64,000 bases of DNA, taken from Planctomycetota bacterium (GTDB lineage Bacteria > Planctomycetota > GCA-002687715 > DRQF01). The translations under genes were made by a program, and so were the position numbers. The DNA is taken from positions 304,150-368,149 of the forward strand of contig JAWKSY010000002.1 of the NCBI GenBank assembly GCA_041402125.1, written 5' to 3'. Below the pieces are notes generated by a model. It was not told the DNA's origin. It made no database searches and saw only the letters and a list, made by a program, of their open reading frames with translations. Numbering within the stretch: the stretch's first letter is position 1; every line of letters starts with the position of its first letter. Shown here piece by piece: positions 1 through 64,000 of this stretch.

Positions 1-741
1 CCCCACTACAACGGAACGCCAGACCAGCTCCAGGGCTGGCGGATCACGCGCAACGACGGCGCGCCCTTCATCTTCGTCGCCGTCGACTACCTGAACACGC
101 CCGTCTCGCTGCTGGTGGGGACGAGCTACACGAGCGGCTATCCGAGCACCTGCCAGTGGGACGTGCACGACCCGACCTCGGCCGGTCTCCTGATCGGGGA
201 CGCCAACTGGCAGACGCTGAACCTCTTCGACCTGCCGACGCCGCCGATGCTCCCGCCGGGCCCGGGTCAGCCCCTGCTTCCCGGTCTCGCGGTGATGAAC
301 GTCAACTCCGCGACGAACGCCAACGGGAGCCCCGTCAACGATCCCTGCGGCGACTGGAACGGCCCCTTCTTCACCTCGCTCGGCTCGACCACGAACCTGA
401 GCTTCACCTTCAACGGTCAGCCCCAGCAGCCGATCGTCGTCCTCGGCTCGATCACGCTCAACCCGGGCGCCGCGGTCTTCGCGCCGATCGGTCAGGTGGA
501 CATCGGCCTGACGAACCCGATGGCGCCGTTCATCCCGAACGGCCTGTTCATCGTCGCGGACGGCACCCAGCCCGACTTCTTCAACAGCCTGTTCCGGACG
601 AACAGCGCCGGTACGGCGACGATGACCTTCTCGAACCCGGGCTTCCCCGCGGGCACGGTCGTCGCCCTCCAGGCGCTGATCTACAACACGACGGCCACCG
701 TCGCGAACCTGTCGAACGCCGTCGAGGTGACCTTCCAGTAG
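1..741 (+). CDS. hypothetical secreted protein, 5'-partial (frame open from window edge)
   Basis: Frame-1 ORF runs from nt 1 to the stop at 739-741. Composition is protein-like and Thr/Pro/Gly/Asn-rich. The track's internal Met at 115 is probably not the true start. Confidence 0.55.
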   Translation, partial: PHYNGTPDQLQGWRITRNDGAPFIFVAVDYLNTPVSLLVGTSYTSGYPSTCQWDVHDPTSAGLLIGDANWQTLNLFDLPTPPMLPPGPGQPLLPGLAVMNVNSATNANGSPVNDPCGDWNGPFFTSLGSTTNLSFTFNGQPQQPIVVLGSITLNPGAAVFAPIGQVDIGLTNPMAPFIPNGLFIVADGTQPDFFNSLFRTNSAGTATMTFSNPGFPAGTVVALQALIYNTTATVANLSNAVEVTFQ

Positions 742-829
742 GAAGGACGCCTCGCGAACCGAACCCCCGCTCGAGGGCCCGCACGGATGGCGGGCCCTCG
801 TCCGTTACCCGCCTTCCGGAGTCCCTTCG

Positions 830-2260
830 ATGAATCGACGTCTCCTCGGCCTCGCGATGCTCGTCGCGCTGGCCGCCGCCCCGCTGCACGCCCAGACCGA
901 CTGGGAGCAGCAGATGCCGCCGAACAACCTCTTCCCGCGCTCCGAGTTCGGATTCTCCTTCGACCTCGTCCTCGGGGGCTGGGTCGCCTTCGGCGGCCGC
1001 GACATCATCAACAACTACCGCAGCGACACGCTGATCTGGAACGGTTCGAACTGGGCCACGATTCCCGTCACCGGACCGAGCGCGCGCGCGACGCAGATGG
1101 TCTACGACACCGCGCGATTCGTGCACGTCCTCTACGGCGGGACGAACACGGGCTTCCCGGGGCCCTCGGACACCTGGGAGTTCAACGGCGCCACCTGGTC
1201 GCAGGTCGTCACCGCGAACTCTCCCGGTCCGAAGTCCGAACCGGCGATGTCCTTCGATTCCGTCGCGAACAAGACGGTGCTCTTCTCGGGCGCCGGCCTG
1301 ATCTCGATCTATCCCCCGGATACCTGGACCTACGACGGCACGAACTGGACGAACGTCTCGCCCACGCCCGCGCCGGGGGGCCGTCGTCGCCACCAGATGG
1401 TCTACGACTCGACGCGGAACAAGCACGTCATGTTCGGCGGCGAGAGCCACCTGCTGTTCTTCTACAACGACACCTGGGAGTACGACGTCGCCCTCAACAC
1501 CTGGACCCAGGTGACGACGGCGAACGCGCCCTCGCCGCGCCGGCTCCACGCGATGACCTTCGATCCGATCCGCGGCGTCACCGTGCTCTTCGGCGGCGAG
1601 GACATGAACGGGAACACGCTCGGCGACACCTGGGAGTACGACGGCACGAACTGGACGCAGGTCACGACGACCACGACGCCCGCCCCGCGCAAGGGCGCGC
1701 GTCTCGCCTCCGATCTCGTCACCGGTGATTCGGTCATGCCCGGCGGCATCGTCGGCACGCTCGCGACCCAGGAGATCTGGAAGTACTCGGCGATCCCGCC
1801 GGCGCTCTACCCGGGCACCGGAGCCGACGCGAAGATCCGCGTCGCGACGAACGGAACGCTCACGAACTCGCCGACCGGCGTCTATCCGCTCACCTCGTCC
1901 GACACCTTCGCCCTGACGATGGTCTCGCCCCTCGGCACCCTGGACAACGCGGCGATGGCGCTCGTCTACTCGCTCTACCCGACGGCTTCGCCGCTGCCCG
2001 GCATCCCGCTCCTCGGGGCGGGCAACCCGCTCGACGTCTGGGTCGATCCCTTCAACGCGGTGGTCGTCTTCGACAGCCTGGCACCTCCGACCTCGATCCT
2101 GGTGCCGCTGCTCTTCCCGGGCGGCTACACCATCGGCCCGTACAACGTGCCGGCGGGACTGAGCGGAGCCTCCGCCAACCTGCAGCTCTTCGTGCGGGAT
2201 ATCGGGGCGAATCCCTTCAACATCTCGATCTCGGATGCCGCCGTGCTCCAGTTCAACTGA
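830..2260 (+). CDS. Kelch-repeat beta-propeller protein, secreted
   Basis: N-terminal signal peptide MNRRLLGLAMLVALAAAPLHA. Repeated 'W..DT/GTNW...V' Kelch-like blades with 'VLFGG/VLYGG' motifs. Confidence 0.8.
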   Translation: MNRRLLGLAMLVALAAAPLHAQTDWEQQMPPNNLFPRSEFGFSFDLVLGGWVAFGGRDIINNYRSDTLIWNGSNWATIPVTGPSARATQMVYDTARFVHVLYGGTNTGFPGPSDTWEFNGATWSQVVTANSPGPKSEPAMSFDSVANKTVLFSGAGLISIYPPDTWTYDGTNWTNVSPTPAPGGRRRHQMVYDSTRNKHVMFGGESHLLFFYNDTWEYDVALNTWTQVTTANAPSPRRLHAMTFDPIRGVTVLFGGEDMNGNTLGDTWEYDGTNWTQVTTTTTPAPRKGARLASDLVTGDSVMPGGIVGTLATQEIWKYSAIPPALYPGTGADAKIRVATNGTLTNSPTGVYPLTSSDTFALTMVSPLGTLDNAAMALVYSLYPTASPLPGIPLLGAGNPLDVWVDPFNAVVVFDSLAPPTSILVPLLFPGGYTIGPYNVPAGLSGASANLQLFVRDIGANPFNISISDAAVLQFN

Positions 2261-2279
2261 TCACCTCGCGGGATCAGGC

Positions 2280-2320
2280 GGGGCCGACCGGACGCGTTCC
2301 GGCCGGCCCCGCGTCTTTCG
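2280..2320 (+). terminator. candidate intrinsic terminator after the Kelch gene
   Basis: GC-rich hairpin ggggccgaccggacgcgttccggccggcccc followed by gcgtctttcg. Confidence 0.35.
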
Positions 2321-2363
2321 GGGGGGCTGGGAGCGAGCGGGGGAGCCCTGCTATCCTCGCGCC

Positions 2364-2858
2364 ATGACGAATCCGGTCGAGCGTCACTACCGCGTCCTGC
2401 TCGCGTCCTTCGGAGGCTCCGAGCGGGGTCGGACCTGGCGGAGCCGGCTCGGCGCCGATCACGCGCCGGCGGTCGAGAGCCTCCGCGTCGCGCTGACCGA
2501 GGGATTCGCCGCGCCCATCGACGAGCTCGACGGCGAACACCTCGGCGAACTCCTCCGCGCTCAGCTCCCCGGCCGTCTCGGCGGGCGGGAGTCCTGGGCG
2601 CCGGAGTTGCCGGACCTCCTCGAGGACTTCCTCACCTTCGCCGCGGACGAGGCGGGCGTCGCCCGAGCCTGGGAGTGGATCACCGCGATCGGCGCCCATC
2701 GCGGCGACTTCGAGCGGGCGCTCGCCGACGATGCGCGCCCCCGTTTCGCGGGTCCCCGGCGCGAGCCCGATCGTCGTCCCGCCGCGAAGCTCGGTCGGAA
2801 CGAGCCCTGTCCCTGCGGCAGCGGACGCAAGTACAAGAACTGCTGTCTGCGCGGCTAG
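2364..2858 (+). CDS. SEC-C motif protein (YchJ-like)
   Basis: C-terminal NEPCPCGSGRKYKNCC, the SecA-type metal-binding SEC-C motif. The ATG at 2364 is in frame with the track ORF. Confidence 0.75.
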   Translation: MTNPVERHYRVLLASFGGSERGRTWRSRLGADHAPAVESLRVALTEGFAAPIDELDGEHLGELLRAQLPGRLGGRESWAPELPDLLEDFLTFAADEAGVARAWEWITAIGAHRGDFERALADDARPRFAGPRREPDRRPAAKLGRNEPCPCGSGRKYKNCCLRG

Positions 2859-2974
2859 CGCCTCCCGGTCCTTCGCCGGACGACGCCTGGTTCGCGACGA
2901 TGGTGGTCGAGTTCAACTTCTGAGCGAGGGGGGAGGCGCGACGCCCGCGCGGGCGACGCGCCTCGCCGCGTGAT

Positions 2975-3766
2975 TCAGGGCGCGAGCAGGAGCGGCACCG
3001 GCCGCGTCACCGCGACGAGCGTTCCGCCGGGATCGAGGATTCCGGCCGCGTGGTGGCAGACGATGCCGGCCGCGACGCCGGGGATCTCGCCCGGGAAGAG
3101 CGTCACCGTGATCGTCGCCGTCCCTCCGGGATCGAGCACGCCGAGCGAGTTCCCGAGCGGGTGCTGGTTCGGGAAATCGAGCGTCTGCTGGAAGTAGAAG
3201 TCGACGTTGAGCGGCACGACGAGACCGTCGTGCAGGACGCCGGGCGAGGTGCCGCTGATCGTGCCCGCCACGATGTAGAGCGAGAAGGCGAGATTCGGCC
3301 CGACGTCGAGACTCAGGGTCTGCGTGCCGCCGGCCGAGACCGAGATCGAGGGGACGTCGCCGGCGAGCTGCTCGCCGATCCCGAAGTCGGCGTTGCTGAG
3401 GTCGGTGTAGTCGCTCGCCGTGTTGTCCTGGGTCACGCGGACGCGGACGTTGCCGCTCGAGACGAAGGGCGCGATCCACACGTAGCTGTGCATGGCGCCG
3501 GCCGTGATGTCGCCGGCGGGCAGACCCATCGCGATCGGGAGCCAGGGACCGCTGTCGCCGTTGGTCGAGTACTCGAGATTCCAGCCGATCGTGTTGTGCT
3601 GGATCAGGACGTGCCACTGGATCGTGATCGCCTCGCCGGGGCCGAAGGACTCGCCGCCGTTCGGCGAGTCGAGCGCGACGTGGGCGCGGAGCGGGGCGGC
3701 AGTGAGAAGAGCGAGGGCGGCGGCGAGGACGAAGGGACGGGAAACGGCGGGAAGGCCGTGCTTCAT
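2975..3766 (-). CDS. hypothetical secreted protein
   Basis: Start at MKHGLPAVSRPFVLAAALALLTAAPLRA (signal peptide), with an AGGAGA RBS upstream. Beta-rich, Gly/Thr-rich body. Confidence 0.65.
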   Translation of the reverse strand: MKHGLPAVSRPFVLAAALALLTAAPLRAHVALDSPNGGESFGPGEAITIQWHVLIQHNTIGWNLEYSTNGDSGPWLPIAMGLPAGDITAGAMHSYVWIAPFVSSGNVRVRVTQDNTASDYTDLSNADFGIGEQLAGDVPSISVSAGGTQTLSLDVGPNLAFSLYIVAGTISGTSPGVLHDGLVVPLNVDFYFQQTLDFPNQHPLGNSLGVLDPGGTATITVTLFPGEIPGVAAGIVCHHAAGILDPGGTLVAVTRPVPLLLAP

Positions 3767-3931
3767 GGGGGTTCTCCTGCTTTCGGCGCGAATCCGAGAG
3801 CCGAGGAGTCCCACCTCCGGTCGTGAGTACCTCGCCGAGACGAGGCGCCGACCGGACGGCGCGAGGGGGAACTCACCGGTATCTACCCCGAGAGCCGGCG
3901 GAGGGCGAGGGATTTCGGGATCGTCGGGGAC

Positions 3932-5917
3932 TCAGTCCGCGCGGCGGAGCTCGATCCGGACCGCGGCGCGCCCGCCCGCCCCGAGGTCGAAGGCCGTCCA
4001 GTCCGTCGCCCGGTAGCCCTTCGGGCCCTCCGCGAGACGGATCTCGTGTCGGCCGGGTTCGTCGACGAAGCGCCAGATCGCCCCGTCGTTCAGGACCGCG
4101 CGGCGGAGGAGGACGGTCTGGAGGGAATCGGCCCGGCGCAGCTCGTAGCGCAGCTCGAAATCGTCGGGCACGACCTCGTCGCCGCATCGGAGTTCGACGC
4201 GGAAGCCCTGCATCGGGGGCAGGTCGACCACCATCCGGTTCTGGCCCGGGTCGCGCCGGAGGTTGAGGTGACGCGCCGTGTCCTCGTGCCGGACGTCGAT
4301 CGAGAAGCTGCCCCAGGTCATCGGGATCGGATAGGCGCCCCGGCTCTCGTCGAACCACGACCGCCCGGTGCTCCGCAGCGTGGACCAGTCGATCCTCGCG
4401 CCGGTGACGGGGCGGCCGTCCCTCTTCAGCTCGAGGAGCAGCGGTTCGCGGGCGGCGAGCCGCAGCGCGAGGTCGCAGCGACCGCTCGCCGGCACGGTGA
4501 AGGGGAACTCCTCCTCGTCGATCCGGATGACGTAGTCGCCGGGCGTCAGGTGGATCTCGTCGAGCTTCCGACGGAGCGGGTCCTTCGCGTCCGGCCGCAG
4601 GGCGCAGGTGCGTCGGCGGATCGCACGCCTCGATTCCTCTCCGACGGCGCGGATCTCGACCTCGGGCGTCCAGGTCCCCATCCCGACGTCGGGCAGGGTC
4701 ACGACGCCGAACACCGGGATGAGCGTCTCGCGCAGCGGAGTCGTGTCGGCGCGGAGGCGGACCTCCGTGCGGCGGCCCGCCTCGATCTCGACCCGGACGG
4801 CGTCGAGAACGAGATCGGGGGCGCCGGGCGGACCGGATTCGAGACTCACGACGAGCGGGCCGACAGGAAGGTGGGTCGCCGTCATCTCCGGCTGTCCAGT
4901 CCAGGCCTCGTCGCAGAGCGGAGAGAAGGGGCTGTGGACGAGAAAGGTCCCGGCGGGCGCGGGGAGGAAGTTGAGACGGAGCCGGGGTCGGAGCGGCCCC
5001 GGGATCTCGCCGAGTTCGCCCTCGATCCGGACGAGAAGGTCGCCGCCCGGCGCGAGCTCCACCTCGAACTCGGCGGCGGTCGGAGGATACGTGAAGGTCC
5101 TCGCGGCGTGTCCCGGCGCGACGATCCAGTCGGTCGTCCGGAAGTGACCCTCCGTGAGAACCACGACGAGAGGGGAGTCTCCGCGCGCGACGAGACGTTC
5201 GTCGGGGAATTCCAGCGGGCGCTCACCCTCCGTTCCCGGTGCGATCTCGTCGAACCTCGCGGTCCCGACCCGGAGCGTGCGGTAGACGCGAACGCCTTCG
5301 AGTTCGTGCCGGTCGGCTGCGCCGCGGGCATGCAAGGTGAAGCGCTCCGCCGAGGTCAGCAAGAGGTCGATCGTCTCGCGCTCGAGGGTCGCTCGATCGT
5401 AGGTCGGCCACCTTCGGTTCGAGGCGTCGGTCAGGCGATGACCGGGGTCGAGCCACGCATCGGTGAAGCGGAGGGAGGCGACCTCCGGCGGGAGGTTCAG
5501 GTGCGTCCGGCCCTCGCGGAAGGTCACCGACGCCGACCGCCTCTCGCCCCCGGTGTCGGCCCATGCGAAATCGAGTCGTCCCGAGCCCGACCTGACGAGG
5601 CCGAGACGGTCGTCGACGACGGTCACCTCGACGAGGACCTCCAAGGGCGCGGCCTCCGCCCCCGTCTCGGGAACCGCTCGCATCGCATCGAGGCGGGGAT
5701 CCGCCGGGTCGGGCTCCGCGATGCCGTCCGGATCCGGCTCGAGGGCGCCTCCCCTTCGAGCCGCCGTTGCGGAGTCCGCCGGGGTCGAAGCGCCGCTCGT
5801 CTCTTCCGTTCCGGCGAGCTGATCCGCGGCCGACGAGCGCGAGCAAGCTCGCGACGCCACGAGGACGATCGCCACCAGGAGCGCGAGCGCGGAGAGGAGG
5901 GGGAGCGCTCGGGTCAT
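3932..5917 (-). CDS. hypothetical large secreted protein
   Basis: Real start is MTRALPLLSALALLVAIVLVA, a signal peptide, at 5917. The upstream part of the track ORF is Arg/Pro-rich and non-protein-like. Divergent from the multiheme cytochrome gene. Confidence 0.65.
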   Translation of the reverse strand: MTRALPLLSALALLVAIVLVASRACSRSSAADQLAGTEETSGASTPADSATAARRGGALEPDPDGIAEPDPADPRLDAMRAVPETGAEAAPLEVLVEVTVVDDRLGLVRSGSGRLDFAWADTGGERRSASVTFREGRTHLNLPPEVASLRFTDAWLDPGHRLTDASNRRWPTYDRATLERETIDLLLTSAERFTLHARGAADRHELEGVRVYRTLRVGTARFDEIAPGTEGERPLEFPDERLVARGDSPLVVVLTEGHFRTTDWIVAPGHAARTFTYPPTAAEFEVELAPGGDLLVRIEGELGEIPGPLRPRLRLNFLPAPAGTFLVHSPFSPLCDEAWTGQPEMTATHLPVGPLVVSLESGPPGAPDLVLDAVRVEIEAGRRTEVRLRADTTPLRETLIPVFGVVTLPDVGMGTWTPEVEIRAVGEESRRAIRRRTCALRPDAKDPLRRKLDEIHLTPGDYVIRIDEEEFPFTVPASGRCDLALRLAAREPLLLELKRDGRPVTGARIDWSTLRSTGRSWFDESRGAYPIPMTWGSFSIDVRHEDTARHLNLRRDPGQNRMVVDLPPMQGFRVELRCGDEVVPDDFELRYELRRADSLQTVLLRRAVLNDGAIWRFVDEPGRHEIRLAEGPKGYRATDWTAFDLGAGGRAAVRIELRRAD

Positions 5918-6366
5918 CGCGTCGGAACCTCGCGGGGCGGGAGGTGGGGAAGCTTCCCCGGCCGGATCGGGGGGCACCCCGCCGGAGGGTAGCGAATGCG
6001 TCCGGAATCCGGACGGGTGGAGGAAGTCCGCAGAGCGCGGCCGCGCCGCGACCGCCGTCTCGCCAAGGGTGGGACGGCGAAGGACCTTCTGTCGCGTCCG
6101 GTGTATCCGAATGGAGGTGGTGGATCGTGTAAGATGAATAATGCCATGGATTTGCGGGTTCCTGAGGGGTGCTTGGTCGGCGCGGGAGTCGAGGGAGTCG
6201 GAGCCTTTCCGGTCGCGAATCGGACCTGCGCGGCGACCGAGCGCGAGCGGGCTCGCCGCGGGGTGAACCGGCGGCACGGTCCTTGCTTCACGGAGATTGG
6301 ACCGCGGTCTCGCGATGTCGTCGCGGGCGTCGGTCCACGCGCGCCCGTCGCGACGAGGGAACCTTC

Positions 6367-8775
6367 ATGACTCATCGAACCGTCTCCGGTCGCGGGAGGA
6401 TCTCCGGCCTCCTCGCCCTCATCTCGCTCTCCAGCGTCATCACGCTGGCCTTCTTCGCCCCGCGCTTCCGCGCCGAGGGCGCCCCGCCGCCGCCTCCGGA
6501 CGGCAGCAGCGCGCCGCCGCGCATCATCGCCTGGAACGATCTGGGCATGCACTGCCTCGATCCCGACTTCTCGGTGTTCAGCATCCTGCCCCCCTACAAC
6601 ACGGTCAACGCTCACGTGATGGTCGGCGGACAGATTCGCGGCGCGGCCGAGGGCTATTCGGTCGAGTACGAGGGGATCGCCGACCCGAACGGCTCGATCA
6701 ACACCACCTCGATCGGCAAGTCGAACTTCTGGGATCACGTGAACGCGCTCTTCGGCGTCACGCTGCCGCTCGACGTCGGACTGGCCGGGCACGCGATGCC
6801 GGGCCTCGCCAACGTCGCGCAGCCGATGACCTACATCCCCGCGCAGGAGTGGTTCCAGGGCGAGGGCATCCCCATGACGCCCATCGACGACGCGGGGCAG
6901 AAGAACCCCTACCCGATGATGAAGATCACGGCGAGGAACGCCTCGGGTCAGGTCGTCGCGTCGACGGTGACGACGGTGCCGAACTCGCAGGAGCTCGACT
7001 GCAAGCGCTGCCACGGTTCGGCCGGGAACCCGGCGGCCATGCCGGCGCAGGGCTGGGTGTTCCATCCGGATCCGCTGAAGGACGACCGCCTGAACATCCT
7101 GGCGCTGCACGATGACCGACAGCTCGGTCAGCCGCAGTACCAGGCGGCGCTCGCCGTCGCCGGCTACAACCCGAACGGTCTCCTCGCGACCGTCCTCGAC
7201 GACGCCACCTCGATCCTCTGCGCGAAGTGCCACGCCTCGAACGCGCTCATCGGCACCGGTCAGCCCGGCATCAGCACGCTCACGACCGCGATCCACGGCC
7301 TGCACGGCGGGGTCAAGGACCTCGACGGCCGCACGCTCGACCAGATCACCGACCGCACCTCCTGCTTCAGCTGCCACCCCGGCTACGACACGCAGTGCCT
7401 GCGCGGCGCGATGGGCAAGGCGATCGGCGACGACGGCAAGAACTCGATGCACTGCCAGAGCTGTCACGGCTCGATGGCCCAGGTGGCCGATCCGGCCCGC
7501 GTGGGCTGGCTCGACCAGCCGACCTGCCAGAACTGCCACGCCGGCACGGCGACGCAGAATCCCGGACAGATCCGCTACACCGACGCCTACGACGCCGGCG
7601 GCAACCTCCGCACGCCGACGGTCGACACCTTCGCGACCGATCCCGACGTGCCCGCGCCCGGCTTCTCGCTGTACCGGTTCTCGACCGGGCACGGCGGGCT
7701 CCAGTGCTCGGCCTGCCACGGACCGCCGCACGCGATCTACCCGACGGCGCTGCCCAACGACAACGCGCAGAGCATGATGCTGCAGGGTCACACGGGCACG
7801 ATCTCCGAGTGCGCGACCTGCCACGGCAATCTCGAGGACGACGAGATGATCGGGCCGCACGGCATGCACCCGGCCACCAACGGTTGGGCCTCGAACAAGC
7901 ACGGCGACGTCGCGCAGAACATGGGCACGGCCTTCTGTCAGACCTGTCACGGCTCGGACAACTCGGGCACCGTGCTCTCGCTGACGAAGGCCGATCGCAG
8001 CTACAACACCGAGTTCGGCACGAAGACGTTCTTCAAGGGCTCGCGGATCGGCTGCTTCGCCTGTCACAACGGCCCGAACAGCGACAACGCGAACTCGAAC
8101 CAGCGTCCGAACGTCACGAGCTTCGCGGTGGCGACGCCCAACGACCAGCCGCTCGCGATCCCGCTCTCGGGGACCGACCCGAACGGCGACCCCGTCACGC
8201 TGCGCATCGTCGACCAGCCGGACTTCTTCCACGGCACCGTCGCATTCGACGGCAGCGTGGCGACCTTCCTGCCGCGCGACGACTTCGTCGGGACCGCCCA
8301 GTTCAGCTACGCGGCCTGGGACGGCGAGATCGACTCCACGCTCGGCGTCGTCACCGTCACCGTGGGGCCGCCGGCCTGCGCGGCGACCGTCGAGCCCTAC
8401 GGCTTCGGTTGCGAGGGAAGCGGGGGCTTCGTGCCCCAGATCTCGCTCGACGGCTGCCCCGAGGCCGGCGGGACGATCACGCTGAACCTGACCGGCGGTC
8501 GCGGTTCGGCCGAGGCGTTCATCCTCCTCGGCTCGGCGCGCGCGACGACGCTCCTGCCCGGCGGTTGCGTGATCCGCGTCGGCGCGATCTCGGACCTCTT
8601 CGGGCCCTACGTCCTCTCGCCCGGCGGTTTCGGCGACGGCATGCTCTCGGTCTCGACCACGCTGCCCGCCGTCCTGCCGCCGACCCAGCTCAACGTCCAG
8701 GTCTTCATCTACGACCCGGGCGCCGGAGCGATCGACTGGGCGGCCTCGAATGCCATCGAGGTCTTGATTCCTTGA
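6367..8775 (+). CDS. multiheme c-type cytochrome (9 CXXCH) with C-terminal Ig/cadherin-like domain
   Basis: Start MTHRTVSG with signal/TM LLALISLSSVITLAFFA. Nine CXXCH motifs: CKRCH, CAKCH, CFSCH, CQSCH, CQNCH, CSACH, CATCH, CQTCH, CFACH. C-terminal beta-sandwich-like region. The last 3 codons and the stop are supplied by the inserted islet. Confidence 0.85.
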   Translation: MTHRTVSGRGRISGLLALISLSSVITLAFFAPRFRAEGAPPPPPDGSSAPPRIIAWNDLGMHCLDPDFSVFSILPPYNTVNAHVMVGGQIRGAAEGYSVEYEGIADPNGSINTTSIGKSNFWDHVNALFGVTLPLDVGLAGHAMPGLANVAQPMTYIPAQEWFQGEGIPMTPIDDAGQKNPYPMMKITARNASGQVVASTVTTVPNSQELDCKRCHGSAGNPAAMPAQGWVFHPDPLKDDRLNILALHDDRQLGQPQYQAALAVAGYNPNGLLATVLDDATSILCAKCHASNALIGTGQPGISTLTTAIHGLHGGVKDLDGRTLDQITDRTSCFSCHPGYDTQCLRGAMGKAIGDDGKNSMHCQSCHGSMAQVADPARVGWLDQPTCQNCHAGTATQNPGQIRYTDAYDAGGNLRTPTVDTFATDPDVPAPGFSLYRFSTGHGGLQCSACHGPPHAIYPTALPNDNAQSMMLQGHTGTISECATCHGNLEDDEMIGPHGMHPATNGWASNKHGDVAQNMGTAFCQTCHGSDNSGTVLSLTKADRSYNTEFGTKTFFKGSRIGCFACHNGPNSDNANSNQRPNVTSFAVATPNDQPLAIPLSGTDPNGDPVTLRIVDQPDFFHGTVAFDGSVATFLPRDDFVGTAQFSYAAWDGEIDSTLGVVTVTVGPPACAATVEPYGFGCEGSGGFVPQISLDGCPEAGGTITLNLTGGRGSAEAFILLGSARATTLLPGGCVIRVGAISDLFGPYVLSPGGFGDGMLSVSTTLPAVLPPTQLNVQVFIYDPGAGAIDWAASNAIEVLIP
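8729..8764. repeat. 36-bp direct repeat DR1, left boundary of islet (last codons of the cytochrome gene)
   Basis: cgatcgactgggcggcctcgaatgccatcgaggtct. It matches 9932-9967 with one mismatch (8751 t vs 9954 c). Confidence 0.85.
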
Positions 8776-9931
8776 ATTTTAGGAGCGCATCGTCAAGAGA
8801 ATCGGCAACCCATCGCCGCGCAGGGGAGCTCTTCGTTCACACGGGCGGGTCGTAGGCAGACGGTCTTGTCACACTGCTACCATCACTGCGATGGACGATG
8901 CCCGGAAGCAATGAACGAACAAGATGGGCGCGCTTCATGCGCTTCGTTGCTTGCAACCCGGCAGCATTGCGCAGCGCATCAAACTTGTGTCTGCCGATTG
9001 GGCTGAGAATTCGGATCCTCACGTTACTGAATCTTGCTCTCAGCTCCCGAAGCGGCGGTGCGAGATCCGAGTCGGCACTTACCAACAGAATTTGATCGCA
9101 TCGCCCAGCGTGCGCGTCAGACAGCATCTTGACGGCGAGGTTTACGTCGGTTTCCTTCTCTTCGTGCGTAGTGTAGATCGCTCCACAGGCCTTGCACGTC
9201 TTCTGCCTCCTTGAACTTGCCGAGGACGGTCTTCACCTGAGGAGGCTGTGCCTTGACGAAGTCCCGGTGTCTCTTGAGAGACGTCGGGCGCCAACTTGCG
9301 TAGGCGGTACAGTAGACGACTTCGATTAGCTGGTCATCCGGACCCAGCACCTCGCGGCAAAGCTCAAACAGGTTGACCCAAAGAAGGTGCTTCTCGCCGC
9401 GGTCGTCGATCGCGTGGTAGAGATTGAAGCCATCGACGTAGGCGATTGTGCGAACGGGCGCCGCTATTGGTGCGCCGGTCATTGCCAACTTCCCGCGCAC
9501 AAAAAATGACCGGCAGGCAACCTCAGTGAGATCACCTGCCGGCGCGGCCGGGCGAAGCCCGGCTCGGATGATGATGTAAGACTATCATCGGACAGGGACA
9601 TGCTCAAGGTTCTGACTTCCTTCTGCAAGTTAACCCGGTGCCTGGTTCGATAGATCAACTTGCACCGTCCGCGGTGCTTGAGACACACCGGATGGTCTAC
9701 GCGGTACAAAAAGTACCGGTGCTCGCACCTCCCGTCCAGACTGCAAGATCTCCCGACAGGCGACCGCCAAGACCAGCAAGATCCAGACAGTTGCCCTGCG
9801 TGCGGCGTACGATCAACGGCGTCCTTTCGGGGCGGACGTCGGGGATACTCGGCGAACCGTTAGGGGCTTTGGCTCGACTTCTTGACGTCTTCGCCTCCAA
9901 GCGCCAAGAGCTGCTGGCTGGAGCCGGAAAC
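8765..9931. mobile_element. 1.17-kb low-GC inserted islet (integrated element remnant) carrying a NYN-domain gene
   Basis: GC is about 55% against about 70% for the surrounding DNA. It is flanked by 36-bp direct repeats. It interrupts the 3' end of the cytochrome ORF and supplies the new terminal codons L-I-P-stop. No integrase or transposase lies within it. Confidence 0.55.
8837..9500 (-). CDS. NYN-domain (LabA-like, PIN-related) protein with Zn-ribbon-like insert; split by a 1-nt frameshift (pseudogene or assembly indel)
   Basis: N-terminal fragment 9117-9500 (GTG start) contains IAYVDGFNLYH. In another frame from about 9220 down to 8837 reads ...KTCKACGAIYTTHEEKETDVNLAVKMLSDAHAGRCDQILLVSADSDL.... 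The shift lies in an aagg run near 9150-9165. Confidence 0.6.
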
Positions 9932-9967
9932 CGATCGACTGGGCGGCCTCGAACGCCATCGAGGTCT
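9932..9967. repeat. 36-bp direct repeat DR2, right boundary of islet; original cytochrome 3' end (…AIEVYTP-stop)
   Basis: cgatcgactgggcggcctcgaacgccatcgaggtct, followed by acacgccctga (stop at 9976-9978), in frame with the original cytochrome C-terminus. Confidence 0.85.
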
Positions 9968-10043
9968 ACACGCCCTGAACGCTTCCGGGCGGCGGTGGGG
10001 CATCCCCGCCCGCCGTCGTCCGGCCGCCCGTGCGCGGCGTCAC

Positions 10044-10078
10044 GGGGCGCCCCTCTGAGCGGGTCAGAGGGGCGCTCC
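10044..10078. other. stable hairpin next to DR2 (possible att-associated or regulatory element)
   Basis: ggggcgcccctctgagcgggtcagaggggcgctcc. The stem is 12 bp with a 5-nt loop, and no U-tract follows. Confidence 0.3.
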
Positions 10079-10427
10079 GCGGCGATCTTCCGCCTCCCGG
10101 CCCCCGGCGGGAGGGGGAGGGGACAGGGGTCCGGAAGGGCGTCCCCCGGCCCGAAAGCCGGGGCGGATTTCCCGCTGCCCTATCCTTCCAGGGCCGAAAA
10201 ACGTCTACACTGCCGGCGGACGGAACGTCCGAGCCGGGATCCTGCGGGATCGCGGCTGCGCTGATCGCCGAATCTGGCGATCGAGAAGGAAGGAAGGGCA
10301 ACCCGAGATTCCCTCTCGAGCCCCGGCATCGAGCGCAAACCTGGGGGGCCGGTCGGTCCGGCCTCAGGTTCGCTCCGGTTCCGGTTCGCGGTGCGTCCGC
10401 GGACGGGGCCTTTTGATCGTGAAAGAC

Positions 10428-10886
10428 ATGTCCGAAAAGAAGCTCTACGTAGGCAACATCACCTTCTCCACCACCGAAACCGATCTCGAGAACGCGTTCT
10501 CCGCGCACGGCCAGGTCGTGTCCGCGCGCGTCATCACCGATCGCGAAACCGGCCGCTCGCGCGGCTTCGGCTTCGTCGAGATGTCGACCCCTGAAGAGGC
10601 CCAGGCCGCGGTGGATGCCCTCGACGGCACCGACCTCGGCGGCCGCAACATCCGCGTGAACATCGCCGAGTCCCGCGATCGCGGCGGCGACCGTGGCGGC
10701 CGTGGCGGCGGCTACGGCGGTGGCGGTGGCGGCTACGGCGGCGGCGGTCGCGGCGGTGACCGCGGCGGCTACGGCGGCGGCGGTGGTGGCTACGGCGGCG
10801 GCCGCGGCGGCGATCGCGGCGGTGACCGCGGCGGCTACGGCGGCGGTCGTGGCGGAGACCGGGACCGCGGCGGCGACCGCTGGTGA
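10428..10886 (+). CDS. RRM-type RNA-binding protein with glycine-rich (RGG/YGG) C-terminal tail
   Basis: RNP-2 LYVGNI and RNP-1 RGFGFVEM. C-terminal tail of GGYGGGGRGGDRGG repeats. Long 5' leader. Confidence 0.85.
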   Translation: MSEKKLYVGNITFSTTETDLENAFSAHGQVVSARVITDRETGRSRGFGFVEMSTPEEAQAAVDALDGTDLGGRNIRVNIAESRDRGGDRGGRGGGYGGGGGGYGGGGRGGDRGGYGGGGGGYGGGRGGDRGGDRGGYGGGRGGDRDRGGDRW

Positions 10887-11231
10887 TCCTACCGGTCCTC
10901 CGCGACCACTGAACACGCGCGCCGCCGAGGGATCCTCGGCGGCGCGTCTCGTTTCGGGGCCTCGCGCATCCGCGAGTCGCCCGGCGACGAAGGCCTCGAG
11001 TGCCGACGCACGTCCGTCCTTCGAGCCCCGGAGACCGAACCATGCGGCACCCCGAGAAGGGCGGCGCCGTCCGGCTCCACACCGGGGGCCGGGTCGGATG
11101 CCGTGCGATGATCCGGCGCGACGGCCGGACGGGCCTCACCCTGATCTCCACGATCAACCGCGACGTCCGGGACGGGTCCCGGCTCGGGCGGCTCGACGCT
11201 CTCCTCGCGCCGCTCGCGTCCCCGGGGGGGC

Positions 11232-12284
11232 TCAGCGCGCGTTGATCGCCGCGAGGGCCTCCAGGTAGGCGCTCCGCAGCCTCTTCGTGGCGTCGACCGA
11301 GCGTCCGCCCTCCCACACCGTCGAGTACCCCGGCAGCTCCGCCAGGAGGCGAGCGAGGGCGGGGAAGTGCTTCCGGTCCGCGGTGCGCCCCAGTCGCGGG
11401 AGGGCCCAGAGAGCGAACTCGGGATCGACGCGTCGGTCGTCCTTCGCGCCAAGAAAGGCGATCACCGGTCCTTCGGCGCCCGCGAGACACTTCTCGTCGA
11501 GCGCGGTCGGATCGACGAAGCGGGCGGCTTCGAGATCCCAGACCCGCAGGCGGCGATCGCGCCATTCGGGATCGACCTCGTCGTACTTGTAATCGGAGCG
11601 GAAGCCCTCGTTCACCCAGACGAGCCGCTTCTTCACGTGAAGGACCGGGCCGTCGACCATCGCGCAGCGTCCGTCGCGTTGATCCGCGGGGTTCTCGACC
11701 TCGAGGATGCGGTGGTAGGGGCCGATCTCCGCGCGAGCGAGGTCGACCTTCAACCAGGCGATCTGCGCGCGGCCAATGCCGGCGGACCGCGTGACGAGGA
11801 CGAGGTCTTCGAGGAAGTGGACCCGGCCCCCCGCATTCACGCTGAGGTCGGTGTAGCCGTGCGGTTCGACGTCGGTCGCGAAGCCGGGCAGGGGGTAGGG
11901 GAGCACGCGCCCGTCGGGGAGGATGAAGCGCGTCGAGTCACCCACCGGATCGAGAAAGACCAGGCCGTCCTCGCGGAGGAAGGCGTGGACGCGGCCCGTC
12001 GTCGCCTCCTCCCACAGCACCTTCGCCTCCTCCTCGCCCTCGCGGCGACGCAGGACGCGATAGCCGTGGCGCGGAGCGTGGGCGCCCGGTCGGGACGTCC
12101 GCACCTGGTCGATCACGAGCTGCCAGTCGCCTCGACGGACGTCGAGGACGACCCGCCGATCCGGCTCGGCGCCGGGGGCCGAGGGGACGGGCGGAGACGT
12201 GAGCTGCGAGAACGACGGAGTCGCGGCGGCGGCGGCGAGAAGCGTCGCGCCGAGGGCGCGCGCGAGGAGGCCGGAGACGGACAT
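11232..12284 (-). CDS. hypothetical secreted protein
   Basis: Signal peptide MSVSGLLARALGATLLAAAAA with protein-like composition. No recognisable family. Confidence 0.65.
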   Translation of the reverse strand: MSVSGLLARALGATLLAAAAATPSFSQLTSPPVPSAPGAEPDRRVVLDVRRGDWQLVIDQVRTSRPGAHAPRHGYRVLRRREGEEEAKVLWEEATTGRVHAFLREDGLVFLDPVGDSTRFILPDGRVLPYPLPGFATDVEPHGYTDLSVNAGGRVHFLEDLVLVTRSAGIGRAQIAWLKVDLARAEIGPYHRILEVENPADQRDGRCAMVDGPVLHVKKRLVWVNEGFRSDYKYDEVDPEWRDRRLRVWDLEAARFVDPTALDEKCLAGAEGPVIAFLGAKDDRRVDPEFALWALPRLGRTADRKHFPALARLLAELPGYSTVWEGGRSVDATKRLRSAYLEALAAINAR

Positions 12285-12451
12285 GGAGACTCCTCCCGGT
12301 GAACATCCGCCGGGGCGATCCTACCAGAGCGGGGTCCGGGACGTCGGGGAATCGACGCGGGCCCGGAGCCGCGGTTAGGCTGGTCGGCCGGCCGAGGTCC
12401 CCGTCGCGGGGGCGCGCCGATCCTCTCCCGGGACGACCGGAGGAACGACCG

Positions 12452-14125
12452 ATGCCGAGGACTCCTCTCGCCCTGATCGCGGTCGCTCTCGCGGCCGCGG
12501 GACTTTCCGCCCAGCAGTTCACCGAGCGGAAGGACCTGCTCCCCGGTCCCGTCGTCTGGACCGAAGGCGTCATCCCTCTCGACGCGAACGAGGACGGTCT
12601 CCTCGACATCCTCTTCACGAACTGCAACGGCTGGCGGAAGCCCGGCGACATGGCCGCGCCCAGCGCCGACCCGCTGCGGCCGACGCTCCTCGTGCAGGTC
12701 CGCGACGCGAAGGGCGCGCTCGGCTTCGAGGACCGCACCGACGCCCTCCTGCCGGCCGACTTCCTCGTCCACGCGAAGAACGCGGCCGTCTTCGACGCCG
12801 ACGGCGACGGTCACGAGGACATCGCCTGGGCGGTCGCCTTCGGAGCCCGGCAGCGCCTCCTCCGCAAGGATCCGGAGTCGGGGCGATTCGTCGACGCCTC
12901 CGACCGCCTGCCCGAGCTCGTCATCAACGCGAACCAGGTCGACTACGGCGACTTCGACGGCGACGGCGATCTCGATCTCGTGTGGGTGGACTCCGGTCCC
13001 AACTCCGACATGGAGCCCGGCGGCAAGGCCCGCCTCTGCCTGAACGACGGCAAGGGGCGCTTCACCGAGGCGGCCGATCGGCTCGGCGCGGTCGAGAAGG
13101 TCGGCGCGCAGAACCCCAAGATCGTCGACATCGACGGCGACCTCGACCTCGACATCGTCGTCGACGGGAAGTCGGACGTGACGCAGGTCTACCTCAACGA
13201 CGGTCGGGGGCAGTTCAAGCTCGATCTCGACCTGATCCCCCGGCCGGAGGTCACCGTCGTCGAGACGCGGCGCGGCGAACGGAGGATCTCGGGCAAGCCC
13301 TACGAGATCGAGTGGGGCGATCTCGACGGGGACGGCGATCTCGACGCCGTCTTCATGAACTACTTCGGCGAGGGCCGTCAGCGCTATTCGAATGCGGTCC
13401 TCGCGAACCGTCTCGTCGAGAATGGTCGCCTGTCCTTCGAGGTGATCCGCGACGCCTTCGCGGGGCGGAACGCCGAGGACGAGAACGACTTCGCGCTGCT
13501 CGACGCGGACGGCGACGGCGATCTCGACGTGATCTGCGCCGTCCTCGTCTCCGGCACCTGCGAGGAGAAGCTGTTCCTGAACTCGGGCCGGATCGGACCC
13601 GGCTTCCTCGTGGAGAAGACCGGCGCCTTCACGCCCTTCGTCGACGGGACGCTCGACCTCGCGCTCGGCGATTTCGACGGCGACGGTCGATGCGACGTGA
13701 TCACCGCCCAGGGCGAGAGCAACCGCCACGAGAGCTTCCGGAACCGCTACTACGCGAACACGGGCCCGAAGGACGAGCGGGCGCCCGTCGTCGTGCGCCA
13801 GACCCCGCCGGCGAAGCTGACGGCGGCGGCCTTCGCGCGCGACGGACATCTGGTCCGCGTGCAGCTCCGCGATGGCGCCGTCGACGACAACGTCGCGCGA
13901 TGCCGGGCCGAGCTCCTGCTCCGGGTCGGCGACGCGCCGGCCGCGGAGGCGCGCGTGCTGCCGATGACGCACGCCGGCGGCGAGATCCACCAGCTCCGTC
14001 TCCGCCCGCCGACCGCCGGATTCACCGGTACCCTCCGTTACCGGCTCCGGGTCCGGGACCGGGCCGGCAACCGCTCGGAGACGGAGGAGGTCGTCGTCGA
14101 GATCCGGGCCGAGGAGAAGAAGTGA
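12452..14125 (+). CDS. FG-GAP/VCBS-repeat protein, secreted
   Basis: Start MPRTPLALIAVALAAAGLSAQ with a GGAGGA RBS. Repeated DxDGDGDLD motifs (FDADGDGHEDI, DFDGDGDLD, DLDGDGDLD, DADGDGDLD, DFDGDGRCD). Confidence 0.8.
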   Translation: MPRTPLALIAVALAAAGLSAQQFTERKDLLPGPVVWTEGVIPLDANEDGLLDILFTNCNGWRKPGDMAAPSADPLRPTLLVQVRDAKGALGFEDRTDALLPADFLVHAKNAAVFDADGDGHEDIAWAVAFGARQRLLRKDPESGRFVDASDRLPELVINANQVDYGDFDGDGDLDLVWVDSGPNSDMEPGGKARLCLNDGKGRFTEAADRLGAVEKVGAQNPKIVDIDGDLDLDIVVDGKSDVTQVYLNDGRGQFKLDLDLIPRPEVTVVETRRGERRISGKPYEIEWGDLDGDGDLDAVFMNYFGEGRQRYSNAVLANRLVENGRLSFEVIRDAFAGRNAEDENDFALLDADGDGDLDVICAVLVSGTCEEKLFLNSGRIGPGFLVEKTGAFTPFVDGTLDLALGDFDGDGRCDVITAQGESNRHESFRNRYYANTGPKDERAPVVVRQTPPAKLTAAAFARDGHLVRVQLRDGAVDDNVARCRAELLLRVGDAPAAEARVLPMTHAGGEIHQLRLRPPTAGFTGTLRYRLRVRDRAGNRSETEEVVVEIRAEEKK

Positions 14126-14131
14126 CCGGGG

Positions 14132-15160
14132 TCAGCGCCGACGGCTGCGCCGCGGCTGCCAGGCGAGACCGAGGCTCACGATCCTCTGGATGAGCGAGGA
14201 GTAGTCGTAGCCGGCGCGCTGGGCCGATTCGGCGAACTCCTCGCCCCAGGCGAGCTGAGGGTTGGGATTGGCCTCGAGGACGCGCGGGCTCCCGTCGGCC
14301 GAGAGGCGGATGTCGATGCGGGCGTAGCCGTTCATGTCCAGGACGCGGTAGGTCCGCTTGGCGATGTCCTGGATCCGCCGCGCGAGCACCGGATCGAGGT
14401 CGTCGGCGGCCGCGTTCGTGATGCCGCGAGCCTCCTGGTAATCCACGTCGAACTTCACCTTGGCGGTGGCGATGCGCGGCGCCCGCTCCGGGAGGTTGCC
14501 GAAGAGGAGCTCCCAGACGGGGAGGACCTGCAGCCGGTAGTTGCCGAGGACGCCCACGTAGAGCTCGCGTCCCTCGATGTAGCTCTCCGCGATCGCGTCG
14601 GTCCCGACCCGCTCGTGCACGAAGACGACGCGCTCGCGGAGCGCCTCGTCGTCGTAGACGACCGAGGTCTGGGCGATGCCGGCGGAGGCCTGCTCGACCA
14701 GCGACTTCACGATGAGCGGGTACTCGAGCCGCGAGGGGCGCGTCACCTTCCGGCCGCGACGGAAGACCGCGAATCCCGGCACCGGGATCCGGTGGTAGGT
14801 GAGGATCTTCTTCGAGAGCGCCTTGTCGCGGGCGAGGATCAGCCCGCGCGGGTTGCAGCCGGAGTAGGGGACTCCGAGCAGCTCCAGGTAGCTCACGACG
14901 TTCTGGTCGAAGAAGATCTCGCCGTCGAAGTCGTCGAGGAGATTGAAGGCGAGGTGCGGCTGGAACTCGTCGATGGCGTCGCGGATCGGGCCGAGCTCGC
15001 CGCCCACCCCGAGCACCCGGACCTCGTGGCCGAGCTTCCGCAGGTGGGAGATGACATCGTAGTCCATCTTCCAGATCTGACGGTCGATGTCGATGCCCTC
15101 GACGTCGTCCGGCGGGACCATCTCGGTCTTGGTGATGGCGAGGATGCGTCGTGGTCTCAT
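14132..15160 (-). CDS. ATP-grasp enzyme, D-Ala-D-Ala ligase-like
   Basis: Ddl-like ATP-grasp core (KSLVEQASAGI..., RIDIRL..., LEANPNP). Its start overlaps the upstream gene's stop (ATGA at 15157-15160). Confidence 0.8.
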   Translation of the reverse strand: MRPRRILAITKTEMVPPDDVEGIDIDRQIWKMDYDVISHLRKLGHEVRVLGVGGELGPIRDAIDEFQPHLAFNLLDDFDGEIFFDQNVVSYLELLGVPYSGCNPRGLILARDKALSKKILTYHRIPVPGFAVFRRGRKVTRPSRLEYPLIVKSLVEQASAGIAQTSVVYDDEALRERVVFVHERVGTDAIAESYIEGRELYVGVLGNYRLQVLPVWELLFGNLPERAPRIATAKVKFDVDYQEARGITNAAADDLDPVLARRIQDIAKRTYRVLDMNGYARIDIRLSADGSPRVLEANPNPQLAWGEEFAESAQRAGYDYSSLIQRIVSLGLAWQPRRSRRR

Positions 15161-16200
15161 AGCGTCACTCGATGGCGGCCGCTCAGCACGAAGTTCATGG
15201 TCTGGACCGTCAGCAACACGGTCAGCTCGGCGCGAAGATCCTCCTCGGCTCCGCTCGCCCTCAGGCCGAGCTCTCGGCAGCGGGCGATCATGTCGTCGAC
15301 CACCAGGCGGATCGTGTAGCGATAGGTCCCGGTGCCGCGGGCCACCAGCTTCGTCAGGTCCCGGCGGTGCGATCGGATGAAGGACGCCGCCGTCGAGAGG
15401 CTACGGTCCCCCGGCTCCCCGGTGAAGAGCCGCCGGAGATCGCGATCGAAGAATGAGGGATAATCGACGGCGTAGCGCTCGCGCTTCTGCTCGTAGTACT
15501 CCCCGAGCGTCATCCCGTTCCGAGAGATGCAGTCGACCTTGCGCCGCGTCGCGACGGGCGGCTTCGTTCCCGCGATCTCGCCCATGAGCTCGTCCAGGTA
15601 CTCGAGCTTCCGCAGCGCCTTCCATCCCGCGTAGCGCCTTCGCCAGGGGAACTTCGGGGTGAACCAGACCGCGAAGGTCTCCGCGAAGTCCTCGTCGGGG
15701 TGGCTCTGCGCGTACCACTGGTCGAGGTGCCGGACGAAGCTCTTCGAGTAGGGCTTCGGGAGATAGGTCTCGGGGTAGGGTGTCGTCGCCGAGCCGAAGA
15801 GCTTCTGCCGGCGTCGACGTCGGCGGAGCTGCCAGGCATTGTCGACGACGTGGCCGATCTCGTGGCGGAGGATCCGCATGCACCAGTCGTGGGTGCCGCC
15901 CTCCACCTCGAGCATCTGGCTCTTCTCGAGCCGGGCGAGGCGGGGGTGGGCGAGGAAGAAGGGGATCGCGACCCCCGTCACGCCCATCGGCGTGAACCAC
16001 TCGTCCGAGAGCCAGAAGGTCGGCGTGAGGCGGATGTCGCAGCGGTCGAGATCTGCCTGGATCCTCTCCACGCGACCCTCGAGCGCCGTCCCCTCGATGC
16101 GGAGATCCAGGTCGCGCAGGGGCACCTGCAGGAGCTTCTCGTCCGACCAACCCGTCCAGGCCGGCGGTCGGGGGCGTCGTCCCGTCTTCCGCGTGCTCAT
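15157..16200 (-). CDS. putative zinc metallopeptidase (HExxH)
   Basis: HEIGH motif. The start is ambiguous: MSTRKTG at 16200 or MGSES at 16233. The track ORF extends further into Arg-rich junk. Forms an operon with the ATP-grasp gene. Confidence 0.7.
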   Translation of the reverse strand: MSTRKTGRRPRPPAWTGWSDEKLLQVPLRDLDLRIEGTALEGRVERIQADLDRCDIRLTPTFWLSDEWFTPMGVTGVAIPFFLAHPRLARLEKSQMLEVEGGTHDWCMRILRHEIGHVVDNAWQLRRRRRRQKLFGSATTPYPETYLPKPYSKSFVRHLDQWYAQSHPDEDFAETFAVWFTPKFPWRRRYAGWKALRKLEYLDELMGEIAGTKPPVATRRKVDCISRNGMTLGEYYEQKRERYAVDYPSFFDRDLRRLFTGEPGDRSLSTAASFIRSHRRDLTKLVARGTGTYRYTIRLVVDDMIARCRELGLRASGAEEDLRAELTVLLTVQTMNFVLSGRHRVTL

Positions 16201-16297
16201 CGCCCCGATCTTGCCACAGGACTCCGACCCCATCCCCTGGTGCCGCCGCGTCGCCGCCCTACAATGACGCCCCCCCGCGCATCCTGCGAGACCCGCC

Positions 16298-17161
16298 GTG
16301 TCCCGTTTGCTGCTCCTCCTCGCACGGCGCGCCCCGTGGCGCGCCCTGCGCCGGACTGCCTTCCGGAAGTACTGCCGCCGCAATGCGGGGCTCGCGCTCG
16401 TCGCCCGGTGTCGCGGCGGGATCCGGCTCGCGGTCGAGATCGGCGACTCGGTCGACGACCAACTCGCGGTCTACGGCGTCTACGAGCCGGGGACGACGGA
16501 GGTCCTGCGACGTCTCGCCGTCGACGCGGGGGCCTTCGTCGACGTCGGCTGCAACCTCGGCTACTATGGCTGTCTGGTGGGCGCCGAGAACCCCGCGCTG
16601 CCCGTGGTCGCGATCGACGCGAATCCCGCGATGGTCGAGCGGGCCGAGGACAACATGCGGCGCAACGAGGTCGACGGGGCCGAGGTCCTCCACTGCGGGG
16701 TGGGGGCGGAGGAGGGCCGGCTCGAGCTGAGCGTGCCGCGCGACCGACACAGCCTGTCCTCGTTCGCCTACGTTCCGAAGAAGGGCGGCCCGTCGGAGAC
16801 GATCACGGTGCCCGTTCGTCCCCTCGGACCGATCCTCTCCGAGCGGGCGCTCGCCTCCTGTCTGCTCAAGATCGACGCCGAGGGCTTCGAGTACGAGGTC
16901 TTCCGGGGACTCGGCGCCGGGGGCGTCGACCGTGTCGAGCGGATCGTCTGCGAGATCTCCGTCCCCAACCTCGGCCGGGCGGGGCGCGAGCTGGCCGAGC
17001 TCTTCGCATTGCCGGTCTTCGAGGAGTTCCGCCCCTTCCGGATCCGCGAGACGGTCCGGGACCCCCTGCGGGAGACGAGCTACGCGGAACTCGCGGACGA
17101 TCCCTCCCAGCACGGGAACGTGCTGCTCGTCCGGCGCGACGCCGCGGCACCTCTCCTCTGA
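16298..17161 (+). CDS. FkbM-family methyltransferase
   Basis: Motifs DVGCNLGYY, ANP.MV, LKIDAEGFEYEVFRG typical of the FkbM methyltransferase domain. GTG start. Confidence 0.8.
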   Translation: MSRLLLLLARRAPWRALRRTAFRKYCRRNAGLALVARCRGGIRLAVEIGDSVDDQLAVYGVYEPGTTEVLRRLAVDAGAFVDVGCNLGYYGCLVGAENPALPVVAIDANPAMVERAEDNMRRNEVDGAEVLHCGVGAEEGRLELSVPRDRHSLSSFAYVPKKGGPSETITVPVRPLGPILSERALASCLLKIDAEGFEYEVFRGLGAGGVDRVERIVCEISVPNLGRAGRELAELFALPVFEEFRPFRIRETVRDPLRETSYAELADDPSQHGNVLLVRRDAAAPLL

Positions 17162-17180
17162 GGAACTCGGCGCGAGGCCG

Positions 17181-17972
17181 TCAGCGGCCCTCGAGGATCT
17201 CGCGGATGCGCGCGTCCTCGTCGGCGACGGGGGCGCTCGGCGCGACGAGATCCTCGAGCCCGACGAGCTCGCCGGGGGCGGCCGACGCGCCCTCGCGGAG
17301 CACGCCCTGCATGGCCGTGAAACGCTCGGTCGCCTTCGCGTCGAGGCGTCCGAGCCGCGCGACCTCGCGCTCGGTCGGGAGTGTCGCGAGCTGTCGCTCG
17401 CAGCGGTCGTCGAGATCCTCGAGGCGCGACACCGCGTCCTCCAGGCCCGCGAGCGCGCCGGTCACCGCCTCCCTCATCGTGCGCTCCGACCGCAGCTCGC
17501 GATCGAGGGCGACGAGCTGGCGCCGCAGGAAGTCCCGGTCGCGCGGGGTCTCCCGCCAGGTCGCGGGGTAGCCGCCGGCCTCCGCCGCGCGGTAGACCTC
17601 GCGCAGCTCGTCGAGCGCCGCCTCCCCGGCCGTGATCTTCCGTTCGGCCTCCTTCCGCCGGGCCTCGAGGCGGCCGCGCTCGGTGGCGAGCCGCGCCCGG
17701 CTCGCGGCGAGGGTCGCCCGGGTCTCGCCGGTCTTCCGCTCGACGTAGTCGAGGTAGCGAACGGGATCCTCGGCGATCGCGGCGGCGTTCCAGGATTCGA
17801 GCCGGTCGATCCCCTTCTCGACCTCGTGCGCGAAGCGCTCGCGCGCGACCCAGCTCACGACGGCGACGAGCGCGAACAGGATGACGATCACGAGGAGGAG
17901 GTTCGAGCCGCCGGCGTCACGGCGGCGCGACGGCGAGGCGGACGGACGGGGGCGAGGCGAGGTCCGGATCAT
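17181..17972 (-). CDS. membrane-anchored coiled-coil protein
   Basis: Start MIRTSPRPRP, then TM helix LLLVIVILFALVAVVSWV, then a long Arg/Glu/Ala/Leu coiled-coil region. The part of the track ORF upstream of MIRT is junk. Confidence 0.6.
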   Translation of the reverse strand: MIRTSPRPRPSASPSRRRDAGGSNLLLVIVILFALVAVVSWVARERFAHEVEKGIDRLESWNAAAIAEDPVRYLDYVERKTGETRATLAASRARLATERGRLEARRKEAERKITAGEAALDELREVYRAAEAGGYPATWRETPRDRDFLRRQLVALDRELRSERTMREAVTGALAGLEDAVSRLEDLDDRCERQLATLPTEREVARLGRLDAKATERFTAMQGVLREGASAAPGELVGLEDLVAPSAPVADEDARIREILEGR

Positions 17973-17989
17973 GGGGGGTGCGCTCCCGG

Positions 17990-19441
17990 TCAGGCCGTGA
18001 GGCCGCGGATCGGCTCCGCGCCCTCGACTCCGACGAGCTTCTGGTCCAGCCCGCCGTGGAAGAAGGAGAGTCGGTTCGGATCCACGCCGAGCTGACCGAG
18101 GATCGTCGCGTGGAGGTTCTTCACCTCGTAGGGATCGGTGACGGCGCGGTTGCCGAGCTCGTCGGTCTCCCCGACGGACACGCCGCCGCGGATGCCGCCG
18201 CCGGCGAGCCAGACCGTGAATCCGTAGGCGTTGTGGTCGCGCCCCGTTCCCTTCTCGTACTCGGCCGTCGGCTGGCGCCCGAACTCGCCGCCCCAGACGA
18301 TCAGGGTCTCGTCGAGGAGACCGCGGCGCTTCAGGTCGGTCAGGAGCCCCGCGATCGGGACGTCGGTCTCGCCGGCGTGCAGCTCGTGGTTGAAGACGAG
18401 GTCGTCGTGCGCGTCCCAGTTCGAATCGTTGTGGTGCCCGCCGGAGTAGATCTGCACGAAGCGGACGCCGCGCTCGACGAGGCGACGCGCGAGCAGGCAC
18501 TGACGCCCGAAGGTGCGCGTGCGCTCCTGGTCCATGCCGTAGAGGCGCCTCGTCTCGTCCGTCTCTGACGCGAGATCCACCGCCTCGGGCGCCGAGGACT
18601 GCATGCGGTAGGCGAGCTCGTAGCTCTCGATGCGGGACGCGAGCCGCGCGTCGCCTCCGCTTCGCTCGAGGTGCGCGCGGTTGAGGTCGCCGAGCGCGTC
18701 GAGGAATCGACGCTGGCGACCGCCGCGCAGGAGCTCGCCGGGAGCGAGGTCGAGGATCGGATCGCCCTGCGAGCGCATGACCGTCGCCTGGTAGCTCGCG
18801 GGCATGTAGCCGCTCGACCAGTTCTTCGGGCCGCTGATCGGGCCGCCGCGCGGATCGAGCATGACGACGAAACCGGGAAGATCGTCGTTCACCGAACCGA
18901 GCCCGTAGTTGACCCAGGAGCCGAGGCAGGGGCTGCCGGAGAGGATCTTCCCCGTGTTCATCTGCAGCATGGCCGACCCGTGGATCGGAGACTCCGCCGT
19001 CATCGAGTGGACGAAGGCCATGTCGTCGACGTGATCGCCGAGGCGCGGGAAGAGGTCGGAGACGAGCTTCCCGCAGCGGCCGCGGGGGCGAAACGCCCAG
19101 CGCGGCTCGACGATCCGGCCGACGTTCTTCTTCCCGCCGCGACCGAAGGTGTCGATCTTGATCGTCTGGTTGTCCCGACCCGTGAGCGCGGGCTTGTGGT
19201 CGAAGGTGTCGACGTGCGAGGGGCCGCCGTACATGTAGAGGAAGATGACCGCCTTCGCGCGCGCCGGTCGGTGCGGCGGCAGCGGATCACCGGGCATCGC
19301 GGCGCGCGCCGTCGCGCCGAAGAAGCCGTCTCCGTCGAGGAGCCCGGCCAGCGCGGTGCCGACGAAGCCGGTGCCCATCTGCCACAGGAACTCCCGCCGG
19401 CGGCGGTGGGGGAGGGGGTGGTCGTCGCGGGACGCGGTCAT
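17990..19441 (-). CDS. DUF1501 family protein (sulfatase-like, Tat signal)
   Basis: Twin-arginine motif RRREFLWQMGTGFVG. Conserved DUF1501 body. Lies 10 nt downstream of the DUF1553 gene. Confidence 0.85.
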   Translation of the reverse strand: MTASRDDHPLPHRRRREFLWQMGTGFVGTALAGLLDGDGFFGATARAAMPGDPLPPHRPARAKAVIFLYMYGGPSHVDTFDHKPALTGRDNQTIKIDTFGRGGKKNVGRIVEPRWAFRPRGRCGKLVSDLFPRLGDHVDDMAFVHSMTAESPIHGSAMLQMNTGKILSGSPCLGSWVNYGLGSVNDDLPGFVVMLDPRGGPISGPKNWSSGYMPASYQATVMRSQGDPILDLAPGELLRGGRQRRFLDALGDLNRAHLERSGGDARLASRIESYELAYRMQSSAPEAVDLASETDETRRLYGMDQERTRTFGRQCLLARRLVERGVRFVQIYSGGHHNDSNWDAHDDLVFNHELHAGETDVPIAGLLTDLKRRGLLDETLIVWGGEFGRQPTAEYEKGTGRDHNAYGFTVWLAGGGIRGGVSVGETDELGNRAVTDPYEVKNLHATILGQLGVDPNRLSFFHGGLDQKLVGVEGAEPIRGLTA

Positions 19442-19451
19442 CGGGTCGGTC

Positions 19452-22430
19452 TCAATCGAGGTAGATGAATTCGTTGAGGTTCATCGCGAGGAGCGCGAGG
19501 GCGCGGAGCGCCTCGTCGGGGCCGGCTTTGTCCGTCTCGCGGAAGGAGCGGAGGAAGGACGCGGCGCGCGCGACCTCCTCCTCGCGCGGTTCCCGGGAGA
19601 GCGCGCGACGGAGGACCCAGCGCGCGCGGCCCGAATCGTCGTCCGCCGCGTCGACGGCGAGGGCGGCGAAGGCCCGGGACTGCTCGTCGAGGAAGGTGCC
19701 GTTCATCAGCGACAGCGCCTGCGTCGGCTGCAGCGACTCGTAGCGCACGGGGCAGGTGAAGTCGGTGTCCGCCGCGTCGTGCGCGGCGAGGATCGGCAGC
19801 AGCAGCGAGCGCTTGACGTGGACGTAGACGCTCCGCCGATGGCGGTCCGGCGCCGGCGACACCGGCCAGCCGTCGCCGGGCTTCGACTGTCCCGCGAGCA
19901 CGGCGGCCGGGATCGGCGGGTGGACGCTCGGGCCGCCCGATCGGAGATCGAGGAGCCCGCTCGCGGCGAGGATCGAGTCGCGCAGCTCCTCCGCCGTCAG
20001 CCGGCGGCGCGGAAAGTGCGAGAGCCGCACCGCTCCGGGGTCGCGCGCGAGCGTCTCCGCCGTCGCCGCCGCGGCCTGTCGCCAGGTGCGGGAGGTGAGG
20101 ATGATCCGGTGCATGCGCTTCGCGCGCCAGCCGCCGCGGACGAACTCTGTCGCGAGCCAGTCGAGCAGCGCGGGATGGCTCGGACGGGCGCCCTGCAATC
20201 CGAAGTCGCTGCTCGTCTCCACGAGGCCGCGGCCGAAATGGTGCTGCCAGATCCGGTTGACGAAGACCCGCGCGGTGAGCGGATGGGCCGGGGCGACGAG
20301 CCAGCGCGCGAGCGCGAGGCGACGGCCGCTCGATCGTCCCCCGTCGCGCGGTCCGAGGTCCGGCGCGTCGCCGCCGCCGAGAACGACGGGGAAACCGGGG
20401 CGCACGCGGGCGCCCGGCGCGGCCGGGTTGCCGCGGGCGAGGATGCGCGTCGGAGGCGGCTCGGCGCCGACCTCCTTCACGACCAGCGCGCGGGCGAGGG
20501 CCTCCGGCGGCGCGGCGCGAAGCGACTCGGCCGCCGCGAAGTCCTCGCGGTAGGCGGCGAAGGCCGCGGCGTCGACGCGCGCCGGCACCTGCTTCTCGAT
20601 CAGCTCGAGGCGACGATTGCGGTGGCGGAACTCCTCGTGCTCGACGGGAGCGAAGCCCGGCTTCGCGAGCGCCTCGACCGCCGCCATCCGGGCCTCGATC
20701 GCCGCCAGGTCGGACCGCCAGCGCTCGTCGTCCGCCGCGTGGCGCGCGCGGGCGGCCGCGTCGGCGATCACCGCGATGCTCGCCTCCTCGACCGACTCGG
20801 GGCTGCGCTCCCCGTAGCGCTGAACGCCGCGGAAGAGGGCGAGCATCCGGTAGTAGTCGCGCTGGGGGATGGGATCGATCTTGTGGTCGTGGCAGCGCGC
20901 GCAGTTGACGGTGAGCCCGAGGAAGGTCTGGGCGGTCGTCGAGACGAGGTCGTCGAACTCGTCGAAGCGCGCGAGCTCGGCGTCGGCCGGCTCGTCGTCC
21001 CACTGACCGAGGCGGAAGTAGCCGGTGGCGATGCGCGAACCGGCGCTCGGCTCGTCGATCTCGTCGCCCGCGAGCTGCTCGGTGAGGAAGCGGTCGAAGG
21101 GCACGTCCTCGGCGAAGGCCCGGATGACCCAGTCGCGGTAGCGCCAGACGAAGGGCTTGCGGGCGTCGCGTTCGAAGCTGTTGGTCTCGGCGTAGCGGAC
21201 GAGGTCGAGCCAGTGGCGGCCCCACTTCTCGCCGTAGGCGAAGGAGGCGAGGTAGCGATCGACGAGCGCCGACCAGGCCTCGTCGCTCGGATCCGCCGCG
21301 AAGGCCGCGACCTCGCGCGGATCGGGCGGCAGGCCGGTGAGATCGAAGCTCAGCCGACGCACGAGCGCCGCGGGATCCGCCGGCGGCGAGAGCGCGAGTC
21401 CGTCCTCGCGGAGCGCCGAGAGGACGAAGGCGTCGACCGGATTGTCGGCGCCGGGCGTTGCCGGCGGATCGCGGTCGGCGACCGGCTGGAAGGCCCAGTG
21501 CGATCGGAGGGCCTCCTCGACCGAGGGGCCGCTGCGCGTGACGGTCGGCCGGGGCGACTCGAGTTCGGACGGGAAGACGGCTCCGCCCCGGATCCAGAGC
21601 TCGATCGCGGCGATCGACTCCGGGTCCAGCTTGCGGCCCGGCGGCATCTCGAGGCCCTCGTGACGCAGGGCGGGAAGGATGAGGCTCTCCTCCGGTCGCT
21701 CCGGATCGACGGCGGGGCCGGTCCGGCCGCCGGCCACGATGTCCTCGCGCCGGCCGAGGAAGAGATCGCCCTCGAGTTCGGACTCGGGCCCGTGGCAATC
21801 GAAGCACTCGCGGCGGAGGAGCGGCAGCACCGCCTCCTCGAAGTGGCGCCGGCGCTCGGCGGGACTCGTCTCCCGGGTCGGGTCGGGGAGCCGCACGAGG
21901 CGGACGTCGTCGAACCAGGCCGTCCCCGTGACCTGCCCCCAACCCCCGAGGGTGAGGTTGACGAGGATCTCGCGGCGGTCTCCGACCTCGAAGCGCGTCT
22001 CGAGGAGCGTCCAGTCCCGCGTGCCGGTCAGGCCCTCGCTGCGTCCGTCCTCCCCCAGCTCGTGCGGATTGACGAGCACGCCGTGACCGGCGCCGGCGAC
22101 GTTCTCGAGCCGGACCCGGGCCGAGAGCCGGTAGCGCGCGTGCGGCTCCACGGTCACGCGCTGACTGAAGCTGACGTCGGCTCCCGCGGACGAGGAGATC
22201 CGCGCCGCCCAGGTCCCGTCCGGGGCGTCCTCGTCGACGATCGTGAGGGAGGCCTCGCCGCTCCAGGTCGAGCGGCGCCAGTGGAGCGGATCGCCGGAGG
22301 GATCGCGCGCCTCGAAGGAACCGTTGCGGAGCCGGTTCTCGGGCGGCGACCCCTGGGCCGCGAGCGCGCCGCAGAGGCCGAGGAGGACGAGCGCGAACCG
22401 CGCGAGACGCGGGAGCGACGGGGCTGGCAT
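19452..22430 (-). CDS. PSCyt1/DUF1549/DUF1553 domain protein (Planctomycete-type cytochrome-c-like)
   Basis: Start [26 protein letters not shown], then [10 protein letters not shown] (PSCyt), [16 protein letters not shown] (DUF1549) and [18 protein letters not shown] (DUF1553). The upstream 247 codons of the track ORF are Ser/Arg-rich junk. Confidence 0.85.
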
Positions 22431-22629
22431 CGACGACCTCGGAAAGCGATCGGGCGGGCGGAGGCGGGGTCGCGGGACCGCGCCGACGTTCTCGGTGCAG
22501 CATGATCGATGGGGGCCCCGCTCGTAAAGAGCCGGCCGATCGCCCGGGCGGCCGCCTGGACAGCGCGGACCCTTCGGCGAAGATGATGCGGCCGATCCGG
22601 CATCCGACCGCGGTCTCGGAGATCCGACC

Positions 22630-24357
22630 ATGCAGCGCTCCGTCCTCCTTCTCGCCTCGCTCCTCGTCCTCGCCGCGATCGCGGCGTCCCAGGGCCTCCG
22701 CGTCGTCGACCCCGATGCGGCGGGTGAGGTCTCGGCGCGCGAGGCCGTCGAGGCCTTCCTCGCCGACCGCGCCCTTCTCGGGCGACGGCACCTCGACGCA
22801 CTGTCGCCGGCCGGCCGCGAGGCGCGTCGCGAGCGCTGGCGTGCCGCGCTCGGCGGATCCGAGGCCGTGCCCTTCGAGGCGCTGTCGGCGACGGCGCGGA
22901 TCGATCGCATCCTCCTCGAGAACCGGCTGCGCCGTGAGCTCGAGGAGCTCGATCGCGAGGAGTCCCGGGAGGCCGAGGTCGCGGATCTCGTCGGGGCGGT
23001 GGCGCCCATCGTCGCGCTCGAGGAGGCCCGGCGCCGCTTCGAGTTCGCGCCGGCGAAGGAGATCGCGGCGACCTTCGCCGAGGTCGCCCGCGCGCTGGTC
23101 GAGTCGCGACGGGCGCTCGACGCGGGGGAGTTCGACCGCTTCGACGCGGTGCGCGCGCGCCGCGCGGCCAACGGGCTCCGGCGCGTCGCGTCCTACCTGC
23201 GCGACTTCCGTCGCTTCCGCGACGGCTACGATCCCGAGTTCGGCTGGTGGACGAAGGAGCCGGCGGGGAAGCTCGAGTCCGAGCTGCGCGGCTACTTCGA
23301 GGCGATCGAGTCGCGACTCGTCGCGGCCCGCTCCGGAGGCGACGCGACGCTCGTGGGTGAGCCGATCGGGGTGGAGGCCCTCCGGAGCGAGCTGGCGTTC
23401 GAGTACATCCCCTACGAGCCGAAGCGGCTGATCGCGCTGGCCGAGCGCGAGTTCGCCTGGTGCGACGCCGAGATGGCGAAGGCGGCGGCCGAGCTCGGCT
23501 TCGAGGACTGGCGCGAGGCCCAGGCGCACGTGAAGTCGCTCGCCGTCCCGCCGGGGAAGCAGCCCGAGCTCATCCGGGACCTCGCGAACGAGGCCGTCGC
23601 CTTCCTCGAGGCCCGCGATCTCATCACGATCCCGCCGCTCGCGAAGGAGGGCTGGCGGATGACGATGCTCTCCCCGGCCGCGCAGCGCGTGAGTCCCTAC
23701 TTCCTCGGCGGCGAGGTCATCCAGGTCGCGTACCCGACGGATGCCATGAGCCACGAGGAGAAGCTCATGGCGATGCGCAGCAACAACCCGCACTTCTCGC
23801 GGGCGACCGTCCAGCACGAGCTGATCCCGGGACATCACCTGCAGGGCTACATGGAGGAGCGGCACCGTCCCTACCGGCGGGCCTTCGCGACGCCCTTCTG
23901 GATCGAGGGCTGGGCCCTCTACTGGGAGATGCGACTCTGGGATCTCGACTTCCCGCGCGGCCCCGAGGATCGCATCGGGATGCTCTTCTGGCGGAAGCAC
24001 CGCTGCGCCCGGATCATCTTCTCGCTCGGATTCCACTCGGGGACGATGACGCCGAGGGAGTGCGTGGACTTCCTCGTCGATCGCGTCGGGCACGAGCGCT
24101 CCGCGGCCGAGGCGGAGGTGCGACGCTCGATCGGCGGCGACTACTCGCCGCTCTACCAGGCCGCGTACATGCTGGGCGGCCTGCAGATCCGCGCTCTCCG
24201 TCGCGAGACGGTCGAGGAGCGGGGCGCGAACGAGCGCCGCTTCCACGACGAGATCCTGCGCAACAACGCGATGCCGATCGAGTTCGTGCGCGCGCAGCTC
24301 GCCGGCACGCCGCTCGAGCGCGGTCACCGCGCGAGCTGGCGCTTCGACGGGCGCTGA
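22630..24357 (+). CDS. DUF885 family protein, secreted
   Basis: Signal peptide. HELIPGHHLQGY motif and overall DUF885 architecture. Confidence 0.75.
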   Translation: MQRSVLLLASLLVLAAIAASQGLRVVDPDAAGEVSAREAVEAFLADRALLGRRHLDALSPAGREARRERWRAALGGSEAVPFEALSATARIDRILLENRLRRELEELDREESREAEVADLVGAVAPIVALEEARRRFEFAPAKEIAATFAEVARALVESRRALDAGEFDRFDAVRARRAANGLRRVASYLRDFRRFRDGYDPEFGWWTKEPAGKLESELRGYFEAIESRLVAARSGGDATLVGEPIGVEALRSELAFEYIPYEPKRLIALAEREFAWCDAEMAKAAAELGFEDWREAQAHVKSLAVPPGKQPELIRDLANEAVAFLEARDLITIPPLAKEGWRMTMLSPAAQRVSPYFLGGEVIQVAYPTDAMSHEEKLMAMRSNNPHFSRATVQHELIPGHHLQGYMEERHRPYRRAFATPFWIEGWALYWEMRLWDLDFPRGPEDRIGMLFWRKHRCARIIFSLGFHSGTMTPRECVDFLVDRVGHERSAAEAEVRRSIGGDYSPLYQAAYMLGGLQIRALRRETVEERGANERRFHDEILRNNAMPIEFVRAQLAGTPLERGHRASWRFDGR

Positions 24358-24366
24358 CGGCGGCGG

Positions 24367-25356
24367 TCAGGGGAGGCGGCGAAGACGCGTGACGCGGCCC
24401 TGACGCAGCCAGTCCATGACGTAAAGGTCGCCGCGCGCGTCCCAGGCCGCGCCGTGGGGCGAGACGAAGACGCCGGGGCGCCAGTCCTCGCGCGGGACGC
24501 CGTTCTGCGCGCGTTGCTCGGAGTCGGGGTTGTCGCCGAGCTGCGTCACGAGTCGGTTCTCGCGATCGAGGATCGTCACCCGCCCGGCGAGATCCGCCAC
24601 CACGAGGTCGTCGCCGTGGAAGGCGACCGAGCAGGGGCGGCGCAGCATGCCCTCGGTGACCGAGACGAGCGCGCCGTCGAGGCCGAAGGTCTGCAGGCGG
24701 TGGTTCTCGCGATCGGCGACGACGAGGCGAGGCTCGGGGCCGCGGAGATCCAGCCCCAGGCCGTGGGGCGTGCGGAACTGGCCGGGGGCGGCGCCGGCCG
24801 TGCCCAGGACCCGGATCCAGCGCCGGTCGGCGCCGAACTCGTGGACGACCGACTTGCCGTAGCCGTCGGCCACGAAGAGGTGTCCGTTCGGGGCGACGGC
24901 GACCGAGGTGGGACGGAACTCCTCCGGCGAACGGTAGAGGCCGGACTCCATCGGGCAGCCCAGGATCCAGAGGACGAGGCCGTCGGGCGTGGCCTTGGCG
25001 ACCTCGTGGCGACCGGTGTGCGTGAAGTAGAGGAACTCGAAGCCGCCCTCCTCGGCGAGGAACATCCCGTGGACGTTGCCGCGGAAGTCCGCGCCCCAGC
25101 TCCGCGCGATCGCGCCGTCCGCGCCGACGACGCAGAAGGCCCGCTCGGTGTCGGTGTTGAAGATGCCGCGGCCGTCGCGCGTGAAGATGATCGCGCCGTG
25201 CGTGTTGCCGAGCTCGCCGCCGTCCGGGAGGCGTCCCCAGCCCTCGGTCCACTCGTAGCGGTGGGCGCCCTCGCCGAGGCGGGGGGCCTGGGCGTGTGCG
25301 GTCGGGAGGACGAGGGCGAGGAGGGCCGCGAGGGCGAGGGAGCGCAGATCGGTCAC
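24367..25356 (-). CDS. NHL-repeat beta-propeller protein, secreted
   Basis: Signal peptide. Repeated blades of the form 'P.GLA....G.L.VAD..N.RI..F'. Confidence 0.75.
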   Translation of the reverse strand: MTDLRSLALAALLALVLPTAHAQAPRLGEGAHRYEWTEGWGRLPDGGELGNTHGAIIFTRDGRGIFNTDTERAFCVVGADGAIARSWGADFRGNVHGMFLAEEGGFEFLYFTHTGRHEVAKATPDGLVLWILGCPMESGLYRSPEEFRPTSVAVAPNGHLFVADGYGKSVVHEFGADRRWIRVLGTAGAAPGQFRTPHGLGLDLRGPEPRLVVADRENHRLQTFGLDGALVSVTEGMLRRPCSVAFHGDDLVVADLAGRVTILDRENRLVTQLGDNPDSEQRAQNGVPREDWRPGVFVSPHGAAWDARGDLYVMDWLRQGRVTRLRRLP

Positions 25357-25423
25357 GTCGGGTCTCCGGTTCGAGGCGCGACCATCCTGCCCGGTCGGTG
25401 CGGCCGCGGGAAGAGGGCGCGCA

Positions 25424-26260
25424 TCAGCGCTGGACGGCGGGAACCCAGGCCGTCGTGCGGCCGCCGATCTCGAGGTGCTCGATCTTCTCGCCCCGCGCCG
25501 TCCGGGCCTCCGCGTCGCGGCCCCAGCGGTGGTGGAAGAGCCAGGTGCGGGGGAGGCGATCCTTGTCGGCGTTGGCGTCGACCGCGCGCGTGATCACGTC
25601 CCGGAGCACGCGACCGAGCCGTCGCGCCTCGGCGTCCGTGAGCTCGCAGGCGCGTCGACGGGGATCGATCCGGGCCTGGTAGAGGACCTCGTCGGCGATC
25701 CAGTTCCCGACGCCGGCGCAGAAGGACTGATCGAGGAGCACCGACTTCAGGACGCCCCGGCGGGCGCGAAGCCGCCGCGAGAAGTCCGACGGCTCGGGCA
25801 TGGCGACGAGGGGATCGAAGCCGAGTCGCGAGATCGGCGCGCTCCCGAGCGGATCGTCGCGGAGGAGGATCCGTCCGAGCCGGCGGGCGTTCGTCATCAC
25901 GAGCTCGCCGCCGTCCTCGAACTCGAGTCGGATCTTCCAGAAGCGGGGCGGCCAGTCCGGATCCGCCTCGCGCGGTCCCGTCGCGAGGCGCAGGTGCTCG
26001 CCGCCGGGAACGACGAAGGCGCCGGTCATGCCGAAGTGGAAAAGAGGGTGGGGCGGCGCGTCCATCTCGAACCAGAGCTGCTTGCCGCGTCGTCGCACCG
26101 CGACGACGCGACGCCCCTCGAGCGCGCGACGGAATCGCGCCGGAGACACCTTCTGGTATACGATGGCGTCGTCGGCGCAGCGGACGCGCGCGATGCGGCG
26201 GCCCGCCGCCACGGATTCGGCGAGTCGTCGGCCGCGTTCGACCTCGGGGAGCTCGGGCAT
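25424..26260 (-). CDS. Fpg/Nei-family DNA glycosylase/AP lyase (zincless-finger type)
   Basis: Canonical N-terminus MPELPEVE and H2TH region. No CxxC zinc finger at the C-terminus. Confidence 0.85.
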   Translation of the reverse strand: MPELPEVERGRRLAESVAAGRRIARVRCADDAIVYQKVSPARFRRALEGRRVVAVRRRGKQLWFEMDAPPHPLFHFGMTGAFVVPGGEHLRLATGPREADPDWPPRFWKIRLEFEDGGELVMTNARRLGRILLRDDPLGSAPISRLGFDPLVAMPEPSDFSRRLRARRGVLKSVLLDQSFCAGVGNWIADEVLYQARIDPRRRACELTDAEARRLGRVLRDVITRAVDANADKDRLPRTWLFHHRWGRDAEARTARGEKIEHLEIGGRTTAWVPAVQR

Positions 26261-27209
26261 GCGGAACTCTGTCAGCCGGGGACGGGCGCGACAAGCACTC
26301 GCGCGGTGCCGCTCGCTCGTGCTGTTCGTCCTGATCCTCCTCGGCGCGTCCTGCCGCCCGGAGCGGGCCGACCACGCCGCGGCGCCGGCCGAGGGTCCGA
26401 CCCGCGTCGAGATCGCGGCCGTTCCCGCCTCCCGCGCCGACCTCGCTCGCTGGCGGGACGAGCTCGATCCCCGGGGTCTCCCCTCGGGCCCCGTCGTCTT
26501 CCGGACCCGCGAGGGCCGCGAGCAGCGCGGAACGCTGCGCCCGGCCGACGGGGACTTCCTCCACCTCTGGACGGAGGGGAGGCAGGACGAGTTCCTCTCC
26601 GTCGGCGGTCCCAGTCGCGATGGCCGCTACCTCGCCTTCGGCGTCCGCGACGCCGACGGGGGCGGACACCGGATCGTCCTCGCCGAGCGCGGCGAGGGAG
26701 CGGAGAACGCGACCTGGACCGAGGTCGCCCGCGCCGAGGCGCCGGTCGACTTCGCGGACTGGCCGGCGGTGTCGGATGACGGTCGGTCGATCTTCGTCTG
26801 GTGCGTCGACGAGCTGCGTCGCTATCGCCGCCGCGGCGCCGTCCTCGAGCCCGAGGCCCTGAGTCGCGGCATGGTGAAGTACTGGCCGGCGGTCTCCGCC
26901 GACGGCGAGCACTGGGCGGCCCGGGCGGTGAGCCTGGAGGAACGGAAGGGAACCGCGACCACGCTCGTCGTCGACGGGGAGACGGTCCACACGGGTTTCA
27001 AGGTGAAGGTCCCCCGCTTCGCGCCCCGCGGCTCGCTCTGGGCCGCTCCCGCGCGCCGGGACGGAAAGGCCTGGCTCCTCGCGGCCGGGATCGAGCCGCT
27101 GGGTCCCTACGAGGAGATCGAGGCGCTCTCCCCGGACGCGGCGTCGGGAGGACTGCGGGCGCGCATCCGCGTCGACGGGGAGATCCGCGAGGTCCATCTC
27201 GTCCGCTGA
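26259..27209 (+). CDS. PD40/TolB-like beta-propeller lipoprotein (putative)
   Basis: MRNSVSRGRARQALARCRSLVLFVLILLGASC lipoprotein-like signal. PD40-like repeats (SRDGRYLAF, SDDGRSIFV, SADGEHWAA). Its ATG overlaps the fpg start (CATG). Confidence 0.6.
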   Translation: MRNSVSRGRARQALARCRSLVLFVLILLGASCRPERADHAAAPAEGPTRVEIAAVPASRADLARWRDELDPRGLPSGPVVFRTREGREQRGTLRPADGDFLHLWTEGRQDEFLSVGGPSRDGRYLAFGVRDADGGGHRIVLAERGEGAENATWTEVARAEAPVDFADWPAVSDDGRSIFVWCVDELRRYRRRGAVLEPEALSRGMVKYWPAVSADGEHWAARAVSLEERKGTATTLVVDGETVHTGFKVKVPRFAPRGSLWAAPARRDGKAWLLAAGIEPLGPYEEIEALSPDAASGGLRARIRVDGEIREVHLVR

Positions 27210-27299
27210 CCGTCCGGCCGGGCTCGTCTCCGTCCGGATCGAGCGATACCCTGGTCTCGCGGCCGCCCGGCGGCCCGGCGAGAGGGGGGCGAGCCCGAG

Positions 27300-28454
27300 A
27301 TGACGGTCCGGATCCTGTTGCTCATCGTCGCGACCCTGGGCACGGGCTGCGTCAACAACCGCACGACCGCCCCCGATCTCGAGGCCTGCCGCGAGGCCGA
27401 GGCCGAGGCGGGGCGGATGAAGGAGCGGATGCAGCAGAAGCTGCTCCGCCTCGCCCAGCGCCGACCGGACCGCCTCGAGGTGCTGCTGCTCTCGGGCGGC
27501 GGACGCAACGGCGCCTGGGGCGCCGGCGTCCTCGAGGGCTGGCGGCGGCATCCCGACCATCCCCGTCCCGCGCGCTTCGACCTCGTCACCGGCGTGAGCA
27601 CCGGCGCCCTGATGGCGACCTTCGCCTTCCTCGGCGATCGCGAGCTGCCCTGCGGCGAGGACGGCGCGCTCCTCCCGGCCGACGAGGCGCTCCGTCTCGC
27701 CTACACGACGACGACCCGCGAGGACGTCCTCTACTCGCGATTCCTCCCGAACGCGTTGCTCTTCGGCGACGCGCTCAACGACGCCGAACCCCTCGAGCGC
27801 CTGCTCGAGCGCTACCTGCCCGACGCCGTCATCGATCTCGTCGCGGAGGAGGGGGAGTCCGGACGCCAGCTCTTCGTGGGGACGACCAACCTCGACTGCG
27901 GCCGCTTCGCGATCTGGGACATGGTCGAGCTCGCGCGCGAACGCCGCTACGACACCTACCGGACCGTCGTCCGCGCCTCGGCCGCGGTTCCGCTGGTCTT
28001 CCCGCCGGTCGAGATCGACGGCTTCCTCCACGCGGACGGAGGGATCCGCAAGCAGCTCTTCGTGCGCGACGTCTTCGAGCCCTTCTGCCGGACGCTCCTC
28101 GAGCGCGAGGACGGGCGTCCCCGTCCGCGGCTCGTGATCAATGTCCTCGTCAACGGGCCGATCGGAGTCCCCTCCGAGGTCGTGCGCGCGTCGATCGCGG
28201 ACGTCGCCGAGCGCGCGCTCGTCATCCTCCTCGACGAGGCGCTGATCGACGACCTCGCGCTGGTGTCGCGGGCGACCGAGAACGTGGGGGCGGAGTTCCG
28301 CCTCGCCTACCTGCCCGACGAGGACGTCCCGCCCGGTCTCGTGACCGACTTCGACCCCGAGGTCATGCGTTCGCTCCACGCCCTGGGCGCGGCCTGGGCC
28401 GCGAGTCGCGAGTGGCTCGAGGAGCCGCCGTCCCTCGGTTCCGTCGGTCGCTGA
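27300..28454 (+). CDS. patatin-like phospholipase, lipoprotein
   Basis: Gly-rich loop SGGGRNGAWGAG, nucleophile elbow GVSTG, catalytic DGG. Signal peptide with Cys (LGTGC). Confidence 0.8.
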   Translation: MTVRILLLIVATLGTGCVNNRTTAPDLEACREAEAEAGRMKERMQQKLLRLAQRRPDRLEVLLLSGGGRNGAWGAGVLEGWRRHPDHPRPARFDLVTGVSTGALMATFAFLGDRELPCGEDGALLPADEALRLAYTTTTREDVLYSRFLPNALLFGDALNDAEPLERLLERYLPDAVIDLVAEEGESGRQLFVGTTNLDCGRFAIWDMVELARERRYDTYRTVVRASAAVPLVFPPVEIDGFLHADGGIRKQLFVRDVFEPFCRTLLEREDGRPRPRLVINVLVNGPIGVPSEVVRASIADVAERALVILLDEALIDDLALVSRATENVGAEFRLAYLPDEDVPPGLVTDFDPEVMRSLHALGAAWAASREWLEEPPSLGSVGR

Positions 28455-28469
28455 CCGCGGGCGGACGCT

Positions 28470-29030
28470 TTACTTCGAGGACGCGGGCGCGCCCGTGCCC
28501 TCGAGCTGCCCGAGGATCCGCGTCACGAACTTCTCCGAGTAGCCGGCGACGAAGCACCAGATCAGGAGCTTCCCCACGTCGCGCGTCGTCTCGGGGCGCA
28601 GCGCGACGAAGGTCCGCAGGGAAGGGGACACGCCTTCCTGCTCCGGCTGGTTGAAGCTGGGGAAGAGGTTCGAGGTGACGAAGCCGCGTCCTCCCTCGCC
28701 CGAGAGGACCCCGGACATGAACAGCAGGTAGGTGACGGTCGCCATGAGGCTGCCGAACATGAGCGCGATCCCGAGCGTCAGGTGCGTGCGGGCGATGTCC
28801 TCGACCAGGGTGGGCGACTGCTTGAGTCGCCGGCCGAGCGCGATCGCGGCGCCCAGGCCGCCGCAGAGGAAGGCGAACCAGAACGAGCCGATCGAGTAGC
28901 CCCCGCCCCGGTAGGACTCGATGAGGTAGCCGACGATCACGAGGACCAGTCCCGCCGCGACGAGCGCGGCCTGGGCGATGAGGAGCCTCTTCAGTGCGGT
29001 GTCGTGCGGGATGCGCTTCGCTTCGCTCAT
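28470..29030 (-). CDS. small integral membrane protein (about 4 TM)
   Basis: Start MSEAKRIPHD at 29030 with a GGAAGGGAA RBS. Four hydrophobic segments. The upstream part of the track ORF is junk. Confidence 0.6.
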   Translation of the reverse strand: MSEAKRIPHDTALKRLLIAQAALVAAGLVLVIVGYLIESYRGGGYSIGSFWFAFLCGGLGAAIALGRRLKQSPTLVEDIARTHLTLGIALMFGSLMATVTYLLFMSGVLSGEGGRGFVTSNLFPSFNQPEQEGVSPSLRTFVALRPETTRDVGKLLIWCFVAGYSEKFVTRILGQLEGTGAPASSK

Positions 29031-29259
29031 GGTTCCCTTCCTTCTCGTGACGCGCCTGGACCGGGGAACGTCGCCGCTCCCGGGACGTTCGATCCTGCCC
29101 GGGCGAGGCTCGCCGCGCGACGATCGGATCGGGTTGCGGACCGCAACGCGGAGCGCGGCCCGCCGAAAGCGCATGAATTCGAGCGGAAAAGCCGGACGTT
29201 CGCTTAACGTCGGGTTCCGCGGCGGCGTCCCGGAGGGACGAGCCCATGGAGGACGGACC

Positions 29260-29937
29260 ATGCGAACGATGACGATGATGGCGGCGCTCCTGCTCCTCGC
29301 GACGGGGGCGGTGGCGCAGACGATCGAGACGAAGACGGACGCCGACCGGCGTGCGCTGCGGGAGATGCGCAACCGTCTCCAGCGGCAGGTGATCTCCGTC
29401 GACTGGAAGGATCGCGAGCTCGGAGACGTCCTCCGGGAACTCCGCGCGACGCTCGGCCTGAACCTCGTGGTCGCCCGCGCCCTGCGCGAGTCGGCCGCCG
29501 ACGCCGAGATCTCGCTCACGCTCGACGGCGTGACCGCCTGGGACCTGCTCGCGCTGCTCCAGGAGTCGCACGACCTCGGCTTCCGCATGGGAGGGCGTCT
29601 CCTCTGGGTCACGACGCGCGAGGATGCCGTGCGGCGCGCGATGGTGACCCGCGTCCGCGACGCGCGGATGCTGGGCTACCGCCCGCCGGACTTCCCGGGA
29701 CCGCGGCTCGGCCTCGATCTCGGTCGTCCCTCCGATCGCGAGGAGGTCACGGTCGAGCCGCGCGAGCAGATCGATGCCGGCGAGATCGAGGAGCTCCTGA
29801 AGTCGATGACGGGGGAGAAGGAGTGGGAGATCGAGGGCGCCTCGCTGTCGATCAGCGGCGGGCTCCTCATCGTGCGCCACACCGCGTCGATGCAGGCCAA
29901 GGTCTGGCGCGCCGCCGCCCGGCTCGAGACGCTCTGA
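29260..29937 (+). CDS. hypothetical secreted protein (secretin/STN-like N-domain?)
   Basis: MRTMTMMAALLLLATGAVAQ signal peptide with a GGAGGA RBS. Confidence 0.55.
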   Translation: MRTMTMMAALLLLATGAVAQTIETKTDADRRALREMRNRLQRQVISVDWKDRELGDVLRELRATLGLNLVVARALRESAADAEISLTLDGVTAWDLLALLQESHDLGFRMGGRLLWVTTREDAVRRAMVTRVRDARMLGYRPPDFPGPRLGLDLGRPSDREEVTVEPREQIDAGEIEELLKSMTGEKEWEIEGASLSISGGLLIVRHTASMQAKVWRAAARLETL

Positions 29938-30197
29938 CCCGCGCGGGGTCGGTCCCGGGCCGTTTCCGTCCGGACCGACCCCCGAGTTCGCCGGAACTCG
30001 CCTCGCCTTCACGTCGGCGACACGCGGGCCGACGATGATCCTGTCGAAGGCCGGAAGCCCGCGGCGCGAAGGAGCGGCGGGACGGTGCTTCGGAGCGACG
30101 CCGTGCCGCCCTGCACGACCCGAGCGAGTGCCCCTCGCCGACCCCTCCCGGGGCCGGCCTCGCCGTCGCCCCTCCTTCTCCTCCGAGAGAGTCCGAC

Positions 30198-31430
30198 ATG
30201 AACGCGTCCCCGTCCGTTCCGGCCGGAGTCCGGTCGCCGTCCGCCCCGAGGCGCCCCGGGCGCTGGCGACGGCTCGCCGCCTGGTTCATCGTCTTCGCCG
30301 TGCTCCCCCTGACCGCGACGACCTGCCCCCTGCCCCGGGGTCTGGTCGTCGCGCCCTATCTGCAGCGCGTCGGCACGCACGAGGCGACGCTCCTCTGGGA
30401 GACGCGCCACCCCGGCGACTCCCGCGTCGACTTCGGTCCGACGGCCGAGCTCGGTCTCACCGCGCGCGTGGACGAGTGGGCGGCGATCCACGAGGTCCGT
30501 CTGACCGGGCTCGCCCCGGACTCGGAGGTCTACTACCGCGTCTCGAGCCGGACCCCCCTCGGTGAGGTCGAGAGCGAGATCCTGAGCTTCCGCACCGCGC
30601 CTGAGGACGACCGGCCCTTCAGCTTCGCGCTCGTCGGCGACACGCAGGATCAACCCGAGGTCTGGCGTCGGGTCGCGCGGCGGATCTTCGCCGAGCGACC
30701 GAGCTTCCTCGTCCACGCCGGCGACATCGTCGGCCACGGTCCGGTGAAGGACGAGTGGACGGAGGAGTTCTTCGAGCCCGCGGGGGCGATGTTCTCGCAC
30801 CTTCCCTTCTTCGCGGTCATCGGCAACCACGAGCAGGATGCGGGCTGGTTCTACCGCTACCTCGCGAATCCCGATCCCGAGTACCACTACTCCTTCCGCT
30901 GGAGCAGCGTCGAGTTCTTCATGCTCGACACGAATCGCCCGATCGGGCCCGAGACGCCGCAGTACCGCTGGCTCGACGGCGCGCTCGCGGCCTCCACGGC
31001 GCGATGGAAGATCGCCTGTCACCACCACCCGGTCTGGACCTCCGACGACGACGACTACGGTGACACGCACCGGCATCCGGTGCCGCCGGGGGATCCCGAC
31101 GCGCGCGCGCTGATCCCGCTCTACGAGAAGCACGGCGTCGACCTCGTGTTCTACGGGCACGTCCACGGCTACGAGCGCAGCCGACCGATCCGCGGCGATC
31201 ACGTCGACGAGGACCACGGCGTGGTGTACCTGCAGTCGGGGGGTGGGGGCGGGCGGCTCGACCGCGTCGCGACCAGCCGACGCTGGCACGCGGCCAAGAT
31301 CCGCTGCGACCACCACTTCGTCATGCTCGACGTGCAGCGCGACCGGATCGAGATCCGGGCGCACGACATCGAGGGCCGCCTCTTCGATCAGACCTCGATC
31401 GAGAAGGCGCCTCCGCTCGCGCGGGACTGA
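30198..31430 (+). CDS. purple acid phosphatase-like metallophosphoesterase
   Basis: Motifs GDTQ, GDIVGHG, GNHE, GHVHGYER. N-terminal PAP-like fibronectin domain. Signal anchor. Confidence 0.8.
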   Translation: MNASPSVPAGVRSPSAPRRPGRWRRLAAWFIVFAVLPLTATTCPLPRGLVVAPYLQRVGTHEATLLWETRHPGDSRVDFGPTAELGLTARVDEWAAIHEVRLTGLAPDSEVYYRVSSRTPLGEVESEILSFRTAPEDDRPFSFALVGDTQDQPEVWRRVARRIFAERPSFLVHAGDIVGHGPVKDEWTEEFFEPAGAMFSHLPFFAVIGNHEQDAGWFYRYLANPDPEYHYSFRWSSVEFFMLDTNRPIGPETPQYRWLDGALAASTARWKIACHHHPVWTSDDDDYGDTHRHPVPPGDPDARALIPLYEKHGVDLVFYGHVHGYERSRPIRGDHVDEDHGVVYLQSGGGGGRLDRVATSRRWHAAKIRCDHHFVMLDVQRDRIEIRAHDIEGRLFDQTSIEKAPPLARD

Positions 31431-31449
31431 TCCGCTCCTTCGCGGGGGA

Positions 31450-33429
31450 TCAGGGGACGCGGAGCTCGATCTCGGCCGTCCGGCCGGGGAGGATCGTCAC
31501 CGAGACGCTCGGGGCGTCCTCCGCGTCCTCGAGCTGGAAGCCGAGGTCGACGACGTAGCTGCCGGGCTCGACGGCGCGGAACCGGAAGCGTCCCCGGGCG
31601 TCGCTGAAGGCGCGCGCGACCTGCTCCGAGAGGATCATCCTCGAGATGGCGTCGCCGGCGTCGTCGGCGATCCCGCCCCGGAGTCCGACCTCGACGCCGG
31701 CGCGCGGGCGCCCCTCGGCGTCGACCACGACGCCCTCGATGAACCCCACCGGCGGCAGTTGCAGCTCGAGAGAGTCCAGCCCGTCCGGCCCGATCGTGAA
31801 TTCGAAGGGCGAGGAGGTGCCGAACTCCTCGTGGCGAGCGCTGATCGCGTAGCGGGCGCCCGGGGTCAGGCCTCCCAGGTCGAAGCGTCCCTCCGCATCG
31901 GCCGTCGCCTCGAGATTCTGGGCGGGGTGGAGGCGGGCGACGCCGTTCGCCGGGTCGGAGAGGGACAGGCTCCCGGAGGCGAGCTCACGCTCGGCCAGCT
32001 CGGCGTCGCCGGCGTAGTCGAGCAGTCGCGCGGAGACCACGGCGCCATCCGCGCCGCCGCCGCCGTGGCGACGCACCTGCCCCGAGACGCGCACCTCCGG
32101 CGGGACCTCGATCACGACGAAACGGAGTTCGCCGCTCTGCATCGCCGTGGTCTCGAAGTACCCCTCGGCGTGGCCCGCGAAGCGCGCCTGGACGCGCAGC
32201 CCGGAGGCTCCGAGTCCCTCGACGAGGAAGAGCCCCGGGCCGGGCGTCTCGCGCAGCGCGCTCGCCGCCTCCTCGCCGCGCAGGATCCGCGCCTCGCTCT
32301 CCCGGCCGCGCCCGAGGTACTCGGTGAGCTCGAGGGAGAGGGGTTCCAGCTCGCGTCCGCTCGCCGCGTCCCGGAGGCGCGCGCCGAAGCGACCGGCGTC
32401 CGGCAGCACGATCTCGAGGTCGTTCTCGTCGGGGCGCAGCACGCGATCACGCGGCGCGAGGAATCCGGGCCGGCTGACGAACAGGCGATGCGCGCGCGGC
32501 GTCAGGTCGGCGAGCTCGAACCGGCCGTCGGCGCCCGAGCGCGCGCGACGCGACAAGCGGTCGAGAAGGAGGGCGTCCTCCGCCGCGAAGCCGGTCGGAT
32601 CGAGACGGATCAGGGCGCCGGAGACCGCACCGCCCCGCTCGTCGCGGACCACGCCGCGGAGCGTCCGGCCGCGGGAGAGGCGCACCTCGACGGGCGCGGT
32701 GTCGGGGCCGACGATCACGTCGCGCGCGGCCCAGGGGAGGAAACCCTCCGCCTCGATCAGGATCTGTTGCGCTCCGGGCGCCAGCCCCTCCGCGCGGGCC
32801 GTTCCTGCGATGTCGGTGGCGATCGTCCGGGCGGCGGCCTCGTCGATGCCGGCGAGGAAGATGCCGCCGTCGCGGCGGTCGCGGCCGCGGCGACGGAAGG
32901 GTCCCACCTGGACGGCGGCTCCGACGACGGGTCGGTCGTCCTCGTCGCGAACGCGGACGTCGAGATGGCAGCCCGGGGCCAGCACGACGTCTCCGAGGTC
33001 CGTCGCCCGTCCGGTGAAGAGGAGATCCTCGCGAAGCCCGTCGATGCGTCCCGGCGCCTTCGCGCGGAGGTCCGCGCCGAGGTAGTGCTCGACGGCGAAG
33101 GAGAAGCGTCCGGTCGCGTCGGCGCGGAGACGCCGCGGCGGCGGGACGACGAGCGTCTCCGGCGCGCCGGGCGGGGCGCGGAAGGTCAGGGTGACGTCCG
33201 CCGCGACGGGGGCGCCGGTCTCGTCGACGCAGCGGCCCGAGAGATCGGCCGCGCCGACGGCCTCGGGTTCGGCGGGGCCCGCCTCGCGACGGGTCGCGCG
33301 GGGAGCCTCCGTCGGTGCGGTCTCGTCGCGCGTCGCGACCTCGCCGTCCTCGCTCCGGAGCGAGGACCACAGGGTGATCCCGGCGGCGGCGGCCGCCAGG
33401 ACCAGGAGCGCGATCAGGAGTTTCTGCAT
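31450..33429 (-). CDS. secreted protein with carboxypeptidase-regulatory-like (CarbopepD_reg) repeats
   Basis: Signal peptide MQKLLIALLVLAAAAAG. Multiple G(R/V)VVD(A/E)(E/D)G.P..GA.V motifs. Confidence 0.7.
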   Translation of the reverse strand: MQKLLIALLVLAAAAAGITLWSSLRSEDGEVATRDETAPTEAPRATRREAGPAEPEAVGAADLSGRCVDETGAPVAADVTLTFRAPPGAPETLVVPPPRRLRADATGRFSFAVEHYLGADLRAKAPGRIDGLREDLLFTGRATDLGDVVLAPGCHLDVRVRDEDDRPVVGAAVQVGPFRRRGRDRRDGGIFLAGIDEAAARTIATDIAGTARAEGLAPGAQQILIEAEGFLPWAARDVIVGPDTAPVEVRLSRGRTLRGVVRDERGGAVSGALIRLDPTGFAAEDALLLDRLSRRARSGADGRFELADLTPRAHRLFVSRPGFLAPRDRVLRPDENDLEIVLPDAGRFGARLRDAASGRELEPLSLELTEYLGRGRESEARILRGEEAASALRETPGPGLFLVEGLGASGLRVQARFAGHAEGYFETTAMQSGELRFVVIEVPPEVRVSGQVRRHGGGGADGAVVSARLLDYAGDAELAERELASGSLSLSDPANGVARLHPAQNLEATADAEGRFDLGGLTPGARYAISARHEEFGTSSPFEFTIGPDGLDSLELQLPPVGFIEGVVVDAEGRPRAGVEVGLRGGIADDAGDAISRMILSEQVARAFSDARGRFRFRAVEPGSYVVDLGFQLEDAEDAPSVSVTILPGRTAEIELRVP

Positions 33430-33544
33430 CCGTCACCTCGCTTCGAAGACGCGCATGATCCGCCGTAGTATACAGTCGTCCGTCGCTTCGACCCGAGAGG
33501 GAGAGCGGCGATCGTCGCGCCCGGGTTCATCCCCACGGAGTTGC

Positions 33545-34876
33545 ATGAAGATGTCGATCCCCTCTCCTTTCCTGCGCGTCCTCGTGCTGCTCCTCGTCGT
33601 CGCGCCGGCGGTCCTCGCGCAGCGGGACGACTCGGCCGAAGCGCGCTTCGAGCGGGGCAAGAAGGCCTTCGACCGGATGGAGGTCGAGGGCGCCCGGGAG
33701 GAACTCGAGGCCGCGCTGGCGGTCACCGAGGGCCCGCTCGCGGCGCCCCGGAAGCTCGAGGCCGAACGTCTCCTCGGCCTGATCGCCCAGTACGCGCAGC
33801 GCACGGCGGACGCCGTCACGTGGAACACCCGCGCCCTCGCGACCCTCACCGGAATCGAGGGCGTGAAGTCACCGGCGCTCGTGCCGCTGCTCGTGGAGCT
33901 CGCCCGCTCGCTCAAGGACGACGGCCAGCTTCCCGAGTCGCTGGCCCCGCTCGAACGAGCCCTCGTCCTCCTCGCGCCGGCGGCCGAGACCGAGGGCGAG
34001 CGGATCGCGGCGATCCGCTTCGACCTCGCGCGCTCGGCCAAGCTCGCCGGTCGTCGGGAGCTCGCGCTCGACAACTTCCTCCTCTACCTCGCGGCCCGGG
34101 AGAAGGCGCTCGGTCCGGACTCGGGCGACCTCGCCTACCCGCTCGAACAGATCGCGGCCCTCCAGATCGGCCTCGGACGCAAGAAGGACGCCCTCGCGAC
34201 CTGGGAGCGCTGGATGGCCCTCTTCGAGAAGCTCAAGGGACCGAAGAGCCCGGCCCTCTGCCGCGGTCTCGACGCCACGAGTCGGCTCCGGATCGCGCTG
34301 GGTGACGCCGACGGCGCCGAGAAGGACGTCCAGCGCTGGCTGTCCCTCCTCCTGAAGGTCACCGTCGAGCACCCCGAGATCGCGACCGCCGAGCACCGCT
34401 TCTCGATGCTCGAGGACGCGCGCGGCAATCACGAGGAGGCGCTCCGTCACCTCGACGCGGCGCTCCTGCAGACTCGCAAGATCCGCGGGCCGGGGGCGCT
34501 CGCCTTCGGGAAGTTCCAGCTCGATCGGGCCGACCTGCTCCGGCGCATGAAGCGGCTCGACGAGGCGCTCGCCGCGGCCGAGACCGGCTGCGCGATCCTG
34601 GTGAAGAAGCGCGCGGGAGACGACGTGGAAGTCGTCCTCGGCTTCCTCGAACGGGGCCGGGTCCACCTCGATCGCGAGGAATGGGATCTGGCGGCCGCCG
34701 ACTTCCGCCGCGTCACCGGGTCCTGGGAGCGGATCGGAGGTCCGAAGCATCCCGCGCTCGCCGAGCCGCTCGGCTTCCTCGCCACCGCCCTCGAGAAGAA
34801 GGGCGGGGAGGAGGCGGCGAAGGAGGCGGCCGCGCTGCGCGGGCGCGTGAAGGAGATCGAGGCCGCCGCGCGCTGA
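33545..34876 (+). CDS. TPR-repeat protein, secreted
   Basis: MKMSIPSPFLRVLVLLLVVAPAVLAQ signal peptide. Helical TPR-like repeats. Its last about 30 nt form the first unit boundary of the downstream tandem array. Confidence 0.75.
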   Translation: MKMSIPSPFLRVLVLLLVVAPAVLAQRDDSAEARFERGKKAFDRMEVEGAREELEAALAVTEGPLAAPRKLEAERLLGLIAQYAQRTADAVTWNTRALATLTGIEGVKSPALVPLLVELARSLKDDGQLPESLAPLERALVLLAPAAETEGERIAAIRFDLARSAKLAGRRELALDNFLLYLAAREKALGPDSGDLAYPLEQIAALQIGLGRKKDALATWERWMALFEKLKGPKSPALCRGLDATSRLRIALGDADGAEKDVQRWLSLLLKVTVEHPEIATAEHRFSMLEDARGNHEEALRHLDAALLQTRKIRGPGALAFGKFQLDRADLLRRMKRLDEALAAAETGCAILVKKRAGDDVEVVLGFLERGRVHLDREEWDLAAADFRRVTGSWERIGGPKHPALAEPLGFLATALEKKGGEEAAKEAAALRGRVKEIEAAAR

Positions 34877-35700
34877 TCCCGGCGGAGCCGGGGTGCCGGC
34901 ACGGCGCCCCTCACCGGGTGAGCCTTTTGGGCGAGCCGGTTTCGAATGCGGGCGCGGTGGAACGGAGATGCGAGTACGGTGCCAGTCACCGGATGAGCAT
35001 TTCCGGGCGAGTCGGCTTCGCATGCGGATGCGGTGGAACGGAAATGCTCATCCGGTGACTGGCACCGTACTCGCATCGGGAGTCCGGCAGCGCGCGCGCA
35101 TCGGTGGGGCGAATCGGTCTCATGGACGGGCGGCGAGGATGCGCTCGACCGGTGCGAAGGAGATCGAGGCCGCCGCGCGTTGATCCGGCAGAGCCGGGGG
35201 TGCCGGCACAGGTGCCCTCACCGGGTGAGCCTTTCGGGCGAGCCGGTTTCGTATGCGGGCGCGGATAGAGCGGAGATGCGAGTACGGTGCCAGTCACCGG
35301 ATGAGCATTCCGGGCGAGTCGGCTACGCGTGCGGGCGCGGTGGAACGGAAATGCTCATCGGTGACTGGCACCGTACCCGCATCGGGAGTCCGGCACCGCG
35401 CCGGTGGGGCGAATCGGTCTCATGGACGGGCGAGGATGCGCGCTCCCGACCGATTTGCGTGAAAGGAGATCGAAGCCGCGGCGCGCTGATCCGTCCGGAT
35501 CAGGGTGCCGGCGACCGCCCCTCACCGGGTGAGCCTTTCGGGCGAGCCGGTTTCGTATGCGGGCGCGGTGGAATGCAGATGCTGTACGGTGCCAGTCACC
35601 GGATGAGCATTCCGGGCGAGTCAGTTTCGCATGCGGACGCGGTGGAACGGAAATGCTCATCAGGCGGCTGGCACCATGCCTCTCGGGCGACTCAGACGGC
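34847..35700. repeat. tandem array of about 2.8 units (period about 307 bp) of a structured repeat with a 34-bp perfect inverted repeat
   Basis: Unit boundaries (the gene-tail copy aggagatcgaRgccgcSgcgcgYtgatcc) sit at about 34847, 35152 and 35457. The hairpin arms gatgcgagtacggtgccagtcaccggatgagcat and their reverse complement lie at 34967-35000 and 35044-35077 in unit 1. Units 2 and 3 are progressively degenerate, and unit 3 is truncated. Confidence 0.85.
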
Positions 35701-35713
35701 CGCCGAGAAAGAG

Positions 35714-35749
35714 AAAGGGGTCGGACCTCGGTGAGGTCCGACCCCTTTC
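35714..35749. terminator. bidirectional intrinsic terminator
   Basis: aaaggggtcggacc-tcggtga-ggtccgacccctttc. On the minus strand it is followed by a UUUCUCUUUCUC tract just after the stop of the di-heme peroxidase gene. Confidence 0.6.
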
Positions 35750-35773
35750 ACGTGCGCGCGAGGGCGCGTCGGA

Positions 35774-37192
35774 TCAGTTGTTGACGTCCTTGTCCGCCGG
35801 TCCGAGATCCTCGCTGGGGTTCTTCGGCGTCCGCAGCGAGCGGAGCAGCGCGAGGACCTTCAGCTTCTGGCTGTCGGGCAGGTTGGCGAAGTTGTCACGC
35901 GCGGTCTGGGCCTCGCCGCCGTGCGCGAGGATCGCGTCGCTGATGGTCAGCGCGCGGCCGTCGTGCAGGTAGGGGGCGGTGTCCGCGACGCCCCAGAGGC
36001 GCATCGTCGTGAACTCGGCGTCGAGCGGCGAACCGAAGGACTCGGTGAGGCCCGGGCCCATGTCGTGACGCTTGAGGTCGGCGAAGCAGTTCACCGCGAC
36101 GCCGGCGCCCGGCACGTTCTGGAAGCGCATCGGGTTCGACTTCAGGTTCACGCTCATGTAGACGTTGGCCGACGGGTCGGTCGGGTCGTCGGGGAACGAG
36201 AAGGTGTGCGTGTTCGAGTCGGTCGTCAGGACCGGCTTGTGGCACTCGGCGCAGCCGATCGAGGCGAAGATCTGGAGGCCCTGGGCCGCGCCCCACTTGG
36301 GCTTGAACTGCGGCTTCGGCTGCATGTTGGCGAAGACGTGGAGGACCGACATCTCGCCGATCATGAGCTCGTCGGTGACGCCGTCGTTGTCGCCGTCGAC
36401 GCCGCTGCCGACGACCTCTTCCGGCTCCATGCCGAAGTGGAACTGCATCGCGCCGCGGTCGAAGTCGCGGGTCGTGTGGTTCTCACCCTTGCGACCGAAG
36501 GGACGGACGACGAGATCCTCGTCGACGCCCTCGACGCCGCTGTAGTCGAAGTCGGTGCCGTCGTAGCTGATGTGGCCGAAGCTGACACTGTGCGTGAGCA
36601 GCGAGACGACGGTCCCCGGGTTGGCGAAGGCCTGGGCCTTGGCGGCGAGCAGGTCGGTCGTCATCTCCTTGCCGAGGGCCTCGATGCCGCCCGCGCCGAA
36701 GAGGAAGGGCGGGTTGATCAGGCGTCCGTTGTAGTTCGCGAAGCCGTTGTTGTCGCTGTCGTCGACGTCGATCTCGGTCGCCATGAACAGCGCGCTGTTC
36801 GCGATGCCGGCGACGCCGCCGATGCCCAGCTCGGCGGGAATCGACGAGTTGCTGACGACGCCGTGGCACTCCTGGCAGGTCTGGGCGTCGAGGCCGTTGA
36901 CGCGCAGGAAGGTGCCGTTGTTCTGGAGCGACGGGCGGTTCGGGAAGCTCGTGTGGTCGGGGTTGTTGACGTCGTAATTGACGCCGTAGCCGTCGAGCTT
37001 GTTGAAGGGCGTCGTGAAGATGCGCCGACCCTCGCGGCGGATCTGGTGGACGTTCATGCCACCGCCGGTGACGTCGGCCTGCGTGATGCGGTTGCCGAGG
37101 TTCGGGTCGTGGCCGACCTGAGCCGACACGACGCCGGCGAGAAAGAGCGACATGAGCACGGGGAGTGCCGCACTTGATGCGCGGAACGTCAT
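35774..37192 (-). CDS. di-heme cytochrome c peroxidase-like oxidoreductase (DUF1111 family)
   Basis: Signal peptide. Two CXXCH motifs, CQECH and CAECH. Length and spacing are typical of DUF1111 thiol oxidoreductase/peroxidase. Confidence 0.8.
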   Translation of the reverse strand: MTFRASSAALPVLMSLFLAGVVSAQVGHDPNLGNRITQADVTGGGMNVHQIRREGRRIFTTPFNKLDGYGVNYDVNNPDHTSFPNRPSLQNNGTFLRVNGLDAQTCQECHGVVSNSSIPAELGIGGVAGIANSALFMATEIDVDDSDNNGFANYNGRLINPPFLFGAGGIEALGKEMTTDLLAAKAQAFANPGTVVSLLTHSVSFGHISYDGTDFDYSGVEGVDEDLVVRPFGRKGENHTTRDFDRGAMQFHFGMEPEEVVGSGVDGDNDGVTDELMIGEMSVLHVFANMQPKPQFKPKWGAAQGLQIFASIGCAECHKPVLTTDSNTHTFSFPDDPTDPSANVYMSVNLKSNPMRFQNVPGAGVAVNCFADLKRHDMGPGLTESFGSPLDAEFTTMRLWGVADTAPYLHDGRALTISDAILAHGGEAQTARDNFANLPDSQKLKVLALLRSLRTPKNPSEDLGPADKDVNN

Positions 37193-37551
37193 GGTTGCTT
37201 CCTCCCAAGGGGCAGGATCGGGACCCAGGGGTCGTACCGGATTACTGGCGCATTGGAAAACGGCGACCCGTGGGGAAGCCGGGTCGTCCGCAGGATACCC
37301 GATGGCCCATGCCGCGGACGCGGGCGAAGTTACGCGGAACGCGTGGGATTTGCGGGGAAGAAGGCGCCTGGCGGCGAATGAGATCCAGTCTCAGATGCGG
37401 TGTCTCCGCGCCTCGGATCGAGTTCGAACGCGACGACGGCGGGCGCGCCGGTCGGAAGGAGGGTATCGAGGCGGAGATACGCCGATGGGGGCCGGCGCGA
37501 GTCGACGGAGTCGCGTCGGATCGACGGCGGAGAGGAGCCCTTCGAGGTCGG

Positions 37552-39489
37552 TCAGAAGCTGAAGCCGAAGCCGAAGTGGATCTGGAAGCTCGAGTCGGCG
37601 GCGAAGCGGCGTCCGGGGTTGATCGCGAAGTCGAGACGCAAGGGGCCGACGGGCAGGTAGTAGCGGAGACCGACTCCGATCGCGTGGCCGAAGGGGCCGC
37701 CGAAGTCGAAGGAGTCCCGGCCCACGGTGCCGAGCTCGTAGAACAAGGCGCCGTGAAGATCGCCGATCAGGCGGTGGCGCAGCTCGACGTGGGCGTCGAG
37801 CACGCTCAGACCGCCCAGCGGGTCGCCCCCGGGGTCGAAGGGTCCGAGCTCGGACTCGCCGAAGGAGCGGATCGTGGACTCGCCGCCGAGGAAGTAGCGC
37901 TCCTGGATCGGGAGGTTCGGAGCGTCGTCGAGGATGTGCCGTGTCGCGGCCCGGAAGCCGAAGGCGAGGACCGCGTCCTCCCAGAGTTCCTCGTGGTGGA
38001 ACCAGCTCGCGCTGAGCTCGATGAAGTCCAGGTCGGCGAGGAGCGCGGGGCTGCTCCAGAAGGTCCCGGCCTGCAGGACGCCGCCCGCCGTCGGCAGCAC
38101 CGGATCGTCCCGCGTGTCGCGACGGTAGCTCAGGAAGAGACCCGCCTCGCGGGAGTCGCCCTCGGCCGCGACGTCGTCCGGCAGCTCCGCCGTCACCTCC
38201 GTCACCGAGCTGAAGACGAAGCGGTAGCCGCCCGTGAGCGAGCTCTGCTCGTCGAAGTCGTGGCGCAGCGAGAGCGCGAAGTCGAGGGACGAGCGCGTGA
38301 AGCTCGGTTCGACGCGATACTCGGTGCCCGCCGTCGCGCGCAGGACGTTCGGGCGTCCGAGGAGATAGGGATCGGTGATTCCCACCTCGAAGCGCGCCGA
38401 CTTCAGGGACCCCTGCAGCTCCGCATCGAGGACGCGTCCGACGCCGAAGAGGTTGCGATCGCGGTAGTGGACGCCGCCGCGCAGGAGCTCGTAGCTCCCG
38501 AAGCCGCCGAAGAACTCGACGCTGCGGGCCTCGGCCTCGGTGGGGGTGACCACCACGTCGGCCGGCTGGCGCCCGGCGTCGCCCTCGCCCTCGACGGGGA
38601 CGATCTTCACGTCCACGCGCTGGAGGATGCCCGACTCGTAGAGGCGGTCGATCGCGGCGTCGAGCTCCGACTGGGCGATCGGTTCGCCCTCGCGGAGGTC
38701 CATGAGCTCGCGCAGGAACTCGGGGGCGGTGCGTTCGGTCTCGCCGATCTCGACCGCGCGGAGGGCGTGGCGGGGGCCGGGTCGGATCTCGAAGGTCACG
38801 CGGGCGACGGCGGATTCCCGGTCGAGCTCCGTGCGGGTGGAGACCTCGCCCCGGTGGTGCCCCCGCTCCTTCAGGACCCCGCGGAAGACGGCCGCGACCT
38901 CGGCCGGACGCCGCGTGTGGAACACGCGCTCGTCGGCGGGGGGGAGTCGCCGGCGCAGCTCCTCGCGGAGGTCCGCCTCGATGTCGGTGTCGAGCGGCGC
39001 GAACTCGAGCGACCAGCGCCGGCCGAGGGCGACGGCGACGAGCGGTCGGGCCGCGGCGCCGTCCTCGGCGATGCGGGGCTCGACCTCGGTCATCTCGACC
39101 TCGTGGAAGCCGGCCAGCAGCGCGGCCGCCTCCATCTGGGAGGCGGCCTCCGAGAGCACGGTCTCGCGGAAGGGCTCGCCGACGAGCGGCTCGACGAAGC
39201 GCCGCAGGTCGAGCCCTTCGGCCGGCCCCGTCACCTCGACGTCGACCTCGGTCACCGTGCAGACCGGTCCCTCCTCGATCTCGAAGACGATCTCGGACGC
39301 GGTCGCGGCGTCGGGGTCGGCGACGGGACGGACGGCGGCGCGAGGGCGCCCCGACTGACGGATCCGACGACGCATGGCGTAGGCCGCGTCGTCGAGGTCG
39401 GCGAAGCGCCGATGCTCGCGGAAAGCCGCGAGCTCGCGACGCGCGGTGAAGAAAGTCGCGGTCAGGACGGCGTCGTTGCCGCGCAGCAC
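37552..39489 (-). CDS. tamA: TamA/BamA-family Omp85 outer-membrane protein (5' end unresolved)
   Basis: POTRA-like segments. C-terminal beta-barrel ending ...QIHFGFGFSF. The frame stays open upstream of the GTG at 39489 with no start codon or signal peptide, so the N-terminus is probably frameshifted. Confidence 0.75.
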   Translation of the reverse strand: MLRGNDAVLTATFFTARRELAAFREHRRFADLDDAAYAMRRRIRQSGRPRAAVRPVADPDAATASEIVFEIEEGPVCTVTEVDVEVTGPAEGLDLRRFVEPLVGEPFRETVLSEAASQMEAAALLAGFHEVEMTEVEPRIAEDGAAARPLVAVALGRRWSLEFAPLDTDIEADLREELRRRLPPADERVFHTRRPAEVAAVFRGVLKERGHHRGEVSTRTELDRESAVARVTFEIRPGPRHALRAVEIGETERTAPEFLRELMDLREGEPIAQSELDAAIDRLYESGILQRVDVKIVPVEGEGDAGRQPADVVVTPTEAEARSVEFFGGFGSYELLRGGVHYRDRNLFGVGRVLDAELQGSLKSARFEVGITDPYLLGRPNVLRATAGTEYRVEPSFTRSSLDFALSLRHDFDEQSSLTGGYRFVFSSVTEVTAELPDDVAAEGDSREAGLFLSYRRDTRDDPVLPTAGGVLQAGTFWSSPALLADLDFIELSASWFHHEELWEDAVLAFGFRAATRHILDDAPNLPIQERYFLGGESTIRSFGESELGPFDPGGDPLGGLSVLDAHVELRHRLIGDLHGALFYELGTVGRDSFDFGGPFGHAIGVGLRYYLPVGPLRLDFAINPGRRFAADSSFQIHFGFGFSF

Positions 39490-42400
39490 GACCGGCGGCC
39501 CCGTGGGCGCGTCTTCCGACGCGACGGAGCGTCGGTCGCGCGGAGGCGACGACGAGCAGGCGGCCGCGAGGAGGCGCCGCCGCGATCGGGATCGATCGGG
39601 CCGTCTACGGGAATCGCAGCCTCCAGGCCGAGGTCGAGGTTGTAGTCGTCGTAGCGATCCTTCTCGGCCCGCAGGTAGATCGCGCAGGACGCGATACTCG
39701 ACCTCGAGCGTCGCCGCGCCGCTGCCGCGAGACGTCCGTCCTCGACCTGGAAGCGGTCAGCGAGCGACTCCCTCGTCGGGATCGCTCGGACCGAAGAGCG
39801 CAAGAGGAAGTCGTCGGTGAGAAGGCTGCCGGCGCGCGTGAGGGCGGCGCGGGCGAGCCCTCGTCCGCGAAACCCTGGCGCGTCGTTCCGGCTGAAGGAG
39901 GAAGAAGGCGTCCTCTGCAGGAGGTACGGGTCGGCGCGGACGATGACGCGCTGGTCGGGGAGTCGGCCGGTGACCTCCACCTGGAGGTCGTGGCCCCGCA
40001 TCCGCGAGCGCCCGCTGATGGCGAGGCGCGGCGAGAACGGGTCGCCCGCGTCGAAGACGACGTCGCCCCGCTCGATCTTGAGCTTGCTGAAGGGCAGCCG
40101 GACGTCGAGATCCTCGAACCAGGCGCGGCCCTCGGGACGGGGAACGGCGCCGTCGCCGCCCAGATGCAGATCGACGGAGACCCGGCCCTGCACGAGCTCG
40201 TTCTCGACGCGGATGCTGCGATCGGCGTCGACGTCGAGGTCGAAGCGGAGGCCCGAGAGCGGCGGGCGCCGGAAGGTGAAGATCTGGAAGCGGTCGTCGG
40301 CGTTCGGGACGCCGGACCCCGCGAGCGAGAAGGGACGCGAGTAGAGCGCGTCCGTCACCGTGACCCGACCGGTGACCAGCAGCGCATCGAGCGGTCCCTC
40401 CGCCCGGAGATCGAAGTCGCTGCGCGCGCGCAGGTACTCGTTGCGGGCGACCAGGGCGTTGTCGCCGGTGGCGTGGAGCGCGATCGTCGGCCGGGCGGGA
40501 TCCTCGCCGAAGTCCGCCGTCCCCGAGACGCGCACCTCGCCGTAGCCGAGAAGGCCCCGCACCTCGACGAGCTCGACGCGTCGGTCGGAGAGCGCGATCT
40601 CGATGCGTCCCCGGTCGAGCGTCGGCAGATCGCCCTCCGTGCGCGCTTCGAGGTCCTCGATCGTGATCCGTCCGTCGAGGCGGAGCGCGTCGAGGGGCCC
40701 CCGGGCGGCGACGCGGGCGTCGAGGCGCCCCGCGAGCTTGACGATCGCGGGCGCGAGGGCGGCCCAGGGCGAGAGATCGAGGGCCTTCGCCTCGAGGACG
40801 AGTTCGGCCGCCGCGCTCCGGAAGCGCGAGACGAGCGCGTCATCCCAGCGCTCGCCGAGTCCGGCGGCGAGCGAGCCCGTGCCCTGCAGCGCGAGTCCCC
40901 GGTGCGTGGGGATCTCGAGCTCGAGCCGCGTCGTCTCGGCTCCGACCTCACCACGCAGATCGAGGCGCGCGGGGAGTTCCTCGTCGGGAAGCCACTCGGT
41001 CGCGCTCGGTCCCGCCAGTCCGACGGCGACGCGGAGCGCGCCCGCCTCGAGGGCGCCCGTGAGATCGAGCGACGCGAAGTCGACCTCCTCCGGCAGCCCG
41101 AAGGGCCGCAGGGCGGCGGCGTCGTCCACGCGACCCGCGAACCGGAGATCGGAGTCACGCCAGGGCCGGAACTCGAGGGCGTCGTCGCGCCAGCGGAGCG
41201 GCAGGATCCCTCCGGCCGTCACCTCCGCCCCCGGCAAGGTCGCTCGCAGCGTCTCCACCCGGAGGCTCTCGTCGTCCTGCCGGAGTCGCGCCTCGAGGGC
41301 GCCGCCGGTGAGAGGACCCAGCGCGAGTTCGCGCCCGCTCAACGTGACCTCGAGGCGCGGCCGGGCGCGCGTCCCCTCGGCGCGGAGCTCGAGATCGACG
41401 AGCCCCGAGGCGCCGAGCTCGGGCACCTGCGCGAGATCGAGGGCACGCGCGCGGAGGCCCGCGTCGAGCGTCTCGCCCCAGCGGAGCGAGCCCGCGACCT
41501 CGCCGCCGAGCGCCTCGATCCGGAACGCCTCGCAGCTCGCCTCGCCCGTCGCGGTCCACGTGACGCGCGCCGGATCGGCGAGACGCAAGGGGCGCTCGCC
41601 GACGCGGCCCTCCAGTCGCGCGAGGCGCGCCGCGCCCCGCCGGCCGGCGACAGCGCGGCCTCGGCGGCGAGGTCGACCTCGCCCCAGTCGCCGCGCGCGC
41701 GCAGTTCGGGCAGCCGGAAGCGTCGCCCCTCGGCCTCGAGGCGCGCCGTGAGCGCGCCCAGCGGTCGTCCGTCGAGAGTCACGTCGCGGAGGTCGAGCGC
41801 GCCCTTCGCGCGCGCCTCCTCCCAGGGGAGGCCGCGCGCCTTCTCGGCCTCGCCCCGGAAGTCGAGGCGGCCGGCGACGGCGGGGAGATCGGCGAGGAGG
41901 ACCGGGGCGAGCGACACGTCGAGGTCGCTCACCTCGAGGCGCGGGAACGCGACCCCCGGCACCTCGCCGCCCAGGAGGATCGTGCCCGCGGCGTCGATCC
42001 GACCCGAGGGCCCCTCCAGCTCGAGACGCGCGACGGTGACCGTGTCGCCCTCGGCCCGCGCGGCCAGCGCGAGCCGTCCGATCGGACGCCCTTCGATCGC
42101 CAGCTCGCGCCCCGTCGCCGCCACCGTGGCGCGCCAGCCCTCCGTCCAGGGGCCGGCGTCCTTCGCGATCTCGCCCTTCGCCTCCAGCGCGCCGGCGACG
42201 TCGCGCGGGAGCTCGAGGAGCGGTCCGAGCCGGTCGAGCGCGGCCACCGAGGCGCGGAAGTCGAGGCCCTCGACGCGCCCCGCGCCGGGCGCGATGCGCC
42301 CGGAGGCGTTCAGCGTCACCGGTCCCTCGGCGAGGCGCAGCTTCGCGATGTCGAGTACGTCCTCGGACCATCGGACCTCGAGCTCGCCGTCGCCGGCCGC

Positions 42401-43963
42401 CCGGCCGTCGACGACCAGATCGGCGACCTCGATCCGGAGCTCCGCGCGCGGGGCGCCGAGACTTCCCGTGACCTCGCCGACGAGCACCAGGCTTCCCTCC
42501 GCCGGAAGCGGATCGGGACCGAGGCCGGACGCGAGCGCGCCCGGGTCGTCGACGCGACCGCGGAGCGCGAGACGCGGGGCGAGGTCGCGCCAGTCCCCGT
42601 CGAGGGGCGGCAGCACGAGCTCGCCCTCGCCGTCGAGACGGGCGCCGGTCGTGGTGATCGCCAGCGAGCGGAGCTCGAGCGGGCGATCGAGAGGGCCGCC
42701 GAGTTCGAGGGCGAGGTCAACGGGATCGCGCGGCCAGGGAATCTCCGCGTCGGCGCCGAGGAAGGGAGCGGCCCGGGAGCGCAGGTCCGAAAGCGCGAGC
42801 GAGAGGGCGCCGACGGCGCGCGGCTGCCCGTCCGGCCCGAAGCGGAGCTCGCGTCCCTCGATCCGGAGGCCCTCGCCGTCGACCGTGAGCGTACTCGCCG
42901 CGTAGCCCTCGGCGTCGGCCGCGAGCGCGGCGCGGATGTCCAGTCCCTCGAACCGGTCGATGGCGAGGCCGAGGACCGCGAGTTCGGCGCCGATCCGCAG
43001 GGCTCCGGCGGCATCGCGATCAGCGCTGAGGTCGAGTCCGATCGCGCCCGCGGTCGGACGCGGGACGTCGGCGGGGAGGAGCGCGTCGGCCCAGTCCGGT
43101 CGCGCGGCGAGGCTGAGTCCCTCGCCCTTCGCGCGGGCCGCGAGCGCGCCCTGATCCGCCGCGAGGTGGAGCGAGAGTCCGAGTCTCGATCCGAGCAGCG
43201 CGAGCGCCGACTCGAGATCGAGCGCGCCGTCGTCCCCGATCGACGCCGTCACCGGTTCGAGCTCGATCCCCGCGACGAGGGGCGAGGTCTCCAGGCGGAA
43301 GCGCCTCGCGGCCTCGCGGACGAGGGAGAGGCGGGCCGTCGACGCCAGCGGGACGGGAAGATCCTCCGGCGCGGCGACGCCGTCGAGCGCGAGCGTGAGG
43401 GTCTCGCCCTCCGTCTCGAGCTCCAGGGTGCGGACGGCGAAGTCCCCGGCGGCCGTTCGGATCCCGACGCGGCCGGCGACGTCGACCTCGGGGAGCGTCG
43501 CCGGCAGGCGGTCCGCGAGGGCGCGGAGATCGGTCGGTCCCGGGTCCGGCGGCTCGGGCGCCGGACGGGTGAGGTCGAGGTCGAGCTCGAGCCCCTCGAT
43601 CACGAGCGAGCGGAGCGCCGTCTCGGGCCGGGGGCCGAAGGCGTCGAGCAGGCGATAGCGGAGCGAGAGGCGATCGAAGGCGATCCCCGCCACCGGACCT
43701 TCCGTCGGGGCCTCGATCGTCCGCAGTCCGCGCACCTCGAGGCCGGTGAACCAGGTGCCGCCGATGCGATCGATCTCGAAGCGGCCGCCGAGGACCTCGC
43801 CGAGCCGGCCCGCGACCAGTCGACCCAGCGGCCGCCCGAGCAGGGGATCGCGAAAGAGGTAGACGAGCACGAGCACCGCCGCGAGGATGCCGATGATGCG
43901 GAGCGTCCACCGGCGAAGGCGTCGCAGGCGACTCGGTCGTCCGGTCGGGCTCGGCTGGCTCAT
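39462..43963 (-). CDS. tamB: TamB-like translocation/assembly module protein (DUF490/AsmA-like), interrupted by frameshift(s)
   Basis: N-terminal signal anchor (track ORF 41339-43963). The body continues in another frame (track ORF 39462-42371). The frame switch is at about 41625-41650 in a G/C run. The 3' 400 nt also look frame-disturbed. Confidence 0.7.
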
Positions 43964-44031
43964 GATTCCTCGGGTGCGGGGGCGCCGGGTTCGAGGGGTG
44001 AAGGTAACAGCCGTTCGGGGGAGACGAAGGC

Positions 44032-44706
44032 GTGCGCGAGTCGATCGGAACGAGAGGAGGGGCGGCGGCGCTCGTCCTCGCGGCCGCGGCCCTCCTGGGG
44101 GCGGGATGCGGGAAGAGCCCCTCCGGGGCGGAATCCGCGGGGGAGCCCGCGATCTCGCGACGGATCGTCGCGAACGAGCTCCGCGCGCAGGCCGTCTTCG
44201 ATCGGGAAAACCCCGAGATCGCGCCGCTCGCGTCCGCGCGGCCGGGCGAGGTGGCGGTCCTGCTCTTCGTCACGACCGACTGTCCCATCGCCAACGGCTA
44301 CGGGCCCGAGATCGGGAGGATCCGGGCGGACTGCGTCTCGCGCGGCGCGCGCTTCGCCGCGATCCACGTCGACCCCGAACTCGCCATCGAGGACGCCTGG
44401 CGGCACGCGAAGGAGTTCGACCTCGGGGAGTCGGTCTTCATCGACCGCCGCCATCTCCTGGTGGACGCGCTCGGCATCCGCGTCACGCCCGAGGCCGCGG
44501 TCCTCGTCGCGGAGGACCGCGATCACTGGCGCCTCGACTACCGCGGGCGCATCGACGATCTCTACGTCGACTTCGGACAGCGTCGGGCCGAGGCGTCCAC
44601 GCCGGACCTCCGGCTCGCCATCGACCGCGCTCTCGCGGGTACGAAGGGAGAGCTCGTCCTGACCCGGGCGATCGGTTGCTACGTTCCCGAGCTCGGCGAC
44701 CGGTGA
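44032..44706 (+). CDS. thioredoxin-fold (redoxin/SCO1-like) lipoprotein
   Basis: Lipoprotein-like signal LLGAGCGKS with a GTG start. VLLFVTTDCPIANGYG thioredoxin-fold-like motif. Its stop overlaps the next gene's GTG (GTGA). Confidence 0.5.
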   Translation: MRESIGTRGGAAALVLAAAALLGAGCGKSPSGAESAGEPAISRRIVANELRAQAVFDRENPEIAPLASARPGEVAVLLFVTTDCPIANGYGPEIGRIRADCVSRGARFAAIHVDPELAIEDAWRHAKEFDLGESVFIDRRHLLVDALGIRVTPEAAVLVAEDRDHWRLDYRGRIDDLYVDFGQRRAEASTPDLRLAIDRALAGTKGELVLTRAIGCYVPELGDR

Positions 44707-46040
44707 GGCGGCGCCTCCTCCTCGCGGCGCTCGTCGCGCTCGCGATCCCCGGCTGCGGCGGCGAGGAGCCGTCCGCGTCCGGAGCCGCGGACGTCGCGCT
44801 GCTTCCCGCGGAGATCGCGACTCTCGACGGCCTGTTCGCGACGAACTGCGCGGGGTGCCATCGCGAGGGGGGACCGGCGCCCTTCGCGCTGCTCGACGCC
44901 CGCGATCGCCGCCGGCGCGCCCGCCAGATCGCGGAGGTCGTCGGATCGCGCTACATGCCGCCCTGGCTCCCCGATCGCGACCTCGAGCCGCTCGTCGGCG
45001 CGCGCGGACTCGATGAGGACGAGATCGCGCTCGTCGAGCGCTGGGCGCGGACCGGTGCGCCGGGCGCGGACCTCGCGCCGCCGGCGGGCGAGGGCGATCT
45101 CGGACCCCCGGATCTCGTGCTCGAGGCGGCCGGTCCGATCGCGATCCCCGCCGAGGGGGCGGGCATCCAGCACACGCTCGTGTACCGACCGGATCTCGCC
45201 GCGCCGAGGGACCTCCGCGCCCTCGCCTACCGGCCCGGCAACCCGGGCGCGCTCCACGGCGGCGGTCTGCTGCTCGACGCGAGCGGGGGGGCACGCCGTC
45301 TCGACGAGCGCAGTCCCGAGGCCGGCTACCGCTCGCCCGGCGGCATGGGCTACTCGCTCGTCGGTTCGCTCGACGCCTTCTCGCCGGGGGCGCGGCCGCA
45401 GCCCTGGCCGGACGACGCGACGCCGCGTCTCGCGCCGGGGGAGACGATCTCGCTCGAGCTGCACCTGAATCCGCGCGGTCGCCTCGAGGAAGAGCGCGGC
45501 GCGCTCCGGGTCTGGTTCGCGCCGCCGGGACCGCGCGACGAGGTCGTTCCGCTCGCGATCGGATCGCTCTGCATCGACATCCCGCCCGGCGCCCGCGACT
45601 ACCGCGTGGAGGACGAGATCGAACTCGACCGGGACGTCCGCCTCGTCGGCCTCTTCCCGATGGCGCGCTACGTCTGCCAGGAGGTGACGCTGCGCGTGAC
45701 GCCCCCCGGGGGAACCCCGCGGACGGTCTTCCGCATCCGGGACTTCGATCTCAACTGGGTCCAGCGCTACCAGTTCGCCGCGCCGATCGTGCTCCCGGCG
45801 GGGTCGCGGATCGCGATGGAGATGGTCTACGACAACAGCCGCGCCAACCCGCAGAACCCCCGCGCCGCGCCCGAGCGCGTGCGCGCCGGAATGCGGGCGA
45901 TCGACGAGGCCGGTTTCGTGATCCTGCACCTCGCCGCCGCGACGGCCGACGACGCGGCGGCGCTGCGCCGGCGACACGAGGACGGATTCCGGCTGCGCCT
46001 GGAGCGTCGCCGGGCCTGGGAGGCGCAGCGACCGCGCTGA
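44703..46040 (+). CDS. cytochrome c domain (CAGCH) lipoprotein with monooxygenase-like C-terminal region
   Basis: Signal LLLAALVALAIPGCGG. CAGCH heme-binding motif. YMPPW motif. Confidence 0.6.
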   Translation: MRRRLLLAALVALAIPGCGGEEPSASGAADVALLPAEIATLDGLFATNCAGCHREGGPAPFALLDARDRRRRARQIAEVVGSRYMPPWLPDRDLEPLVGARGLDEDEIALVERWARTGAPGADLAPPAGEGDLGPPDLVLEAAGPIAIPAEGAGIQHTLVYRPDLAAPRDLRALAYRPGNPGALHGGGLLLDASGGARRLDERSPEAGYRSPGGMGYSLVGSLDAFSPGARPQPWPDDATPRLAPGETISLELHLNPRGRLEEERGALRVWFAPPGPRDEVVPLAIGSLCIDIPPGARDYRVEDEIELDRDVRLVGLFPMARYVCQEVTLRVTPPGGTPRTVFRIRDFDLNWVQRYQFAAPIVLPAGSRIAMEMVYDNSRANPQNPRAAPERVRAGMRAIDEAGFVILHLAAATADDAAALRRRHEDGFRLRLERRRAWEAQRPR

Positions 46041-46053
46041 GGCCGGCCGTCGA

Positions 46054-47370
46054 TCAGCGGATGCGGCGCGCCACCAGGTTCTCGAGCATCTCCTGTCGCG
46101 CCGAGGGGCAGCGGGGCGCGAGGTCCGCGTCGCGGCAGAGCTCGCCCAGCTCGGCGAGGGACGCCTCGCCGGCGAGGATCCGTCGGCCGAGCTCGCCGCT
46201 CCAGCCGGCGTAGCGCGACTCGACGAAGCGCGAGAGCTCGCCCCGCTCGAGGAGATCGGCCGCGTTGAGCAGGGAGCGCGCGATCGTGTCCATCCCGCCG
46301 AGGTGAGCGTGGACGAGGTCGTGCGGATCGACGCTGGTCCGCCGCAGTCGCGCATCGAAGTTGAAGCCGCCGCTCCCCATGCCGCCGGCGCGGAGGATCT
46401 CGTAGAGCGCCAGCGTCATCTCCTCGGTGGAGTTGGGGAACTGGTCGGTGTCCCAGCCGTTCTGCGGATCGCCGCGGTTGGCGTCGATGCTCCCGAAGAT
46501 GTCGTTCGCGATCGCGTAGGCGACCTCGTGGTGGAAGCTGAGCCCGGCCAGGGTCGCGTGGTTGACCTCGATGTTCACCCGGAACTCGCCCAGGAGGCCG
46601 TGGCGCGCGAGGAAGGCGTGGACGGTCGCGCAGTCGCGGTCGTACTGGTGCTTCGTCGGCTCGAAGGGCTTCGGTTCGATGAGGAGCGTCCCGGTGAAGC
46701 CGATCCGATGCTTGTGCTCGACGACGAGGTGCAGGAAGCGCGCGAGCTGCTCCGCCTCGCGGCGGAGATCCGTGTTGAGCAGGGATTCGTAGCCCTCGCG
46801 ACCGCCCCAGAGGACGTAGTTCTCGCCGCCGAGATGGTGCGTGAGCTCGAGCGCCCGCCGGACCTGGGACGCCGCGCAGGCGAAGACCTCGGGGTCGGGC
46901 GAGGTCGCCGCGCCCTGGGCGTAGCGGGGGTGGGAGAAGAGGTTGGCCGTGCCCCAGAGGAGGCGGACGCCGGTCTCGCGCATCCGCGCCTCGAGCGCCT
47001 CGCCGACGCGGTCGAGGAGCGCCTCCGTCTCGCGCCAGGTCGCGCCCTCGGGAGCGACGTCGCGGTCGTGGAAGCAGAAGTAGGGCACGCCGAGCACGCG
47101 GAAGAGCGAGAAGGCGGCGTCCATCTTCGCGAGGGAGGCGGCGAGCGGATCGCGCTCGACGAACCAGGGACGGTCGAAGGTGCCGCCGCCGAAGACGTCG
47201 CTGCCCGGCCAGCAGAAGCCATGCCAGTAGCAGACCGCGAATCGGAGGTGGTCCTCCATCCGTCGCCCGAGGACGACGCGATCCGCGTCGTACCAGCGGA
47301 AGGCGAGCGGGTTCTCGGAGTCGGGCCCCTCGAAGGGGAGGCGGGACAGGTCGGCCAGGAAGTCGGTCAT
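46054..47370 (-). CDS. xylA: xylose isomerase
   Basis: Start MTDFLADL. Conserved WGGREG and FEPKP motifs and overall XylA length. Confidence 0.9.
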
Positions 47371-47453
47371 GGCGGCTCTCGCGTCCGGGATTCGGCGGTG
47401 CGGTCGCATTGTCGGCGCCGCGACGGTCCTTGAACAGGCTCCGATTGCGCGGG

Positions 47454-49127
47454 TCAGGGGCCGAGAATGCGCACGACGGGGTGCAGGCGCGGCGTCTCGC
47501 CCGTCTCCCCCTCCGCGCCGAGAGCGGCGTCGAAGCGGTTCCAGGTCGTGAGCGAGTCCTCGCTCGCCGGCTCGAGGAGCTGGGCCGCGATCCGGGCGAG
47601 AGGCTGGCGCGCGCTGACGAGGAGGCTCCCCTTCGGCGCCCGGTGACGCCGGCGCGCGTAGACGCCCTCGACCGAGGCGATGCGGTGGCCCTGGAAGGGG
47701 CGCGCGGCCCGGGAGAAGGCGACGATCTCGAAGACCTCGGCCTCGAACTCCCGATCGGCGTCGAGGCGCTCGAACTCGATGCCGTGCCGCGCGAGGTCCC
47801 GGGCGACCTCGTCGACGGCCGCGGTCACGACCCAGGCCGACGGGTGCTCCTTGCGCCGTTCCGCGACGAATCCGACCTGGACGGGCATCGGACGGATCTC
47901 GAGGCCGGGCTTCACCACGAGACGCTCGCCCAGGCCCTCGAGCGGGACGCGGTCGAGCTCGGAGCCGAGCACCGCGCCGGGGCGGGGCGGGGCGAAGGCG
48001 GTGTTCCAGCCGAGGCCGGGGCGGCCCTTCTCGCCCGGCGCGAGACGGCAGCGGGCGTCGGCCGCCGCGCAGAGCGCGCCGATGCGCTCGGCGTGTCGGT
48101 GCGCGAGGCGCAGGTTCTCGAGCACGAAGGCGCGCGTCGCGCGGACGCGGGTCTCGAAGGACGCGTAGCTGTAGGCCTCCGAGAGCACGGCGAGCCGGTT
48201 GCGGAGCCCGAAGTAGTTCGTCGCGAAGCGCGGCCGGTGGTCGAAGGTCCGCCAGCCGGTCTCGGTCGGCACCGGCTCGAAGTTGCCGTAGTCGAAGGTG
48301 CGGAAGAGGTGGTTGGCGTAGACCTCGCGCCGCAGCTCCGGGAGCTGCGTCTCGACCTGGAAGCGGGCGAGGTCGGGATCCTGGTTCGGGCTCAGGCAGG
48401 GCGCGTAGGTCAGGTGGTACGCGTGGTCCGAACCGTTCGTCGTGTGGAGATCGATCATCAGGTGGGGATCGATCGCCGCGTAGAGACCGAGCAGGGCCTG
48501 CGCCTCGGGCGTCTCGGCCTTGATGAAGTCGCGGTTGAGATCGAATCCGTCCGCGTTCTCGCGGGTGCCGACGCCCTCGACGGGGCCGTTCTGGCTCACG
48601 CGGTGACTCTTCGAGATCTCGTCGTTGCCGTCGGCGTTGTAGAGCGGGACGAGGAAGTCCTGGAGGCGATCGAGCACCTCGGCGTGGCGCCCCTCGAGGA
48701 ACTCGCGGGCGAGGATCAGCGCGACTTCCTTCCCCTCGACCTCGCCGCCGTGGATGTTCGCCTGCACCAGGACCCGCACCCGACCGTCGGCCCGGGCCGC
48801 GGCGCCGAGGGCCGCGAGGTCGAGCGGCGACTCCGGCTTCTCGCGGGGCCAGCCCCCGCGGCGGAGCGCCAGGACCTCGAGCTCCCGTCCTTCTTTGGAC
48901 CGGCCGAATGAGGTCAGGGCGAAACGCCTCGATCCGTCCGCGGCGAGCAGCGCCGCGAGGAGCCGCCGCACCTCGGCGTGAGTCGTGGTCGCGGCGAAGC
49001 CGCTGCGCTCGGCCGTCGTCAGGAGGTCGTCCGAGGCCCCCCCCGAGATCGGCGACTGGGCGGCGGCGGCGCCGAGGCCGGTCACGAGCAGGAGGGCGGC
49101 GAGTCCGAGCGTGGCGAGCGAGCTCAT
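47454..49127 (-). CDS. M14-family zinc carboxypeptidase, secreted
   Basis: Start [24 protein letters not shown]. Zinc-binding HGGE motif (NIHGGEVEG). Peptidase M14 fold hallmarks. Confidence 0.8.
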
Positions 49128-49180
49128 GGAGGGGCTCCGGAGGGTCGGGGAACCGGCCGGGACGGCCGTCTCGGGCGGAT

Positions 49181-49210
49181 CTTGGCTTCCGCGGGGCGGA
49201 CTGTAAAGTC
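49181..49210 (+). promoter_or_regulatory. candidate sigma70-like promoter for rpsU
   Basis: cTTGGCTtccgcggggcggacTGTAAAGTc: a -35-like TTGGCT and a -10-like TAAAGT with a TG upstream. Confidence 0.25.
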
Positions 49211-49379
49211 CTGCGGTCCGCAAGGTCCTGTCGGGAAAGGTCTTGCGCGAGCGATCGCGCCGTCGATCCGGTCCCGGGGAGGCCGGCGGCGAATCTCGGG
49301 GCCTCGACTTGGTTCCCGGCGGCCTCCGGTCTACTATTCCGGTCCGCGAAACGAGAAACGGATAGCAGGAGGCCGAGAC

Positions 49380-49583
49380 TTGGCCATTCGAGTCGAACTC
49401 CGGGGCGACGAGCCCGTCGAGAAGGCGCTGCGTCGCCTCAAGCGTCTCTGCAACCGCGAGGGCGTCGTCCTCGGGCGTGGAGCGCAGCGCTTCTACGAGA
49501 AGCCGAGCGAGCGTCGCCGCCGCCTCAAGAAGGAGCGGATGAAGACGATCCGCCGCGCCGAGAAGATGCGCAACCTCATGTGA
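49380..49583 (+). CDS. rpsU: 30S ribosomal protein S21
   Basis: TTG start with an AGGAGG RBS 8 nt upstream. [30 protein letters not shown]...[17 protein letters not shown] matches the S21 consensus. Confidence 0.85.
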
Positions 49584-49706
49584 TCGCGTCCGCCCGCGGG
49601 CGGACGAGACCGTGAAGACACAGCCCGCCCGGGTCGCCGGAGCGGGCTTTGTTCACGTCGGGACCGATCGCGCTTCGCCCGGGTCCGGGCACGAGCGGGG
49701 GTGAAA

Positions 49707-49742
49707 CGGGAAGGGGGCGGACGCGCGAGCGTCCGCCCCCTT
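49707..49742. terminator. bidirectional intrinsic terminator between rpsU and mscL
   Basis: gaagggggcggacgc-gcga-gcgtccgcccccttc is a perfect 15-bp stem with T-rich flanks on both strands. Confidence 0.6.
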
Positions 49743-49778
49743 CCTCGTTGCGGCGCGCGGGCCCGGGCCCGCGCGGCC

Positions 49779-50256
49779 TCACTTCTTCGCGAGCGAGTCG
49801 CGGATCTGGGTGAGGAGCTCGACCTCGGCGCTCGGCTTCGGCGGCGGCGGGCGCGGCCTCTTCCTTCTTCTTCATCGTGTTGATCGCTTTCACGAGCATG
49901 AAGACGCAGAAGGCGATGATCGTGAAGTCGACGACGGTCTGGATGAGGTTGCCGTAGGCGAGGACGGGCACGCCGGCGCCGCGCGCCTGGGCGAGCGACA
50001 TGTCGGCGACCTGCTTGACGGTCTCGATCTCCTGGTCGCCCACCTTCTCCTTCACCTTCACGACCTCTTCGCCGAGGTTGAGGAAGAGGTTCGAGAAGTC
50101 GACGCCGCCGAGCAGCTTGCCGATCGGCGGCATGATGACGTCGTTCACGACCGAGCTGACGATCTTGCCGAAGGCGCCGCCGACGATGATGCCGACCGCC
50201 ATGTCGATCGCGTTGCCCTTGACCGCGAACTCCTTGAATTCCTTGATGATGCCCAT
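49779..50256 (-). CDS. mscL: large-conductance mechanosensitive channel MscL (a 1-nt indel near 49835-49855 puts the conserved C-terminus out of frame)
   Basis: [35 protein letters not shown]... matches MscL. After [11 protein letters not shown] the conserved tail [20 protein letters not shown]-stop is read in the +1 frame and ends at 49779, just upstream of the terminator. The uncorrected frame would read through the terminator to 49576. Confidence 0.8.
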
Positions 50257-50472
50257 CGCGTGATCGCTCCTTCTGGATGGTGGTCGACGGCGGCGTCGTC
50301 GCTCCGTCCGGAGCGGACGACGGTCGGGGGCCGGTCGGGATCGGGAATGTGCCGCATTCTGACCGCGCGGAGCGACGCTGTCAGGGGGGGCAGATCCCTA
50401 ATCCCTCGGGGAATTCCCGCGCCGTCGTCGCGTCGACATGACGCGAGCGATACGGGGCATCTCGTCTCGGTG

Positions 50473-53219
50473 TCAGGGCGCGCGGAGTTCGACCCCGTGT
50501 GAAGATGCGAAGAAGCCGTTCGCGGCCGTGGGTGTGAGCGCGAGCACCTGCGTCATGATGCTGATGCCGACGAAGCCCGGCGGCACGAGGAAGGCGTGCT
50601 GGCTGCCGCCCGGCGGCAGCGGCACCGAGGGGCCGCCGAAGGGGCCCGGCTGGCTGCCGTCGAAGATGACGAAGGGCGCCGGCGATCCGCCGGGGCTCAC
50701 CGCGGCGCCGAAGGCCGGAACGCCGGCCGGCGGGAAGCCGGGGGTGAAGTACTGCCCGAGGAGGACGAGCGGCGTGCCGTCGAAGGTGCCCATCGGCGAG
50801 TCGATCAGGATCTCCACGATGTCGCCGGCCGCGACCGGGACGATGTCGCAGGCCGCGGGCGGAACGCCATTGATCCGGAACTCCCAGCGGAAGTCCTCCT
50901 GCGTGCCGGGATGGAGCGGCCCCTGGAGCATCGTGAAGGTCCCGGCGCCGCCGTTCACGAAGCGGAGCACCTCGCCCGTCGTCGCCTCGCAGCAGGAGAG
51001 ATCGAGGTCTCCGTCCGCGTCCGCGTCGGCGTAGGCGATCTCGCGGGGAACGTAGCCGCCCGGCAGCGTGATCGACTGCAGGATGAAGGGCGTGCCGTCG
51101 ACGTCGTCGTAGACGCGGAGCACGAAGGAGGACTGTCCCGCGACGCGGCGCAGGACGATCGCCTCGTCGGGATCGGCGTCCGGCACGAGGTCGCGGAGGC
51201 TCTGCGCGTAGAGCGGCGGGGACGTGCCGGTGATCCGCGTGAAGACGAGATCGCGGTCCGCGGCCGAGACGACGCGGGCGCCGGAGGTCCAGCCCGAGTA
51301 GATCGCGATCGGATCCGTCGCCTCGAGCACGAGCTGGTAGCGGTGCTGCTTCGCCGGACCGGTGGGCTGCGAGGCGAGACCGGAGGAGTAGACGAGCTGA
51401 GGCGGGTTGCCGACGAGATCGAGGCGATCGATCGCGCCGTCGCCGTCCTCGTCGCCGAGGGTCGAGCCCAGCCAGCGGCCGAGGGCGGGGGCGAAGAAGA
51501 CCTCGCCGGTCGCGCCGAAGAGCGAGTTCAGGAAGGCGTGCGTGCCGATCGCGGCGTTCTGCGGCGAGGGCGGCGTCCAGTTGACGAAGGTCGGCAGGCC
51601 GTAGCCGAAGGAGGAGATCGAGGATCCTCCCTGCGTGGTGTTCCCCGCGGATCCCGGCAGCATCAGGTTGAGGAAGTCGAACTCGAAGCCGTGCGCGACG
51701 ACGAAGCCGCTGCGGCGATCCATGCGGTCGAGACCGGGCGTCGGATGGCCGCCGAAGAGCCGCCCCGAGAAGTCCGTCAGCGGCGAGGCGGGACTGCCCC
51801 CGTCGTCGGGTTCGGCCCGACGAGGACGATCCGCGTCGCCTGGTTGGCGCCCGCGTCGGCCACGATCGGCTGCGAGGAGAAGACGAAACCGATGTCCGCC
51901 GTCCCGACCGACGTCACGTGATTGAGGTGCACGAAGCCCTGCGCGTCGGTGAACTTCACGTGCGAGAAGAGCGCGAGCGGCGCGGCGGCGGGGAGTCCGT
52001 CGACGCCGAGCTCGAGGGCGAAGACGGCGCCGCTCGCGCGGTCGTGGAGGAGCAGTCCCCGGTCGGTCCCCGCGTTCGTGAGCGCCGGCGGGAGCGTGGG
52101 GTGGAGGCTGACGCCGTGCAGGCCCGGATCGGAGAAGGCGCCGGGGAGCGTGACGTCGGTTGCGGCGGGCGCGGCCTCGGGGAGGCCGTCGCCGTCGGTG
52201 TCGCGCCAGAAACGCAGGTGATGGGCGCCGGCGTCGAAGTAGGCGCTGATCGCGACGGTCTCGTCGAGGTCGTTGAGGAAGACGGTGGTCTGCGTGAGGA
52301 GACCCGGCGCCGGGACGACGAGGTCGCGGACGACGAGACCGGAGACGTCCGTCATCGTGCTCTTCGCGCGCGTGGCCGCGTCCGTGGCGGCGGCGTCGTC
52401 GAGACCGCTCTGGGCGCCCGATCCGTAGTAGCTCGAGGTCCACGCGGGATCGCCGAGGGCGAGCGTGCGACGGAGCGCGCGTCCCTTGCGCCGCCGGGCG
52501 AGCGCCTCCGCGAGCGCCGCGATGTCGCCCGGCGCGTCGGCCACGCCGCCCGAACCGAGGAAGGCCGTCAGGCCGACGATCGCGTCGCCGTCGGCGTCCA
52601 TCGCCGCGAAGCTCGCGTGCGGCGTCCCGCCGGGCGCCCTCAGGGCCGCGAGGAAGCCGTCGAGGACGAGCAGGCCGAGTCCGTCGGCGTCCCGCGCCGC
52701 GTCGCACTGCGAGGCGGCGCCGAGGAGCGGGATCTGGAAGACGTGCGTGACCTCGGTCGCGAGAGCGGCGGCGAGGGTGAGGCCCCAGTACGCGGCGGGA
52801 AGTCCCGCGCTGCCCGTGCTCGCGCGGTCGAGGAGTCGGGACGCGACGACGATCGTGTCGGCATCCTGACCCTGGGCGAGGTAGGTCCGCGTGCGAGCGC
52901 GGATCGAGTCGACGCGGATCTTGCCGTTGTCGACCATGCGCGGGAGGTGGCCGAGGAGCTCTCCCACCGTGAAGGGTTCGCCGAACTGCGCGTCGTATTG
53001 CGCCTGCGAGGGACCGGTGCCGAAGTAGGCGGGCAGGGTCGCGCTCCGCACCGGACCGACGGCGCGCTTGGCGAGCACGGCCGCGCCGCGGACGAGGTCG
53101 CGTTCCGTCGGCGCGAGCGCCGACTGGGGCACCGCCTGGGCGAGGAGTCCGCCGGACGAGAGAGCGAGCGAAGCGAGGACGAGGACGGCGAGGGCCGTCC
53201 GGGGGGGCGCAACGATCAT
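50473..53219 (-). CDS. large secreted protein (about 915 aa) with VCBS/FG-GAP-like segment; apparent frameshift in a G5 run near 51796-51800
   Basis: Track ORF 51777-53219 is the signal peptide and N-terminal half. Track ORF 50473-52707 is protein-like from about 51790 downward. The two junction frames give ...IVLVGPNPTTG and ...SPASPLTDFSGRLFGG... across ggggg. Confidence 0.6.
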
Positions 53220-53354
53220 GGGATTCTCCGGGCCTGAGACCCGCAGTCTAGACGAGCCCGGCGCCGGAACGAAGAACCACCGGTTGCACCCGGCAATGCG
53301 AGCGGCCCCCGAGCTCGGGGCTCTCGCGGGCCGCCCGGATGCCGCTGACGGGGG

Positions 53355-53702
53355 TCAGAGGTAGGTGTAGCTCGAGACGGCGCGCTTGCCGTCGGGCGAG
53401 GTCACGACGATGTCGCTCTGTCCGCGCTTGCCGGGAGGCGTGACGAGAACGATCTGCGTGCCGGAGGCCGAGACGACGCAAGCCCTTTTCCCGCCGATGG
53501 TCACCTTCGCGTCGACGAGTCCGGTGCCGGTGATCGTGACCACCTCTCCGCCGCGCCGGGGGCCGACGTTGCGGGTGACGGCGGAGACGTTCGGCGGGTC
53601 ATCCTCGAGCGTGGCGACGCCCTCGCCCGCGAGCGCCGCGGGGGAGAGGAAGGCGAGCAGGAATGCCGCCAGGGCGGTGCTGAATCCGAATCTGAGCGCC
53701 AT
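53355..53702 (-). CDS. small secreted IPT/TIG-domain protein
   Basis: Signal peptide MALRFGFSTALAAFLLAFLSPAALA. IPT-like stretch GEVVTITGTGL...VTIGG. Confidence 0.6.
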   Translation of the reverse strand: MALRFGFSTALAAFLLAFLSPAALAGEGVATLEDDPPNVSAVTRNVGPRRGGEVVTITGTGLVDAKVTIGGKRACVVSASGTQIVLVTPPGKRGQSDIVVTSPDGKRAVSSYTYL

Positions 53703-53980
53703 GCGGCCGTCCTCTCTCTCCTTCCGCCTCGGGATTCCACTGACCTGACGTCCGGCGGGACGTCGGGGTTTCAGGGAATCTCGAACGGGGCGGAACTCCG
53801 ATCGGCACTCCTCTCAGGAGTGCAATCCGGCTCCACCACGCCCGCCATGGTGCCCTGACGCGCCCCGCGGCCGAAGGCTCCGGACTTTTTCCCGGTCCTG
53901 ACCCGCCCCGGCGCCCGGGATGGGACGGAGTGGGTGTGTCATCATTCCCCCCTTCGCGCGAAACCTCCCCGGAGAAACCC

Positions 53981-55003
53981 ATGAAGATCGCGACCCTCGC
54001 TCTCCTGGCGGCCTTCAGCGCCGGCGCGCTCGCCCAGACCCCGCCTCCGACCCCCCGTCCCGACGCCCGCCCGGGGAAGACTCCGGAGCAGGAGGTGAAG
54101 AAGGGGGCGCCGGAGAAGAAGGGGGGCGACACCGGCCTCACCGGTGTCCTCGACGAGGAGAGCTTCGCCAGGCTCCACGAGCTCACCGGCGCCAAGGCGC
54201 CGCCGGCCCGCGGCACGATGATCACGCTCCCCTCCTCGAAGGCCTACCTGAGCCTCCCGGAGAAGGCGCGCGCGCCCCTGCCGGCGGTGATCGTCATCCA
54301 CGAGTGGTGGGGCCTGAACGAGCACATCAAGCACTGGACCGACCGGCTCGCGGCCGACGGCTACGCCGCGCTCGCGGTCGACCTCTACGGCGGCGAGGTC
54401 GCCACGACGCGCGAGGAGGCGATGAAGCTCATGTCCGCCGCCGACGACGACGCGGCGAAGAAGGTGCTCGCCGAGGCCTTCGCCTTCCTCGCGAAGGACG
54501 AGCGGATCAAGGCGAAGCGCCGGGCCGTGATCGGCTGGTGCTTCGGCGGAGGACACTCGCTCCGGACCGCGCTGGCCGAGCCGGAACTCGACGCGGCGGT
54601 GATCTACTACGGACGTCTGCAGACCGATCCGGAGGTGCTGAAGTCGATCAAGGCGGAGGTCCTCGGCGTCTTCGGCAACCAGGATCGCGGCATCCCGCCG
54701 GCCACCGTCGACGAGTTCGAGAAGGGACTGAAGGCGGCCGGAGTGAAGCACGAGATCCTGCGCTACGACGCGAATCACGCCTTCGCGAATCCCTCGAGCG
54801 GTCGCTACGACGCGAAGTCGGCCGGAGCCGCCTGGAAGAAGGTGCGCGCCTTTCTCGCGAAGCGCCTGCGGCCCGAGGCGAAGGGAGCGGAGCATGCGCC
54901 GGCGGGCGAGAAGAAGGGACGTCCCTCCGAGAACGAGGGCGACGGGAAGGGCGACAAGAAGGACGCGCCGAAGGCGTCGAGCGAGGGCGGTCGCGAGGAC
55001 TGA
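53981..55003 (+). CDS. dienelactone hydrolase family protein, secreted
   Basis: Start MKIATLALLAAFSAGALAQ with a GGAG RBS. DLH fold motifs (IVIHEWWGLN, GWCFGG nucleophile elbow). Confidence 0.8.
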   Translation: MKIATLALLAAFSAGALAQTPPPTPRPDARPGKTPEQEVKKGAPEKKGGDTGLTGVLDEESFARLHELTGAKAPPARGTMITLPSSKAYLSLPEKARAPLPAVIVIHEWWGLNEHIKHWTDRLAADGYAALAVDLYGGEVATTREEAMKLMSAADDDAAKKVLAEAFAFLAKDERIKAKRRAVIGWCFGGGHSLRTALAEPELDAAVIYYGRLQTDPEVLKSIKAEVLGVFGNQDRGIPPATVDEFEKGLKAAGVKHEILRYDANHAFANPSSGRYDAKSAGAAWKKVRAFLAKRLRPEAKGAEHAPAGEKKGRPSENEGDGKGDKKDAPKASSEGGRED

Positions 55004-55041
55004 TCATCCCGCGGCGGATTTCCTCCGCCCCGCGACGCGAA

Positions 55042-55084
55042 CGAGGTCGGAATCCGCCGGGATTCCGACCTCGCGTTCGTTTCC
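55042..55084. terminator. bidirectional terminator between convergent genes
   Basis: cgaggtcggaatcc-gccg-ggattccgacctcg followed by cgttcgtttcc. Confidence 0.5.
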
Positions 55085-55103
55085 GCACGACGGCGGCGAT
55101 GCA

Positions 55104-55580
55104 TCAGCTCGTGGTCACGAGCAGTCCGTTCGTCGTCTCCAGGTCGTAGCTGAAGCCGATCGTCGTGAAGTAGAGGTTCGCGCCCTGGAGGTAGAAGGTC
55201 AGTCCCGGCGGCATCCAGCTCGGGATCGGGATGGCGATCTGGTCCGAGAAGACGGGACCCAGCTCGAGGATGAGGTCGGGCGCGGCCAGCAGCGTGCAAC
55301 CCGGCGAGATCGGGATCGTCGTCTGGGTCGCCGAGTTGCCGACGATGAGGTAACGCGAGGCCAGGAAGGTGTTGCAGCAGCTCGGACTGAAGCCGAAGTT
55401 CAGGGTCGCGGTGCAGCTCGCGGGATCGAAGGTCCCGCCGAGCGCCGGGGCGCTGAAGAGGAAGCTGCATCCGGTGCCGTAGGGCGTGAAGCCCATCCCG
55501 GCGATGCTGCACTGCGCGGGGGCGGTCAGGGAGAGGGCGGCCCCGAGGACGAGCGCCGCGACGAGGGTCTTCGCGTTCAT
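55104..55580 (-). CDS. hypothetical small secreted Cys-containing protein
   Basis: Start MNAKTLVAALVLGAALSLTAPAQC with a GGAGG RBS. Confidence 0.55.
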   Translation of the reverse strand: MNAKTLVAALVLGAALSLTAPAQCSIAGMGFTPYGTGCSFLFSAPALGGTFDPASCTATLNFGFSPSCCNTFLASRYLIVGNSATQTTIPISPGCTLLAAPDLILELGPVFSDQIAIPIPSWMPPGLTFYLQGANLYFTTIGFSYDLETTNGLLVTTS

Positions 55581-55662
55581 GGGAGTTCCTCCTTCCGTTT
55601 CCGGACGGGTTCCGTGACCCGCCGCGGGAGGGGAGCGCAATTCGCGGGCCGTCCGGCCCGGA

Positions 55663-55839
55663 TCAGTCCGCGCGCGCGGCGTCCTCGCGCGCCTGCGCCC
55701 GGCTCTTCAACTCCGCCTCCTTGCGCAGCAGCGACACGATCAGCGTCGCCGCCATCGCCAGCGCGAAGAAGATCCCGACCGAGAAGAACAGGATCTGGGG
55801 ATCGATCCCGAAGGGCCCCGCCGACAGGAAGCTCGTCAA
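55663..55839 (-). CDS. hypothetical small single-TM protein, TTG start overlapping the upstream stop
   Basis: The TTG at 55839-55837 overlaps the TGA of the cytochrome gene (TTGA). Product is 58 aa with one TM helix, ILFFSVGIFFALAMAATLIVSLL. Confidence 0.3.
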   Translation of the reverse strand: MTSFLSAGPFGIDPQILFFSVGIFFALAMAATLIVSLLRKEAELKSRAQAREDAARAD

Positions 55840-57557
55840 CGCGCGTCGTTCCGGCCGACGTCGCCCTTCGAGGCGATCCACTCGGACAGCATCCGGATGC
55901 CTTCCTCATCGGGCACCGTGCTGAGGAGGCTCGGCATGCGGTCCCAGCCCACGGACCCCATCCGCTGGATGAAGCGCGAGTGGCGCGGGCGGCCGGGGAC
56001 GGCCACGCCGCGACGCAGCTCGTGCGACTTCGAGGCGAAGATGCCGGTGTCCTCGAAGGGCGTGTCCAGGCGGAGGTCCATGGTGCCGCTGCCCGGCCCG
56101 CCGGGCTGGTGGCAGGACGCGCAGTGGACGTGGAGGTAGCTGCGGGCGCGCGCCTCGAGCGGCGCCGAGGCGTCGCGCGGATCCGCGAGGGCGGGGAGGG
56201 CGGCGACGTCGGCGGGGAGGCCCTGGAGGTGGCCCAGCTTCGCCATCGCCTGGAGCTGGTTCGGCGCGTCGGCCTCGCGGCGGGCGCGGTTGAGCTGCGC
56301 CGTCGTGACGCCGAGGATGCGACCGGTGGCCTCGTTGTGGCACTTCGTGCAGTCGCGCTCGCGCGCGATGTTCCAGAGCTGCGACTCCTGGCCGTGGTTG
56401 GCGTAGAACTCGTCGCCGTTGCGCACGAGGCGGGCGTCGGTGCCCTCGTCGTTCCACACGTAGACGCCGAAGCTGAGGTCGTCGCCGTCCTTGCGGATCA
56501 CGCGCGTCTCGACGACGAGGTCATCCTCGTCGGCGTCGGAGAAGCGGAGCGTCTGGAGGAAGGTCGTGCCGCGCGGGAAGATCCAGCCGCCGTCCTCGCG
56601 GTAGCGGATCGCCTCGCCCTTCGGGAGCCGGAGGAAGCGATCCTTGATCGCGCCGTCCGACCACAGCCCGGAGTTGACCTCGTAGGAGATGAAATCCGCC
56701 GCCATCTCGCGCTTCGCGAGGTCGCGGAAGAAGCCGGTCTCGGAGAGCATCGGCGGGAAGGCGACGGTCGCGCCCTTCTTCGGCGCGGTGGCCACGGCGA
56801 AGAGGATCTCGCCGGCCGCGGCGCGGAGGTCGCGCGCCTCGCGGACGCGCGCCGCGAGCGCCTCGGCCTCGTCGAGGGTCGGGCAGGCATCGAGCGTCTG
56901 GAAGAGGAGGTTGCGGCCGCCCGAGCTGCAACCCGGGGCGCGCACCTGCTCGGCGAGCTCGAGGGCGCGCTTCGCGTCGATCGTCCGGTCGTCACGGTCG
57001 CGCGCCGCGGCGAGCACGACGGCGGCCGCCGCGTCGAGGTCGTCGGCCTCGCGCACGCGGGCGGCGAGCGCTTCCGCGTCACCGAGTTCCGCCACGGCGG
57101 CGAGCTCCTGGAAGAGCAGATTGCGGCCGCCGCTGCTGCATCCCGGGGCGCGGACGCGGCGCGCGAGCTCGCGCGCGGTCTCGGCGTCGAGGACGGGGGC
57201 GGCCGGGCGGGCGCGGTCGGCGAGCAGCTTCGCCGCGGCCTCTTCGTCGTCCGCCTCGCGCAGGAGCGCGACGAGCGCCTCGGCCTCGTCGAGGTCGGCG
57301 AGTCCCGGCACCGAGTTGAAGACGTCCGTCCGCGCCATCGTCGCGCAGGGCGCGCGCCGCGCCTTCTTCGCGATGGCGAGGAAGTCGGTCCCGGACTCGC
57401 AGCTCTCTCCGCACGCGCCGGCCGTACCGCAGGCACCCTTCGTCTCGCCGGTGGCCGTGCCGCCGCCGCACTGGGCGGAAAGCGGGAGGGCGAGGACGGC
57501 GATCAAGGCGGCGCCGCCGAGCGAGCGGCGGAGGACGTCGAGGGAGCGCGGGTTCAT
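55836..57557 (-). CDS. c-type cytochrome domain protein (2 CXXCH) with internal tandem repeats
   Basis: Start MNPRSLDVLRRSLGGAALIAVLALPLSAQ with an AGGAG RBS. CTKCH and CASCH motifs. About 2.5 tandem repeats of about 57 aa, each ending RVRAPGCSSGGRNLLFQ. Confidence 0.75.
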   Translation of the reverse strand: MNPRSLDVLRRSLGGAALIAVLALPLSAQCGGGTATGETKGACGTAGACGESCESGTDFLAIAKKARRAPCATMARTDVFNSVPGLADLDEAEALVALLREADDEEAAAKLLADRARPAAPVLDAETARELARRVRAPGCSSGGRNLLFQELAAVAELGDAEALAARVREADDLDAAAAVVLAAARDRDDRTIDAKRALELAEQVRAPGCSSGGRNLLFQTLDACPTLDEAEALAARVREARDLRAAAGEILFAVATAPKKGATVAFPPMLSETGFFRDLAKREMAADFISYEVNSGLWSDGAIKDRFLRLPKGEAIRYREDGGWIFPRGTTFLQTLRFSDADEDDLVVETRVIRKDGDDLSFGVYVWNDEGTDARLVRNGDEFYANHGQESQLWNIARERDCTKCHNEATGRILGVTTAQLNRARREADAPNQLQAMAKLGHLQGLPADVAALPALADPRDASAPLEARARSYLHVHCASCHQPGGPGSGTMDLRLDTPFEDTGIFASKSHELRRGVAVPGRPRHSRFIQRMGSVGWDRMPSLLSTVPDEEGIRMLSEWIASKGDVGRNDAR

Positions 57558-57769
57558 GGCGGAACTCCTGGCGAGCGGACGGGATCCAGGCGGCAAGCCT
57601 ACCAGACGTAGGACCCGGACGGCAGTTTCCATCCTGTCTCCCCACCGGGCGGACCGCGGTCCCCGGTGCCGCCGCGAGGATCGGCGAGAGAGGGCGTCGG
57701 GGAGGGGAAGCCGCGACGCTTCCGGTATAGGATCTCGGCCAACGGATTCGCGTCGGCGGGGAGTGCGAG

Positions 57770-58996
57770 ATGATCGAGACCAAGGGACGACGGCTGATCG
57801 TCATGGCGGGGCTCACGGCCCTCCTGGCCGGGCTGGCGCCGGCCTGCGCGGGCGACGGAGCCCGCGGCGCCGGCCAGGGGCGGCTGCTGATCGTCGGCGG
57901 GGGGCTCTCGGCCGAGAACGAGGCCGTGCACCGGGCCTTCGTCGGCGTCCTGGAGACCGACGCCCGGGCGCTCGTGCTTCCCACCGCCAGCGGCGTCCCG
58001 GCCGAGAGCGGCCCGGGCGCGGTGGAGCGTCTCCGCGCCCACGACGACGCGGCCCGCGGGATCTCGCTCCTCGAGGTCACGAAGGACGACGGCCCCCTCG
58101 CCGAGGACCCCGCCGTCGTGGCGGCGATCGACGACGCGGAAGGGATCTGGTTCACCGGCGGCGACCAGGCGCGGATCCTCGACGTCTTCCGCCCCGAGGG
58201 GCGCGACACCGCGGCGCTCCGGGCGATGCGGGATCTCATCGCCCGCGACGGCGTGATCGCGGGGACCTCGGCCGGCGCGGCGATGATGTCCGACCCCATG
58301 ATCGGCGGCGGTCGCAGCCGGGAGGCGTTGCTGGTGGGACGCGCCGCGAACGGCGACGCACCCGGCGTCGAGGTCCGACCCGGCATGGGCTTCTTCCCCT
58401 TCGGCATCGTCGATCAGCACTTCCTCCAGCGCGGCCGCTTCGGCCGCCTCGTGGCGGCGCTCGAGGCCGCGGATCGCCGCTTCGGCTTCGGCGTCTCCGA
58501 GGACGCGGCGCTCGCCGTTTCCCTGGAGGCGGGACGCGGTCGCGCGCTGGGTGAGCACGCGCTCGTCCTCATCGACCGCGTCGGGGCCCAGCGCACGGGA
58601 CTCTCGCGACTCGACCTGCGCGTCTCCATCCTCGGGGACCTCGACGTCGTCGTCCTCGAGACCGGCGAGGTCGAACCCGCGCCGGGCAAGCGACCGGTGG
58701 GACGTCGCGGGATCGTCGAGGCGGCCGGGGAGCTCGAGCCCTTCGGGCGCATGGGGCTCCTTCGGATGATCGAGCGGCTCGCCCTCGATCCCGAGCAGCC
58801 GGTCCGCGCGCGGGACGAGTACTTCACCGTCGTGGTGAGCGCGGACGAGCGGACGCGCTTCCTCGCGCGCAGCGCGCGCCTCGACGATCTCTGCGCGATC
58901 GGGGTCCGCCTCGATCTGGTGGCGAATCCGGGGGCCGAGGCCGAGGCCGCGCGTCTCGTCGCCGCCGCGACCCCGAGCGAGGGAGGGGAGCGATGA
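57770..58996 (+). CDS. cyanophycinase-like peptidase S51 (CphE/CphB-like), lipoprotein
   Basis: Signal LLAGLAPACAG. S51 motifs LLIVGGG, WFTGGDQ, IAGTSAGAAMM. Confidence 0.8.
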   Translation: MIETKGRRLIVMAGLTALLAGLAPACAGDGARGAGQGRLLIVGGGLSAENEAVHRAFVGVLETDARALVLPTASGVPAESGPGAVERLRAHDDAARGISLLEVTKDDGPLAEDPAVVAAIDDAEGIWFTGGDQARILDVFRPEGRDTAALRAMRDLIARDGVIAGTSAGAAMMSDPMIGGGRSREALLVGRAANGDAPGVEVRPGMGFFPFGIVDQHFLQRGRFGRLVAALEAADRRFGFGVSEDAALAVSLEAGRGRALGEHALVLIDRVGAQRTGLSRLDLRVSILGDLDVVVLETGEVEPAPGKRPVGRRGIVEAAGELEPFGRMGLLRMIERLALDPEQPVRARDEYFTVVVSADERTRFLARSARLDDLCAIGVRLDLVANPGAEAEAARLVAAATPSEGGER

Positions 58997-60624
58997 GCGC
59001 CGCCGAGTCGGCTCCGGAGTCCGGACGCCTCCCCTCGACCCTGGTGATCCTCGGCGCGATCCTCGCCCTCGCGGCCGGCGCGACCCTGGTCCTGCCCCGC
59101 GGCGAGTACGAACGCGTCGAACGCGTCTTCCCGCGCTACGTCGCGCACCGGATCGAGGCGGGAGAGACCCTCGAGCAGATCGCGCGCGCGGTCGGAGCCG
59201 AGGAGTCCCTCACCCTCGACGGGATCCACGACGCGAAGACGCGGGAGCCGATCACCGCGCTCGAGCCGGGTCGCCTCGTCCTCGTGCCGACGTCCGGCCT
59301 GACCCGCACCGCGATCGTCGACGGCAGCTACCGCCGCATCGACGACTCCGGACGCCCCTTCCTCGAGCGCGCCTTTGCCGCCGTCACCGCGGTCGTCCGG
59401 GCGCCGATCCGCGGCTTCGTCGCGCGCGCGGAGGTCATCGCCTTCGTCCTCCTCATCGGTGGGGCCTTCGGCGTGATCCTCGCGACGGGCGCCCTCGACC
59501 TCGCGCTGGGCCGCGCGGTCGAACGCCTCGGCGAGGGGCGCTGGCGCGGGCTGGTCGTGCCGATCTCGATGCTGCTCTTCGGCCTCGGCGGCGCGATCTT
59601 CGGGATGGGGGAGAGCACGATCGCCTTCGTCCTCGTCACGATCCCGCTCGCGATCCGGCTCGGCTACGACACCGTGACCGGCATCGCGATGTGCTACCTC
59701 GCATCGCAGATCGGATTCGCGGGCGCGTTCTTCAACCCCTTCACGGTGGGCATCGCCCAGAGCATCGCCGAGCTCCCGAGCGGCAGCGGGCTCGGATATC
59801 GGGTCGTGACCTTCGTCGTCGTGATGGGCACCGGGATCCTCTTCGTGACGCGGCACGCGAGCCGCGTGGCCGCGAACCCCGACCTCTCGCCGACGGTCGA
59901 GCTCGACCGACGCTGGCGCGCCCGGCTCGCCGAGGAGTCGTCGACCCACACCGGTCCCCTGGGATTCCGCGTCTGGTGGGTCGTCGTCTGCGCGCTCTCG
60001 ACCGTCGTCCTCACCGGCGTGGGCGCCGCGCTCTGGGACTGGTTCATCGAGGAGATGGCGGCCCTCTTCGTGGCCGCGGCCCTGCTCGCCGGCTTCGGCG
60101 CCGGCTTCCGCCCCGGACGCATGGCGCAGGAGTTCAAGCAGGGCGCGGTCACGATGATCGAGCCCGCGCTCATCATCGCGCTCTCCGCCGGCATCATGGG
60201 CGTGCTCGAGGAGGGGAAGGTCCTCGACACCGTGCTCGAATGGATCTCGCGTCCGCTGCGTGAGAGCGGCACCGACCTCGCCGCGGTCGCGCTGATGCTC
60301 GTCCAGGCCGGCATCAACTTCTTCGTCCCCTCGGGGAGCGGACAGGCCGCCCTGACGATGCCGATCGTGACGCCGCTCTGCGACGTCATCGGGCTCGACC
60401 GTCAGGTCGGCGTGCTCGCCTTCCAGTTCGGGGACGGCTTCGGCAACGCGCTGATCCCCACCTCGGCCGTGCTCATGGGCGTGCTCGGGGCGGCGCGGGT
60501 CGCCTGGACGGCCTGGGTGCGCTGGGCCTGGCGCCTGATCCTCGTGCTGCACCTCGTCGGCGCCGGCCTCCTGATCGCGGCCGTGCGCGGTCCCCGGGTC
60601 TGGATGGAGTGGCCCGTCTCGTGA
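58993..60624 (+). CDS. YfcC-family transporter (putative beta-Asp dipeptide importer) with LysM-like periplasmic insert
   Basis: Multi-TM protein with YfcC hallmarks (GMGESTIAF, FFVPSGSGQAALTMPI, AFQFGDGF). Its ATG overlaps the upstream stop (ATGA). A LysM-like segment RIEAGETLEQIARAVG...LEPGRLVLVP follows TM1. Confidence 0.8.
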   Translation: MSAAESAPESGRLPSTLVILGAILALAAGATLVLPRGEYERVERVFPRYVAHRIEAGETLEQIARAVGAEESLTLDGIHDAKTREPITALEPGRLVLVPTSGLTRTAIVDGSYRRIDDSGRPFLERAFAAVTAVVRAPIRGFVARAEVIAFVLLIGGAFGVILATGALDLALGRAVERLGEGRWRGLVVPISMLLFGLGGAIFGMGESTIAFVLVTIPLAIRLGYDTVTGIAMCYLASQIGFAGAFFNPFTVGIAQSIAELPSGSGLGYRVVTFVVVMGTGILFVTRHASRVAANPDLSPTVELDRRWRARLAEESSTHTGPLGFRVWWVVVCALSTVVLTGVGAALWDWFIEEMAALFVAAALLAGFGAGFRPGRMAQEFKQGAVTMIEPALIIALSAGIMGVLEEGKVLDTVLEWISRPLRESGTDLAAVALMLVQAGINFFVPSGSGQAALTMPIVTPLCDVIGLDRQVGVLAFQFGDGFGNALIPTSAVLMGVLGAARVAWTAWVRWAWRLILVLHLVGAGLLIAAVRGPRVWMEWPVS

Positions 60625-61781
60625 TCACGCTCCTCGTCGATGCCGAAGTCTTCGCGCCCGAGCCGCTCGGGCGGCGCTCGCTGCTGATCGGCGGCGGCGA
60701 GATCCTCTGGATGGGGGAGGGCGAGCCCGCCCTTCCTCCGGGTCTCGGCGTCGAGCGGATCGATCTCGGAGGACGGCGCCTGGTGCCGGCCCTGATCGAC
60801 GGCCACGCGCACGTCACCGGCGGCGGCGGCGAGGCGGGCTACGGCTCCAGCGTACCGCCGCAGCCGGCGGGCGTCTTCGCCGCGGCCGGCGTCGCCACCG
60901 TCGTCGGCGTGCTCGGGACCGACGACTGCGTCCGGACGACCGGCCAGCTCGTGAATGCGGTCCACGGCCTTCGCGCGGCCGGTCTCTCGGCGTTCTGCCA
61001 CACCGGCGGCTATCACTACCCGCTGACGACGCTCACCGGCTCCGCGCGCGAGGACATCGTCCACGTCGATCCGATCATCGGCATCGGCGAGTTCGCGATC
61101 TCCGATCACCGGTCGAGCCAGCCGACGCCGGACGAGTTCCGCCGCGTGGCCTCCGAGGCGCACGTCGCGGGCCTGATGACCGGCAAGGCCGGGATCCTCC
61201 ACCTGCATCTCGGCGACGGGCCTCGCGGCCTGGAGCTCGTGCGACGCGCGATCGCCGAGACCGAGCTGCCGGCGCGCGTCTTCCAGCCGACGCACGTGAA
61301 CCGCAACGCGCGCCTCTTCGCGGAGGCGATCGAGCTCACGCGATCGGGCGTGGTGATCGACGTCACCGCGTCCCCCGAGGAGGGCCCGGGCGTCGGCGAT
61401 GACGAGGTGCCGGCGACCCGCGCCGTGGCCGCCATCCTCGACGGTGCCGTCGATCCCCGGCGCTGGACCGTGAGCTCGGACGGCGGCGGCTGCCTGCCGG
61501 TCTTCGACGCCGAGGGACGGATCGCGCACCTCGACGTGGGGCGGCCCTCGACCCTTCCCGCGCTTCTCGCGCGGCTCCTCGACGCCGGCCGGCCGCTCGA
61601 GGCGATCCTGCCCGGCTTCACCCGCAACGTCGCGGATCTCCTGCGACTTCCGCGCAAGGGCCGCATCGCCGTCGGCGCCGACGCCGACCTGCTCGCCCTC
61701 GAGGACGGGAGTCACGGTGTGCGGGATCTCTGGGCGCGTGGGCGGCGTCTCGTGGCCGAGGGTCGGCTCCTGGTATCCTGA
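60621..61781 (+). CDS. iadA: isoaspartyl dipeptidase
   Basis: Matches E. coli IadA motif for motif: IDGHAHVTGGGGE, GIGEFAISDHRSS, PTHVNRN, SSDGGG. The likely GTG start at 60621 overlaps the upstream stop (GTGA). The alternative GTG at 60609 is in frame. Confidence 0.85.
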   Translation: MITLLVDAEVFAPEPLGRRSLLIGGGEILWMGEGEPALPPGLGVERIDLGGRRLVPALIDGHAHVTGGGGEAGYGSSVPPQPAGVFAAAGVATVVGVLGTDDCVRTTGQLVNAVHGLRAAGLSAFCHTGGYHYPLTTLTGSAREDIVHVDPIIGIGEFAISDHRSSQPTPDEFRRVASEAHVAGLMTGKAGILHLHLGDGPRGLELVRRAIAETELPARVFQPTHVNRNARLFAEAIELTRSGVVIDVTASPEEGPGVGDDEVPATRAVAAILDGAVDPRRWTVSSDGGGCLPVFDAEGRIAHLDVGRPSTLPALLARLLDAGRPLEAILPGFTRNVADLLRLPRKGRIAVGADADLLALEDGSHGVRDLWARGRRLVAEGRLLVS

Positions 61782-61852
61782 GTACGGTCGGAGGCCGGCG
61801 CTCGGCGTCGCCCTTCTCGTCGCGCTCCTGCGCACTGAACCCCGGTGGCACC

Positions 61853-62467
61853 ATGAGAAGATCGATCGACATCGCGCTTCTCGTCGTCGGCGTTCTCGCG
61901 GCCGCCCTCCCGATCCTCTACGGGCTCAACTCCGTCTCGCCGATGCAGAAGGCCTTCCGGTGTCGCGTCACGGTGGAGAATGCACTGGACGGCCCGATCG
62001 AGGTGACCCCGCTGGGGCAGTGGGATGCGTCGTCCCGGAGGCGAGGACTTCCGATCCTCGCCGACGGGCCGTTCGCCGTGTCGGAGAGCCGGCGCGGCGC
62101 CATGCCGATCGGTCCCGGTGACTCGATCGAGTTCACCTACGACTGGGACGACGTGTACTTCGTGGACCTGGTCGTGAGAGACATCGAATCCGATGTCCTC
62201 GGAGTGATCGTCGTCGACGAGCCGACGGACTTCTCGCGCTTCCGGGCCTTGAGTCCGCCGAAGGTGCGCGTCGTGCCGCTCGCCATCAAATGGGAGCTGA
62301 CGCCGGAGCAGTCGTCGGCCTGCGAGGAAGCCTCGAGACCCTCCACCTTCAATGGATGGGTCGTCATCCTGGCGGTCGTGTCTCTCGCGTCGTTCATCGC
62401 GCTCGGCGGGCGGATCCTCCGTCGCCGGAGGCGCGTCGCGGCGGCACCGATGGTCACGCCCGTCTGA
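61853..62467 (+). CDS. hypothetical membrane protein (N- and C-terminal TM helices)
   Basis: MRRSIDIALLVVGVLAAALPILYG near the start and WVVILAVVSLASFIALGG near the end. Confidence 0.5.
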   Translation: MRRSIDIALLVVGVLAAALPILYGLNSVSPMQKAFRCRVTVENALDGPIEVTPLGQWDASSRRRGLPILADGPFAVSESRRGAMPIGPGDSIEFTYDWDDVYFVDLVVRDIESDVLGVIVVDEPTDFSRFRALSPPKVRVVPLAIKWELTPEQSSACEEASRPSTFNGWVVILAVVSLASFIALGGRILRRRRRVAAAPMVTPV

Positions 62468-62633
62468 CCCGGTCGTCCTTCCCCATCCGGCGCCGCTTCG
62501 CGCGGTCTCGGGCCGATGGGGCGGTGGACATCTGCTTCTCGAGCCCCGCCGGATTTCCGGCAACCGGATCCGTCGCCGGCCGTGAACCGGGCGAGTGCGG
62601 ACGAGAGGCGGCGGAGTGAGGGCGCGGTCAGGC

Positions 62634-63122
62634 ATGGAGCGGATCGAGGAACTCATCGGTCGCAGCCGTCCCTCGCTCGTCGCCGCGTTGCGCGCCCGCG
62701 GTCTCGCGCCCGAGGAGGCCGAGGATCTGGCCCAGGAGTCCTCGCACCCCGCCCTGAGTTCGCGTCGCGAGCTCGAGACCGACCGTCCCGTCCTGCCCTG
62801 GCTCGTCGCGATCGCGATGCGCTGCCGCATCGATCGCTGGCGGAGGGAGCGGCGCGAGGAATCGGAGCGGGAGAACGAGGACCCCGGCGAGATCGCGACC
62901 CCGCTCGACCGCGCGATGGCGGAGGAGGACCGGAGCCGGCTGAGGGCCGGGCTCGCCGCGTTGCCGGAGGCGGATCGCCGCGCGCTCGACGACTTCTACC
63001 GGCTCGGGCTCGGCGTCGCCGAGATCGCCTCGCGCCACGGGGTCGCCGAGGGAACGATCAAGGCCCGGCTGCACCGGGCGCGACGCGCGCTGGCGGCGCG
63101 GCTGACGGAGGACGAACGATGA
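62634..63122 (+). CDS. ECF-subfamily RNA polymerase sigma factor
   Basis: Region 2 (AEDLAQE...) and region 4 (LPEADRRALDDFYRLGLGVAEIASRHGVAEGTIKARLHRARRAL). Confidence 0.8.
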   Translation: MERIEELIGRSRPSLVAALRARGLAPEEAEDLAQESSHPALSSRRELETDRPVLPWLVAIAMRCRIDRWRRERREESERENEDPGEIATPLDRAMAEEDRSRLRAGLAALPEADRRALDDFYRLGLGVAEIASRHGVAEGTIKARLHRARRALAARLTEDER

Positions 63123-63619
63123 CGGGGCATCCGACCGAGGACGAGGTCCAGGCGCGGCTCGACGGGGCGCTCGGCGAGGACGCCGTCCGGTCCCTCGACG
63201 ATCACCTCGAGACCTGCCCGGAATGCGCGGCGCGGTTCGCGGATCTGATCGCGGTCGATCGCTGGCTCCGCGTCGAGCTGACTCCGGCCGCGACCCCGCG
63301 CCGGCCGCGACGCGTCCGCCGCGTCGCGGCGGCGGCCCTGATCGGCGCGGCCGTGATCGCGCTCGGCTGGACGCTCCGGTCGAGGAACGAGGACCCCGAG
63401 GTGCGCGAGGGTGGTCCGTCCGAGGTCGGATCGCCCGGTGGGGAAGGGGTGGTCGGAGTCCTTTTGGCCTACGAGGCGCGGGAGACCGTGCGGACCGCGG
63501 CCGGCGAGGTCGAACGCCGCTGGAGCCTCGATGCGGACGGGAGCTGGCGGCGTCACGAGATCCGCCGGCAGGGCGAGATGACGATCGAGACCGAGGACCG
63601 AGGAGGTGCGACGCGATGA
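63119..63619 (+). CDS. anti-sigma factor (ZAS-type zinc finger, single TM)
   Basis: Its ATG overlaps the sigma gene's stop (ATGA). HLETCPECAARF motif of HxxxCxxC type. TM helix VAAAALIGAAVIALGW. Confidence 0.7.
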   Translation: MTGHPTEDEVQARLDGALGEDAVRSLDDHLETCPECAARFADLIAVDRWLRVELTPAATPRRPRRVRRVAAAALIGAAVIALGWTLRSRNEDPEVREGGPSEVGSPGGEGVVGVLLAYEARETVRTAAGEVERRWSLDADGSWRRHEIRRQGEMTIETEDRGGATR

Positions 63620-64000
63620 CGACGATGACGACGACCGGGCGCTGGCTCGCCCTTCTGGTGGTGCTCGGCGCGGGGCTGCCGCTCCGCGCGGCGATGGCGG
63701 ACGCCCCCGCGTTCCAGGACGAGTCGCGGCTCGAGATCTTCGATCTCCGGGATCTCGTCCGACGGAACGGGGGCGACGAGACGGACGAGGAACGCCTCGC
63801 CGTGATCTCGGCCGGGCTGAAGCAGATCGTCGGCTCACCGGGCACCTACGAGGTCGACCGGAAGACGGCGAGCCTCGTCGTCCGCGCCGAAGCGGAGGCG
63901 CTGCGGCGCGTCCGAGACTTCCTCACGGATCTCCGCGCGCAGATCGGGCGCACCTACTGGCTCCGGCTGGTCGCGCTGCCGGCGGGCTCGGTGAAGGCGG
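63616..64000 (+). CDS. secreted protein co-transcribed with the sigma/anti-sigma pair, 3'-partial
   Basis: Its ATG overlaps the anti-sigma stop (ATGA), with an AGGAGG RBS. Signal peptide MTTMTTTGRWLALLVVLGAGLPLRAAMA. The ORF runs to the window end. Confidence 0.55.
   Translation, partial: MTTMTTTGRWLALLVVLGAGLPLRAAMADAPAFQDESRLEIFDLRDLVRRNGGDETDEERLAVISAGLKQIVGSPGTYEVDRKTASLVVRAEAEALRRVRDFLTDLRAQIGRTYWLRLVALPAGSVKA

Follow-up and report, generated by a model that had tools for sequence, protein, structure and literature searches.

Insertion of a mobile element together with a substitute end for the gene it enters is a known kind of event. The prophages e14 and phage 21, which carry an integrase and an excisionase, integrate into icd of E. 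coli and provide it with a 165-bp substitute 3′ end. In Streptococcus thermophilus, elements of the ICESt1/ICESt3 family have the 3′ end of fda as their integration site, where they are bounded by direct repeats of ~27 bp, and in cis-mobilisable elements (CIMEs) the integrase is absent by definition. The cargo of the locus described below falls within another described group, HEC-09 (Hma-embedded candidate 9) of Payne et al. (bioRxiv 10.1101/2024.01.29.577857). In the part of that preprint drawn on here, HEC-09 has a MARF1-like fold with three conserved Asp residues, NYN domains, MARF1-like ones included, are RNases, HEC-09 NYN genes occur “embedded” in other operons, and one published test gave no protection against the phages tried.

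The window, that is, the whole 64-kb stretch of DNA that was analysed, comes from a Planctomycetota metagenome-assembled genome (MAG) and carries a nine-heme cytochrome / Ig-like domain gene (6367–8775, + strand) whose 3′ end is present twice. The sequence CGATCGACTGGGCGGCCTCGAAYGCCATCGAGGTCT stands at 8729–8764 and again at 9932–9967 (both + strand), and the two copies are identical at 35 of 36 bases, the sole mismatch being T versus C at repeat position 23 (8751/9954). Weaker similarity extends to 8776/9979 (48 nt, 88 %), and a leftward extension of 8 nt may exist across a 2-nt indel. Past the 36-nt core the copies agree at 8 of 13 bases and have the position of the stop and its CC-TGAA context in common: the left copy reads ...AIEV-TTG ATT CCT TGA, which ends in LIP-stop (stop 8773–8775), and the right copy ...AIEV-TAC ACG CCC TGA, which ends in YTP-stop (stop 9976–9978). 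The first-pass annotation had reported these repeats, their identity and the in-frame stop soon after each copy, and all of this was borne out by our recount. It had also allowed that the repeat might be a common motif; with up to 3 mismatches, exactly two matches occur in the 64 kb and none in 100 shuffles. This is the arrangement that one reciprocal crossover of a circle with the chromosome would leave, the left repeat being attL-like and the right repeat attR-like.

Codon usage and the closest orthologue indicate which of the two gene ends is native. The cytochrome gene has a GC3 of 94 % and nine CXXCH motifs, in agreement with the nine hemes proposed before. Its Pfam domains are Cytochrome_C7, MtrC/MtrF II–IV and Big_9, and its product, 802 aa in the present form and ending ...AIEVLIP, is identical to the NCBI MAG protein P0001. 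The codons of the left tail, AAT, TTG, ATT and CCT, are each used at most 3 times gene-wide (TTG once, ATT twice, CCT twice), whereas those of the right tail are common in the gene; at position 8751 itself the left copy has the rare AAT and the right copy the common AAC. The tail of the closest orthologue, ...gaggtcAATACGCCC, resembles the right copy, and the orthologue P0002 ends in ...ALEVNTP, encoded by gaggtcaatacgccc with the same ACGCCC as the right copy. Judged from codon usage and from the closest orthologue tail (...EVNTP), the right copy (...EVYTP-stop and the hairpin behind it) together with 9967–9978 (TAC ACG CCC TGA) is the displaced native gene end, and the left tail (...EVLIP-stop; TTG ATT CCT TGA, 8764–8775, + strand) is element-borne. 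The earlier view that the element supplies a replacement 3′ end and alters the last three residues, here from YTP to LIP, is thereby upheld. Because the left tail would have been imported with the insert, the crossover can be placed within 8729–8750, to the left of the T at 8751. The GC-rich hairpin at 10038–10084 (+ strand; 21-nt arms, 86 % complementary), 60 nt past the native stop, is probably the original cytochrome terminator, a function that we infer, as the hairpin has no T-run.

The inserted islet (8765–9931, 1,167 bp) is low in GC, as had been claimed, and is the lowest-GC 1.17-kb stretch of the entire window, but its GC content is 58.5 %, not 55 %, against a window mean of 71.7 %. 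The low GC is even (54–61 % in each of four sub-segments), and this composition supports a foreign origin of the stretch enclosed by the repeats. The only gene recognised in the islet is a NYN gene on the − strand (8837–9482), which is broken by a single frameshift into frame 1 (9482–9207) and frame 2 (9205–8837) with one orphan base near 9206, and of which the source MAG annotation has only a 121-aa fragment (P0122). Computed on the frameshift-corrected sequence, the protein reaches 48 bits with PF01936, for which the cut-off is 24.2, and matches the PADLOC HEC-09 profile with E 1.5e-49 over positions 3–202 of 203, so that the NYN assignment made at first pass stands with the proviso that the domain is recognisable only once the frameshift is repaired. 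The repaired protein aligns end to end with homologues of 205–235 aa, and its residues D17, D113, D138 and D140 are invariant in the homologue alignment A1. The Zn-ribbon-like insert described earlier is not a four-Cys ribbon but one CxxC accompanied by a His that is invariant (C97, C100, H107). On these profile and alignment matches the gene is a pseudogene of the named candidate defence family HEC-09; the first-pass annotation had missed both the family and the decay.

The remainder of the islet gave few matches. The part that separates the NYN promoter from the right repeat (9626–9931, 306 bp, GC 60.8 %) has no Rfam match and resembles none of the other 160 NYN loci to any meaningful degree. 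A Pfam search of the islet outside NYN in every frame found no match, and hence no integrase or integrase remnant, in line with the earlier statement that an integrase is missing inside the islet; nor does the islet contain a recombinase, an attC site or a tRNA. The cognate integrase that was to be sought elsewhere was not detected in the 64-kb window by tblastn with five query integrases, which is a weak test. Further copies of the 1.17-kb segment, also proposed as a check, do not occur in the window. No empty site was found in the searched collections, where no cytochrome orthologue exceeds 67 % identity, and the core 31-mer is not present in metagenome_contigs; nor was an excised circle seen. 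The core contains an inverted repeat, CCTCGA-AYGCCA-TCGAGG, with 6-bp arms and a 6-nt spacer that holds the mismatch, but 24–31 of 500 shuffles (~5 %) do as well, and it is only marginally above chance. Of the site-specific integrative element proposed at first pass, then, the attL/attR-like geometry stands, whereas the action of an integrase finds no trace in the islet.

Two other kinds of element were considered and set aside. An attC search (RYYYAAC ... GTTRRRY, 57–141 nt; R''/R') of 8700–10000 on both strands found no site of an integron cassette, although the same search does recover the attC-like repeats of another NYN locus, L009. A diversity-generating retroelement would have a nearby reverse transcriptase and repeats of at least 100 nt that differ at template adenines; here NYN is the sole gene between the repeats, which are 36 nt long with one T/C difference.

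A leader / small-RNA region precedes the NYN gene on the same, − strand (9483–9591). It consists of a box ATCATCATCC (9575–9566), hairpin 1 GCCGGGCTTCGCCCGGC (9563–9547), an intrinsic terminator (9543–9509, then TTTTTT; 16 pairs plus CATTTTTTGT in a terminator scan) and an RBS, followed by the ATG at 9482. Upstream is a promoter-like TTGAGC, 17 nt, TAGTCT (9579–9607, − strand) at the place where homologous loci have TTGACA-17-TAnAnT; the consensus scan did not score it above its threshold, so the promoter is a putative one. The window has the RNA layout of a TCATCC box, a tetraloop hairpin and, 15–30 nt ahead of the ATG, an intrinsic terminator, all on the strand of the NYN gene. The covariance model R1, which was built with the window sequence included, gives 28.4 bits for this leader and no other match in the 64 kb. 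R2, built independently of the window, gives only a weak match (11.3 bits, E 0.1), which spans the model from end to end, lies where it should and on the expected strand, and is the best in 8000–11000; run over the 64 kb with default filters, R2 missed the leader. Promoter and hairpin-terminator RNA are found in 84 of 100 and 49 of 66 homologous loci (>130, from many phyla). In the homologues, helix 1 is 93.8 % paired with compensatory changes at 7 of 7 pairs, and none of 500 shuffles reaches the observed covariation score. The RNA is a single ~65-nt unit in all alignments, is inverted relative to the NYN gene in ~5 loci and belongs to no Rfam family; judged from these alignments, it is a conserved, small RNA that has apparently not been described previously.

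Near-identical NYN units from unrelated genomes have only ~700–790 bp in common, and the module is a self-contained unit of ~750–790 bp made up of promoter, structured RNA and ORF, which the first-pass annotation had missed. The family is found on 151 plasmids, on 49 viral contigs and in one integron-like array; the NYN gene of L009 comes after three attC-like repeats (GCCTAAC...GTTAGGC), and L021 has an IntI-like integrase 2.6 kb from NYN. In 14 of 163 loci NYN lies between direct repeats that make the adjacent gene whole again, and 90 % of the loci have no flanking repeat. Among repeat pairs spaced <1.4 kb, 8 of 22 bracket NYN where ~1 is expected (binomial 2.5e-5). NYN is the sole gene common to all minimal repeat-flanked islets of 0.8–1.3 kb, and no integrase was found as a recurrent neighbour across 80 loci. 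These comparisons point to a unit that moves alone across phyla and recurs in tiny repeat-flanked islets lacking integrases. The repeats of the sister islets range from 28 to >200 nt, and the element ends are not fixed relative to the NYN unit, a poor fit to a dedicated site-specific system; the other islets' repeats have no core inverted repeat, and the sister insertion sites share no recognisable target sequence.

We give about an even chance to the interpretation that this is an integrative islet flanked by att sites and devoid of an integrase, either CIME-like or the remaining stump of what was a small genomic island, and that it is now decaying. A circular DNA bearing a look-alike of the last ~50 nt of the cytochrome gene would have entered the chromosome through one recombination event within the 22 bases of identity at 8729–8750. 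The cytochrome gene would then run into the element's copy (LIP-stop) and on into the element, with the native end (YTP-stop and hairpin) displaced 1.2 kb downstream. The recombinase would have been encoded outside the islet and either lost with a larger element or supplied in trans. The cargo would be one module, namely a promoter of its own, a ~65-nt structured RNA ending in an intrinsic terminator, and the MARF1-like NYN of HEC-09. RNA and terminator may hold the nuclease tightly repressed or neutralised in the manner of a type III toxin-antitoxin system; this layout would make the module hard to lose and account for its being all that persists in minimal islets. As the NYN ORF is frameshifted, the module is decaying and the islet in this genome is probably inert.

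It is possible, though rather doubtful, that the DNA was acquired by homology and no site-specific recombinase took part. A related donor would already have had NYN just downstream of its orthologous cytochrome gene, and its DNA would have entered either as a circularised fragment, through one RecA-dependent crossover, or by homology-facilitated illegitimate recombination. With the gene end as anchor and the other junction 36–48 nt upstream, the duplication would have been the result. The imported LIP matches the usual C-terminus of the cytochrome family (...ELLIP, ...ELRIP, ...EVFVP), suggesting that it was once the real end of an orthologue, and high identity is confined to the 36-nt core and decays on both sides. 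Two sister islets, L142 and L005, likewise hold diverged, coding-compatible copies of host gene ends; the 130-nt copies of L142 have 19 base differences but only 5 amino-acid differences and keep the ORF in both, as expected, on the reading of an integrative islet too, if the element's gene end evolved as coding sequence in another lineage. The wide spread of repeat lengths with no fixed element ends also fits, as does the lack of an integrase in the islet, in the 64-kb window (by the weak test) and, as a recurrent neighbour, across the 80 loci. However, 22–36 bp of identity is very short for a RecA-dependent crossover, an ordinary double crossover with a related donor leaves no duplication, and with no orthologue closer than 67 % no donor lineage was seen in the collections. 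In addition, L042, one of the 14 loci bracketed by repeats, has a classical 44-nt duplication of the 3′ half of a tRNA, which is the hallmark of insertion by an integrase. Variable repeat lengths are also typical of template switching or break repair, which would have pasted in foreign DNA and re-copied 36–48 nt of the host gene, and in L144, L159 and L056 the repeats, 28–35 nt long, are 100 % identical. Here, the matching stop would have to be due to selection or luck and the T/C difference to later mutation, but the 8 of 13 matches beyond the core, the shared stop position and CC-TGAA context and the rare, foreign-type codons at 8751 and in the left tail argue that the element brought a homologous sequence with it and that the duplication was not newly made, and we regard this origin as very improbable.

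A mobile element that replaces the C-terminus of mitochondrial atp6 in Allomyces is the closest parallel to another idea, for which we see a slim chance, that the NYN nuclease, with or without the small RNA, drives the spread of the module like a free-standing homing endonuclease. The nuclease would cut or nick DNA close to where the module inserts, and the module would be copied in with the substitute gene end during repair. That NYN alone is common to all the 0.8–1.3 kb islets, that the unit travels alone between phyla and that NYN genes lie embedded in other operons, as the consulted part of 10.1101/2024.01.29.577857 has it, and even within the first 35 nt of dnaX, would suit this idea; against it, the domains are known, from the same part, as RNases, the sites lack a recognisable common target, 90 % of the loci have no flanking repeat, and the gene is broken in the window. 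Unlikely, but less so, is that the HEC-09 NYN and the ~65-nt RNA form a two-part selfish module, its nuclease under the control of the RNA much as in a type III toxin-antitoxin pair, that itself causes integrase-less insertions duplicating 30–200 nt, by making the entry breaks or by killing cells that lose it, the neighbouring gene being kept intact; if true, such minimal elements, mobile or addictive and based on a PIN-like nuclease, would constitute a new class. We find it scarcely credible that the contig is misassembled, a small unrelated molecule having been joined into it by the metagenome assembler at a short shared sequence. The source is a MAG, and many sister repeats (33–44 nt) are near common k-mer sizes, but the copies differ at one base, so that their longest exact overlap is 22 nt, the reading frame is kept at both junctions, and the architecture recurs in long-read chromosome-level assemblies (L039, L005). 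Even then, the small molecule would still bear an attP-like gene-end copy.

The window gene and HEC-09 share the protein family and, as far as the consulted part of 10.1101/2024.01.29.577857 goes, the habit of a lone NYN gene nested within other gene clusters, whereas the window copy is a pseudogene. The same part deals with the protein only and does not mention the RNA element, the 750-bp unit or repeat-flanked islets. Like integron gene cassettes, the NYN unit is a single-gene unit of ~0.8 kb, and L009 has attC-like repeats and L021 an IntI-like integrase nearby, but an R''/R' pair is absent from both strands of the window islet, whose repeats consist of host coding sequence instead of attC. 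With the type III toxin-antitoxin systems ToxIN, CptIN and TenpIN, the module appears to share the order of promoter, small structured RNA, intrinsic terminator and ribonuclease-type gene, and it is likewise small, highly mobile and often on plasmids. The resemblance is one of layout, since the protein is NYN/PIN-like, not ToxN-like; moreover, the RNA is one ~65-nt unit, not a tandem repeat array, and in the ~5 loci mentioned it is inverted. With respect to the islet as a whole, ICESt1/ICESt3 and CIMEs have in common with it the 3′ end of a protein-coding gene as target and short direct repeats (~27 versus 36 bp) as attL/attR, and the lack of its own integrase and transfer genes makes it CIME-like. 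It differs in being far smaller (one gene) and in another phylum, with no related ICE or integrase seen in the window. As with e14 and phage 21, a diverged copy of the gene end leaves the target intact with an altered C-terminus and displaces the native end, although the similarity spans only ~48 nt and the islet has no recombinase. New here are the RNA element, the small size (~750 bp) of what near-identical units in unrelated genomes share, and the recurrence of such tiny islets.

In its present form the cytochrome gene (6367-8775, + strand; 802 aa) ends with the left copy of a 36-bp direct repeat, reading ...AIEV-LIP-stop, and its protein carries nine CXXCH motifs, as the first-pass annotation of a 9-heme cytochrome had it. 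The repeat, CGATCGACTGGGCGGCCTCGAA[T/C]GCCATCGAGGTCT, lies at 8729-8764 and 9932-9967 with 35/36 bases identical, and in the right copy the same frame gives ...AIEV-YTP-stop, in agreement with the repeat and in-frame stops described earlier. The two copies remain similar, though more weakly, past the 36 bp and across both stops (88% over 48 nt), and a leftward extension of 8 nt is possible across a 2-nt indel. The concern that the core might be a genome-wide motif was not borne out within the window: at up to three mismatches exactly these two sites occur in 64 kb, against none in 100 shuffles, and the uniqueness search found no second islet there. The islet, which fills the interval of 1,167 bp between them (8765-9931), has a GC content of 58.5% versus 71.7% for the window, the lowest of any 1.17-kb stretch there, and is uniform at 54-61% in all four sub-segments; its low GC had been recognized before, but the earlier figure of 55% was slightly too low. 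Just downstream, at 10413-10886 (+), lies a gene for an RRM-domain RNA-binding protein, whose long Gly/Arg/Tyr-rich tail is encoded by GGC-rich periodic repeats of 9-15 nt (10654-10899).

The two gene ends differ in codon usage. Third codon positions of the cytochrome gene are 94% GC, and AAT in the left copy and TTG ATT CCT in its tail are used gene-wide only 3, 1, 2 and 2 times (these occurrences included), whereas AAC TAC ACG CCC of the right copy are used 36, 16, 32 and 23 times. The closest homologue in a 5.8-billion-protein collection, P0002 (67% identity), ends in ...ALEV-NTP, and its DNA, gaggtcAATACGCCC, matches the right copy's gaggtcTACACGCCC. Because of the codon usage and the P0002 end, together with a GC-rich hairpin after the right copy (10038-10084), we conclude that the right copy is the ancestral end of the gene and that the tail on the left came with the insert. 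At position 8751 the left copy is already "foreign" and the right copy "native", so a single reciprocal exchange must fall within the 22 identical bases 8729-8750. C-termini in the cytochrome family are often LIP-like (…ELLIP, …ELRIP, …EVFVP), and the spare end of the element may therefore once have been a genuine gene end in another lineage. For the host, the last three residues of the cytochrome are altered, with no sign of gene inactivation. In the locus of the closest orthologue (L004:8376-8490) the cytochrome ORF continues 35 codons beyond the conserved ...EVNTP, through a terminator-like hairpin, and the C-terminus of the family thus seems tolerant of change. The C-terminal domain also exists alone: two stand-alone proteins (P0241 and P0242, 175-208 aa) match the final 137 residues of the cytochrome at 37-39% identity.

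The islet carries a gene for a NYN nuclease domain on the minus strand, the only NYN gene found in the window. The ORF starts at 9482 and stays in frame to ~9207, then continues in another frame to a stop at 8837, with an orphan base near 9206. The frameshift-repaired protein (215 aa) scored 48 bits against Pfam NYN (cut-off 24.2), which upholds the NYN assignment of the first-pass annotation. Homologues of 205-235 aa aligned with it over the whole length, and D17, D113, D138, D140, C97, C100 and H107 were invariant in the alignment. The repaired protein also matched the PADLOC model HEC-09, a candidate defence family, over the full length (E 1.5e-49). The annotation of the source metagenome-assembled genome (MAG) holds only a 121-aa fragment, and the frameshift site is not a homopolymer. 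Because the frame is broken near 9206, the gene as read here is a pseudogene, provided that the assembly is correct at this point. The rest of the islet (9626-9931, 306 bp, and 8765-8836, 72 bp) had no protein, RNA-family or cross-locus similarity. According to the HEC-09 paper (bioRxiv 10.1101/2024.01.29.577857), the protein has a MARF1-like NYN fold and three conserved aspartates, its gene is found within Hma defence systems, and it protected against none of the phages tested there.

Upstream of most NYN genes we observed a common layout: TTGACA-17-TAnAnT, a TCATCC box, a 7-bp tetraloop hairpin, and an intrinsic terminator hairpin with a U-run, followed 15-30 nt beyond the terminator by the RBS and ATG. 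A covariance model detected the element beside NYN in 84/100 loci and a rebuilt model in 49/66 further loci, so that it stands directly 5' of HEC-09/NYN genes in ~133/166 loci from many phyla (e.g., L037:5895-5991, L011:163-258 and L055:5911-6007). Helix 1 was 93.8% paired with compensatory changes at all seven pairs, and its covariation score was 0.484 versus 0.189 for shuffled alignments (0/500 reached it) and no more than 0.25 when the partners were slid, in an alignment fitted to the structure and thus favouring it; RNAalifold on a plain MAFFT alignment gave the same helix. Rfam held no matching family for this leader element and the literature search no description of it. Among 11 homologous loci no known RNA family reached its gathering score and the best leader gave noise only, and no Rfam-type family was found at E <= 1 in 8000-10800 of the window.

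Six model matches, two of them the same sequence (L138 and L139), lay on the strand opposite to NYN (L138:1304-1403, L139:4881-4980, L041:5852-5949, L030:5873-5972, L154:1422-1522 and L159:1825-1903). In the two that were read, L138 and L041, the promoter-RNA unit adjoins NYN but points the other way, which a purely cis-acting attenuator would not readily explain. The arrangement suggests a separate small RNA gene or RNA partner, or possibly an invertible segment. In the window, the leader at 9607-9483 (-) has the same order of parts as in the homologues. It scored 28.4 bits with a model that included the window sequence and, weakly, 11.3 bits (E 0.1) with an independent one, the best hit in 3 kb and at the expected place and strand; it is a divergent member of the RNA element, not a proven one.

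NYN homologues with 35-52% identity occur in Gemmatimonadota, Myxococcota, Alphaproteobacteria, Planctomycetota, the candidate phyla radiation (CPR), Chlamydiae and others, and the GC content of the gene is almost always lower than that of its surroundings. They were found on 151 plasmids, including enterobacterial ones of 3.5-4.2 kb and pMNOD of Methylobacterium nodulans, which has an intact module, on 49 viral contigs and, among GenBank phages, in just two. No neighbour gene recurred in 80 loci, and integrases were near ~5 of the 80. Where near-identical NYN genes sit in unrelated genomes (Binatia versus Thermodesulfobacteriota; three Rhodobacteraceae genera; Piscirickettsiaceae versus Zetaproteobacteria), the common stretch was only ~700-790 bp, from the sigma-70-like promoter to 10-30 nt beyond the stop, and judging from these comparisons the moving unit is only ~750 bp. 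The enterobacterial subfamily, whose leader matches the RNA model weakly, was on small plasmids only (no chromosomal site among 5,426 E. coli genomes), and E. coli was therefore set aside as a system in which to look for insertion polymorphism. On the ColE1-type plasmids of 3.5-4.2 kb from E. coli and Klebsiella (L165, L166), a 241-aa NYN gene and a divergent HTH gene are nearly the sole cargo. A large share of the NYN-bearing metagenome contigs (L085-L164) are just 1-2 kb long; a repeated or polymorphic element on which assemblies break would fit, but the short lengths may simply reflect the collection. In one locus, three ~130-nt repeats with GCCTAAC...GTTAGGC ends, similar to integron attC sites (L009:282-421, 1596-1735 and 2286-2425), separate single-ORF cassettes just upstream of NYN, and in another an IntI-like integrase (L021:2402-3409) lies 2.6 kb from NYN. 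Taken with the islets, these two loci indicate that the module rides several kinds of vehicle.

To survey repeats, we took 163 NYN loci (1.14 Mb) and collected the direct-repeat pairs that scored 28 or more and lay 0.65-4.2 kb apart. NYN was bracketed by 14 of the 40 pairs and, at a spacing below 1.4 kb, by 8/22, where ~1 was expected (binomial 2.5e-5). This statistic, in which all repeat pairs are counted and the fraction bracketing NYN is taken, replaced a comparison of inverted with direct repeats, which was inadequate because shifted pseudo-genes yielded as many direct repeats (4/51). Minimal repeat-flanked islets without a recombinase make up about one locus in ten.

The duplicated sequence is host DNA, of a kind that varied among these sister islets. 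In L142 it is the last 130 nt of a gene, flanking NYN (L142:53-182 and 1712-1841); 19 bases distinguish the copies, yet the amino acid changes at just 5 of 40 codons, and ORF and stop are intact in both, so each copy evolved as coding sequence. The repeat of L005 spans a gene end, a terminator and the start of the next gene, and that of L051 the spacer directly after a stop codon. In L144 a 760-bp NYN unit lies inside the start of dnaX, where an exact duplication of the first 35 nt of the gene (L144:4813-4847 and 5608-5642) restores its 5' end, and the native promoter and RBS remain upstream of the truncated copy. In a Parachlamydiaceae MAG the 3' half of a tRNA, duplicated over 44 nt (L042:5616-5659 and 9025-9068), flanks a 3.4-kb islet with NYN, a MerR-like and an XRE-like gene and no integrase. 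In L039, where NYN, on the other strand, is inserted between rpmI and infC, the 114-nt repeat (L039:5883-5996 and 6677-6790) contains a promoter-like sequence and two hairpins at the NYN-leader position, which the covariance model did not match, and its second copy has no gene behind it. None of the sister islets examined contained an integrase gene, their repeats ranged from 28 to >200 nt, and the element ends were not fixed relative to the NYN unit.

Other vehicles and partners were sought for the islet in the window. The 450 bp upstream of NYN gave no credible integrase remnant (six-frame Pfam, E <= 10), consistent with the earlier statement that the islet lacks an integrase, and five integrases and an IS1595 transposase from other loci, used as tblastn queries in a weak test, had no match in the 64-kb window. 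A tRNA target was discarded as the window has no tRNA genes, an integron cassette as the islet has no attC-type site (the same pattern search finds the attC-like repeats in L009), and a DGR as the islet has no reverse transcriptase. By eye, no convincing target motif was common to the repeats of different islets, nor was a core inverted repeat common to them. Searches for an empty site returned no homologue above 67% with the full-length cytochrome, only the two small proteins of 37-39% with the C-terminal 137 aa, and nothing in an exact 31-mer scan of metagenome contigs; there is no empty site to compare because the searched collections hold no closer cytochrome relative. No donor lineage came out of the NYN scans of metagenomes and genomes, in which every homologue was at 52% or less and none adjoined a cytochrome.

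We read the islet as an att-flanked, integrase-less element whose recombinase was lost or acts in trans, and hold this at about even probability. The attL/attR picture of the first-pass annotation stands in that the window geometry is that of a single crossover with a circle bearing a look-alike of the gene end. Had chromosome and circle recombined in this way, the empty site would read ...GGAGCGATCGACTGGGCGGCCTCGAACGCCATCGAGGTCTACACGCCCTGA and the circle junction ...GGAGCCGGAAACCGATCGACTGGGCGGCCTCGAATGCCATCGAGGTCTTGATTCCTTGAATTT. As to the enzyme, the observations point in two directions. Site-specific recombination is favoured by the short core, by spare ends whose divergence is compatible with coding, and by the tRNA case; homology-based or illegitimate routes are favoured by repeats of variable length, by ends that are not fixed and by the lack of integrases. 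We consider it less likely that the islet was acquired through homology from a related lineage. Self-insertion promoted by the nuclease seems improbable, template switching slightly more so, and an assembly artefact the least probable of all.

By itself, the islet is a small, decaying case of a familiar process, in which an element enters a gene end and brings a spare one. Its larger value is as an entry to the HEC-09 NYN family, which is widespread, on plasmids, in integron-like arrays, in defence operons and on the chromosomes of many phyla, and without known function. As far as the databases and literature were searched, neither the conserved RNA nor the 750-bp unit nor the recurrence of repeat-flanked islets without an integrase has been described; these features make the family experimentally approachable, may explain the absent phage defence when the gene is cloned alone, and open the hypotheses of an RNA-controlled nuclease, an addiction module and integrase-independent insertion.

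Since NYN alone is left in the minimal islets, the most economical reading is that it would be costly to lose, as expected of an RNA-controlled nuclease; the NYN gene and its RNA resemble a type III toxin-antitoxin pair in layout. The islet in the window resembles other known systems in its attL/attR geometry, an arrangement familiar from e14 and phage 21 in icd, and from ICESt1 and the cis-mobilisable elements (CIMEs) in fda.

Follow-up and report, generated by a model that had tools for sequence, protein, structure and literature searches.

Two convergent genes at this locus are separated by 897 bp, and the questions raised by this spacer are what fills it, how it grew and whether its contents have a function. 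We addressed them within a 64-kb window, meaning the whole 64,000-nt stretch of planctomycete DNA that was analysed. On the plus strand lies a gene for a TPR-repeat protein (33545-34876; 443 aa; Pfam TPR_12; 100% identical to NCBI MEZ6194699.1) with a signal-peptide-like segment at its N-terminus. It is followed on the minus strand by a di-haem oxidoreductase (DHOR) gene (35774-37192; Pfam PF06537; 100% identical to MEZ6194700.1), which provided the synteny anchor. The convergent DHOR/TPR pair is conserved in four relatives, whose spacers measure 129 bp (L034/L035), 87 bp (L036), 236 bp (L068/L069) and 65 bp (L070/L071). Each of these spacers holds a lone terminator hairpin, equivalent to a 17-bp hairpin with a T-run found here at 35713-35749. 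A terminator scan called this hairpin on the minus strand only, as the terminator of the DHOR gene. It had been described as a bidirectional terminator; the hairpin is indeed present, but the plus-strand call is not, and because the plus-strand T-run falls inside the stem, bidirectionality is an assumption. The hairpin is presumed to stop TPR transcripts as well.

A nested tandem repeat fills the spacer

The sequence between the TPR stop codon (34876) and the terminator hairpin is filled by a non-coding nested tandem repeat of ~840 bases, comprising ~2.75 units of ~306 bp and extending from 34844 to ~35700. Reading the junctions in an alignment places unit 1 at 34844-35155 (with 34849 also taken as its start), its first ~33 nt being the real end of the gene. 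Unit 2 (35156-35461) aligns to unit 1 with 90% identity over the shared core, and unit 3 (35462-35700) is truncated, diverges past the right arm of its hairpin and runs up to the terminator. Pairwise identity between units is 87-90% over 223 shared columns, in agreement with a preliminary description of three tandem copies, the third cut short. The divergence of 10-13% consists of many substitutions together with unit-specific indels, and a ~78-nt tail is present in units 1 and 2 and absent from unit 3. We compared these tails with the terminator as possible degenerate copies of it and found no similarity (p 0.24 and 0.5). With head-to-tail, divergent non-coding units at a single locus and a truncated last copy, the array has the features of an intergenic tandem repeat of the VNTR or minisatellite type.

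Autocorrelation of the sequence shows maxima for shifts of 307 and 76, of which TRF reported the 76-nt period and not the 307-nt one. Besides copying the gene tail, every unit includes a 76-nt sub-repeat present twice and a 33-nt quasi-palindrome present as two inverted copies. In unit 1, core A (GGGCGAGCCGGTTTCGAATGCGGGCGCGGTGGAACGGA) occupies 34929-34966, with equivalents at 35236-35274 and 35540-35577; core B (35005-35042, with equivalents at 35312-35349 and 35614-35651) forms the hairpin loop and is a diverged copy of core A, so that the spacer of the hairpin is, as had been noted, a relative of the sub-repeat beside it. The core pattern occurs six times in the array, against 0.02 occurrences expected by chance in the window, at intervals of 76, 231, 76, 228 and 74 nt, and the intervening sequences are themselves repeated. 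A further diverged copy of the 3′ end of the core plus the quasi-palindrome, hp0, lies at 34879-34927 and contains the palindrome CTCACCGGGTGAG (local alignment score 31, z 6.2, p 0.0005 versus shuffles), which means that the sub-repeat array begins 3 nt past the stop codon. A higher-order structure in which 307 equals four times 76 was not adopted: the first two copies (A and B) are clear, the third (C) marginal (z up to 3.7) and the fourth (D) not significant. A CRISPR array was likewise rejected, given the irregular core spacing, the repetition of the would-be spacers and the lack of any cas gene in the window.

Each unit re-creates the end of the TPR gene

The units start with AAGGAGATCGARGCCGCSGCGCGYTGA, which translates as KEIEAAAR* and corresponds to the last 8 codons of the gene plus its TGA. 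This sequence occurs at the real gene end (34850-34876) and in two non-genic copies, in unit 2 (35157-35183; one synonymous difference) and unit 3 (35463-35489; two synonymous differences, with an in-frame TGA preceding it), bearing out the earlier observation that every unit re-creates the gene terminus. All three substitutions in the extra copies (C>T, G>A and C>G) are synonymous, with an estimated chance of ~0.01. TPR orthologues in the syntenic loci have a common R-x-x-x-IE C-terminus, which indicates that the tail belonged to the gene ancestrally and was copied from it into the repeat, and not the reverse. A derivation of the sub-repeat itself from the 3′ end of the gene gave a suggestive pairwise score (p 0.004) but is unsupported, the gene tail lying outside the top 25 profile matches in the array-masked window.

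Beyond the gene end, the array has no coding signature. Third-position GC bias breaks off with the TPR stop codon and returns in the following gene, with no codon-position bias in any frame across 34877-35773, and NCBI calls no CDS between the two flanking genes, whose accessions are consecutive. The expectation that no credible ORF would be found therefore held, and we rejected a coding array or small ORFs on the lack of this bias and on the in-frame stop ahead of the unit 3 tail copy. Searches with a spurious 233-aa ORF of the array found no relative, either in 5.8 billion clustered proteins or in 1.84 billion representative ones. Nor does the array match a known RNA family, again as anticipated: no Rfam covariance model reached its gathering score in the window, and at E up to 10 the matches were generic long-hairpin miRNA models scoring below half their thresholds. 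ARAGORN found no tRNA-like element, and no sigma-70-like promoter was found inside the array. We infer that the TPR mRNA probably includes the array as a structured 3′ UTR of ~840 nt; the three stable hairpins that had been predicted for such a transcript are a reasonable expectation, the third being already weak.

The stop-proximal hairpin is the only perfect one

In unit 1, an inverted-repeat search detected a left arm at 34967-35005 whose exact reverse complement (39 nt, 100%) forms the right arm at 35039-35077, giving a perfect 39-bp stem with a 33-nt loop in a 111-nt module that starts 91 nt past the stop codon. A perfect stem of 34-38 bp with a loop of ~40 nt had been proposed for every unit; the long hairpin is real, but its dimensions differ and its perfection is confined to unit 1. 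The module of unit 2 (35275-35383; arms 35275-35312 and 35346-35383) is interrupted by two 1-nt bulges and a single A.C mismatch. In unit 3 (35577-35686) ~27 bp still pair, the outer ~11 bp having been lost and three inner positions having changed to one U.G wobble and two mismatches. Predicted folding energies for units 1, 2 and 3 are -93.9, -78.3 and -53.0 kcal/mol. In the window this exact 39-bp inverted repeat stands apart: the other listed inverted repeats within 300 nt and outside the array reach at most 37 nt and 91% complementarity. Within the arm, segment 34968-35000 is a 33-nt quasi-palindrome, self-complementary at 22 of 33 positions (p 0.025 versus shuffled arms), with internal stems of 4 and 5 bp plus two isolated pairs, weaker than classical REP stems.

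Across the three units, 31 of the 39 stem pairs are invariant and none covaries, and five are broken in unit 2 or 3 without compensation. Unit 1 carries two arm changes of its own, where ~3.8 would be expected at the non-arm rate (an estimate), and both restore pairing. That this hairpin is perfect despite ~10% divergence between units, with both private changes restoring pairs, hints at selection or directed correction over pure neutrality. Outside the arms, one pair in the apical loop stem is compensatory (A-U to G-C, with an A.C intermediate in unit 3), and the pairing predicted between the gene tail and core A is strengthened in unit 3, where a G-U has become an A-U. One whole unit folds at -196.9 kcal/mol (z -8.5), and its minus strand folds equally well (z -9.5).

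The array is absent from the relatives' spacers and from the collections searched

Similarity to the repeat unit was found in none of the syntenic spacers of the four relatives, and the array is thus a lineage-specific addition. Elsewhere in the window, over the remaining 63 kb, no further copy was found by a pattern allowing 3 mismatches, by blastn with word size 7 or by an nhmmer profile. Scans of two core patterns against 185,579 species genomes, JGI metagenomes and IMG/VR gave chance matches only. The core pattern had 32 genome matches, 30 metagenome matches and one viral match, all single and confined to the ~30-nt pattern, and we attribute them to chance on that ground. A pattern joining the palindrome to the core had 0 matches in metagenomes and viral contigs, and plasmid and phage collections contained no match to the array element. 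A Pfam scan of ~50 ORFs in the window found no transposase, RAYT, integrase, reverse transcriptase or cas gene, and no partition, replication-initiator or regulator gene near the array.

Nested duplication in place is the favoured origin

We lean towards the explanation that the array is lineage-specific non-coding DNA, built in place by nested duplication and carried passively as a structured 3′ UTR. A ~76-nt module, consisting of the 33-nt quasi-palindrome and a ~40-nt core, would have been duplicated head to tail, producing hp0-coreA-hp1-coreB and possibly a degenerate third copy. The next quasi-palindrome would then have been turned into the exact inverse of hp1, most likely by template switching between quasi-palindromes, yielding the REPIN-like 111-nt hairpin. 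Two duplications of the whole ~306-nt block, by replication slippage or unequal recombination, would have followed, with a left breakpoint ~33 nt inside the gene; such a breakpoint gives every unit the last 8 codons and the TGA and leaves the gene intact at any copy number. The units would later have diverged by 10-13%, units 2 and 3 becoming decaying passengers. We infer these mechanisms, as well as any effect of the array at the RNA level. By analogy with REP and BIME stem-loops, the first hairpin could act as a barrier to 3′-to-5′ exonucleases or as an RNase III site. The duplication model does not account for where the first 76-nt module came from.

The anatomy of the hairpin invites another reading, possible but unlikely in our judgement, in which this Planctomycetota lineage has a new tag-less REPIN or small MITE family, moved in trans by a RAYT or another transposase encoded elsewhere in the genome, and the array is one of its tandemly reiterated clusters. 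Segment 34968-35000 is a short imperfect palindrome such as REPs have; its two inverted copies and short spacer make a REPIN-like doublet (39-nt arms, 33-nt spacer, 111-nt hairpin), and the perfect 39-bp arms bound the module as MITE terminal inverted repeats would. Absence from the relatives' syntenic spacer is as expected for an insertion, a few-unit cluster of more than 700 bp reiterated with flanking DNA fits described REPIN (PMC3116915) and REP (PMC3733652) clusters, and REPs have been reported in Planctomycetes (PMC3733652). The signatures of mobility looked for here are nevertheless missing. The flanks of the hairpin (...AACGGA before the left arm, within GGAACGGA, and GGGAGT... after the right arm, within GGGAGTCC) contain no common 2-10-nt direct repeat that could be a target-site duplication. 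The REP tag GTAG is absent from the array (CTAC occurs once), and CGTC and GACG together number 5 against ~10 expected from base composition, with CGTC at 35492 (~4 expected) and GACG at 35125, 35425, 35636 and 35695 (~6 expected), none abutting a palindrome. The internal stems of the quasi-palindrome are weaker than those of typical REPs, the window encodes no Y1 or other transposase, and the core patterns found chance matches alone. REP families at the densities seen in Pseudomonas or E. coli would place several copies in 63 kb, but none lies outside 34877-35712, even by profile HMM, and the plasmid, phage, genome, metagenome and viral searches likewise supplied neither the multiple copies nor the parent IS of a MITE. 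Thus, amplification of a palindromic element in tandem with the gene terminus, as originally suggested, is supported, and the MITE- or REP-like mobility suggested with it is not, there being no copies, target-site duplication, tag or transposase in the window.

We regard as distinctly unlikely a role under selection for the unit, or at least for its first hairpin, whether as a cis-acting RNA element or as a small RNA derived from the 3′ UTR of the TPR transcript. It might then stabilise the mRNA, be a target for RNase III processing or work as a decoy, and the additional units would be recent spare copies. The very strong folding, the perfection of the stop-proximal hairpin alone with its two pair-restoring changes, the compensatory pair in the loop stem and the strengthened tail-core A pairing in unit 3 argue for such an element. 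Against it, the predominantly invariant stem pairs include none that covary, no homologue exists in the relatives or the databases searched and hence no evolutionary conservation, Rfam has no match, the array has no promoter-like site, and the equal folding of the minus strand is expected of a DNA palindrome and not of an RNA-specific fold. Perfect 39-bp Watson-Crick stems free of G-U pairs and bulges are, moreover, commoner in recent DNA events than in functional RNAs. The conserved structured ncRNA suggested at the outset accordingly found no support, with no Rfam family, no covariation and uncompensated erosion of the stem in units 2 and 3. An assembly artefact, either a repeat expansion or concatenated strain variants, is very unlikely: the source is a metagenome-assembled genome and several differences between units are 1-nt homopolymer indels (TTT/TT, CC/C) that could be long-read errors, but units 10-13% apart are individually resolvable where artefactual expansion would give near-identical copies, the ~78-nt tail of units 1 and 2 that unit 3 lacks is unlike concatenated haplotypes of one locus, and the contig spans 420 kb with synteny conserved on both sides.

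We consider it extremely improbable that the array is a set of DNA-level protein-binding sites of the centromere-like or iteron-like kind. Nine putative palindromic sites of the TCAYCCGGTGA type and six GCGGTGGAA cores do lie within ~800 bp, a dense reiteration of short palindromes and direct repeats, and a similar layout is seen in the tandem repeats with inverted repeats that follow partition genes on plasmids (sopC of plasmid F, for example). However, there is no partition, replication-initiator or regulator gene nearby, the spacing is irregular (76/231), the array marks no switch in GC skew and relatives lack the element. A replication origin or terminus was rejected on the same skew profile, which tracks gene orientation. 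Diversity-generating retroelements (DGRs) and retrons were rejected because the window has no reverse transcriptase, the copied stretch is only ~33 nt and the differences are not adenine-specific, and integrons because their defining genes are absent from the window.

A bolder proposal also strikes us as improbable, namely that the stop-proximal hairpin is under selection and the 76-nt module is the first example seen of a new Planctomycetota-specific family, made up either of mobile REPIN-like elements that lack tags or of a 3′-UTR RNA device. If it were true, selection or template-switch correction would actively maintain the palindrome in perfect form as the spare copies decayed, and further copies would occur in the rest of the genome.

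Resemblance to known intergenic repeats

Mycobacterial MIRUs are tandem repeats in post-gene spacers that are oriented with transcription, overlap the upstream stop codon and regenerate the gene end; their units measure 46-101 bp, are found at numerous loci in a genome and may include small ORFs. The present array is similarly a spacer tandem repeat that overlaps a stop codon, likely of slippage or unequal-recombination origin, but its ~306-bp unit is internally nested, forms hairpins and is known from one locus only. With MITEs it shares a non-coding 111-nt module with 39-bp terminal inverted repeats that is missing at the same site in relatives, and it differs in that no target-site duplication, second copy, matching IS or transposase, or plasmid or phage match was found.

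The closest analogue is, we suggest, a tandemly reiterated REPIN/BIME cluster, a likeness that need not mean membership of the REP class. In P. fluorescens SBW25, REPIN clusters are tandem doublets "including the flanking sequences", with few units and the largest exceeding 700 bp (PMC3116915). The two have in common an inverted doublet of imperfect palindromes, a hairpin of ~110 nt with a short spacer, an extragenic position and a small number of tandem units. The SBW25 REPINs, in contrast, are dispersed in hundreds of copies and linked to a RAYT, whereas the array occupies one locus in 64 kb, with neither a RAYT in sight nor relatives; the units of the SBW25 clusters hardly differ from one another, unlike the 10-13% diverged units here, and the array extends into coding sequence and adds a direct 76-nt sub-repeat to each unit. 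The REP and BIME clusters of enterobacteria and the GTAG/CGTC-tagged REP superfamilies, for which a role in mRNA stabilisation or termination has been proposed, resemble it in their alternating palindromic units, conserved linker motifs and placement at gene 3′ ends or between convergent genes (PMC3733652). They differ from the array, which lacks a GTAG or CGTC tag and has longer (39 nt) and perfect arms, a weak internal palindrome and no other copy in the window. Local reiteration together with flanks is a known process in REPIN and REP clusters (PMC3116915, PMC3733652).

As it stands the array matters little. It is non-coding, private to a single uncultured genome and not conserved in a way that would argue for function. 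Should further copies and a cognate transposase exist in the genome assembly, it would add a tag-less REPIN-like family in Planctomycetota, and one perfect hairpin beside two decaying ones would offer a within-locus contrast on the upkeep of palindromes. The array is an example of a spacer that has grown about four- to fourteen-fold (from 65-236 bp to 897 bp) by nested duplication around quasi-palindromes, and it illustrates that, when a tandem duplication has its start within a gene, every unit comes to carry a regenerated gene end.

Organization of the array

The entire stretch from the stop codon of the tetratricopeptide repeat (TPR)-protein gene (33545–34876, plus strand, 443 aa) to a 17-bp terminator hairpin is occupied by a nested tandem repeat. 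Three units follow one another head to tail, at about 34844–35155 (unit 1), 35156–35461 (unit 2) and 35462 to about 35700 (unit 3), with pairwise identities of 90%, 89% and 87% over the 223 columns common to all three. Every unit starts with AAGGAGATCGARGCCGCSGCGCGYTGA, which reads KEIEAAAR*; the copy at 34850–34876 is the genuine end of the TPR gene, and the other two lie at 35157–35183 and 35463–35489. These coordinates bear out the preliminary description, which had reported tandem units that each open with the gene end; its observation is real and well described, save for the claim that the hairpin is perfect in every unit.

The identity autocorrelation of the array peaks at shifts of 307 and 76, and 76 nt is the sole period given by TRF. 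Each unit contains two clear direct sub-repeats of 76 nt, A and B, in each of which a 33-nt quasi-palindrome precedes a ~38-nt core, GGGCGAGYCGGYTTCGNATGCGGNNGCGGTGGAACGGA. The array holds six cores, where chance alone would predict 0.02. An additional diverged copy of the core end plus quasi-palindrome is found at 34879–34927 (score 31, z 6.2, p 0.0005), and the sub-repeat array therefore starts 3 nt past the TGA.

Hairpin decay and possible maintenance

In unit 1, the quasi-palindromes on either side of core B are exact reverse complements of each other, giving a 39-bp perfect stem (34967–35005/35039–35077) with a 33-nt loop. The arm is itself self-complementary at 22 of 33 positions (p 0.025). 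The perfect stem previously ascribed to all copies is confined to unit 1: unit 2 carries an A·C mismatch and two 1-nt bulges, and in unit 3 the outer ~11 bp of the stem are gone and three further positions are non-Watson–Crick, one of them a U·G wobble. Predicted hairpin energies accordingly run from −93.9 through −78.3 to −53.0 kcal/mol in units 1, 2 and 3. When the three units are compared, the 39 stem pairs comprise 31 that are invariant, three that become G·U and five that are broken; none has changed on both sides. This uncompensated loss of pairing shows that units 2 and 3 are free of structural constraint. Both strands of the array fold far better than shuffled sequences (z −8.5 and −9.5), as a DNA palindrome does, which gives no pointer to one transcribed strand.

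The arms of unit 1 show only two lineage-specific changes in 78 positions, a T insertion at 35000, which is derived as polarized by the A sub-repeats, and a T at 35071; both restore pairing. Outside the arms, unit 1 has 7 changes in about 145 nt. By our own post hoc estimates, about 3.8 arm changes would be expected at that rate, and the probability of zero disruptive arm change is ~0.02. Either selection on the hairpin nearest the stop codon or palindrome 'correction' would fit this pattern. One compensatory pair, A–U to G–C, occurs in a 5-bp stem inside the hairpin loop. In the dead gene-tail copies, all three substitutions are synonymous (chance about 0.01, by our own estimate). One possibility is that the live gene acquired and fixed them between one duplication and the next; the three-copy tree is unrooted and cannot polarize them.

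Coding potential and transcription

The array is neither a gene nor a known RNA. Third-position GC, ~0.9 within the TPR gene, drops at its stop to match codon positions one and two and rises again at 35774, where the next gene begins, and the flanking proteins have consecutive accessions in the NCBI annotation of the source MAG (MEZ6194699.1 and MEZ6194700.1). A long spurious ORF spanning the array has no relatives in two protein libraries. Rfam at gathering thresholds gave no match in the entire window and, once these were relaxed, nothing beyond generic long-hairpin miRNA models; ARAGORN found nothing. Codon-position GC and Rfam thus agree with the earlier judgment that no credible ORF or known RNA family is present. 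The suggestion of a structured non-coding RNA finds no support, given the lack of an Rfam match and the uncompensated decay of units 2 and 3.

We found no promoter-like sites inside the array, and a terminator lies beyond it; therefore, the array is probably transcribed with the TPR mRNA, of which it would form a long structured 3′ UTR. By analogy with proposals for REP/BIME elements, its RNA could block exonucleases or serve as a site for RNase III. The hairpin previously called a bidirectional terminator is present at 35713–35749, and the terminator scan calls it on the minus strand only.

Comparison with known repeat systems

Among known systems, the array most closely matches a tandemly repeated REPIN cluster found in Pseudomonas fluorescens, with which it shares the doublet-hairpin architecture and the cluster form. 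It differs in having no dispersed copies in 64 kb and no GTAG/CGTC tag, and no RAYT was found among about 50 window ORFs scanned, nor any transposase, integrase, reverse transcriptase or Cas protein. Further copies in the window were sought by a pattern with three mismatches, blastn at word size 7 and profile HMMs of the sub-repeat and the whole unit, all without a match. The core pattern matched 32 genome loci, 30 metagenome loci and 1 viral locus, but these outside loci belong to unrelated taxa, and each shows one match that does not extend beyond the ~30-nt pattern; we therefore regard them as chance matches. The palindrome joined to the core had no match in metagenomes or viral contigs, and blastn against plasmid and phage collections returned none.

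A MITE is rejected on target-site duplication and on copy number in the 64-kb window, and CRISPR, DGR and retron are ruled out by absent defining genes and wrong patterns. The mobile MITE- or REP-like reading proposed earlier is thus left unsupported by the missing dispersed copies, tag and target-site duplication. We place the array, as a new member private to this locus, among the intergenic tandem or palindromic repeat clusters, a broad kind that is already known; it may work like a REPIN/BIME cluster, which does not establish that it is one.

Locus context and proposed origin

The window belongs to a 420-kb contig from a Planctomycetota MAG with about 72% GC. The TPR gene converges on a gene for a di-haem oxidoreductase (DHOR; 35774–37192, minus strand), and the array lies in the spacer that separates the two; Omp85 and TamB genes follow. 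DHOR proteins of the nearest genomes share only 74% amino-acid identity with that of the window. The convergent pair is kept in four relatives, with spacers of 129 bp (L034/L035, where Omp85 and TamB also precede DHOR), 87 bp (L036), 236 bp (L068/L069) and 65 bp (L070/L071), against 897 bp here; each of the four holds one terminator hairpin and nothing else, and shows no similarity to the repeat unit. Hence, the array was added specifically in the lineage of the window. In L067, a fifth relative, the TPR gene is missing.

TPR orthologues (43% and 31% identity) share an R-x-x-x-IE C-terminal motif. Hence, the tail in each unit derives from ancestral coding sequence that the duplication took up, rather than the gene owing its end to element sequence. 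The spacer of L034 (7457–7554, minus strand; JGI Ga0675945_000132) encodes EIEGVEAAAR in frame, 27 nt past the TPR stop, and its DNA aligns with the last ~40 nt of the TPR gene of the window (score 29 versus 18.2 ± 3.2 for shuffles, p 0.012). This stretch, which lies about 78 nt downstream of where the live gene has the corresponding IE codons, looks like what is left of an ancestral C-terminus.

Nested in-place duplication of DNA is most likely, as the simplest account of the array. A ~76-nt module would have been duplicated, and one quasi-palindrome then turned into the exact inverse of the adjoining one; template switching between quasi-palindromes is a known route of mutation. The resulting ~306-nt block would have been duplicated twice, with a left breakpoint about 33 nt within the TPR gene, in line with the earlier view that the gene terminus, found in each unit, was amplified with it. 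Because tandem duplication keeps the first copy joined to the gene, the gene is intact and each later unit starts with a dead tail copy. The 10–13% divergence among units shows that the array is old and not homogenized.

Other features of the locus and window

In L067 (286–2265; GCA_020427805.1, JAGQOA010000100.1), a 348-aa RVT_1 reverse-transcriptase gene and about 930 bp of non-coding DNA lie immediately upstream of DHOR, in a retron-like or defence-RT-like layout with no similarity to the array. L036 (3471–5137; GCA_020639295.1, JACKGY010000010.1) has HTH_17 and phage-integrase genes upstream of DHOR, versus Omp85/TamB in the window and L034; in this clade, the region 5′ of DHOR appears prone to insertion. 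In L070 (3001–6246; ENA ERZ27262647 k141_492995), two tandem copies of DHOR (476 and 497 aa) precede the convergent TPR gene.

Elsewhere in the window, ~1.6 kb at 8776–10412 has a GC content of 0.63 versus about 0.72, upstream of an RRM_1-domain protein gene (10413–10886). It contains no ORF with third-position GC bias and no Rfam match, and may be a long leader or an uncharacterized non-coding region. Towards its 3′ end (10675–10880), the RRM-protein gene contains GC-rich tandem repeats (periods 12, 21, 33 and 66 nt) that probably encode a low-complexity repetitive C-terminal tail. In three more regions, of 0.7–0.9 kb (17162–17989, 51035–51776 and 63123–64000), no ORF shows convincing codon-position GC bias. 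A 210-bp-period tandem repeat (56813–57190; 1.8 copies, 77% matches) lies within a minus-strand gene (55836–57632) with a weak cytochrome c match. The DUF1501/PSCyt1-PSCyt2-PSD1 gene pair at 17990–23171 is typical of Planctomycetota and consistent with the phylum assignment of the MAG.
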